NCBI GenBank assembly: GCA_964035545.1
Contig: CAXIUT010000036.1
Location: 24,287 to 75,803 of the forward strand
Length of the DNA stretch: 51,517 nucleotides
Origin: Bugula neritina
Lineage: Eukaryota; Animalia; Bryozoa
Direction of reading: 5' to 3'
In this document: positions 1 through 51,517 of the stretch, piece by piece
Position numbering within the stretch: position 1 is the first letter of the stretch
How the letters are laid out: each line of letters begins with the position of its first letter
Program-made: the position numbers and the translations under genes
Notes under the pieces: generated by a model
The model's input: the letters and a program-made list of their open reading frames with translations, nothing else
Database searches by the model: none
What the model was told of the DNA's origin: nothing

Positions 1-76
1 CCAACCCCAACCCCAACCCCAACCCCAACCCCAACCCCCAACCCCAACCCCAACCCCCAACCCCAACCCCAACCCC
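1..76 (+). repeat. Left terminal telomere (CCCCAA)n
   Basis: Tandem CCCCAA with two C5 variants at the very start; unique sequence begins at GATCTAGA (77). Confidence 0.97.
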
Positions 77-3000
77 GATCTAGATAGAAAATTATTATTA
101 GATAAATGATTAGATATAAATTGGATGTAAATATTAAAAATGTCATTAAATCGTTTATCAGATTATAATAATTGGTTTGATTTCTATTTGGATGTTATAT
201 TTGCTGAAGTATTTTCATTATCTGTTCAAAGACATCTTTAATAACTTCAAAAAAATAGCACTGAATGCTATCTACTAGTTACAGTTGAATTGTAGAGAGT
301 AGGTATTCTAAATGTCTTCTTAAAATCAAGAAGATTACGACATAAAAACAAACACTAGCCATTTAATAACTAGATTTATGATAGAAATAAGTATAAAAAT
401 ATAAAATGATTGTACAGTAGTTAAAATAACGATAAAGTTAGAAGTTAAAAATGAAAGCACATTCATATAAAATAAGTAATTAGATATTAAAAGCATAATT
501 TAAAACAATTTATGACTAAGCTACTGGATATTAGCCATTAATTCTAGTTTATATTTAGATCCGCAGTTCACAATATGCTCAAGATCATCAAAAATAGAAC
601 ATTGAAGTCATTATAATACAACTAAAATGAAAATCAATATAGTAATGGTAAAATAGAAATATTAATAATATAAAGATTACTTATGTTTATTGATTTGCTC
701 ATTTATTTTTCACATTTTTATATTTTAATGGTGAGAAGAAAGATTATTGATGGAAATATTATGGGTTAATAAAATAGTTGAAAAGATATTATGCTGACTA
801 GTAAATATACTCTTTATATTAATGAATATTAAATGATTAATTTCAGGTTAAAATATGGATTCTTCAACTTAGATATTATAAAAATCAAAAGTTCTTTCTA
901 AAAATACTAACAGCATTCTAGTTTATCAACTTTACTTCATTTATCACCAAGTTTATCACCACAATATCAAGCTTAAACAGGTCAAATATCATTTTTAGAT
1001 GAAAAGATATCAAGTAAGATGTATAATCAAATTGAAATGATCAATAACAAATAAATCTTGATAAACAATAACTAGATTTATAACTTGACAGTCAATATCT
1101 AGATTAATAACTCGATTGCTAATATTGTTGTTTTTTTATGATACTTTTGAGTTGTTTAACTTATGAACAATAAATAAAAGAAGAGATCAAAATTAATCAT
1201 AGAAATCATTTAATAATATAACTTCTTGGTATTGAGAACGAAATAAAATTTTAAATTATTTCTTCAAGTTGACATTCAATTATAATTTAACTTTGTGAAC
1301 TTTCCTCGTTATTATCATATTTATTTTTAGGATATATCCCCCATGATAACTAAAGGTCTTGTAAAAAACTAAATGCAGACATTTATCCTGGTTGCCAATC
1401 GATTCAGAGCTATCATGACTAGGACATAAATTGTTATTCGATAAAATGCACTAAATGACAAACACATCAAGATAAAATTCTCACAGACATCGGACATTAA
1501 ACATATTCGATAATCACTTTTCAGGTTTAGATGCTGGACAAGAAGGATAGCGCTAGCAGATAGTCAAGATACTGAAACCAGCATAACAAGATGAATCCGA
1601 TGGATATCAAGCCAACCACATCGAAAGGAATCAACCTAAAAATTATATTTTATCTTCAACTAAAGCTGTTTTATCTGCAAGTTGTACTTGTTACTCTTAA
1701 TTACCAGTAGTAAAACAACCAATACTGATTTATCCTTGGATCGTAGTTAAAAATTGATTTTAAGCTCTACACAATAGGAGTCCTGAGGTGTGGATACATC
1801 TAGTTTTACAAATTAATGTAGATATCTCTAACAATAACATCAACTAAATGAATAATCCTATAACTGATCTGTTCATTTATTGTTTTAATGTAGTTTTGTT
1901 AAAGAATGAGAGAATAAGGATTATTGTTAACATTTGAATAGGTTTGTTATATATTCTATTTATCTATTTACTATCATTCTGATAGTTTTTCCTCTTTTGA
2001 TTTGATATATTTGAGGATGACGACTTGACTTTTGATACTATTCATTATCTTGATTGAAGTTATCTTCTACTATGACAGTATTTGCTTCTTTTATTATGAT
2101 AAAAAACTTAAATCCAACTCCTTTTCTTTTGTTTTAAAGAAAGATCTTCCTCTCTTCTTCTTTTTTGTGTTAAATTTCCTCTATTTCTCTTCAAATTTTA
2201 TGTTTTCAACTCTTTTAACAAATTTATTTGTACTCTTCCAATAAACAGATCTCTTGGTTGGTTGATACTTTTAGCTTACAATGTGACATTTGTTCTTTGA
2301 TTTGGCTATCCTATTATTATTCTTCTTCCTTATTTTACTTTTATCCTTATCTGATTCACTCGTGCAATATAACCTTTACTAATCTATTCTATTTTCGTTC
2401 TTGTTTATTTTAACTTATATTGATATTATAAATCTTCATATTGACAAACTATTAATACATCTTCATTAATCCATATAATATTTCAATAACTTGATTAGAT
2501 AGTTAAAATAGATAACATTCAAACTTATTTACTTAAATATTTATTTATTGATAATTTAAAATAACAAATGAATGACGATCACTACCAAATCACTCTGAAT
2601 ACTTAGTATTCCACCACTTTAAACCTTTTATTTTAGGTTGCTCCAGAAAATGTTTTCCAGGTCTACTTATTGTCACAAATGTATTTATTATCTTCAGAAT
2701 TATAGGAATGACCTAAGTTTGCATAGGAAGAGTTATTATTATTGCATTGGTCAGATATGTAGAGATCATCATATCCAAATGTTGGACCATAGCTATTGTT
2801 ACAGAAAATTATATAATTTTGATGTTGACAAATCATTTTTTACTTTAAGTCCAACGACAGCAGAAAAGCTTCCTTTCCTGCATCACTTACATAATCAATA
2901 TAAACTTGGTTCCACTTGTATTTAGTATAGCCTCCAATAGTTTTACCAAACTCAGTTCTCACTAAAGTAAAAGTATGCTAGATGTTATCACATTTTTTAT

Positions 3001-3200
3001 GAAAAGCATATGCACTAAAACCATTTTCTGATCCTCTGTAGAGTAGCTATAACTTCTTTGGCTTTTTTAAAGCCTCCATCAAAAACAACTTTTGTTTTTC
3101 AACATCTTTATCTCTTTTCTTCAAGATTACTGTATCAAACTCAATAGAGGCATCTTTATCTCCTTTTTTTAAGATAACTGAGTCAAAATCATTTTGTAGT
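77..3200 (+). repeat. Segmental duplication, direct copy of ~19831-23180
   Basis: Collinear near-matches, e.g. gatctagatagaaaattatt (77) vs gatctagacagaaaattatt (19831) and atgataactaaaggtcttgtaaaaaactaaatgcag (1344 vs 21098), continuing through the TLDc domain. Confidence 0.9.
1320..1870 (+). pseudogene. Arrestin-like gene fragment with internal deletion
   Basis: Homologous to the minus-strand arrestin remnant at ~10630-11850, but lacks the ~200-nt SCCCCDQG segment and is frameshifted. Confidence 0.55.
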
Positions 3201-3763
3201 TTATCAAATAGAGTTAATTTAAACTATTTTATGGCTTCATTGAATTTTTTCATTTGTTTTTAGTAATCTCCAAGTAACTTTCTTATTACTTCTTAGTTTT
3301 TATTACTTTTACTTAGAGTTAAAACTTTACCAAGCAATTCTTTTGCTTCTTTTCCACTAAGACATTTTCCATTGATGTGATTAAAAATCTCTTGGACTAA
3401 TTTTTGGTTTTTAACATCAAGATTTCTGAAAGGCGATCCTTTGATAAACTTTTGTTAGTTTTCTTTGAAAGTTTCTATGAAGTTGTTATCGATTTTTAAA
3501 ACTCCATACATTAGATCTTTGTTATTATCGATCATCAGATTCAGGTTCTTAGTAAGACCAACCAAAGGACTCGACTCAGCTTCTTGAGAATATTCTGAAC
3601 ATGCACTGCAAGTAGGGTTAGTGCAGATCAAAGAGTTAGGACAAGCTGGATCAGTGCACATTCTTTCGATTTTATTTCCTTGAGGACACTTGAGGTTGAT
3701 AGGTTCTTTGAGGTAACTTTGGTTGAGGAGAGCTTGTATTTACTAGTCTCTGACTGGTTCCAT
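2579..3763 (-). CDS. TLDc family copy A: Cys-rich (B-box-like) + coiled coil + TLDc, 394 aa
   Basis: Intronless 1185-nt ORF with TAR=Glu: MEPVRDEE...KCPQGNKIERMCTDPACPNSLICTNPTCSAC...LLYRGSENGF...FHKKCDN...GKTIGGY...GPTFG...FKVVEYEVFRVIWE-TGA. Canonical TLDc motifs. Confidence 0.92.
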
Positions 3764-4249
3764 TAATTGTTTATAGAACTTAACTGAATGAATGTGATTT
3801 ATACTTGATAATGATAAGCTATCTTTCTAATTCTGACAAAAGTATCAAAAAGATAGACTTAACTTTAAAATAAAATAATTAAAAGGATTTGACTAAAAAA
3901 GAAGAAGGTAGGATGGTAGTAAATGATATTAATTATTATGATATTATTGAGTCATATATTATATTTATCAAATTTTTATAAAATATTTACAATATCTCAT
4001 ATATCATGACAGACTATTCGTTGCTTCTCTGATTTATTTCACAATTTTTAGTATCTTTTTGTTCTAGCATTAGAAAACAACGATCAAAATTGATTATTTT
4101 GTTTGAATTGATGTTATTATTTATTTGTTTATTGTTATGTTTTGCCATTAAATGTAGCTAAAAGTTGATAAAAAATAACTTAATTTTCTATTTATTAACT
4201 TTTCTGTTAATCATAAACTTTTTTTCATTTTTATCTTCTTTGATCTCTT

Positions 4250-4830
4250 TCTAGTCCAATAAATATCCTTTTTATTAGTCGAATATATTCTAAGTGAAAA
4301 GATAAATATGAATTTTAGAAATCAAGTTTAGATCTTATCAAATATTTGTTGATGTTATTGGTTGTACTGTTAGTTGAGTTGAAGTCAGGTAGGTAATTTC
4401 TTTGTCTTCAACATACTGCTTCGAAATGTTTCATAAAATAAGTTAACTTATTTATCATCTATTTTATTTATTGTTGCTGTTAGCTATTTTTTTATAAGTT
4501 ATTTTCAAGTAACTTCTTATTATTCTATCTTTTTACAACTATTTCTATTAATAGATTTCATTGATTAATCACTAGTGTATACTATATGTTTATCTCACAA
4601 TCTTCTCGAACATCGAAGGACATTTCGGTTACCAAACCATAGCTATTCAGTTCTATTTACTAAATAATTTTCGATACTATAAAATACAACATGTTAAAAG
4701 TTTCGTGTTCATTGAATTTAGTGATTAATATTTAAATAGATGTTGATAAAAAAAATATCTCCTGTTTATTTTTGACTCGAATACAGTTTATACTCTATCT
4801 AACTACTCCAAGTATTCAGACTGGATGGTT
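4250..4830 (-). repeat. Diverged inverted copy of ~12260-12800 (decayed coding-like sequence, unidentified)
   Basis: Shared strings cgagtcaaaaataaacagg, atcaacatctattta and atggtttggtaacc occur in both places in opposite orientation; no intact frame found. Confidence 0.6.
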
Positions 4831-6073
4831 ATCAAAAGAAATAAGCTAAAAAGACTTATTCAAAAATATATTTATGATATTTATTATTAAAAATTATCAA
4901 ATAGAATTAAAATGATGACTAGTAATAAGATGAATCATAATTTATACGCTATAATATTTATCATAAATAAAGAACAAACTTGTTATTAGGACCTCTTTTC
5001 TCCTTCTAAGAATTTCCTTTAACTTGAAAAGAAGTCTTGATAGTAGATGAATTACTACTTATTTTAGAGGAATCTGAAATTTAGAAGTTATAGATCAATG
5101 TATAGATAGAGAACTTGATGATGAAAGCTATTGAAGCGACTATTACTAGTGCCTAAACTTCTTCTCACTGATCAAATAAATATAAATATTTTTTTCTCAA
5201 TTGTAAACTGCAAGAATAAAGTTATTTGTAAGTAAAACTAGTTTAGATTAACAAATAGAATTGATATCAATCATGATGAATGTTTTAATTTTAATCAATT
5301 GAAATATATAAAGAAATTAGATAGATATAAGAGAAATAGTCAATCAAATATATAAATTCAATTAAATAGAGAGATAAATGTTTTAATTTTCGATAAATAA
5401 AATACAAGCATTTGATATAATTTATAATAAAACCAGTATAGCTGATAAAGTTGAGTAAAGAGTTGATTTTCTTGAACTTATGAAAAGATGTATTTTAATC
5501 ACTAGGTTTCGATATTTACTAGCTGTTTCATAAACAGTTAGAATCGAAAAGAGCCTCCTGTTATTCCTTTTTTATTTACTTTTTCCTTTTTTATAAACAT
5601 CCTTTCTCAATAACTACTATATCCAGTTATTTCAATAGTATGATGTAAAGTTTAATCATTATCTAAGCATCGTTCATATTTTTGTTCATAGTTGTTGAGA
5701 TTATTTTGAAGATGAATGTTTTATTGAGTTATATTTTTATTCTAATTTTCAATACTACCATTTTATTAATCAGATCAGATACATATTCTTGATGGTCTTG
5801 CTGATAATTATAAATCAACTTTTTGTTTGAATCATTATTTTACTTCTAAGATCATTAATTACTATCTAGTATTACGATTATTTATAGGCATAATTGATAG
5901 TTTCTACATCAAGTAGTTTGATCTTCAAAACTATTGAGTAAATTATTAAGTACTCTATTAAAGAATAACTAAAAACTAAGATGGTTTGCGAATTGAATCT
6001 AACTGATCTTAGTTGAATAGATTATCAATTATCAAACTGAAATATTTGACTTATGACATGTAATAAAATTAAT

Positions 6074-6136
6074 GGGGTTGGGGTTGGGGTTGGGGTTGGG
6101 GTTGGGGTTGGGGTTGGGGTTGGGGTTGGGGTTGGG
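6074..6136 (+). repeat. Internal telomeric tract G4T2, 63 nt
   Basis: GGGG(TTGGGG)9TTGGG, followed directly by non-telomeric sequence. Confidence 0.97.
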
Positions 6137-6282
6137 AAATATTCCTACAAATGCCTTCTTCTTCATTTTCTTTTCATATCGCTTTAATTATCATATTGTT
6201 TAAATAAATAATTTAAATAGTGTATATAAATATAAAAACTTGATTCAACAACCTGTTTGAAAGAATCAGTAGTGATGAGTAA

Positions 6283-6383
6283 TAAAAATCTGACTGTCAA
6301 ATCTATTGATCTTCTCATCCATTATTATTATCATTTCTTAAAGATTTATCAATCATAATATAAAAGAATCATCAGGTAGTCAA
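6283..6383 (+). repeat. Copy of the right subtelomere (51312-51421), including an EKSDCQIY-stop remnant
   Basis: tgtcaaatctattgatcttctcatccattatt...ggtagtcaa matches the last ~100 nt before the right telomere. Confidence 0.85.
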
Positions 6384-6898
6384 CTGATAGAAATCCTAAT
6401 GGTAATCAGAAAAAGAAAAGATAGCATCAATCGCATAATAATAGAATACCATTTACTGTCAAATATAACAAAATTGTCAACTTGGATTAAAGGTACATCT
6501 TGCTAGTACTATTTGATGATCATTTTTTCATCTATTTTAGAAGATAGGTTATCGTGTTAAAATGAGATATAAATTGATTTCAAAAAACTGATCCTAAACA
6601 ATATTTACTGTAAGTAGTAAAAAAAGCAAAATAAATACTAATAAATGCAGGTCACAAAGGTAATGAATAACTTTAGACTAGACATGAAAACTAAGTTTTG
6701 ATTATTTATTATTTTATGTAGTTAAAGAGATAATAAAATAAATATCTCATCGAAAAATATATGAAAAATGATTTTAGATTAAATAAGAAAAGGTAATAAT
6801 AATAAGATTATCTGGTTGGAAAAAGTTACTTAGAAAATTAATCTTGAAGATATTAAATGTAGGTATAGGTGTAATAAAAAAATTATGATTGTGAGTAG

Positions 6899-7321
6899 TC
6901 ATTGATTTAACTGTTAGACTAGTCTTTGATTTAACTGTTAGACTAGGATAATTGGCCTCTGCAACTCCTATTTGTTAATCAACCCGTCATCAGAATCATC
7001 AATCACCTTAAAAGCCTACAAGTACACCCTCTCACTGCGATTAGCTATGATCTTAGGAGCAACTAACTATAAAAATTAAGTAAAATCAATAAATCCATTC
7101 CCGTCTTTATCGATCTGACTGATAATCAACTGCAACTCCTACTCCTGAAGAGTCTGGCCTAGTGTCTTAAGTATCTGGTCGAATTACTATCATAGATAAT
7201 CAAGTACTCGAATAGAAATAGATCCAGAACCGTCTTGATCGAATATCCTAAAAGCTTGCTGGGCCTAGAACTACTCCTTGCGAGTTAGATACTTACGCAT
7301 TGAATGTTTGACCTCGTACAT
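6899..7321 (-). pseudogene. Truncated calmodulin/centrin-like copy (3 EF-hands, aberrant C-terminus)
   Basis: Near-identical to 24758-25130 including the 21-nt intron. It diverges after ELQR into a tandem duplication (ctagtctaacagttaaatcaa x2) and TGA, losing the fourth EF-hand region. Confidence 0.75.
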
Positions 7322-8539
7322 CTAAGAATATTGGAATCGATGTTTAAAATAATATAGAAATCAAGTAGAAAAACTCACATCCCCTAAATATCTATTTAAT
7401 CAGACAAGAATAATAAATGAATCTTAAGCTTAGTATTATAGATCTCTAATTGAATATTACTTCTATCATAAAATCAATATTTTTAACATAATTATTCGTC
7501 TTACTAGCATTATAACAGTACTATTTGGAACTTCTTTTGAAAGTTATTTAGGTTATTTATTTTCTATGAGAAGATTAATAGCAGATAAAATGATATCTAC
7601 TGTCAGATCTATTAAAATGGTCAACTTGGAAAGATTATTATCATAAATTATGAAGATTGTAATCAATACAGTTTTATCTATCAAATGGCTAGCATAAAGT
7701 TATAAATTGTCTTTTTTCAGCACCTATATTGATAAATCACAGACTACAATCTTAGAATCGAAGTTTTATTGACTGCAACAAGATAAAAACAACAAAAAAT
7801 AGTTTAAAAAGTTGAAACAAGGTCTATTAGTATGTTGTTGATCGTAATTGATGATAAAAATATTATGTAAATCATAAATATCTCGATTAAAAGTTGGTTT
7901 ATTGAAGAATAGATGGCATTATAAGAGAAAAGAGAGTTAGTTATGAAATATAGTTGTATTTTAATAAAAATATATCGTTATCAGAATAGTTTAATATTAT
8001 TAGAATCCTTATTATGTTGAATATAAAGAATATGATGAAGACCTTCATTGAAGAAAGCTAGATTTCAATTTCAATATTTTTTGAAGAAGTTTAGACCGAA
8101 TAATTAGACTACTATATTTTAGTAAACATCAATAGTTATTGAATTAACACTATTAGAATAAAAATTAGTTAATAAATTGAAAAGATAGTTATGTTGACTA
8201 CACAAAGAAGTCAATAAGAAGAAGAAAAAGTATAAAGATATGAGTTGATTGATCAAGATGATGATTAAGTAAAGTAAACATATTTTTGGTTGGTTTATTA
8301 TTTAATATATATTTAACTCATATTGTTCTTCTTGATCAATCGAGTATTAGTGTATTTTAAATAGAAAATTATTTAAATCTATTATCAAGCATGATCATAT
8401 GTTGTATCGAAAGTTATGCATGTTGATTAGATCGTGAAGAGTTATCCATCTTTGAGGAGATAGTGGGTATTTTATTTTTAAACTTCTTGTTTCTCGACTA
8501 CTATCTTACTTATATTGGGTATCGTAAATAATCAGAATT

Positions 8540-8611
8540 GGTAAGATAAATTAGCAAGAATTATTATATTTTTACTTAAATCGTACTTAATATCGCAAGG
8601 TTTATAAAAAA
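8540..8611 (+). promoter_or_regulatory. Conserved upstream/5' UTR block of the TLDc family (also ~14160-14234, ~23740-23820 minus, ~50025-50102)
   Basis: taagataaatta-caag...cttaaatcgtactt...caaggtt immediately precedes the ATG in copies B, C, E and F and looks more conserved than the flanking spacer. Function is inferred only. Confidence 0.4.
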
Positions 8612-9796
8612 ATGTAAAGAGTTAAAGACTAAGATTTTCAAGCTATCAATCAGGCATACCTCAGAATGCCTACTGACCTTAAGTGTCCTTAAGGTAATAA
8701 AATAGATAGAATCAGTACAGATTCTTCTTGTGAAAATGCTCTGATATGTTCTGATTACTAATGTATATCATGTTCAGAATATTCTCTAAAAAAAAAATCT
8801 ATTCCTTTATTTGGACTCACTAAAGGTCTCAATGTTATGGTTGATAACAATAAATAACTGATCTAGAGATCACTTAAGATAGATAATGATTTTATTTAAA
8901 CTTTCAAAAAAGATCAACAGGAGTTCATAAAAATATCTCCTTTCAAAGGACTTTAAGAGAAATACATACAAATTATCCAGGAAATATTTACAAAAGTTAA
9001 TGCTAAGTGTTTGAGTGGAAAATAAGCAAATTAACTTCAAAGTAAAGTGTTTTAGTTGAGTAAAAGCAACAAAAAACATGAAGGAATGAATCAGTTACTT
9101 GAAGACTATTCAAAACAAATGAAAAAATATTGTGACGCCATCAAAGAATTCAGGTAGACTATATTTAATAAACTAAATAATGATTTTAATCCAGTTATCT
9201 TAAAAAAAGGAAACAAAGAAGTTGATGATGACTTTGATTCAGTTATTTTGAAGAAAGGAGATAAAGATGTTGAACAACAAAAGTTGTTTTTGATGGAGGC
9301 TTTAAAAAAGCCAAAGAAGTTATAACTACTCTACAGAGGATCAGAAAATGGTTTTAGTTCATCTGCTTTCCATAACAAATGTGATAACATCTAGCATACT
9401 TTTACTTTAGTGAGAACTGAGTTTGGTAAAACTATTGGAGGGTATTCCAAATACAAGTGGAACCAAGTGAATAGTAATTGGGTAAGTGATGCAGGGAAGG
9501 AAGCTTTTCTGCTGTCTTTGGACTTAAAGTAAAAAATGATTTGTCACAATCAAAATAATATAATATACTGTGACAATAACTATGGTCCAATATTTGGAGG
9601 TGGGAGTGATCTCTGCATATCTGACGAATGCAATAATAATAACAAATCCTTTGCAAACTTAGGTTGGTCCTATAATTCTGAAGATAAAAAATACATTTTC
9701 AATAATAAGTAGACCTGGAAAGCATTTTCCGGAGCAACCAATAGTGAGAAGTTTAAAGTGGTTGAATACTAAGTATTCAGACTGATTTGGAAGTGA
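8612..9796 (+). CDS. TLDc family copy B, 394 aa
   Basis: Intronless 1185-nt ORF with TAR=Glu: MERVKDEDFQ...LLYRGSENGF...GPIFGGGSDL...VVEYEVFRLIWK-TGA. Confidence 0.93.
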
Positions 9797-9949
9797 TTGT
9801 CATTCATTTCTAATTTGTAAATAATCAATAAATAAGTATCAAAGTAAATAAGTTTGAATTTGATTTATCATAACTATCCTTTAATATAGTTTTAAATACT
9901 ATCAATTATCATATTATCATGATGTACTGATAGTTGTAGTTATTAAGAT

Positions 9950-10630
9950 CGAATATCAACAAATAGGTGATGCATTTCTAACAGTAAAATATTGATGAAG
10001 ATTCAGTTGGTTTTAGATAGTATTAGAAGGCTCATATCAATAATATTAGAATAAATAAATCAGCTACTACATATATTGCTAAATAAATCAGTTAGCATAT
10101 CAAATAAAGATAATAAATCAACTAGTAACAAGCCATTAAATCAAAAGTAAACAAGAAGAAAATAAAATAGATTGATATCAGTTATATTACAAGGAGAAAG
10201 AATCTAATTATATAAGAAGAATAGGAAAGTAGAAGAAGACCAATATCAGATCAAATAGAAGTGCAAATGTTAGGATTTTAAGTTAAAGGTATCAACCAAG
10301 AGATCTGTTTCAGGGAAGGGTGACAAAGAGCACAAATAAATATGTTAAAAGAATTGAAAAAAGGACTGTAAAGATAGATAAAAGATAGTTAATAGCAAAA
10401 AAGGAAGAAGAGAGGAAGACCTTCAAAAAAACAACCAAGTATTATCATAGTAGCAGATAACTTCAATCAAGATAAACAATTAATATCGAAAGTAAAGTAG
10501 TTATTGTCAAATACATCAAATCAAAAGAGGACAAACCATCAGAATGATAGCAAATAAATAAGAAAACAAAATCAAAAACCTATTCAAAGGCCAGAATAAC
10601 CCTTATTCCCTCATTCTTGAACAAAAATTA
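9950..10630 (+). pseudogene. AT-hook-containing gene remnant (copies ~1900-2450 minus, ~15560 onward plus, ~21660-22400 minus)
   Basis: 10396-10431 reads QKRKKRGRPSKK (AT-hook core RGRP). Frames are interrupted by TGA and indels, and the copies differ. Confidence 0.5.
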
Positions 10631-11850
10631 ATCATAAACTAACAGATCAGTTCAAAGGATTATTATTCATTTGATTGATGTTATTGTTAGAGACATCCAA
10701 GTTGATTTGTAAACTAGCCATTATGATTTCAGTTGTGTAGAACTTGGAATAAACTATTAACTGGAATCGATTTATCAGTATTGGCTGCTTACTACTTGAT
10801 AACTAAGAGCAACAAGTACAACTTGCATATAAAACAGCTCACACCTGAAGATAGCATCTACTTTTAGATCGATTCCTTTAGATGTAGTTGACATCCATTA
10901 GATTGTTATGTTGGTGCAATGTTCTAACTCCTTGCTGGCACTATCATTCTTGCCCAGCATCTAAACCAGAAAAGTGATTGTCGAATATATTTAATGTCCG
11001 ATGTCTGTGATGATTCTATCTTGATATAAAAGTTATTTCGTTCTTTAGGGCTACTGTTACTCTTTAGACCTTTGTTTTCCTTATTTTTTGTTAACTACAC
11101 AGTATATTTTGGCATCTTATCCTGGTGCATCTCCATTTTCTAGAAAAAATATTGAACTCTGGTTACGCCTTGATCACAGCAGCAACAACTCTTACTAACA
11201 GTAGCAACAACTCTTAATTGTTTATCATTGCGAAGAGGTGCAATTTATCGAATAACAACTTATGTCTTAGTCTTGATAGATTTGAATCGATTAGCAACCC
11301 AAATAAATGCCTGCATCTAGTATTTGATAAGACATTTAGTTATCATGTGATCTATCCTAAAAATAATTATGATATATACTAGGAAGATTGCTAGTGTTAT
11401 CCTGTTTTGAATCTGAATGGAAAAGAGTATTGTCCTGGTAGTCTTAATAATCCACCAAAATATAGAGAAGAAGATGTAAGAATCTGGCAATGATTCTACC
11501 TCCTGAATATCTTTTTATCTATATGATGTCCCTACCTCTTTTGATATAGTTAAATTTCATCGACTAGTCATTGACCTATCCATCTTATGAGTCAGAACTT
11601 TATATGTGGACTCGGTAGGCGTTATGCCAGATCATGTTGGCTTGCAATCTGTTTCTTTAATTGTACGCAAGAACTCTTTTATTCTATTCATCTATTATGA
11701 CTATTTTTGAGTTTAACTGTGATGTCGTTAGCGTTGACTGGTTATACTAAATAGAGAGATAGACGTGGCCTTCGAGCATTTATCCTACAAAGTCAAATGA
11801 TTTGTTGAATTGGGTGAATGCTGAGGAGATCTAGATATGTTGTGACTAAT
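10630..11850 (-). pseudogene. Arrestin-domain protein, frameshifted
   Basis: Motifs spread over several frames: FVGEMLEGHVYLSI, LPGQYSFPFRF, VVIREIAP...SKSCCCCDQGVTRVQYFFEK. These parallel the intact arrestin-like gene at 34562-35694 (EGVVFI, AGRYAYPFS, FIREP, CGCCSQG). Confidence 0.7.
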
Positions 11851-13559
11851 ATTATTATTTGATTATATTTCTAACAAAGTCATAAATATCTCTTCTATCT
11901 TGTTAGAACTTAATAAATGATAGTACTAGATAGCATAATTATTATTTTTATGATAGAAATAAAATATGACTTACCTAGATTTATTATTATCTGATAAATA
12001 ACTATATTATTATTTGATAAAGAACTACATTCTCATCTGATAAACAACTTTATTACTGAAGTAAGTCAAGAGTAATATAAACATCTCTGATTATCTCCTC
12101 ATCCATTTGAAAACCAGAAGTCTTTTATTTATAAAAAAAATATGGCGCCTAAATTATACTTTATCATAAGTTAGTCATTGATCATAATTGTATATGATAA
12201 CTTATAATTTATAAATCGTGATAAATATCCAAAGATAGTACATCCTTTCTACTACTTCACTTAACACCCAGTCGGTCAGATCACTTGAAGTTGTAAGATA
12301 GAGTTAGAACTAACAAATAAACGATGTCCGAGTCAAAAATAAACAGGTGAGTAAAAACATAATCAACATCTATTTACACATAGGTCACTGACATCAATGA
12401 AAATGAACCTTTTGACAGGCTGTAGGAGAAATTATTGAAGAGCAACTATCAAATGTAGTAGAATTGCAATGGTTTGGTAACCAATTTACTTTCTGATATT
12501 CAAGAAAATAGTCACATAGAAGAAATAAAATAAACACTAGCAACCAAGCAAACAGGTTTATTATTTAGAAATAGTTACAAAAAGATAAAATAAAAATAAA
12601 GTAGCCAAAAACAACTTGAAAAAAAAGTTAACAATGACTAATATAGATGAATGGAGTAAGATCTATTATAAGGTTTAAGAAGTAGAAATATTAAGGATAG
12701 TCAGATAGTTATCCTTGACTTAATCTCTGATGTATTAAAAAACTATCTAAAATTACTTCATAAATAACAAATCAATTTTTTGAAGTTGGAGACCTATTCT
12801 TCAAACTGCAACAAATAAGATAATAAAATAGATATTGATAAAAAGGATGTTAATAAACAGACAAATAAACAGCTAGTCAACAAATTATAAAAAGGACCAA
12901 ATAGATATCACAAATGGAACCTATAGATGACAACTATAATAAGATATAAACCAAGTTTCAGATAACAAGAATGTGATTCTTGTCAGTTATTTTGGGTTAA
13001 AAGTTGAAAGAAGGGTAAGATCAAAGATTAGCAGTCTCAGAACAACTTTCAATAATAAAATAATAATAGAGTCTATTAGATATTCTTATTGGATATGTAA
13101 GTGGAGTAGATACAAATATAGAAGAAGATAAGTCCAGTTCATTGATATTAAATAACTTTGAAGCACAATGGATCATTTAGGATTAGATACACCAAAAATC
13201 ATAACTTTGTTCTAAATATAACAACTATTTACCACTTGATTATACTCAACTTTCTTTCTAAAAAGATAATAAATCATTAACAGATCTTAGGTCAACTATT
13301 TTATTCAACGAAATTGGAAAAGATCAGTGAAATACATCAGTATGAAAACTAGAAATGGAAGAGGTTATCTAACTACCTATAGAAATTAGTATTAGTTATT
13401 TAATAGAGAGAGTCTTATCAAGAATTAGAGAAGAGAGATTAGTTGTTTTAAGTTATGTTTATTTATGTGGAGATCATGAGTGAACTTTATAGAGGACTAT
13501 ATTTAGTATTCAGGATCTATCATAGTAAAATTCAATAGCTTAATGTACTACTAATAATG

Positions 13560-16170
13560 GCTCTTTGAAGTGATTGTTTAACCTTCAATCGACTAATATC
13601 AAAGGCTGAATATTATTTGAATCATTGTTAAGTTGACTCGAAAGGATATGGCATTTGTGGATTTCAGATTTTAGACCTTGATAGAAAAAAATTAGACTTT
13701 GCTTTGGATTATTTTAAAAGAAGTTAATACTCAATAATATTTTAGTAGATATGAATAGTTAGTTAGCACTATTAGACAAATATAATAAAAAAAAGTAGTT
13801 TAGGAATTGAGATGATAGTTAGGTCAAATTACATGAAGAAATCAGGATAAGAAGAAAGAGTTGAAGGTGATAGTTGATTGAATAAGATAATATAATTGAG
13901 AAAAGTAAATATATTTTTTGATTGGTTTGTTATTAACATATCTAACTCATATTCTTCATCTCAACAAAATAGTATTAGTGTCATTTAAGTACAAATGATA
14001 TTTAAATATTATCATCTTATGCTGTATTGATAAGTCATACATCTTTATTAGATCATGAAGAGTTTTCATCTTTGAATAGATCAAAGGTATTATGTACACG
14101 TTCTTCTTTCTGGTTGACTATCTGATTATTTTTATTGGTAGTTTACATAGTTAGTCAGAAATAGTAAGATAAATTAGCAAGAATTATTATATTTGTACTT
14201 AAATCGTACTTGATACTGCAAGGTTTATAAAATAATGTAACCAATCAGAGACGAAGAGCTTCAAGCTCTAAGCCAGGCATACCTCAAAATGCCTATTGAC
14301 CTTAAGTGTGCTTAAGGTAACAAAGTTGATAAGATGTGTTTGGATTCTTCATGTGCCAATGCTCTTATCTGCTCTGACTACTAGTGTAAGTCATGTTCTG
14401 AATACTCTCTAAACTATCAGGCGATTCCTTTATTTGGACTAACTAAAAATCTTAATACTTTGGTCGATAACAACAAGGAAATGATCTATGGTTCATTGAA
14501 GATAGATAGGGACTTCATTCAAAATTTTAAGTAAGATCAAATGGATTTCATCAAGAGGTCTCCCTTTAAAGGACTAGAAGAGAAATAAAGATATATTATC
14601 CAGGAAATATTTACAAAGGTTAATGCTAAGTGTTTGAGTGGAAAATAAGCAAACTAACTTCAAAGTAAAGTCTTTTAGTTGAGTAAAAATCAGAAAGAAC
14701 ATGAAGGAATGAATCAGTTGCTTGAAGACTATTCAAAGCAAATGAAAAAATATTGCAACGCTATCAAATAGTTCAGGTAAACTTTTTTCAATAAACTAAA
14801 TAATGATTTTAATCCAGCTATCTTAAAAAAAGGAAACAAAGAAGTTGAGGTTAATTTTGATACAATTATTTTGAAGAAAGGAGATAAAGATGTTGAGAAA
14901 CAAAAGTTGTTTTTGATGGAGGCTTTAAAAAAGCCAAAGAAGTTGTAACTACTCTACAGAGCATCATAAAATGGTTTTAGAGTATCTGCTTTTCATTAAA
15001 AATGTGATAACATCTAGCATACTCTTACTTTAGTGAGAACTGAGTTTGGTAAAACTATTGGAGGCTATACTAAATACAAGTGGAACCAAGTGAGTCATGG
15101 TGATTATGTAAGTGATGCAGGAAAGGAAGCTTTTCTGCTGTCTTTGGACTTAAAGTAAAAAATGATTTGTCACAATCAAAATTATATAATATACTGTAAA
15201 AATAACTATGGTCCAACATTTGGAGGTGGAAATGATCTCTAAATATCTGACCAATGCAATAATAATAACTATTCTAGAGCAAACTTAGGTCATTCCTATA
15301 ATTCTGAAGATAAAAAATACATTAAAGGCAATAAGTAGACCTGTAAAGCATTTTCTGGAGCAACCTAAAATTATTATTTTAAAGTGGTTGAATACTAAGT
15401 ATTCAGAGTGATTTGGTTGTGATTGTCATTCATTTGTTATTTGTAAATAATCAATAAATAAGTATCAAAGCAAATAAGCATAAATATGATCTATCATAAC
15501 TATTAAAAAAAGTATTTTGATATCATAATCATGATGATGATGTACTGATAGTTGTATTTGTTAAGATTGTCTTCTACAAATAAATTATGTATTTCATACA
15601 ATTAAACATTAATAAAGATTCTGTTGATTTGGGATAGTATTAAGAGAGATGGGTCAGATCAATAATATTTTAGAAATAAATAAACCAATTTTTACCAATA
15701 TGGTTAAATGCATTAATTAACAAATCAAACTAAGACAACAAATCAACTAGTAATCAACAATTAAATTAAAAGTAACAAGAAGAAACATTAATAGATTAAT
15801 ACTAGTTATATCAATGGGAAAAAGAATTAGATTAATAAAATATTGAGAAAGAAAAAAGAAAAAAGGAAGAAAACCTAAAGGAAGTTCAAAGAGAAGAACA
15901 AATAAAAGCAAAATGTTACATTTTAAGTTAAAAGTATCGACTAACCAAGAGGTCTAATATCTCATGGAAGGAGTGTAAAGAGGACAAATAAATATGCAAA
16001 AATAGTTGAAACCATAAGATTTGAAGAGAAATAGATGATAGTCAACAAAAAAAAAGAAGAAAAGAGAAGAAGACCTGAGGAAAGGAACTATATTCAAGGT
16101 TATCATCAGAAAAGAAGCAATTATTATCATAGTGAAAAATAGTTTCGATCAAGATAAACATTTAATGCCA
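13560..16170 (+). repeat. Segmental duplication unit around TLDc copy C (upstream spacer + TLDc + AT-hook remnant)
   Basis: Upstream matches ~7980-8610 and ~49530-50100; downstream matches ~9800-10480. Confidence 0.8.
14235..15422 (+). CDS. TLDc family copy C, 395 aa
   Basis: Intronless 1188-nt ORF with TAR=Glu: MEPIRDEELQ...LLYRASENGF...GPTFGGGNDL...VVEYEVFRVIWL-TGA. Confidence 0.93.
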
Positions 16171-17400
16171 AAAATAAAGGAATATTGACAAAAAGATTTA
16201 GTAAATACAGAAGAAAAGAGATAGTGATCAGAAATTTAGACAGTTTAAAGATAGAGAGTAAAGACATTGATGGGAAGTGAAGTAAAATAATCGATTGATG
16301 TAAAAGAAGAGTTACTACAGTTATAGGATAAACCTTCAATAATGTTGAATAGCTATGTATTAACTGTTGTGTTACAACTATAAATGGTAGATCGATAGAA
16401 TGATAAGTTGTTTTTCAAAGGATTTTGGATATCAGATTGTTAACAAAGGATTAATTCTTGTAGATGTAAAGATAAAAAGTAGAAACTATTAAAATTGTCG
16501 AAGTATTATCTCTGAGAAGGGTAACAAAAGATGAATCGACAAAAGCACTAAGAAATTATAATATTTAAGAAGAAATTGATCAGGTTAAGTAATTTTGATG
16601 TTGCTAGTTATCCTTTAAAGATCTTTCTTCTTTCATAAACTAGTTGTTATGAAGCATCAAAGTAAACATTTATGTCAATTAATGTTATTGGCTAAATTTA
16701 TTTGGCTTTCGAGTCAACAGAAAGAAGAGATGCTTGTCAATTCAAAGTATTAGTTAGTTAATCAAAGAGAAAAGCACTTGAAAAACTTTATTAGACTTAG
16801 CACTTAAAGATCTTTTTGAAAAGAAGTTGGCAACTTCAATAATACCAACATATAAACTTTAGGAAGGAGATAACTTGCTGAAGGTTGATTTATCAAAGAC
16901 CTAGATTGATATCTTTGCTTGCTTTATAAGAAAATAACTTTAATCATCAAATAGTATAGTTATCATTTAATAGATATGATTATAAATATAGGTTTATTTT
17001 AGAAGTACAACTGAAAAGAAAAAGTTCACTAACTACTTGAAGGTTCGAAGAGAATATTATTATTATCACAATCTATACTTTCATTATTATTTTATGATTG
17101 ACTGTGAAAAAAAGAGAATCAAATTGTAAACCAATTAGTAAGCTTAGATGAAATGATTCCATAGCATCTTCTTTTTTATTCTTCAGCAAATAAATGATTA
17201 TTTTTGCATATTTTTTATCATTCTATTGTCAATACTAAATATAAGAATAGAATCTTTTGATACATATGAGAAGTTAGAAAGTAAAGGAGATAATAAGATC
17301 AAGGATGTCTTATAGATAATATCAAAAAGTTGTAATACTCTCAATGAAAATCTCAGAATGTTTTCGACTTGTCCAATGTTATGAATAAGGAGGTGATAAT
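15560..17400 (+). pseudogene. Longest AT-hook remnant, with a possible degenerate Ulp1/C48 peptidase region
   Basis: Fragmented frames give LSKTEIDIFACFIRK, HYYFMIDCEKKRIK (~17080-17120) and QQINDYFCIFFII (17184 onward), loosely resembling the Ulp1 WLxDxxI, HW...D and QxNxxDCG motifs. Many stops and frameshifts. Confidence 0.35.
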
Positions 17401-17612
17401 TTGAATCAGATAATAGAGGCAACTATTAGTTAACTCTCATGAAATTATTTTCTACCATTATTAGTTTCAAAACTGATACTTCAAGTCATAGTTCTCGAGT
17501 GATAGAAAATATAACATTTTTGGATCTTTATCATGATTTATAAATTATAAGTTATCAAGAGCAAATACTGACTAATTTATGATAAGTATCAATATATTTA
17601 ATTCTTATTAAA

Positions 17613-18791
17613 ATGTCGAAAGAGACATAAGTAAATAACTTCTAAACAATTTCAACAATCTGATCGTTAAAAACCTAATAATTATCTTTGTCAAAAAGGA
17701 AACAAGATCTAAAAATTGTGCATCAACTCATAATGTAGCAGATCGATAGGTTACAATAACTCTGAATGTTAAACTTGTGGAATAAAGACTCATCCTTAAT
17801 GTTACCATGTTGCTTTTGGTTAAATAACTAATCTTATCAACAAAAGAATCAAATGCTTTCAACATTTAACTCTGAATATCTTTGAGATCGAAGATACTTT
17901 TATCAGCAAAATTATCTAGAGTAGAAAATAGCTAAAAATATAAATTAAATGATTTGACATCTGAAGAACAAAATATTATTGAAGAAATTTACAAAAAGAA
18001 CAACAGTTAGTTCTTGGATGGAAGAAGTGCCTAAAAGTTTTTTAACAATCTGAAGTTGTACAATAAGAATATCAGCACAAATAGTGGAGAAGTGTTGAAT
18101 AGATATCGAATTGAAATGAGTTAACTAGTTGAGAAAAGTAATTGAGATTAAGTAAAAGTTTTATCAATAATTTAAAAGAGAAATCAGCCAAAAATAAAAG
18201 AAAAATGTTATTGAAAAGCAAGTAAATAGTAAAATGCCAAAGTTGGATTCTAAAATAACAAAAAACTTCAAGTAAAACTAAATCAATTTCTTGATGTGCT
18301 TAATTATCCAAAAAAAAATAGAATTGGTTTATAGAGGTTCAGAAAATGAGTTCAGAGCTAAGGCTTTCATTAGAAGTGCAAAAACATTGAACAAACTTTG
18401 ACTTTGGTGAAAACTGAATTCGGAAAAACAATTGGCAGCTACTCCAAATACAAATGGAATTAAGTTGCTGATGGTCATAGGGTAAACGACGCAAAGAAGG
18501 AAGCCTTTATTTTTTCACTAGATATGAAGTAGAAGATGACATGTCAAAACTAAAATGGACAATAATTAATTGGATATAACACTAATTATGGTTCATGGTT
18601 CGGATATGATGACCTTCAGCTTGTTGATCAGTGCAATAATAACAGTAATTCCTTAGCTAATTTCTCTAACACATACAATTAAGAAGGTTCCAACAAGTAT
18701 GCTAACAACCAACAGAGCTACAGCCTTTTCAGGAGCAACCAATGGCAAGAACTTTCGAGTAGTTGAATACTAGGTGTTTCGAGTGAGGTGA
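17613..18791 (+). pseudogene. TLDc family copy D (distant paralog, multiple frameshifts)
   Basis: LCQKGNKIEKLCINSEC...CETCGIKTHPECYH, LVYRGSENEF, LTLVKTEFGKTIGSY, GSWFGYDDL and FRVVEYEVFRVR-TGA lie in different frames, needing at least five frame changes. Confidence 0.85.
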
Positions 18792-21074
18792 GTTGGTAGT
18801 AGAGACAAAGCAGTTGTGACTATCTCTTCTTTTCAAAGAAAGTGTTGCAAACATTGTTTGTTTCATATTTTGATTATATTTGTTCAAAAGACTTTAATAA
18901 ATCTATTTTTATTTTAGTGTATTAAATATAAAAGGTTAACCATCTAAATATTACTATGCTAAACAAAACTATTTCATTTGAGCATCAGTGATAACTATAA
19001 AGCAAATCACAAAATATTTTAATAAACTAGATTACTATCAGGTTGTGATTCATAATTTTATCAAAATTCAAAGATACTATTATCAGCAATAAAATAGTAT
19101 CATTGTTTCCAAAAGACATTATTAATTTTATATTTTTGTTTATAGATATATAACCTCCTCGATGTTTAATTAGTTGCTCCATTGAATCTTATTAATATTC
19201 CATAAGATAAGAGATTTAGCTGCTATATTGTTTACTCATGAACTCTCTTGTAAAACATTGATATTTTTTTATGGTTTGTTTATCTTATTTAGTAGAGTTA
19301 AAACTTAAATATAAATGCAGTTCTTGAAATATTATCTCATTATGTTGTCTATATATCTTTTCAATTTTATAATTTGATTTGATTTATTCATTCGACTTGA
19401 TAAACTTCAAGATGTTAAAGGTTTCTATCAGATGAGAAATCAAAAAAATATTTCACTATGATTATTATAAATAACTGTCATACGATTTATAACCAAAAGT
19501 TAATATACTTTAAGGATTTTTTTACGATGTGACTACTCAATAAATTTGATTATTTTTAGTATGAACCTATTGTTAGTGAAGATTCAAATAAATAAAAAAG
19601 AAGTTAAAGATTTAGATTGGTTGACTATCCGAAATATTGTCCAAAATATTATCAATCTCTTTTGTTATTTTTCTATAATTTTTTTATTTTTAGACTCAAT
19701 GTCAAAAAAGTATATGAGACTTATAGATACTATCTCAAGAAGATAGTTACAAATGACTAAATACATGAAGAAGAAGTTATAATTACCGAGTAGATGCAGA
19801 CAAACTCAATAGATCTATCTTCAATATTTAGATCTAGACAGAAAATTATTATCAGATATAAATGATTAGATATAAAATCGATATAGATATTTATAATGTC
19901 ATTGAATTGCTTACTAGATTATAATAATTGGTTTAATTTCTATTTAAGATGTTTTATTTGCTGAAGTATTTTCATTATCTGTTCAAAGACATCCTTAATA
20001 ACTTTAAAAAAATAGCCTGAATACTGTCTACTAACTACAGTTGAATCGTAGCGAGAGGAGGTATTCTAAATATCTTCTTATAATCAAGAAGATTGCGACA
20101 TAAAACAAACACTAGCCATTTAACAACTAGATTTATTGAATAGAAATAAATGTAAAAATATAAAAATGATTGTAAAGTAGTCAAAATAACTTGAAAGTTA
20201 GAAGTAAAAAATGAAAGCACATTCATATAAAATAAGTAATTAGATATTAAAAGCATAATTTAAAACAAGTTATGACTAAACTACTGGATATTAGCCATTA
20301 ATTCTAGTTTATATTTAGATCCGCAGTTCATAATATGCTCAAGATCATCAGAACTAGAACATTGAAGTTATTATAAATTTAATTAAAAGGAAAATCAATT
20401 TTGTAATGGTAAAATAGAAAAACAAATAATATGAAGAATACTTATGTTCTATTGATTTGCTCATTTACTTTTCTTATTTTTATGTTTTAATAGTGAGAGG
20501 AAAGATTACTGATGGAAATATTATGGTTAATAAAATAGTTGAAAAGATATTATGCTGACTAGTAAATTAAATATACTCTTTATATTAATGAATATTAATG
20601 ATTGATTTCTGGTTAAATATGAACTCTTCAACTTAGATATTATAAAAATCAAAATTCTAGCTAAAAATACTAACAGAATTCTAGTTTCTCAACTTTGCTT
20701 TATTTATCACCAAGTTTCTCACCACAATATCATGTTTAAACAGGTCAAATATCATTTTTAGATGAAAAAATATCAAGTAAGATGTATAATAAAATTGAAA
20801 TGATCAACAGAATAAATTTTGATAAACAATAACTAGATTTATAACTTGACAGTCAATAACTAGGTTAATAACTAGATTGCTAATATTGTTGTTTATGATA
20901 CTTTTGAGTTGTTTAACTTATTATCAATAAATAAAAGAAGAGATCAAATAAATCAAATAAATCATTTAATAATATAACTTCTTGACACGAGAACTAATAA
21001 AATTCAAAATTATTTCTTCGAGTTGACATTCGATTTGAATGATTTAACTTTGTAAACTTTCCTAGTATACTATA

Positions 21075-21640
21075 ATTATTTTTAGCAAAAAATCGCATGA
21101 TAACTAAAGGTCTTGTAAAAAACTAAATGCAGGCATTTATCTGGGTTGCCAATCGATTCAGAGCTATCAAGACTAAGACTTAAGTAGTTATTCGATAAAA
21201 TGCACTCAAGAAAGAAATAAAATCACATTTACATCAAGATAGAATCATCACAGACATTGGACTTAAACATATTAGATAATCACTTTTCTGGTTTAGATGC
21301 TGGACAATAAGGATAGCGCTAGCAGATAGTCAAAATACTGAACCAACATAACAAGATGAATCCGATGGACATCAAGCCAACCACATCGAAAGGAATCAGC
21401 CTAAAAATTATATTTTATCTTCAACTAAAGCTGTTTTATCTGCAAGTTGTACTTGTTGCTCTTAATTGCCAGTAGCAAAACAACCATTACTGATTTATGC
21501 TTGGATTTCAGTTAACAATTTACTCCAAGTTCCAAACAATTTGAATCCTGAGGTGATGGATACAGCTAACTTACAAATCAACATGGATGTCTCCAACAAT
21601 AACATCAACTAAATGAACAATCCCTACAACTGATCTGATA
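21075..21640 (+). pseudogene. Arrestin-like gene fragment with internal deletion
   Basis: Homologous to 1320-1870 and to ~10630-11380 (minus); lacks the Cys-rich segment. Confidence 0.55.
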
Positions 21641-22560
21641 GTTTATTGTCTTTAAAGTTTTTGATAAAGAAAGAGGGAATAAGGATTATTATTAACACTA
21701 GAATATGTCTGTTATTTTGAACTAGAATATGTCTGTTATTTTGTTACTTATTTATTTACTATCATTTTGATAGTTTTTTCCTCTTTTGATTTGATGTATT
21801 TGATAATGACTACTTGACTTTCGATACTAAAGGCTTACCTTAATTGAAATTATCATCTACTGTGATAACACTTGCTTCTCTTTCTGATGATAAACTTGAA
21901 TACCACTCTTTGCCTTTTGTTTTTATGAAAGGTCTTCCTCCTTTTTTGCTATTAACTATCTTTTATCTATCTTTACATTCCTTTTTTATCTCTTTCAACA
22001 TATTTATTTGTGCTCTTTATCGCCCTTCCCTGAAATAGACCTTTTGGTTGATATCTTTAACTTAAAATTTGACATTGTAATTATATTTGCTCTGACTTCG
22101 GTCTTCTCCTACTTTCCTATTCTTCTTACTTTCTTTATTCCTCTATTAATTAGATTCTTTCTCCTTGTGATTAAACTTATATCAATCTCTTCTATTTTCT
22201 TAAGGCTTGTTGCTTGTTGCAAGTTGCTAGTTGCTTTATTGTTTTAATTTTGATATACTAACTGATGTATTTAGCAATATAGATAGTAGCTGATTTATTT
22301 TATTCCAATATTATTGATCTCATCCATCTAGCACTATCTTAAATCAACCTAATCTTCATCAATATTTTACGATTAGAAACGTACAGTTTATTTGTTGATA
22401 TTCATCTTAATAACTACAACTATCAATATATCACTTAATTGATTTACGATATAATATCTTGAATAGCTTTTTATGATAGCTATTACTTGATAAACCATTT
22501 TAAAATTTATTTACTTTGATAATATTTATTGATAATTTACAAATAATAAATGAATGACAA

Positions 22561-23739
22561 TCACTTCCAAATCACTCTGAATACTTAGTATTCAACCACT
22601 TTAAACTTATAATTTACAGTTGCTCCAGAAAATGCTTTCCAGGTCTACTTATTGCCTTAAATGTATTTTTTATCTTCAGAATTATAGAAACGACCTAAGT
22701 TTGCATAGGATTCGTTAATATTGCATTGGTCATTTATGTGGAGATCACTACCTCCAAATACTGGACCATAGTTATTGCTACAGTATATTATATGATATTG
22801 ATCTTGACAAATCATTTTTTATTTTAAGTCCAAAGACAGTAGAAAAGCTTCCTTTCCTGCATCACTTACATCATTATTATTCACTTGGTTCCACTTGTAT
22901 TTAGTATAGCCTCCAATAGTTTTACCAAACTCAGTTCTCACTAAAGTAAAAGTATGCTAGATGTTATCACATTTATTATGAAAAGCTTTTGCACTAAAAC
23001 CATTTTCTGATGCTCTGTAGAGTAGTTACAACTTCTTTGGCTTTTTTAAAGCCTCCATCAAAAACAACTTTTGTTGCTCAACATCTTTATCTCCTTTCTT
23101 CAAGATTATTGTATCAAAATCATCATCAACTTCTTTATCTCCTTTTTTTAAGATGACTGAGTCCAAGTTATTATTTAGTTTATTAAATATAGTTTACCTG
23201 AATTCTTTGATGGCGTTGCAATATTTTTTCATTTGTTTTGAATAGTTTTCAAGCAACTGATTCATTCCTTCATGTTTTTTGTTGTTTTTACTCAACTAAA
23301 ACACTTTACTTTGAAGTTAATTAGCTTATTTTCCACTCAAGCATTTAGAATTAACTTTTGTAAATATTTCCTGGATAATTTGTCTGTATTTCTCTTCTAG
23401 TCCTTTAAAAGGAGACCTCTTGATGAACTCCATTTGATCTTACTTAAAATTTTGAATGAAGTCCCTATCTATCTTCAATGAACCATAGATCATTTCCTTG
23501 TTGTTATCGACCATAGCATTTAGATTTTTAGTTAAACCAAACAAAGGAATCGCCTTATAGTTTAGAGAGTATTAAGAACATGACTTACACTAGTAGTTAG
23601 AGCAGATAAGAGCATTGGCACATGAAGAATCCAAACACATCTTATCAACTGTGTTACCTTAAGGACACTTAAGGTCAATAGGCATTCTGAGGTATGCCTG
23701 GCTTAGAGCTTGAAGCTCTTCGTCCCTGATTGGTTACAT
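22561..23739 (-). CDS. TLDc family copy E, 392 aa
   Basis: Intronless 1179-nt ORF with TAR=Glu: MEPIRDEELQ...LLYRASENGF...GPVFGGSDL...VVEYEVFRVIWK-TGA. Confidence 0.93.
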
Positions 23740-24757
23740 TTATTTTTTTATAAACCTTGCGATATTAAGTACGATTTAAGTATAAATATAATAATTCTTG
23801 CTATTTTATCTTACTATTTCTGACTAACTATGAAAGCTACAAATAAAAATAATACGACAGTAGTCAACTAGAAAGAAAAACCTCAAACTTCATGCATATA
23901 ATTTACTCGAAATGTAGAACCCTTCATGATCTACTCAAGATGGAGAACCTTTCAATACTAAAAATGATCATACATGATAATATCTCAATCATTTATATCT
24001 AAATAGCACTAATACTATTATTTGGTTAGTCTACTATCTATCAGCTCTTTCTTCTTATCATGGACTTCTCAAAATAACGACCGAATTATTTTTTGAAATT
24101 ATTGAACTACTTTATTTTCCTCGGGGTATTAATCAAATAACTATTGGTTTTTACTAAAAATATAGTAGTCTAAAACATTTGGTCTTAATTTCTTCAGAAA
24201 TAATCCAAAATCAAAGTCTAACTTTTTTCTATGAAGGTCTTCAAAACTAAAAAATATCACATCCTTTAATCAACATACTCTATCAGTAAATCAAGACTAA
24301 CATTACTAACCACATGACAATCGTAGTAGTTTTCGGTGTTGGACTTAGCCAGTTGCAGCCAATCAAGACAATTAATAACTGTATGCTGACCATGGGATAG
24401 ATAAAATTATATTGGTATACAAACATAATTTATGATAATAATCTATCCAAGTTGACCATTTTAATAGATCTGACAGTAAATATCATCTGTTTTGTGACTA
24501 GTCTTCTCTTATAGAAAACTGATAATCCAAGTAACTCTCAAAAGAAATTAAAAATAATACTAAAATGGTAGCAAGATAACAAGTTATTTTAGATTGATTT
24601 TTTAGTTATGATCGAAGTAATATTCAATTAGAAATATATAACACTAAGCTTAAGATGCATTTATTATTCTAGTCTGATTAAATAGATATTTAGGGGATGT
24701 GAGTTTTTCCTCCATGATTTCTATATTATTTTTAAACATCGATTCCAACATTCTTAG

Positions 24758-25258
24758 ATGTACGAGGTCAAACATTCAATGCGTAAGTATCTAACTCGCA
24801 AGGAGTAGTTTTAGGCTCAGCAAGCTTTTAGGATATTCGATCAAGACGGCTCTGGATCTATTTCTATTCGAGTACTTGATTATCTATGATAGTAATTCGA
24901 CCAGATACTTAAGACACTCGGTCAGACTCTTCAGGAGTAGGAGTTGCAGTTGATTATCAGTCAGATCGATAAAGACGGGAATGGATTTATTGATTTTACT
25001 TAGTTTTTATAGTTGGTTGCTCCCAAGATAATAGCTAATCGTAGTGAGAGGGTGTACTTGTAGGCTTTTAAGGTGATTGATGATTCTGATGACGGATTGA
25101 TTAACAAATAGGAGTTGCAGAGGGCCAATTATATAAGTAATGCGAAATTGAATGATAGAGAGATCGATCAGATACTTCATTATGTTGATACTCATTTTGA
25201 TGGGAAGTTGAATTTTAGTAATGTGCTTAAGATGCTGTATCGAACTCCCAATCAATGA
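24758..25258 (+). CDS. Calmodulin/centrin-like EF-hand protein, 159 aa, one intron (24872-24892)
   Basis: AFRIFDQDGSGSISIR^EF...IDKDGNGFIDFTEFL...EAFKVIDDSDDGLINKEEL...VDTHFDGKLNF. Removing the 21-nt GT..AG intron restores EF-loop 1. Confidence 0.88.
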
Positions 25259-25461
25259 TATCAATAGATTGTTATACTGTTTATTACTTTTATGTTTTGG
25301 AGGTAAATGAATAGAAGTTATGGAAATCGTAATGGTTTATATTTGATTAAATATCTCTAAATAGTTGATAATTTATATCGAATATTGTTATTCTTGATAT
25401 GAAATAATATATCATAAAGTAATTCTCATATATATTTATAATAGTTTCTTATAAAACAAGT

Positions 25462-26745
25462 ATGAATACAGATGATAGTATCACCATTAAACTCAAATAG
25501 TTATAAGTAAGGTTACAAAAGTGTTGTAATAAGTCTAATAACAGTCCTCATCTCCAAACAACTCATAAAAAAGGTACTTATACATCGGCTGGTTAACATC
25601 ATATTGTGTAAAATACTGAAATTGGATAAATCATATAAGAAATCAATCACAAAATAAGTTAGAATAGCAAGTGCTAAAGTCAATTTGAAGAAATAAAGAG
25701 ATAAATTGACAAGTTGTACAAGAAGATGTCATAAGTATATGAGGAATTGTCAAGGAAATAAAAGTTGATAGTCGAATATTCCTCAAAAATAGAACAACTC
25801 AATAAGAAAGTAGCCGAACTATAGAAGTCAAACAGATAAAAAGGAAGATAGCTTCAAAGATTACAACAATAAAAAGAAAGTAATGTCGGTTCAAAAAACA
25901 ATCTTTCCCATAAATTATCATAAATTATAGCTAAACTTCAATAGTTGTAAGTCTACAGACGTGGAATGCCAGATTTGTTGAAGTTGTAGCTATCAAAACT
26001 ATCAAAAAATTGGAAGGAATCGTTTACTAGCCTATCAAAAGTCATAAGCAATAAGTAAGCAACTCACAAAGAACAAATCCAAGCGTTTGAACTAAGACAG
26101 AAGAAGATGCAGGACTAGTTGCTTTATCTTTCAAATATGTAGATCAAATAGAAGATTACTTACTAGTAGCAATCAGATTATTTCTCATCGGCTATGACTC
26201 AGTATATCAACTACGGATCGATATTTGCTAGTTCTGAAATCATTGCGTAACTTGGTCATAAATAGTGGTTGTCAAAACATCTGAGGTTGTTGTTGGGAGG
26301 GGTGAAGATATCGACGAAATTGCTGTATCGATTCGATGCGTTGAATCCGACCAATTTCCATAAGTATATCGATGGCAGGTAGAATATATTTGTGTTGGTT
26401 AGATTGATAAATGGGTATGTTATTGGTGGGTATTGTCATACTCCGATATAAAAAAATCGTATGGACCGGCATAAGAAGGGCTTTCTCTTTTCTTTGACTC
26501 AGATGCATCAGTATTTACCTAAGTAGTAAACTAACCAGCCTTTGGTGACCTATGATGATTTCTTTTTGATTATGGGCAATTCTTAGTTGCGGATAAAGAG
26601 TCAGGAGAAGAAGGTGTATAGTAATTTCGGGGTAAATAGTGGAACATTTAATTCTAGAGGCGAGAAGACTATGTAGTTTTTGGGTACCAAGAATAGTTAA
26701 ATTGAGTTATTGAGTTATTAGATCTTTTAGATATGTGTTAAATGA
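25462..26745 (+). CDS. Coiled-coil + divergent TLDc protein, 427 aa (not part of the repeated family)
   Basis: Intronless 1284-nt ORF: SSEII...KLLYRFD...NFHKYIDG...NGYVIGGY...GFLFSL...MGNSELRI...SYEIFEI. Confidence 0.85.
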
Positions 26746-27449
26746 TCTGCATTATATCTATTCTTATATTTTTGATTATTTAAGATCAAGTTATATGATT
26801 AGTTGGTTTACTATTTTATATCTGATATGCAATAATTAAGAAAATGATGGCTATGAGAGACATCTGATGGAGGAGGGAATGTTGGCTTGATGGGAATAGA
26901 AAGGTAGTGGATTGAACTCATGGATGGAAGGTTGTTTTTGAAAAATTAGGACTGAAAGAATACTGGTTGTGATATTTATTGTTGATAAATAGAAGTCAAA
27001 CAGTGTTGTTTTCAACTGTAAAGTGAGAATAATCAAGTTAAGACAAGCGGTTTGCATATCCTTTGTTATAGTAGTAAAAATAAGCAAAAAACGATCAAGA
27101 AACTAACCTGATAAATCAGTAATTTTAGCAAACTGATAACTCCAATCATCTATAATACAACAAAAAACCATAAAAAACTGAAAGATCTACCCAACAGTAG
27201 AGATCCAACTAGAATCCTATCAATTTATTATTCAGCATGGACCTCTAGACAATCCCAATTGAATAAAAATATTAGCTATTCCCATTGATAAACAAATCAC
27301 TATTCATGAGAAATAAGTGATATTGATGATAGATATATCATTTTTTGTAGTTTTATGTATGAAGTATTTAGTTTGTTCTCTAAAACCCCTTTTATATGAC
27401 CATAAATTACACAATAAAATCTAGCCATTGATTATATTTACATTTTCTG

Positions 27450-29312
27450 ATGCCTACTTGCTTTAGTTTCTTCAACAAACTCTTCAGAGCAGTTGATCTC
27501 TTCCCCAGTAGTAAATTTCTACGCTATAACAAAGACGTAGAATATACTACATCGACTGGTGGTATTATATCCATCGCTGTCATCATTGTCTTTGTAACTC
27601 TATTTGCTAGTATGGGACTAAGGACACTAAGAAAAGAAATCATCACTTCCCATTCATAAATCTAAAGCTAAATTACTCCATCACCTCTTAAATTTGCTAC
27701 AAGTCCATAAGGTAAATTTTTATTTTCTGTTGTTATTTTCGGGTTCAATTTGAATTCCGTTCCAAGACTGTTTGATATTACCCTAGCTCAAGAGTCTAGA
27801 ACAACTGGCTATATTCTACAAAATACGACTAATGTTCCTTTGGTTGCATGTACGAGGTAGCATTTATCTTTCAGTGATGAAGTATTATCAACATTTGAAA
27901 AGTTACAGTATGATCAGAGACTATGTCCTCCTTTGGGTTACGATTTCAACATTAGAGGTAAGCCAACATCTGATCTCTTCTAGCAGTTGAGAATATCAAT
28001 CAAAAGATGTGATCCCAGTGCAGATCCGACTTGTATTGATGATGTTTCTTTTGCTGCGATTGAGCAAGGTGCAGGTTTCTTTCAGTTGGTCGTACCCTAT
28101 GTGCATTCAATAGTCAATCCTGGAAGTGAGGATTATGTTGACTTCAGTCTAGAGGATAGAAATTTGATACCTTTTACTTCTAAATTAGGTATTGTTGCTG
28201 CAGCTGATATCCAATAAGACACCATCAAGACAGATATAAGTATACTACCTTTTGCTGAATAAAAATAAGAAAAAGTTATCAGGATTCCTCAACTATTCGA
28301 TTCCTTTACATTCCACCCATCAACAGTTAATAATTCTTTCACTAGTGCTGGTCATCTAGCATAGATATTTTTGAGAAAATCACCTCATAAAGTGACCTTT
28401 TCACGTAGTTTTAACAAAGTAGATCTATATTTGTCATATGTTGGTGGACTAATTGGTACAATAATTGGTATTATATTTATATTGAGTTTTTATACAGAAA
28501 AAGCCTATGAAATCAGTCTAGCTAGAAAGGTATTATTGGATAATCAGAATAAGTAGATACAATCATCTACCTTCAATATTGGTTATTATTTCTTGATGGT
28601 GATAAAAAAAGGATTGGGCTATCTAAATTTCAAACCGTAGTGGTAAAAAACACAATACTTTATTGATTGCAGTGAATAGATGATGATGCAAATTGATGTG
28701 TCATATTTGGTGAGGAAGTTATTGTTCTTAGATACGGCGTTATGCAAAGTGATGGAGAAACATTAGATATAAGCACTGTGTATGAGAGATAAGCCAACGT
28801 TGTAGAAAGTGAGAAAGTCTCGGAAGATGCATTTTGCGCCTTAGATTATAAAATAGCAGAATAAAAATCAGGAAGAGGAGGTGGTTAATGAGCATTCTAT
28901 ATCTAAACAGGAAATAGTGTACCAGGAGATTGACAGTTAGTCGAAGCGGCATAAGAACTAGAAGTCAGAGTAGGATGTTAGTGCGTTGTCGTTTAGTTAG
29001 GATAGTAACAGTGATATGGATTATATAAAGGCGTCGGTGATAAGGATATCGAAGTAGAGTAAGGAGGAGGATAAACAGAGGAGTCAGCAGATTATGGAGG
29101 AGATACCGAAGAGAGTGTTGAAGCAGGTTGGTTTGCAGGATGAGAGTAATGAAAATAACGATTTTAATACGTTTGAGGTGGAGGATTTGTAGGAAGCAGA
29201 GGAAGAGCGGAAGAAATAGAGGATCAATCGGAAAGAGAGAAGGTAGAATTAGAGTATCAGGTAGAGTTTGAGAGAAAGTCCGAGGTTTAGAACGAAGAGA
29301 AGTAAGAAGTGA
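27450..29312 (+). CDS. Ciliate-type two-transmembrane protein with large Cys-containing loop, 620 aa
   Basis: One frame joins track fragments 27450, 27987 and 28371. TM1 is GGIISIAVIIVFVTLF, TM2 is LYLSYVGGLIGTIIGIIFIL, followed by QIDVSYLVRKLLFLD and an acidic/basic tail. Function unknown. Confidence 0.8.
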
Positions 29313-29494
29313 TTTTCATTATGACAATATGTCCAAAATGACTAGAATGACTATTAAATATTTATGAACTAACCATCATAATATCATTATCATCATGACC
29401 TATTTAATATTTCCCATCTATTTACTTGACTTATATATATTGAGATGATCTAATACAAAATTCAACTGATCGAATATAAATATAACTTATCAAG

Positions 29495-32400
29495 ATGCCA
29501 CCTAAAAAGAAAGAGTAAGAGATAGATATATCGACACTGCCTGAATGTTTATCTCTCAACTTGACTTTTCTGTGCAAAGGTCGTAAATCAAGAGCAACTG
29601 CTATCAATGATCGGATCAGACAGTAGGCATAAAAATATTTATTCAAAGTAACTAGAGGAGAGGTACTAGATCATGCCAAATAAAAAAACATCTATGTTGA
29701 TCCTAATACTTTGAACTAAAAACAAAAAAAAGATGCAAAATTTATGTAATCTATAAATACTGAATTATCTGCATCTGTGGTAGCAAAAGCAACTCAATCC
29801 TATATTGCTTCTTTGGTTATTAAATCGAGAATGGTATTTGATGTTATTATAGATAGTAAAAGAAAAACAATCCTGAGATGTTTGCTAATGAAAAAAGAAA
29901 ATATGATATCTTGTATAATTTTTAAGAATTTCCAGAAACAAAAGTAATCTCTTTGATATTTTTAGGAATAATACTAAGAGTTGGCTAAAATAAATGAAGG
30001 CATGAAGTATTTGATTGTTATTGATCCTAAAATATCTTGGAATAATGCTCCTTAGTTACCCTAATAAGATAAAAATAATGAAGATGATGTTGAAGAAGAG
30101 GATGATTAGGTGAAAGAGTATCGTGTTTTACTTAAGAAATAATAGAAGACCTAATAAGACAGATAATACTAAAAAGCAATAGATAGCAAAATATAATAAA
30201 TAAAGAGATATAGAAGTGAAGTATAATCAGGTTCATAATTTCGTAATAGTACAATATCAATTCTATAATCATAGATTGATCCTTATAATGAAGAAAGTAG
30301 TATAGCATAATTAGTAAAATCATTTTTTGATAGCATAATTTCACTTGAATCAGATTATAATGAGTATCAGGAATGGAAGAAGTCAAAGAAAGCTGATCCT
30401 ATTCCAGACATATCATAATAAAAAATATAAAAGATAGAAACAAAAGGTAGTATTATATAGATGTTGGATAAAATAGCTAAAAATACTCTAGATTAAAAAT
30501 AAAACAAAAATGATTAAGTTGATGATTAACAATATGCCTTACAATTGATCGATAACTTTTAGCCCAATAAATTTTGTAGCTAAAAATAGTAACACCATGG
30601 ATAGTAGAAATAGAAGTAGATTAAATTTATTGGCGGTAATTAATAGAACGAGCCATCTGATTTAAAAAACTAACTTAGAAATAAATTGAAATATCCTGGG
30701 ATTAATCGATATCAGATGCCAGATATTCCATTGAAGAGTGAAGGTATCAGGAGGCTATAGCAATCATATTACAATTTATTTATCTAGAAAGATATAAAAT
30801 TAGAGTAATTATTCCGACGTCAAAAAATAACAAATTTCGAATAATATATAAAAGAATTTGACTAATAAAGAAACTATTCATTTGCCAACAGAATATACTA
30901 ATAAAGACATAGTTAGTAATCGCTAAGAAGGTAGTTAAATAGAGCAACTGAAATTGGATAGCTAACATCTTACACAAAATATGATTAGAATACAGATCAG
31001 CTATATTTGATGATGTTGTATCGTAACAATCAGAGAAGGGTTGGTAAGAAAGTATGGGAGAATAGTTGGAAAGTAATACCTAATTATTAGAATTGGCTGA
31101 AATATTTTAAAAATAATTAGAATAATCTCAATAACAATTAGTACTATGATATTGACTATTAAAAAATAGGTAATATAGAATAATCTATAAGAAACCATAC
31201 TGTTAAAAATTTATAAAATACTGTAATAATAAATCGCTAGTCAATTGTCGGCAACAATCGTCATAAAATGCTATATTCTATCAAGAATGATATGGTTATT
31301 GGAGTGAACTAGAATAGATTTTACGGATTTGATAAAAACATAAAGATTTACTATTAAAAAATCAATTAAAAATAATATGAGTTTATTATTATGCTGGAAA
31401 ATGGCAATATCAGAATATCATCTTTGGGACATGTTTTATTATAATTCGATCAATAAAAAAGAATTATTACTCCTGAGGGATATACTATCATATATTAAAA
31501 TAATAGTAGTTTGATTTTGCATCCCAATGGCGGCATCAGTTATTCCAGTTAGAAATATATTAATGAACGTGGGTATGGTCTAGATGACGGTAAATTAACA
31601 AGACAGCTAGCTCTATAGAAAAGAGCTGATAACGCAACGATACTAAAACGTGAAGATGGCACAACAATAATCAACAAATAAAATATTCCATCGAAATGGA
31701 TTAAATTTTACTAAGGCACATAATACTAATTGAAATAATCTAAGATAAATATCTAAAAAAAAGAATTACCTTTCATCACCTGCAAAAACGGATAAATCTA
31801 ATTAAAAGCTGAATGTTTCATGATAAAAATCAGTCCAAACGGATAAACCTATAAAACATAGATATAATTTACAGATGGTTCGTTGTTGTAAAGTGATAAT
31901 CATGTCGTTTATGTCGGTTAGAAAAATATCCAATAAAAATTAAAAGTTGATATTCTTAGTGGATCTATTAGCAGTCGATGTTAGTAGTAATAAATATTAG
32001 TAGGATTTGATCGAAGTGAGTATAGATGCAATGGCAAGATATATGACACGAAATAAGAGTAATAAAATTATGGATAGTAATAAACAATACCCAAAGATTA
32101 CATTGAACCTAGATTGTTTATTATCAATAATGATAATACAGGTATAGAATTATTAACTAAAAAAATGGTAGATAATTATCTTCAGAGAAATTCATCTGAA
32201 ATTGATAACACGTACTAGCAATCTAGAGGAGAATCGGTGTAATATCATATCATGCGTAAGATGAATAAATAATAGCATAGACATATTGTCAATGATTTGA
32301 TAGTTAAATTGGACGTATTTGATAACAGTTAATAAAAATAATAAAAATAGTAAAATAAATGTATATCTATTCGCACCTTGATAAAATATCCATAATTATC

Positions 32401-33866
32401 GTCAGATGATATAGCAGCGATCAATAAAATGAAGAATGATATCTAGGTGTATAAAAAAAATAATCAGAAAGAATAAAATTAATATGGGTATCGGCAGAAA
32501 GATTCAGATGTTTTGAAGAAGAAAATAGAGGGGAAATTAATGACTATTTATGCTAGAAAAAAATAGGAATAAAAAATAGATACATAGAAATTAAAAAATA
32601 TAGGAAAATAGTATTTCTTAGATAGTTTGAATAGTATTCGCAAGTAGAGATAAGATGGAAGAAAATAGGCTCAAATTAGAAGTCAATATTTAAAGAAAAG
32701 AGGCACAATTATTCAGCATTATAAACCAATACATTTTAGTCCAAAAAAATTATCAAAAATATAAGACCCATAGTAACCGACTAACTTCCTCGATAACTAT
32801 TTTTTAACAACTTAAGGGAAGACAGCTTTATTGTAGATGCCGGATTGGGTATTCCGTCCAAAATAAATAAAATAGCCAGTATAGCTAGACCCATAGATAA
32901 GAAACGAACTAAATAATACAAATTTTAACAAATAGTAATAAGTTTAATAAGAGCAAAGATAGAGATATGATACAGTTGAAGTAGATCTTGATCCTAGGGG
33001 TTAGAAATAAATATTTATCAAACCAAGTGTATTCACTCAGCGTTAAATTGATTAATAGCGTTCAGCATTTTAAGGGTAGAAGAAGGCATACAAATATCAT
33101 TAAATAAAACGTAAAGATTTTAATGTTTACGGGCAAGAAAGAAAAAGCAAACCCAATGTTAACAGTTTGCATAGGACACAACCGATCAGTGAAATAAATC
33201 AAAAATATTTGGTCACTTAGGCTCCACTAGATAATAAAATAAAAATAGCATCGATGAAAAATAAATTAACTACTAATGCTAGCAATATGAATGAGATGAG
33301 AAAGTAAGGTCCACATTCTTTGCTAATAAAAACTTTAGACAAAGGCAATGATATAAATAGATTACTATAAAAAAGAACAATGATGGTCCAAGCAGATCTG
33401 AATGATAAACTACAAAGAGATATCTTGGTATATTATTTGCTATATAGATCAATCCGACATAAGTCAACTTTGGAGTCCTAGTATAGAAGAAGATGTATGA
33501 GCTGAAGATCGATATAAAGAATGAAGATGTAATATCGCAGAGGATAACCCTCAAAAGACCTAAAAATATGTTCATTAAAGTGAATTTATCATAAATGGGT
33601 CCAGTATAACTATATTTATTTAGATTGCTATGGGAATGAGTCGAAAGATAACAATTAGTATTAAAACTAGCAGTTAGTTATTGGGTAAGTTGAATGATGA
33701 GTTCGATATTGTGACTAAACATGAAATTTATCATATTCCTATTACAGCGAATATTATTTCTTAAAGTCAGGCTAAAAATTAAAGAATTATGATGAATCGT
33801 AGTGTAGTTGAAGTGTAGTAAAATCGGAAGAAGGAAAGTAACGTTGAGTTGCCCAAAATCAAATGA
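29495..33866 (+). CDS. SPAG17/PF6-like ciliary central-pair protein, ~1428 aa; introns 29834-29856, 29944-29965, 33428-33447, 33604-33623
   Basis: Spliced length is divisible by 3 (long central exon spot-checked). Starts MPPKKK, has beta-hairpin-like repeats (ITPEGYT, LHPNGGI, FTDGS) and a C-terminal PapD/ASH-like domain (INPTEVNFG...IKNEDVISQRI...GPIAMGMSRKI...DEFDIVT...IPITANI). Family call is from motif recognition. Confidence 0.65.
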
Positions 33867-34561
33867 TTATTCCAAATATCAGATCATGATTATTAAAGTT
33901 AAGTTGGGTTATTTTCTTATTGAGTTATTGAGTTAAGTTGGGTTATTGTTTTACTGTGTTGTGATGATACTATGTTAATACTATGAAAAATAAACTAAAA
34001 TCATTGTTGTTTTTAATAGCTCTGAAATTGCCAACACGCAAAGAATGCCAAAATTATTTCCAGGATATTTACTATCAATAATATCACGAAGACGATGATC
34101 TCCACCAAGAGCACATAGTATTGCAAAAACAGATAGTAAATAGATAAGACAAGTGCTACTAATGTTGCCAATAGGAACCATGCCATTTTGGTTGAACTTT
34201 CAGTCTAAAATAAATAGTTGGTGTACTTGATTCGCTCCTAAACCATACTTGACTCTCAGTCGATTAAATACTATGAATATGATAAGGATGATTCCTTATT
34301 GGATCGACATCATGGGCGTGAATGGAAGGTTGTAAGTTTTGAATAGTACTAGGATGAAGGTAAATATCGAGAGGAGAAGAGTGTAGTAATGTTCGAAGTT
34401 TAAAATTATGTGTAGGGGAAATGATGACAGGGGTAAGGTGCTTCTCATTTTGAGTGATTTGAATTATTAAATATCTAATAATATTTGAAATATGTCCAAA
34501 CAATATTGAACCATATCTAAGTATAATAATTGAGATCTGGTATTGATATAAAAGGAATCAA

Positions 34562-35694
34562 TCAATTGGGATCAAGTCCATCTTCTAGTCTGAAATTCAT
34601 AACAGACAAATTCATATTTTTTTTAAACCAATATTCTGGTGCCTTGAACACTTGCATCTTCTTGACTTTATAATCGTTCAAATTTTAACTCATTCCACTT
34701 GGTCGATCAACGCATTTAATATTCGGCTAGTTTTATCTCAAAATAAACAAAGGAGAATATACACATGGATTGTTCGATGATATCTGACCGCCCCAAGTCG
34801 ACACCTCGATACGATAGTGATTCGCAACTAATGTACCAATAGCAGTTTGTTTTACTTTCGATGATATCTTTATCGTATGATTCACTTGACCCAGTCCCCC
34901 TTTCTTAACATTAACTGGTTATTTCCATTCGTAAAGAGGTTATCTGAAAGTTCTATGCTGTCCGGCATTCGATGACACAAATATATTTTGAACTACCTCG
35001 ATCAGTAAATGATTGATATCTCCCGTACCCTCACTATTATCGATTCTAGCCAAAAGCGTTATATTCTACCCATCGTAGCTAACATTTCCTAAATAAATAT
35101 GTCAAATACTATCGAATTTAGCATCCAATTTCACCGCGCCTTGCGAGCAACATCCGCAATTCTACGGCTCTTGCCTCGATGTACCTGTATGATAAGATGT
35201 GATACCTTGATATGATACTATTTCTTGTCTGAAGGGCTATCGTATGAATAGAGGGATATACTAGATCTATCTATTTTTTTGTTATTTGTAGTTGACGAAA
35301 TAGGCAGCCAATTTGTATTCTATTTTGACATCGTGGTTGTCTGATTAGTATGATCCTGGTATATTTTATGAAAGTTCAACTGAAAAGGGGTAAGCATATC
35401 TGCCTGCTTACATAGTACCGCCATATTTTTATAATTGATGTTATACTGCATAGAAATTCTACGATCCTGTATGTTTTTGTCTATTTTTTGAACTGCCTTC
35501 AAACCACTGACACCACTCATCACCTTCATATTTTGAGAATTACCTTCTACTCGCAAATATAAAGCATCGAATTGGAAGTTAGTTTTGGCATCAATGAAGA
35601 CAACTCCTTCCACATTGGCACCTGAATCATAGTATTGTTGTTATGTTTCGATATAAATGTTAAGATCAGAATTTCTTGAACTTGAATTTCCCAT
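34562..35694 (-). CDS. Arrestin-domain protein, ~363 aa; introns 35524-35543 and 35089-35109
   Basis: MGNSSS (possible N-myristoylation), YYDSGANVEGVVFI, GRYAYPFSVEL...IPGSYE, CGCCSQGAVKLDAKFD, TAIGTLVANHYRIEV. Spliced ORF is 1092 nt. Confidence 0.85.
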
Positions 35695-35827
35695 TAATAA
35701 TAATAATTGCAGCGCATCAGTTATGGCATAAGAATTAACATAATATCAACTGCTAGTTATTGATCAGTTACTGATTAATATTTACAATAGTATTATACCG
35801 CCTAAGACCTGCTTTATATATTCTATA

Positions 35828-35890
35828 GGGGTTGGGGTTGGGGTTGGGGTTGGGGTTGGGGTTGGGGTTGGGGTTGGGGTTGGGGTTGGG
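35828..35890 (+). repeat. Internal telomeric tract G4T2, 63 nt
   Basis: GGGG(TTGGGG)9TTGGG, same length and phase as 6074-6136. Confidence 0.97.
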
Positions 35891-35957
35891 CACCCTTCTC
35901 CAATATCTACATCTAAATCGTCATATTCTATAAAAATAAAGAAGTCATCTCGAGCAT

Positions 35958-38900
35958 ATGTAAAGAATTATGTCAATGTTAACCCATGAAAACATGTCAA
36001 TACTTTAGAGATAATTCTAGCTATATCCAAAAGGTTTAGAGTTGCCTACTTTTATCTATCTGATGAAACGTTTATATACTCCTTAGAATGAATTAAGTAA
36101 ATATTATTTCGTAAATGATTTGATAAAGTTTTTTCAAGCGATAGATATCAACGGGGATGGACATTTATAATGGTCATAATTTACTTAATATATCATATAG
36201 AATATAAGAAGAATAGATAAACCAAATTACAAGAATAAAGAATTCCAATAAAATGAGATAATATCTTCAGCATATTCTAAAATAAGTAACTAATATAAAA
36301 TAACTAATATAATTGATACTAATACTACTAACTGTATTAAAAAGATCTTGTATATACCTAAATAGCAAAGATATTATTTATTAGAAGCAGGTTCTAATAT
36401 ATTAAGAGTATATTCTTCTAGTTTTATTTTATTAGATTATTTAGAATTGAAAGGATCAACTGTTAATTGTTCAATAATCGATTTTGGATTTGATAAATAG
36501 AGTATAATATTTTGTGGAATATTTGATAATAGTGCAAGATATTGTAATTTGAAATTAATAGGTAATGTTAAAACATGTAATTAATGTTAAATAAAAAAGT
36601 TATCAAATTATCATAAAGTATAATATTTACCTTTACATAAATATTGGGCTTTTTTATCAAAAAATGGATAAATAAAATTAAGTACAGCAATCTATCGTAG
36701 TCGTACTAATTTATAATATAATAATATAATACAATTAAAACAACATGAAACATTAATAACTGATATAGTATAAATATAATAACCATTACATCTAGCAACA
36801 TCATCTATGGATGGTAATGTTAAATTTTATTCAAGTTATTTAAAGAAAAGTCAAACACTTGAACATATAAATGAACAGACTCATTCAGCTATAAATAATA
36901 AACAAAAGAAAGGGATATTAGGTATAGATTATACTAGATAATTTGGTAGTTATTTATTAAGTTATGGATTTAATTCAGCTATTTATATTTATTCTTTATA
37001 GATATCATTAATAAAAGGTTATACAGGTAAATATAAAGAACATAATGGTAATTTATTAGGTGCTAAATTTTTGAGATCATTTCCTTATGTATTATCATTT
37101 GATGATAAACTTAATATGAGAATATGGGATTTTAGATATTTCAATACAATACAAATAATAAATTGTTAAAAACATTTTATAAATCCTTCTTGTTTATAAA
37201 TAATACCATAGTTATCATAATGTTTAATATGTTAAAAAAAAATAACTCAATTTCGTGCTCCTTCATTATAAAAGAAATCAAAATAAATAAATTAATTTCA
37301 TTTTTTATATGATTTTAAAGTATGTTCATCAAATAATACTATATTTCTATTTACATCTAATGATGTTAGAGTATATAATATGATAACAGGTACATTATAA
37401 AAAATATTTACTAAATTAAATTAAAATACTCATAATATTCATTTAACTGCTTGTTAATTTGGTTATAAAAGTAGGAAGTTTTTTATTGGAGATGCTGCTG
37501 GATATGTTAGGTAATATTGTAGTTAAACTGGTTAGTTTTTACAATAAATATAACCAGGATAAAATAATTATTATTAAAATAAAGCTATAATTAAAATAAT
37601 ATTTTTGAAATAACATTCTTTATTAATAATATGTTCATTAGATGGTAGAATATTAATATATTAAAGAGATTCTTAAAGTGAATTTCAACTAATAAGAGAT
37701 ATAAGATAAACTCATTATTAATTAACTACAGCATAAGCATCAGCTAGATATTGTGTATTAGCTACTGGTGGAGAAGATGGTATAATAAATATATGGAATT
37801 TATAGAAGTTATCATTTGATGGTTGTATTGTATTAAGTAGTAAAATAATAAATATATCTTTTAGTCCTATACATCCTATCATGATAATAACATAATAAAA
37901 AGGTATAATTAATTTATTTTATATCAGACCTTATGATAACTTAAATATGAGAAATAAATGTTTTCTTAAAATAAGTAATATTTAGAATAATAATTTATTA
38001 AATATTAAGTCAATTAGATTTTAATTAGTAATAAAAGAATATATAAAAGATAAAGAAATAATAAATAAATAAGATGATTATTATTTGATATGTATAATAG
38101 GTAATTAAGATGGTAAAATAAAAATAATAAATTTGACTTAATTATTATCTAAATATAAAATATAACAAAATCATCAAATATTTTCAATAAAAAAAGCATT
38201 AAAATGTTAAACAAATTCATTTAAAATAGTAATAAATAATTAACGTAAAAAAATATTATAAAAAGGTTATTCAAATAAAAATATATAAAATATAATATTA
38301 TAATAATTTAAATTAAAAAAATAATTTGAAGCACATAAATAATAAATATAACATATAAATTATTTTAAATAACATTCTATTTTAATATCTACATCATCAG
38401 AATAAAAAAAAATTAAAATATGGAATCTCTAAGGTTAATTAAATGGTTGTATTGATTTTTATACATTTAAAAAAATTAGTTGGAAAGTAGGAGAAATAAA
38501 TTTTTATAAAACTTTACAAGCTATTAATACTACTATATATTCTATGAAATTAATATAAAATAAAGAATTATAATTTGGAGAATAATAATTTATACGTGTT
38601 AATTTATTATTAAATTAATATATGGATGTTATCTAAAAATAAGATTATCTTAATTGGATTGGAGTCTTACGTAGAACTAGAAGTCGTCCAAGAATAAGAA
38701 AACCTATAAGTTTAATACAAGAATAAGATTTATTTGATGTTAGAGATTAAGTATAGAAATTAAAAGATGTTAATCAAAAAGGATGTAATAATTAGGATTA
38801 AAATATAATTTAGTTTAATCAAATTTATAATAAATTAGTTAGTAAAATTAAAAATAGAATTGATAAAACTTAATTACCATCAATTAATAAAAAATCATCA

Positions 38901-39167
38901 ATTAATTAAAAATAATAAAAATATAAATAAAAATAAATCAATAATTTAGGTTAGTTTATGGTTGTTTTAAAAAAAACACTTAAAGGTAATCAAGAATAAT
39001 AAAAAAAATATTAAAAATAATTTAGTATCATCATGAATAAAGGTAAATAAAAAAAAAAAACATTGTAAAATGTTATATCAAAGTTTAGGACAAGTTAAAA
39101 AAAATATATAAGTCATGGAAAAAAAAAGTCAAATCAAAATCAAAAAACTTATATCATGAACATTTGA
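35958..39167 (+). CDS. EF-hand + WD40-repeat protein (WDR49/EFCAB8-like), ~1069 aa; 5' end may be truncated
   Basis: Apparently intronless (frame spot-checked): IDINGDGHLEWSEF, LATSSMDGNVKFY, MRIWDF, LATGGEDGIINIWNL, KIKIWNL. The frame stays open upstream to the telomeric tract. Confidence 0.82.
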
Positions 39168-39220
39168 TTGATTATCTCATTATTTTATGAATGTGTAGTC
39201 AGGTTTAGTTTTTTTAGTTG

Positions 39221-39390
39221 TTTTTAGTCATGTTTTATCATGTTTTAATCATGTTTTATCATGTTTTAGTCATGTTTTATCATGTTTTAGTCATGTTTTA
39301 TCATGTTTTAGTCATGTTTTATCATGTTTTATCAAATATTTATTCATAACAATCATAACAATCATAACAATCATAACAATCATAACAATC
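39221..39390. repeat. Intergenic minisatellites: CATGTTTTAT/CATGTTTTAGT units (~39221-39333) and (TCATAACAA)5 (~39344-39390)
   Basis: Directly visible tandem units between two convergent 3' ends. Confidence 0.9.
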
Positions 39391-39445
39391 ACATTCTTTT
39401 TATTATATATAACAAAAATATTAATAACTAAATAATTTTCTAGAA

Positions 39446-41047
39446 TCACTGTTTATATTTTTCTGACAACATTGCACAACATCTAGAGAAACAATTTCCT
39501 TAATCTTCTTCTTATTATTCTTAACTTTATTCATCTTAATTAATTGAACGATCAGTATTCGATAATAATGATTGTTTTTTACTATTTTTAGCTCTTTAAT
39601 ATGACGTACTATTTGAACATACATTTTTTAGTTGATCACCTAATAAACTAAAGATAAATATACTAAATATAATTGAGAATAAACTTGATACTATTGAATT
39701 AGCTAGAACAAGTTGATCAAGTAATCTATAATCAATCTAAATAAGTGTAGTAGGTCTGATTGATTCAAATGCTTTAGTTTCTAGACATAAAGCAATGAAT
39801 AATATTTCAATAGTTGATACAATGAGTAAAATAAGAAAGGTCATGAATTTACCAATATTATATGCACTAACACAATTATTTATCCAAGGACAATGATGAT
39901 CATACCGATAGATACATACACCACATATAAAGCAATGAAATTAATTACCTGCAATAGTTTATCTACATTCTGTACAGACAGGTAACTATACATCTACTAG
40001 ATCTTTTGGTTGTTTTTTTGGATGTTTTTTTGTTAAAAATATAAAAAGAATCAATTGAACAATATACAATACTCCTACTAATGTATAGAAGTAGTAAGGT
40101 GATTCAAATAATATTACTTATGCTAAAATATTACTAGGTAGATATAATAGATGGAATAGAATAAGGAAGATGATACAATATTTGATGGTAGGTTTTTATA
40201 CTGTATAGATAATTTTAGTATTACATGTTATTTTTATTTTTTACCAGTTAGTAAATTAATCATTTAGAATTTTAACTAGATCGATTTTATTTTGATTACG
40301 AGCTATATCAATAGGCATTAAATCTTAATGATTACTTATATGTCTATTAACACCTTTAACTAACATCCTTTTTATTATTTATTTATGTCCTCCAAGAACA
40401 GCCATAGCTAATGGAGTATTTCCATCATTATTAGGTCCATTAATATCAACTTCTATATTTTATAAACTTAAAAAATATGAAACAATACCATAACAACCAG
40501 TATATGCAGCTTTATGTAAAGGAGTATTACCTGCTTGATTACGACTATTAATATCAAATAATATTTTACCTTATCTATGTTCTATTAAATACACTAAAGT
40601 TTTCAGATGATTATTTTAGATAGCCATAAATAATAAAGTTTATTGTTCATTAGTAATAGTAAACATATTAGCTCCATATTTTTATAAGAAATTAATCATT
40701 TAGATATTACCATGTAATCCTGCAAAATGTAAAGCAGTATATCCATCATTATTTTGTATATTAATCCATGCTTTAAGTTGATTTTAAAAAGATGGATCAT
40801 TTCTATTATGTTTCAAATTCTATTTAGCAAAAGCTTAGAAATGTAGGATGTAGATTTTTAGTTTTGAAAGTTAGTTTTTAAATGCAGCAAAATGAAGTAA
40901 AGATGATCCATTTTTTTATTGCATTATTGATAAGTTTAACTATGCACGATTCTCAAGATAATTACGAAGTTATTCATTACTCCTTAAATTCATTATCGAA
41001 TTTATTGGACGACTTTATTGCTATGGCCTAGAACGCTGTTTTGACAT
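39446..41047 (-). CDS. Ankyrin-repeat DHHC palmitoyltransferase (AKR1/ZDHHC17-like), 533 aa
   Basis: GSSLLHFAAF, GYTALHFAG, GNTPLHKAA and GNTPLAMA ankyrin repeats; HCFICGVCIYRYDHHCPWINNCV; NSTSYE (TTxE motif). Confidence 0.92.
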
Positions 41048-41306
41048 TTTTATCTCTGATTTATTTTAATTTTAATAGAATATTTATCAGATCTTGTAAT
41101 GATATGTTGTAATTAATCATATGTTGTAATGAATCATATTTAATAGAATATTTATCGTATTGAACTCTATCATATCTATCATAATTTATATCATATTTAT
41201 ATTGAATCATAAACTAACTCAAGAATTAAATAAATTATCAACCCCTTCTTCTTCTCGTAACCAAAAAATCAAAATCAACTTCACTACAAGATATCAAAAT
41301 TAAATA

Positions 41307-42257
41307 ATGTAATAATAGATCTAAAAATAATCAAACTAAACATTAACTTTAAAGGCAAGCATAGCATTCCAATAATCAACAACTTCATTTTTATTCAACC
41401 AAAATCACATAATACTTCACTATCCAACTAATATCTTCATTCTGAATCTTCTAACAAAACAAACATAAACAATTCAACTATAATCTGATTCAACTATTAC
41501 ACTCCTACCACCTTATCTCTTCATAGTCATGCATTAAAGATACTTATATGGTTACAAAATGAGTCAAGGAGGGTTAGATGATGTCGTTAGTATTCGTATT
41601 TCTAAAATGTAACCAAGATGTATATGTCGATTCAATAAAGGATATTTTATTGGAGGATTTAATCGTAGTAGATTACCAGGAAATAAAAGAACTTAAAGAA
41701 GGTAAATCTATTTCTTTTAAAATTTGAAATCATAATAAAAAAATAAACCTAAAGAAATCATTACAATCAATAATAGTCTTTAACCTATATCAATATTACA
41801 AATGCAAAATCCATATCTTTTAGTTTATTGTAAACCTACTATTTATTTAATATCGATTATTTCACGTTAAATTCTTTTGATTTTTGAGAAATAAGCTTAA
41901 AATATACTTCTTCTTGAAGGAAGATTTGCATTATCAAGTATTAATGGTATTGGAATATCAAATAAACAAATTTTATTTAGTTTTGATATTTAGAAGAGTC
42001 CTCTTTTTGGAGTCTAATTTATCTAGTGTAAATAAAAATGTTAAAAAGTATGTATGGAAAAAACAGGAAGAATATTTACTAGTTTTAATCATATGATTTT
42101 CTAATATAATCCTTTTCATAGAAATACTAAAGAGTTGATAAAATATCAAGAAGATGATAAAGTTGTTGATATGCTTTGTTCGAATAATAATAACTTAATG
42201 ATATTGAGGATAACGACAGGTAGAAAATGTTATCTAGATGTATATGTGATTAACTGA
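41307..42257 (+). CDS. Hypothetical protein, ~316 aa (beta-rich; start uncertain)
   Basis: TGA-free frame of more than 1 kb under TAR=Glu; first in-frame ATG at 41307; no motif recognised. Confidence 0.55.
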
Positions 42258-42405
42258 TATTGATATATGATTGATTAGTTGTATTTGATATAAAGCTTAA
42301 TCAACTAACTATTTAACTATTTGATTAACTTATATTTTTTGGGCTATATTTTCTGACTGATTGACTGACTGATTGATTAAGTTGAAGATATAATTTTATT
42401 GAGAT

Positions 42406-44997
42406 ATGTCATTTTATCGTTCAGACTAAACATCTTTCTTCAAGTTAGTTATACCTAGGGAAAATGCATGGGATATAATGAATGAATTAGGTAACTTTTC
42501 TTCTGATTTTAGGTCAACAGAAATTGATACATATTGTTCCATCATTAACACCTGCATTATCAAGACCATTTTATCAACATATAAGAAGATGTGAAGATTC
42601 TTTAAATCGATTAAATGGATTATAAAAATTATTAGAAGAGAAAAGAATCTTTAAAAGAAGAATAGAATTTCCTTAACAAGCATATCATGAATTGTTTAGA
42701 TTATGGTAATAACAAGCAAATAAAAATGGTGGACATCCTTCTAATATATTAAATGATATTATTGGTTAAATTGATCAAGCATGGAGTTATTATTAAGATC
42801 TAGTTAAAAGAATAGATTAATTATCAAAAAAAAATCAAAAATATAGAGATAATTTAGCTTTATTAAAAGCTGGAGAATAACATTTTGGTCGTGATTTTTT
42901 TACTATTAAAGATAGAGTTCAAGATCAGAATTATTCTTTATTATCAGGTTCAAAAATAAATTATAAATGTGGTGTAATAAATATAAATGATTCTTTAAGA
43001 TTTAAACGTACTATTTTTAGAATAACAAAAGGAAATTCTATTGTAACTACAATTCCTTTTGATAAAATATATACTAATCCTTTATAAGAATAAAAAACAA
43101 GAATGGCTTTCTTTGTATTATATCCTGGTAATATATAAGATAATTATCTTGAAAAAAAATTAACTAAATTAATATAAAATTTAAGTTAATGTAGTTTTTA
43201 ATTACCAAGTAATAATCAATAATATATACGTATTAAAAGTAATATAGAAAGTTAAATGGTTTAAAGTTAAAATTTATTATTAATGACATAAAATTAATTA
43301 AAAGAATTTCTTTAAAAATTAGTTGATCCAATGAATAATAGTTAATATTATAGACGTCATGAATATTTGAAATTATATCTTTTGAAATAGAAATAATTAT
43401 ATAATAATTTAAATGAAATGTAAATTTATAATAACTTTATGCAAGGTAATATTTATATAAGAAAATAAGATATAAGTTTATTACAAAAGATAATGAATGA
43501 ATTATAAGAAAAAATTAAACAACCTGTAGGACATATACTACCTGCTTATTCAGATAATTATCCAACTCATTTTACTACTAATGCTTATACATGTTCAGCT
43601 CAAGAAATAGTATAAACTTATGGAATACCTAATTATCAAGAAGCTAATCCAGGATTCTTTACTGTTATTACATTTCCTTTCTTATTTGGTGTTATGTTTG
43701 GTGATATGGGACATGGATTAATCTTATTTAGTTTTGGATGCTTGATGATTTTTGGTATTAAATAAAATACAACTAATCCTGTTTATAAAATGCTTAGACC
43801 TCATAGATATATGATAACTTTAATGGGTTTCTTTTCTAGTTATTGTGGATTAATCTATAATGATTATTTATCTATACCAATTGATTTCTTTGGTTCATGT
43901 TTTGATCCTACTGATATCTAACCAAAACAACCTATACCTGGTGATCCTAATTGTATCTATCCAATAGGTTTAGATCCAGTTTGGGCAATAGCATAAAATA
44001 ATCTTAATTTTCTTAATGCTATGAAAATGAAAATAGCTGTTATAATAGCTGTAACACATATGACTTTAGGTATTTTTATTAAAGGATCAAATACTATTTT
44101 TTATGGTAGAATTATTGACTTCTTATTTTAATTTGTACCACAACTTATTTTCATGGTTTTATTATTTGGTTATATGGATTTTTTAATTATTTATAAATGG
44201 TTAATACCTTGGGGTTATAATTCACCAGAAGCACCATCAATTATTACTACCATGATTAATATGCCTTTAAAATTAGGAGCTACTGTAATTTATATTATTA
44301 TTATAGACTCCTTGTTGTTCAGGTGGACAACCTATGTGGGGATAATATGGTAATACATCTCAAGATAAAATTCAATTAATCTTTTTAATAATAGCTGTTA
44401 TTTGTATTCCATTAATTTTATTTCCAAAACCATTATTTTAAATTCTATGTAAAAGTCATAAACCTAAAGAATAAATATCTTAAAATAATACAAATCGTTT
44501 ATTATAAAGTGATTAAAATATTGAACAACCATAATCATGTTAGTTTGTTAATAATATAGCTAAAATAATAATAAAAAAAGAAGAAGAACATGATGCTAGT
44601 TAAATCTTTGTACATCAATTAATTTAAACTATTTAATATGTCTTAGGTTGTATTTCTAATACTGCTTCTTATTTAAGATTATGGGCTTTATCATTAGCAC
44701 ATTCACAATTAGCATAAGTTTTCTTTAATAAAATTGTTTAATCTGGTTTTATTTCAGGTTATTCTGGAATACCAATAGTATTTTTGTTGATATTTATAGA
44801 TGTTAATTGGTTTTATCTTTTTAGCTGGAATCACTTTTGGAGTATTATTATGTATGGATGTTATGGAATGTTTCTTACATACCTTAAGATTACATTGGGT
44901 TGAATTCAATAATAAGTTCTATAAAGGAGCTGGATTCCTATTTGTCTTCTATAACTTCAAAAAAAAATTAAGTACAGATATCAATCTTGATAACTGA
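42406..44997 (+). CDS. VPH1: V-type ATPase V0 subunit a (Vph1/ATP6V0A family), 841 aa; introns 42491-42512, 44285-44306, 44778-44799
   Basis: [107 protein letters not shown]. Confidence 0.97.
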
Positions 44998-45092
44998 TTG
45001 ATCCATAAATATATCAATATCATCGATTGCATTGCTTGTATTGTATGGATTGAATATTAATGATTGAATATGAATATTAATGATGAAATATA

Positions 45093-45412
45093 TTTGTTGG
45101 AAGTCCATCATAAGATGTTTCTCTGATAATATTCTAGAAAAGTAATCATCATAAGTCTTCTCAAAAAATCTAGATAATCGTTAAGTAAGTATAGGTCTAT
45201 AGAAAAATCATTATCATAGATCTTGAATATGAAAAGATTTGTTGGAAGTCCATCATAAGTTGTTTCTCTGATAATATTCTAGAAAAATCATCATCATAGG
45301 TCTTCTCAAAAAGTCTAGATATAGTTAAGTAAGTATAGGTCTATTGATTGAACATTGATATGAATAGATTTTTATGAAGTCCATCATAAGTTGCTCCTCA
45401 AAAAGTCTAGAA
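45093..45412. repeat. Intergenic tandem duplication (~145-nt period, two copies plus a partial third)
   Basis: tttgttggaagtccatcataag...ctctgataatattctagaaaa...gttaagtaagtataggtctat at ~45093 and ~45238; partial copy at ~45376. Confidence 0.85.
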
Positions 45413-45457
45413 CAATAATTATAGCTATAAATAAAAGAATAATCAAAAAGTTAAATA

Positions 45458-45982
45458 TCAAATTCGAGCGTTATCTGTAATTTAAGTATCAAAACTAGTT
45501 GGCATAGAAGTCCTTCCTTTATAAATACTAGAAGTTTTACTCATTTTTATTTTCTTAGCTTTAATTTATTCTTTTTCTTGTCCTTTAATCATTTTGAAAG
45601 TAGTGTATTCTAATTTATCTTCTTCTTATTCTTCTAATTAAATATTACATGAATCAAGTTGTTCTAATTGTTTACTAAGATGTTTTTTGATTGAATTTCT
45701 AGTGATGATATGTTTTTGAGATATCATTTAAGGATTAGTAGGTAAAGTTTAGAAATCATGACATGTTCCAACTTTTCTTAAAGATTATTGATGTCTTTCT
45801 TGAAGAAGTTATACTTAAGATTTAAGTAAATTCAGTTTTATATTATCTACATCTTTATGTCTTGAAGATGTTGATCTTTAAATGTTCTTTAATGTTTTAT
45901 CATTAGCTAAGATAGATGTTAGAGGATGAGCAAGGTTTTTTCTTTTCAGGATTAAAGATTAATGAATATGACTGTTGTTCAT
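45458..45982 (-). CDS. Hypothetical protein, 174 aa
   Basis: ATG-to-TGA 525-nt frame under TAR=Glu (MNNSHIHESLILKRK...TDNARI); no motif recognised. Confidence 0.55.
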
Positions 45983-46114
45983 GTTTTAATTTATATTATA
46001 GATAATGAAATCATACTGAATTCAACTATATAGATATTGAAAACATAAAAAACATCATTATTAAAATAATATATCATCATATTATAATTATCACAAATCA
46101 TGAAGATAAACAGA

Positions 46115-47980
46115 TCATATGTTTTTGTTTTATCTCTTCAATACCAACAAATTATAAAGCCATTCTATTTGTAGTAAATTTGCTAAGAATAAAAAATAGA
46201 TATTATAGATAAAACTAAAGAATGCAAAAAGAAGATTCCAAAGATATGGTAAACTTTTAGGTGGTTATCTCATAAAAACTAATACATGTAATACTATTAA
46301 TACCACAACAAACAACAAACGTATGATTAGATTATCATAAAACTTTCTATGCCAAATTAAAGTAATTTAATTAATTTTTTATTTTTTATTTATTTGATTC
46401 TGAAGTAATATATAACTACCACCAATTAATATATATAAAGTCATGATAGCAAAATAACTAAAGATTTGTTGATCTTCTTTTAATAGGAAGAACATTGCAC
46501 CACATCCAGTAATAATTAATTAATAAATAAACCATCCTCCAATAATTTATCTAGTTATAGGCATTATTAATAAAGGTAAAAGAATAGATTTTTAATGAAC
46601 ATGATATGAAAACATAAAAAATGTTAATGATATTGTAGTAAAACTTATTACTATACTTTTTTTATTTGGATTTATTAAAAGAGATATCATAGATGGTATA
46701 CTAAAAATAATAGATAAAATAAAACATAAAAGAACTAAAGTTGTTTGATTAAAATTTATTTACCAATTCATTATAATATCTGATATACACCAAAAATTAG
46801 GTACTTTTAATTGATATAATCCTCTATGTATAGGAAAGATAGCTGCTAGAACTGTTTTTATACTATTCATAGATTATAACCATGGTAACCATATGATTAA
46901 AGATATTATTATAACTATTAAACCATATTTAATAATTTCTATCAGAATTTTAGGTTGATTAAATTTATATTTATTATATGTTAGACCAATTAATGCACAA
47001 AGAAAAGCTAAAGAATAATAGATTGCCATTTGTTTAGAATGTATAGCAATAGTATATAATAAACAAGTAAGATAATATTATTATTTAATTAAACAATAAT
47101 ATGACATAAGTATTAAACCTAGTATAAGATTATTATATTGGAAATGTCCATGATCTATTAATATTATATCAGGTTTAATTAAGTAGATTAAACAGAATAT
47201 TGATGATATTTTTGATTGATAATGACGTGATATTAAATAGATTGATGGAAATAGAAAAAGAAGATCGATTATTAAAGTAGTAAATCTCATATAGATTTTT
47301 AATGATTATGATTAATATCCATGTTGAATTTTCATTGAATTAGGTTCAAAAGATTGATATAATTTACCAAAAATATAACTAAGATATGCTGCTATCGGTG
47401 GATAATCTATCCTCCACCATGGTTATTCTTAATATTCTTAATACCATTAATTAATTGGTCGATTCAGTGTTATACTCATCCAATTTCTATGAGCTTAGAA
47501 ATCACCAAGTAAAGGATAATCATTTTCACCTGAATATGATCCTAAACCAACACAGATACGTAATATTATAGCTATCATAATTATTAAAGGTAATGTTCTT
47601 GAAGAATTAAAACATTTAAGTAATAAATATTATTCTACTTATTTTTTTATTTCTTATTTTTATTTTATTCTTATAGCTATTAATTCTATCAACTCAAATA
47701 TTTTTATTTTTGGTGTCCATTCTTAAATCAACTAAGATACAGGTCTTTTCTTATTAACTTAATCACTTAATGAATAATATGGTTCATTAAAAGGATATTC
47801 AGTAGGTATGAAGATATGTAATCTTTGATGATCATGTAACATATTGTTAAAAACTACTTCATTTCGATTGATTATATTAAAGGAGTGATTGATTGATTGT
47901 AAGTATTAAAATTATTTATCTAATCTTACAGCTTTTATACTTTCATTACTTCTATTTTAAATGTTCTCCATGTTGTTCAT
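46115..47980 (-). CDS. ALG6: Dol-P-Glc alpha-1,3-glucosyltransferase ALG6 with N-terminal UBC/UEV-like extension, 621 aa
   Basis: YSGENDYPLLGDFEAHRNWMSIT, WRIDYPPIAAY, LIDHGHFQYN, FPIHRGLY, FMFSYHVHEKSILLP. The ORF is 1866 nt with no intron needed. Confidence 0.92.
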
Positions 47981-48054
47981 GATGACGTGTAATTATGTTA
48001 ATTTATAAAATATAAAATATTGAATATTGAAGATAAGTTTAGATTTATGTTTGA

Positions 48055-49386
48055 TCAATCATTCTTCTTGTTTAGAATCTCATTCTTCTTGTTTAGAATC
48101 TCATCTTTCTTGTTCAGACTACCCTTCTTGTTATGACTACCCTTCTTGTTATGACTACCATTCTTCTCACCATCTTTTTTATCAGGAATAGAACTACCAT
48201 ATAACAATCTACCCATACTTCGAAGTAATATATCAATAGGTTCAAATGGTATAAATACATATGGTACTTTAGATGTATATTATTTCCATAAATGTTTATA
48301 TTTTTCTTGACATTTAGTATCATCACGATATGCTCTATGTGTTAATAATATTAAAAGATAAAGAGCATAGAAATAACCTCCAAGTTGATAACCACAAGGT
48401 AGACAATAGCTAATAGCCATGATAAGATCACCTGTATAATTCATATGTCTTCCTAATCCCCAGAAACCTGATACAAGTAATTTATTTCCAATAGTTTTAG
48501 GTTTTTAATTCCAAATTTATAAAGTTGGATTAGTTTTGAATTGATTTTTTTGAGAATTACTTGTTCTAAAGATATAATATCCTATCAAATATAATAAAAC
48601 TATTGGTATTACATTTATTATTGAAGAATAATCATCATAATCTACTAGATAATGACATTGAATACTAAATACAAATGGAATAAAAACATAATCTCCAAAG
48701 ACTAACATATATCCAAATTATTAACTGATGATATCCCAAGTTGTTAACATTTTAGATTAATTCCAAAAATAATCTAAGATATATATACCTGTTGTTAGTT
48801 GATAAGCTAACATTCTATATGTTATGTTTCCATGCTTTTATAATTGAAGTGATAGAAAAGATAAATTTAGAACTAACCAAAATAACATAGCTACTCTATA
48901 GGCTATAAATTTAATATCAAATGAACCTAAACGTGGATTTAATTATTTTCCTATCCAAAAATCTAAAACAAAAGATCCATGTGTATAATTATCAACTTCT
49001 TCTCCTAAATAAGATATACCTAATTTTCCTTTTAAATATAATAAAATACTTACTATTAATGCAAAGATATTAACTGTTGACCATAAAGGCCAAAATTATT
49101 TGACTAAATTATTTACCTAAAATATTGTTATTGGTTATAACTTATCAAATACACCACCAAAAACTAATACTATTGTAATAGTTAATAATGTTAATCTAAA
49201 TCCATTGATAGAATAGTTTAATTGTAATCCTCTTTTTGGTTATGGATGTCCTTTTATTATAGTACTTGGTACTATTATTGAAGCAAGACAGATATAGAGG
49301 TAATAGATGATGTATGAAGTAACTGCTGATAGGGTAGGTGATGCGAAGAATGTTGAACTAAGGTAAGTTAGTATGTTGTTGATCAT
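48055..49386 (-). CDS. ERG4/ERG24-family sterol reductase (delta14/delta7, LBR/TM7SF2-like), 443 aa
   Basis: [75 protein letters not shown]; short tandem-repeat C-terminal tail. Confidence 0.93.
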
Positions 49387-49389
49387 TAA

Positions 49390-50102
49390 TTTATGATAAA
49401 ATATTATGTAAATCAGAATTATTACTCATAAAAGTTAAGTTTAATTTAAATAATAGATTTCATGTAAAGAGAAAAGATAGTCAATCAAAGAAAAGTTGTT
49501 GTATTTTAAGAAAGCTTTATCGTTGTCAGAATAGTCGTAGGTTGGATATTATTTGAATCCATTATATGTTGATTAAAAGATGTGATATTTTTTAGTTTTG
49601 AGACCTTCATAGAAAAAAGTTAGGCTTTGATTTAGGATTATTTTTGAAGAAATTTAGACCAAATAAGATAGACTACTATATTTTTAGCAAAAATCAATAG
49701 TTATTTGATAAATACCCCGAGGAAAATAAAGTAGTTCAATAATTTCAAAAGATAGTTCGTTTGTTTTTTAAGAAGTCCATGATAAGAAGAAAGAGCTGAC
49801 AGATAGTAGACTAACCAAATAATAATATTAGTGCTATTTAGATATAAATGATTGAGATAGATTATCATGTATCATCATTTTTGATATTGAAAGGTTATCC
49901 ATCTTGAGTAGATCATGAAGGGTTCTACATTTCGAGTAAATTATATGCATGAAGTTTGAGGTTTTTCTTTCTAGTTGACTACTGTCGTATTATTTTTATT
50001 TGTAGTTTTGATAGTTAGTCAGAAACGATAAGATAAATTAACAAGTACTATTATCTTTGTTCTTAAATCGTACTTGTTATTACAAGGTTAAAATAAAAAT
50101 AA
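49390..50102 (+). repeat. TLDc-family upstream spacer (close inverted match to ~23740-24275; related to ~7850-8610)
   Basis: Long shared strings such as atcttgagtagatcatgaagggttctacatttcgagtaaattatatgcatgaagtttgagg. It begins a few nt from the sterol reductase ATG. Confidence 0.85.
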
Positions 50103-51347
50103 ATGTAAGAAATTAGAGACGAAGAACTTCAAGCCCTCAATCAGGCATACCTCAAGATGCCTGACAACCTTAAGTGCGCTTAAGGTAATAAAATTGAGAA
50201 GATCTGCCAGGATTCTTCATGTGCCAATGCTCTAATCTGCTCTAACTACTAGTGTAAGTCATGTTCTTAATACTCTCTAAACTATCATACGATTCCTTTA
50301 TTTGGTTTAACTAAAAATCTAAATGCTTTGGTTGATAACAATAAATAACTTATATAGAGTTCACTGAAGATAGATAGGGACTTCATTCTAAATTTTAAGA
50401 AAGATCAAGAGGAGTTTATAAAGAGGTCTCCTTTTAAAGGACTAGAAGAAAAACATAAGAAAACTATTTAGGAAATCTTTACAAAAGTTAATGCTAAATG
50501 TTTGAATGGAAAATAAGCTAATTAGCTACAAAGTAAAGTGTTTTAGTTGAGTAAAAACAACAAAAAACACGAAGAAATGAATCAGTTACTTAAAGACTAT
50601 TCAAAACAAATGAAAAAATACTGCAATGCCATCAAAGAATTCAGGTAAACCTTACTTAGTCAAATATGTATTGATTTCGATTCAGTTATCTTAAAAAAAG
50701 GAGATAAAGATGTTGAACAACAAAAGTTGTTTTTGATGGAGGCTTTAAAAAAGCCAAAGAAGTTGTAACTACTCTACAGAGGATCAGAAAATGGTTTTAG
50801 TGGAAAAGCTTTCCATAACAAATGTAATAACATCTAGCATACTTTTACTTTAGTGAGAACTCAGTTTGGTAAAACCATTGGAGGGTATTCCAAATACAAG
50901 TGGAACCAAGTAGAATATGGTCATGTAAGTGATGCAGGAAAGGAAGCTTTTCTGCTGTCGTTGGACTTAAAGTAAAAAATGATTTGTCACAATCAAGATC
51001 ATATAATATAATGTAACAATAACTATGGTCCAATATTTGGAGTAAATGATCTCTGCATATCTGACCAATGCAATAATAATAACGAATCCTATGCAAACTT
51101 AGGTGATTCCTATAATTCTGAAGATAAAAAATACATTTGTGGCAATATGTAGACCTGGAAAGCATTTTCTGGAGCAACCTAAAATTAATATTTTAAAGTG
51201 GTTGAATACTAAGTGTTCAAAGTGATTTATGAGTAAAAATAAAAATACGAATAAAAATAAGCATCTAAATAAGCATCTAAATAAAATAAAAAATAAGCAT
51301 CAAAATAGAAATAAAAATCAGATTGTCCAATCTGTCAAATCTATTGA
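50103..51347 (+). CDS. TLDc family copy F, 414 aa, with charged C-terminal extension ending CPICQIY
   Basis: Intronless 1245-nt ORF; single DFDSVILKKGDKDV linker; ends ...VVEYEVFKVIYEEKEKYEEKEASKEASKENKKEASKEKEKSDCPICQIY-TGA. Confidence 0.9.
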
Positions 51348-51421
51348 TCTTCTCATCCATTATTCTTATCATTTCTTTAAGATTTATCAATCATAATATA
51401 AAAGAATCATCGGGTAGTCAA

Positions 51422-51517
51422 GGGGTTGGGGTTGGGGTTGGGGTTGGGGTTGGGGTTGGGGTTGGGGTTGGGGTTGGGGTTGGGGTTGGGGTTGGGGTTG
51501 GGGTTGGGGTTGGGTTG
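51422..51517 (+). repeat. Right terminal telomere (GGGGTT)n
   Basis: Tandem TTGGGG to the end of the window. Confidence 0.97.

Follow-up and report, generated by a model that had tools for sequence, protein, structure and literature searches.

The locus described here raises the question of why neighbouring genes of one organism carry TLDc domains that are kept alike along most of their length and differ in a few short patches. The window, the whole stretch of DNA that was analysed (51,517 nucleotides), was found to be the telomeric 51.5 kb of a 75.8-kb ciliate macronuclear chromosome represented by a single contig. The host of the array is a ciliate with the peritrich genetic code, in which TAA and TAG encode glutamate; its DNA was assembled together with an animal-like genome. 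When TGA alone was taken as stop codon, five TLDc open reading frames were obtained in the window, which agrees with the five intact paralogs of the preliminary description, but the number of homogenised copies has to be raised to eight, as three further genes (G1, G2 and G3) are located upstream of the window ORFs on the same contig. In total, the chromosome of about 20 genes carries eight tandem homogenised TLDc genes and one dead copy (D), and the array is partly subtelomeric. The following elements were placed in the window:

2579-3763, minus strand: copy A, open reading frame; TLDc module at 2585-3052
8612-9796, plus strand: copy B, open reading frame of 394 amino acids with a Cys-rich N-terminal motif, a helical middle and a C-terminal TLDc domain
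about 9251 onwards, plus strand: homogenised block of copy B; TLDc module at 9320-9790
14235-15422, plus strand: copy C, open reading frame; TLDc module at 14943-15416
17610-18790, plus strand: copy D, pseudogene of the G2/G3 class, disrupted by four or more frameshifts
22561-23739, minus strand: copy E, open reading frame; TLDc module at 22567-23031
50103-51347, plus strand: copy F, open reading frame adjoining the telomere; TLDc module at 50763-51230
51425-51517, plus strand: (GGGGTT)n telomere that terminates the macronuclear chromosome

Copy A belongs to the same N-terminal class as the upstream copy G1. Copy F has lost the TGA stop codon of the family, and its reading frame is intact only because it continues for about 20 codons beyond that position. 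The TLDc part of copy D shares only about 66% identity with the live copies and was therefore either never homogenised or has decayed since. Apart from the eight copies, TLDc-like DNA was limited to this pseudogene and one weak 66% match of 272 nt.

All eight live copies were recognized by the TLD profile (PF07534) with 61-70 bits at profile positions of about 4-151 of 170, given a cut-off of 24.5; copy B scored 68 bits and pseudogene D 31.9 bits. Sense TAA and TAG codons were read through for this scoring, and stop-free pieces alone reach only 13-17 bits. Relatives retrieved from 1.84 billion representative sequences were all at or below about 60% identity, and a 78-residue stop-free piece of G3 used as query found two proteins. 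The fold was modelled on the closest relative with the full architecture (P0135), a database protein roughly 35-45% identical and not itself a window protein, whose TLDc domain (residues 205-376, pLDDT 95.7) aligns with the window pieces. Each of the 16 PDB matches of this model with E below 0.01 was a TLDc domain (TM 0.64-0.78), and comparison with 4ACJ, 7OBP, 6R82, 7U8O and 7FDE gave TM values of 0.65-0.78. Judged by the profile and by the predicted fold of P0135, the copies belong to the TLDc family.

Each gene is predicted to encode a cytosolic protein of about 390-420 amino acids. The protein starts about 20 residues ahead of a short Cys-rich, zinc-finger-like N-terminal motif, which the window proteins have in common with P0135, and continues with a helical stretch of roughly 130 residues, which is followed by the C-terminal TLDc domain. 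In the model of P0135, small N-terminal beta-hairpins and long helices at residues 73-203 (pLDDT 55-73) precede the TLDc domain, the N-terminal and helical parts being of low confidence (pLDDT 35-73). No Pfam family was assigned to the 94-residue N-terminal piece of copy A at an E value of 1 or below, and neither RING nor any other Pfam domain was detected in the three stop-free N-terminal pieces of this copy, which span residues 9-238. Likewise, no zf-B_box site (PF00643) was found on the array contig among the best 150 of 312 assembly candidates scored; the relatives P0086 and P0004 reached 20.9 and 24.0 bits with this profile, just below its cut-off of 24.1.

The TLDc domains had been described as nearly identical outside the patches. 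Nucleotide identity is indeed about 76% ahead of codon 211 or so, where the TLDc part begins, rises there to about 95% and drops to 55-60% directly past the stop codon. However, the TLDc DNA of the eight copies, all on one contig, is 86-90% identical overall and its framework is not strictly invariant. The N-terminal halves fall into three classes that have diverged to saturation, whereas in the module of about 160 TLDc codons synonymous sites differ equally little whichever pair is compared (pS about 0.12-0.13). For pairs between N-terminal classes, pS was 0.71 in the N-terminal half and 0.131 in the TLDc framework, and the hypervariable codons had a pN of 0.42 and a pS of 0.17; the corresponding values for pairs within a class were 0.41, 0.119, 0.43 and 0.22. 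In the N-terminal tree, internal branches measure 0.4-1.4 substitutions per site and most branches reach 85-100% support, while the TLDc tree is star-like, supported at 26-62% and in conflict with it.

The TLDc-coding 3' portion of about 480-540 bp has therefore been kept alike across all eight genes, and the near-identity of the framework is explained by homogenisation of this module among genes with very different N-terminal halves. The uniformly low pS and the conflicting star-like tree argue for concerted evolution, with gene conversion or repeated replacement of the module as the likely cause. Within the module, incompatibility affects over half of the informative site pairs, but the PHI test revealed no distance dependence of this incompatibility (p = 0.78). 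Conversion is consequently deduced from the contrast between N-terminal and TLDc parts and not from mapped tracts. One part of each gene is thus held alike independently of the history of the remainder.

Among 158 codons aligned over the eight copies, 102 are invariant, 29 show at least three different residues and nine show at least five. The 29 hypervariable codons, with three to six different residues among the eight copies, are gathered in seven patches, which are located in copy B as follows (x, variable position):

9350-9376, plus strand: patch 1, GF-xxx-AFH-x
9470-9487, plus strand: patch 2, WNQV-xxxx-VSD, a loop ahead of a strand, with a codon-sized indel
9545-9580, plus strand: patch 3, MIC-xx-Q-xx-II-x-C-x-N-x
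9590-9622, plus strand: patch 4, GP-x-F(G)G-xx-DL-x-IS, with a codon-sized indel
9632-9670, plus strand: patch 5, NNNN-x-S-x-ANLG-x, variable positions alternating along a strand and then in a loop
9698-9703, plus strand: patch 6, KYI-xx, with six different residues among the eight copies
9740-9751, plus strand: patch 7, GAT-xxxx-FK, a loop inserted relative to database relatives

The patch strings first reported for the five window copies were reproduced letter for letter under translation table 30. Their changes are multi-base, as had been noted, and indels comprise whole codons (alignment columns 338, 340, 380 and 392). Codons and reading frame are kept throughout, and often a single variable codon stands between invariant neighbours. 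The reported richness in Tyr, Asn and His was found again and extends to Ser, but Trp is not enriched (1.7% compared with 2.2% in the framework). Projected onto the P0135 model, the hypervariable columns lie mostly in loops and at strand edges, with alternating variable positions on beta-strands at columns 370/372 and 396/398. As an independent hint, a related gene from other metagenomes varies at 19 columns, and nine of these are also hypervariable in the array (p = 0.005 after manual mapping of the columns).

For the eight sequences from this one assembly, codon site models of our own gave log likelihoods of -1650.9 for M1a and -1626.3 for M2a (2ΔlnL = 49.2), with an ω2 of 5.6 at 14% of sites and 15 sites with a posterior above 0.9. 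On a star tree the difference was 54.2 and under table 6 it was 51.4, ω2 ranging from 5.0 to 5.6 across these variants. Site models compared by likelihood ratio are known to overstate selection when sequences recombine, and the star tree, pairwise statistics and a simulation were employed to counter this effect. At 0.42, the pN of the hypervariable codons exceeds the framework pS (0.12-0.13) about threefold. In the youngest pairs, G1-A and C-E, hypervariable pN already amounts to 0.34 and 0.46 at an N-terminal pS of 0.18 and 0.21. In neutral simulations along a star tree, with the top 29 codons by variability picked each time, pN was 0.29 (maximum 0.33) as against 0.42 observed, and 1.3 columns (maximum 4) had at least five residues as against nine observed; none of 200 replicates was as extreme as the observation. 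Model comparison, pairwise divergence and simulation thus bear out the diversifying selection that had been proposed at the outset: about 25-30 patch codons change several-fold faster than synonymous sites and are under positive diversifying selection.

If constraint were simply relaxed, unconstrained loops would drift while purifying selection and conversion maintained the framework, and no recognition would be involved. The position of the patches, mostly in loops, and the ω of 0.66 for the domain as a whole are in line with this idea, and a module in which so many site pairs are incompatible might return false-positive tests. Neutral drift, however, cannot outpace synonymous sites, and a hypervariable pN that exceeds both the framework pS and the hypervariable pS (0.17-0.22) speaks against neutral loops as the source. 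The neutral simulation never attained the observed values even with codon picking, conversion of flanking codons would wipe out neutral differences in patches of 3-30 nt, and 34-46% of the nonsynonymous patch sites already differ in the youngest pairs. We therefore regard relaxed constraint as an improbable explanation.

The array is probably best understood as a tandem TLDc family in which the module is homogenised while some 25-30 codons, kept diverse by selection, form a putative recognition surface specific to each paralog. Mainly in loops and at alternate positions of edge strands, the variable residues, in which Tyr, Asn, Ser, His, Gly and Asp are frequent, would compose a candidate ligand-binding surface that differs from paralog to paralog. 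The constant N-terminal and helical parts might provide oligomerisation or an output function, comparable to B-box/coiled-coil proteins with a variable C-terminal domain. Likely ligands would be fast-evolving factors of parasites, symbionts or viruses.

The location of the patches suggests how such a surface may have arisen. Patch 1 directly follows a G-F pair that aligns with Gly276/His277 of mEAK-7, and patch 2 aligns with Pro316/Gln317, the mapping being confined to these contacts as sequence alignment of the second half of the TLDc domain, with Tyr341, Thr354, Tyr367 and Lys384, failed. In mEAK-7, Gly276/His277 contact subunit B and Pro316/Gln317 subunit A of the V-ATPase (PMC9263379). The canonical V-ATPase-binding face may accordingly have turned into a variable recognition face. 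The same overlap could also mean that the variable face still binds the V-ATPase and that intracellular partners drive diversification, each paralog being tuned to V-ATPase isoforms or to organelles such as the phagosome or the contractile vacuole. All characterised TLDc domains bind the V-ATPase (PMC9263379, PMC12139955), a V-ATPase a-subunit gene is located on the array chromosome, and at least four such genes were counted on the contigs of this ciliate. Nevertheless, mEAK-7 is described as making its contacts with subunits A, B and E regardless of isoform (PMC9263379), and linkage to one a-subunit gene among some 20 genes may be due to chance. An ω of about 5 and nonsynonymous divergence of 34-46% in very recent duplicates are furthermore unlike what slowly evolving housekeeping partners would bring about, and isoform tuning appears unlikely.

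The preliminary description had named targeted mutagenesis as the other possible origin of the patches. Written in the germline or during macronuclear development, they could stem from retro-homing as in diversity-generating retroelements (DGRs), from deaminase hotspots or from scars of imprecise DNA elimination, and selection would then have a secondary role. Multi-base changes with sharp boundaries would fit, macronucleus formation in ciliates does involve DNA rearrangement, and third positions of hypervariable codons are pyrimidines in 72% of cases compared with 52% in the framework. With DGRs the array shares a constant scaffold and clustered variable codons that favour NNY, and its patches are rich in Asn, Tyr, Ser, His, Asp and Gly. 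In contrast to DGRs, it has no adenine-specific mismatches, no template repeat was found for it, its third positions vary as well, and its host is a eukaryote. With each copy taken in turn as template, 25-39% of mismatches fell on A in a sequence that is itself 37% A, and the additional TLDc fragments found were limited to pseudogene D and the weak match. Variation respects codon and frame down to single codons amid invariant ones, and in the hypervariable codons synonymous sites diverge about half as much as nonsynonymous ones, when a pure hotspot predicts equality. The base spectrum without adenine bias, together with a pS not raised to the level of pN, leads us to reject the DGR-like form, and targeted mutagenesis as a whole is very unlikely. 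No reverse transcriptase (RVT_1) was located on the array contig among the best 150 of 2192 candidates in the assembly. The RVT_1 matches of the assembly are dominated by retrotransposons of the co-assembled animal-like genome.

That the differences are false and come from collapsed or mis-polished repeats can be dismissed almost entirely, for although the contig stems from a mixed-organism assembly, G1 carries an error-like +1 change in a homopolymer and the comparison covered assembled contigs of public runs rather than raw reads, each copy sits within its own unique flanks 5-27 kb apart, every patch difference preserves the frame and avoids TGA, and public-run contigs bear paralog-specific patch variants (for example the TGG GAC of G3, aligned on copy B at 9699-9703) and in some cases match intergenic DNA without a difference, where one run may equal the source sample. 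Four public runs with short assembled contigs entered this comparison; at 90% likeness paralogs cross-map, and the variant letters seen over copy B are letters of its paralogs. The stretch was found in no RNA run.

Canonical TLDc proteins number two in yeast and six in humans and bind the V-ATPase through conserved regions (PMC9263379, PMC12139955). OXR1, NCOA7, TBC1D24/Skywalker, mEAK7, TLDC2 and the yeast proteins Oxr1p and Rtc5p share with the array the domain scored above by PF07534, and in most members it is C-terminal (PMC12139955), as it is here. The array differs from them by its eight tandem copies, its hypervariable codons and its other N-terminal modules. The earlier view of TLDc proteins as low-copy needs to be qualified, as lineage-specific multiplication has been published for the oligohymenophorean ciliates Paramecium bursaria and Tetrahymena utriculariae (PMC7702705; PMC11834939), including one orthogroup in which 22 of 30 members have a TLD domain (PMC11834939). 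Those expansions were interpreted as a means of tolerating the reactive oxygen species that algal symbionts produce (PMC7702705, PMC11834939), and neither site-specific hypervariability nor concerted evolution or a tandem or subtelomeric arrangement was reported for them.

Parallels to the putative recognition surface are found among immune proteins of other folds. TRIM5alpha and TRIM22, with a B-box, a coiled coil and variable SPRY loops, resemble the array in their layout of Cys-rich module, helical region and C-terminal beta-sandwich, in positive selection on few surface patches and in tandem gene families. The array has no RING and no SPRY domain and its window proteins have no zf-B_box match, which makes this an analogy and not membership. 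Plant NLR and MHC-type families are similar in that sequence exchange evens out the framework and hypervariable, solvent-exposed sites nevertheless remain distinct. Variable strand positions alternate in the LRR motif xxLxLxx, and those of the array alternate along beta-strands in a comparable manner. Here, however, fold and organism are different, and homogenisation extends over a complete domain and ends abruptly at the domain boundary. Within the TLDc family itself, IFI44 is listed among the human proteins (PMC12139955). As IFI44 and IFI44L are interferon-induced, they place a TLDc domain in an immunity-linked protein and indicate use of the fold beyond classical V-ATPase housekeeping, but the TLDc domain of IFI44 is N-terminal and joined to other domains. 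To our knowledge, neither protein forms a hypervariable tandem repertoire.

A far-reaching interpretation, which we put forward tentatively and consider rather unlikely, is that ciliates possess a germline-encoded repertoire for intracellular recognition of the innate-immune type, built on TLDc. On a constant chassis of finger and helices, the face that once bound the V-ATPase would have become hypervariable and would sense, or act as a decoy for, molecules by which parasites, symbionts or viruses attack the vacuolar proton pump. A good framework would be passed among the genes by module conversion, and selection would hold the binding face of each paralog distinct; in a bolder version, extra diversity would be added somatically during macronuclear development. 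A role against viruses or endosymbionts, as suggested initially, is speculation.

TLDc proteins are usually seen as conserved low-copy regulators of the V-ATPase, and their ciliate expansions have been explained by oxidative stress. What is new here is a pattern typical of immune-type recognition proteins but previously unreported for TLDc, with diversifying selection acting on an unusual scaffold. A homogenised framework with codons at an ω of about 5 suggests instead that the domain recognises ligands which change rapidly. Experiments could start from some 25 named codons, from the eight natural variants that one small chromosome carries and from a testable link to the V-ATPase-binding face. 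Cell-autonomous immunity is poorly known in protists, and if recognition holds true, the TLDc domain of this ciliate would become one more of the few folds on which eukaryotes build variable recognition.

The TLDc array lies on contig C45 (G000:C45, 75.8 kb), of which the window is the last 51.5 kb and terminates in a (GGGGTT)n telomere. The GC content in the window is 20-35%, and long ORFs become visible only if TGA alone terminates translation and TAA and TAG count as sense codons. The aligned paralogs place TAA/TAG opposite GAA/GAG in 15 cases and opposite CAA/CAG in 5. This pairing favours the reading of TAA/TAG as Glu and fits the peritrich code (table 30) used in the preliminary description; the key results are unchanged under table 6, the other code tested. 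In the 216-Mb assembly, contigs C1-C9 each span several megabases, follow the standard code and are packed with retrotransposons, with thousands of reverse-transcriptase ORFs, and their TLDc and V-ATPase genes are intron-split. Matches in the ciliate code are located on small contigs. The assembly mixes two organisms. Small contigs with telomere caps are ciliate chromosomes in which TAA/TAG encodes Glu; C45 is accordingly a macronuclear chromosome of a ciliate, assembled together with an animal-like genome. Three further genes in the window were assigned by eye from translation alone:
39446-41047 (-), DHHC-motif protein with ankyrin repeats, palmitoyltransferase-like
46115-47980 (-), multi-pass membrane protein, ALG6-like
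48055-49386 (-), multi-pass membrane protein similar to sterol reductases of the ERG4/ERG24 type

Five intact TLDc genes with seven hypervariable patches had been described in the window. All five ORFs were recovered at exactly those positions, the patch residues were reproduced letter for letter under table 30, and PF07534 (TLD) matched at 61-70 bits with sense TAA/TAG read through. The count of five holds for the window, but a DNA search of the whole assembly detected eight like copies, all on C45, whose TLDc DNA is 86-90% identical to copy B. The three additional copies (G1, G2 and G3) lie upstream of the window.
2579-3763, copy A
8612-9796, copy B
14235-15422, copy C
22561-23739, copy E
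50103-51347, copy F
about 17610-18790 (+), copy D, a pseudogene with four or more frameshifts, its N-terminal part being of the G2/G3 class
G000:C45 about 7290-8515, copy G1, with one extra A at about 1830-1850 of sequence locus L012

The extra A of G1 extends an A-run from A6 to A7 and shifts the frame of the last ~35 TLDc codons, which points to a sequencing error in the homopolymer or to a very recent pseudogene. In copy F (51200-51424) the TGA stop of the family is lost (TGG AAG TGA is replaced by TAT GAG TAA). With TGA as the sole stop, the frame continues through ~20 codons of A/T-rich 3' flank and terminates 78 nt short of the telomere; alternatively, TAA near the mRNA end may serve as the stop. 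A second gene or pseudogene, convergent and without recognisable family, is found downstream of B (10144-12106, -), E (21097-22076, +) and A (1466-2411, +). As it was duplicated along with these copies, the duplication unit is a gene pair of about 2.5-2.8 kb. The first half of a 448-aa ORF at 25399-26745 (+) is helical and resembles a coiled coil, and its tail is distantly TLDc-like (LLYRFDALNPTNFH...GGY...FLFSL). This ORF lies outside the homogenised set and is not among the matches listed by the PF07534 scan.

A sliding comparison of the five window genes and their flanks yielded ~76% identity across the first ~210 codons, a stepwise rise to ~95% at the TLDc start with dips at the patches, and a drop to 55-60% immediately past the stop codon. 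Immediately upstream of the homogenised block, a 48-nt tandem duplication (9180-9273 in copy B, at the equivalent place in other copies) encodes a repeated linker motif, DFxxVILKKGxKxx, whose repeat number varies by paralog (three in G1, one in F). Three classes of N-terminal half can be told apart, (G1, A), (G2, G3) and (B, C, E, F); they are barely alignable with each other and are separated in the N-terminal tree by internal branch lengths of 0.4 and 1.4 substitutions per site. The tree of the TLDc parts is star-like, with weak support (26-62%), and in conflict with the N-terminal tree. The synonymous proportion (pS, Nei-Gojobori) of the N-terminal part is 0.71 between classes and 0.41 within a class, whereas that of the TLDc framework is nearly equal (0.131 and 0.119, with a nonsynonymous proportion, pN, of about 0.03 in both cases), and the age of the TLDc module is therefore decoupled from the age of the genes. 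Such decoupling is characteristic of concerted evolution, whether through gene conversion or through module spread. Within the module 53% of informative site pairs are incompatible, without distance dependence (PHI p = 0.78), and no individual conversion tracts were mapped. The TLDc of copy D is only ~66% identical to the eight live copies and shows how far the domain drifts once homogenisation or selection ceases.

Of 158 aligned TLDc codons in the eight copies, 102 are invariant in protein, 27 carry two residues and 29, termed hypervariable, carry at least three; nine carry five or six. The hypervariable codons have a pN of 0.42 and a pS of only 0.17-0.22, so they are not merely older than the framework, and it is their amino acids that change faster. 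Independent of any tree, the youngest pairs display the same pattern: for G1-A the N-terminal pS is 0.18 and the hypervariable pN 0.34, and for C-E the values are 0.21 and 0.46. Site models were fitted with our own implementation of GY94 (F3x4 frequencies, branch lengths optimised), and M2a was preferred over M1a with 2ΔlnL of 49-54; fifteen sites had a posterior >0.9 under table 30 and the ML tree.

Site-model fits for the TLDc codons (code and tree; M1a lnL; M2a lnL; 2ΔlnL; ω2 and share of sites)
Table 30, ML tree; -1650.9; -1626.3; 49.2; 5.6 at 14%
Table 30, star tree; -1677.0; -1649.9; 54.2; 5.0 at 15%
Table 6, ML tree; -1653.3; -1627.6; 51.4; 5.6 at 15%

Since recombination inflates site-model tests and the patches had been picked by eye, a neutral simulation was added in which eight lineages evolved independently with every codon at ω = 1 and pS adjusted to 0.14 (200 replicates), and the 29 most variable codons were selected in each replicate. 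The observed values were never attained: simulated pN in the selected codons had a mean of 0.29 and a maximum of 0.33 (0.42 observed), columns holding five or more residues a mean of 1.3 and a maximum of 4 (9 observed), and invariant columns a mean of 41 (102 observed). As site models, youngest pairs and simulation agree, there is good support for diversifying selection acting on a framework that is both constrained and homogenised.

The preliminary description had offered targeted mutagenesis beside diversifying selection. A DGR-like process should leave mismatches at no template base other than adenine. Whichever copy served as template, 25-39% of mismatches fell on A, versus an A content of 37%, and on this base spectrum DGR-like mutagenesis is rejected. 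Third positions vary too, and single codons are often changed between invariant neighbours; of the two proposals, selection stands and targeted mutagenesis, tested in its DGR-like form, is unlikely. NNY codons make up 72% of the hypervariable versus 52% of the framework codons. Asn, Tyr, His, Gly and Asp, as first noted, and also Ser are over-represented in the hypervariable codons; Trp, named in the preliminary description too, is not.

A 78-aa stop-free piece of G3, used as query, retrieved 394 relatives from a representative library. One of these, P0135 (376 aa), has the same whole layout, including the N-terminal motif LKC-x-G-x-C-x-DP-x-C-x-C, and a model of its TLDc part, built on an alignment that included the window pieces, reached pLDDT 95.7. 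All 16 PDB matches to this model with E <0.01 were TLDc domains (4ACJ, NCOA7, Skywalker, mEAK7, Oxr1p, Rtc5p). In the model, which is of the relative and not of a window protein, the hypervariable columns map to the start of the first long helix, the loop past the conserved Trp, the loop and short helix ahead of the YGP motif, the turn that follows YGP, alternating positions on two strands, two more loops, and an inserted loop ahead of the last strand. The full-length model adds small N-terminal beta-hairpins and ~130 residues of long helices at low confidence. The 94-aa N-terminal piece of copy A had no match to Pfam zf-B_box, no C45 site was among the zf-B_box matches of the assembly (150 of 312 candidates scored), and two relatives match the family marginally, which makes 'TRIM-like' an analogy.

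In the mEAK-7 complex, TLDc residues Gly276/His277 contact V-ATPase subunit B1 and Pro316/Gln317 contact subunit A (PMC9263379). In a profile alignment that covers the first part of TLDc, the former align with the G-F pair immediately before patch 1 and the latter within patch 2; the other contact residues sit in the half not bridged by sequence alignment. A V-ATPase gene is also present on the chromosome:
about 42929-44958 (+), V-ATPase subunit a (PF01496, E = 1e-117), whose reading frame contains 24 TAA/TAG codons
The ciliate contigs carry four or more a-subunit genes, and the location of this one on the same macronuclear chromosome as the array may be a coincidence.

A related TLDc gene adjoins a kinesin gene in another ciliate and was found in several samples (loci L042-L046, ENA metagenome contigs, ERZ272681xx). 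Its eight variants (at least 90% identity) differ at 19 columns, nine of which are also hypervariable in the array (p = 0.005 by the hypergeometric test, with column correspondence assigned by hand). Published TLDc expansions in Paramecium bursaria and Tetrahymena utriculariae were read as reactive-oxygen-species tolerance (PMC7702705, PMC11834939), and the literature search returned no paper joining TLDc with positive selection in the sense meant here. The observation of a hypervariable TLDc array is confirmed and extended, and a virus or endosymbiont as the target of ligand recognition is speculation. NLR, MHC and TRIM5-type families classically combine a homogenised framework with hypervariable contact codons under selection; the ciliate array differs from these in its scaffold, and the use of TLDc for this purpose appears to be new.
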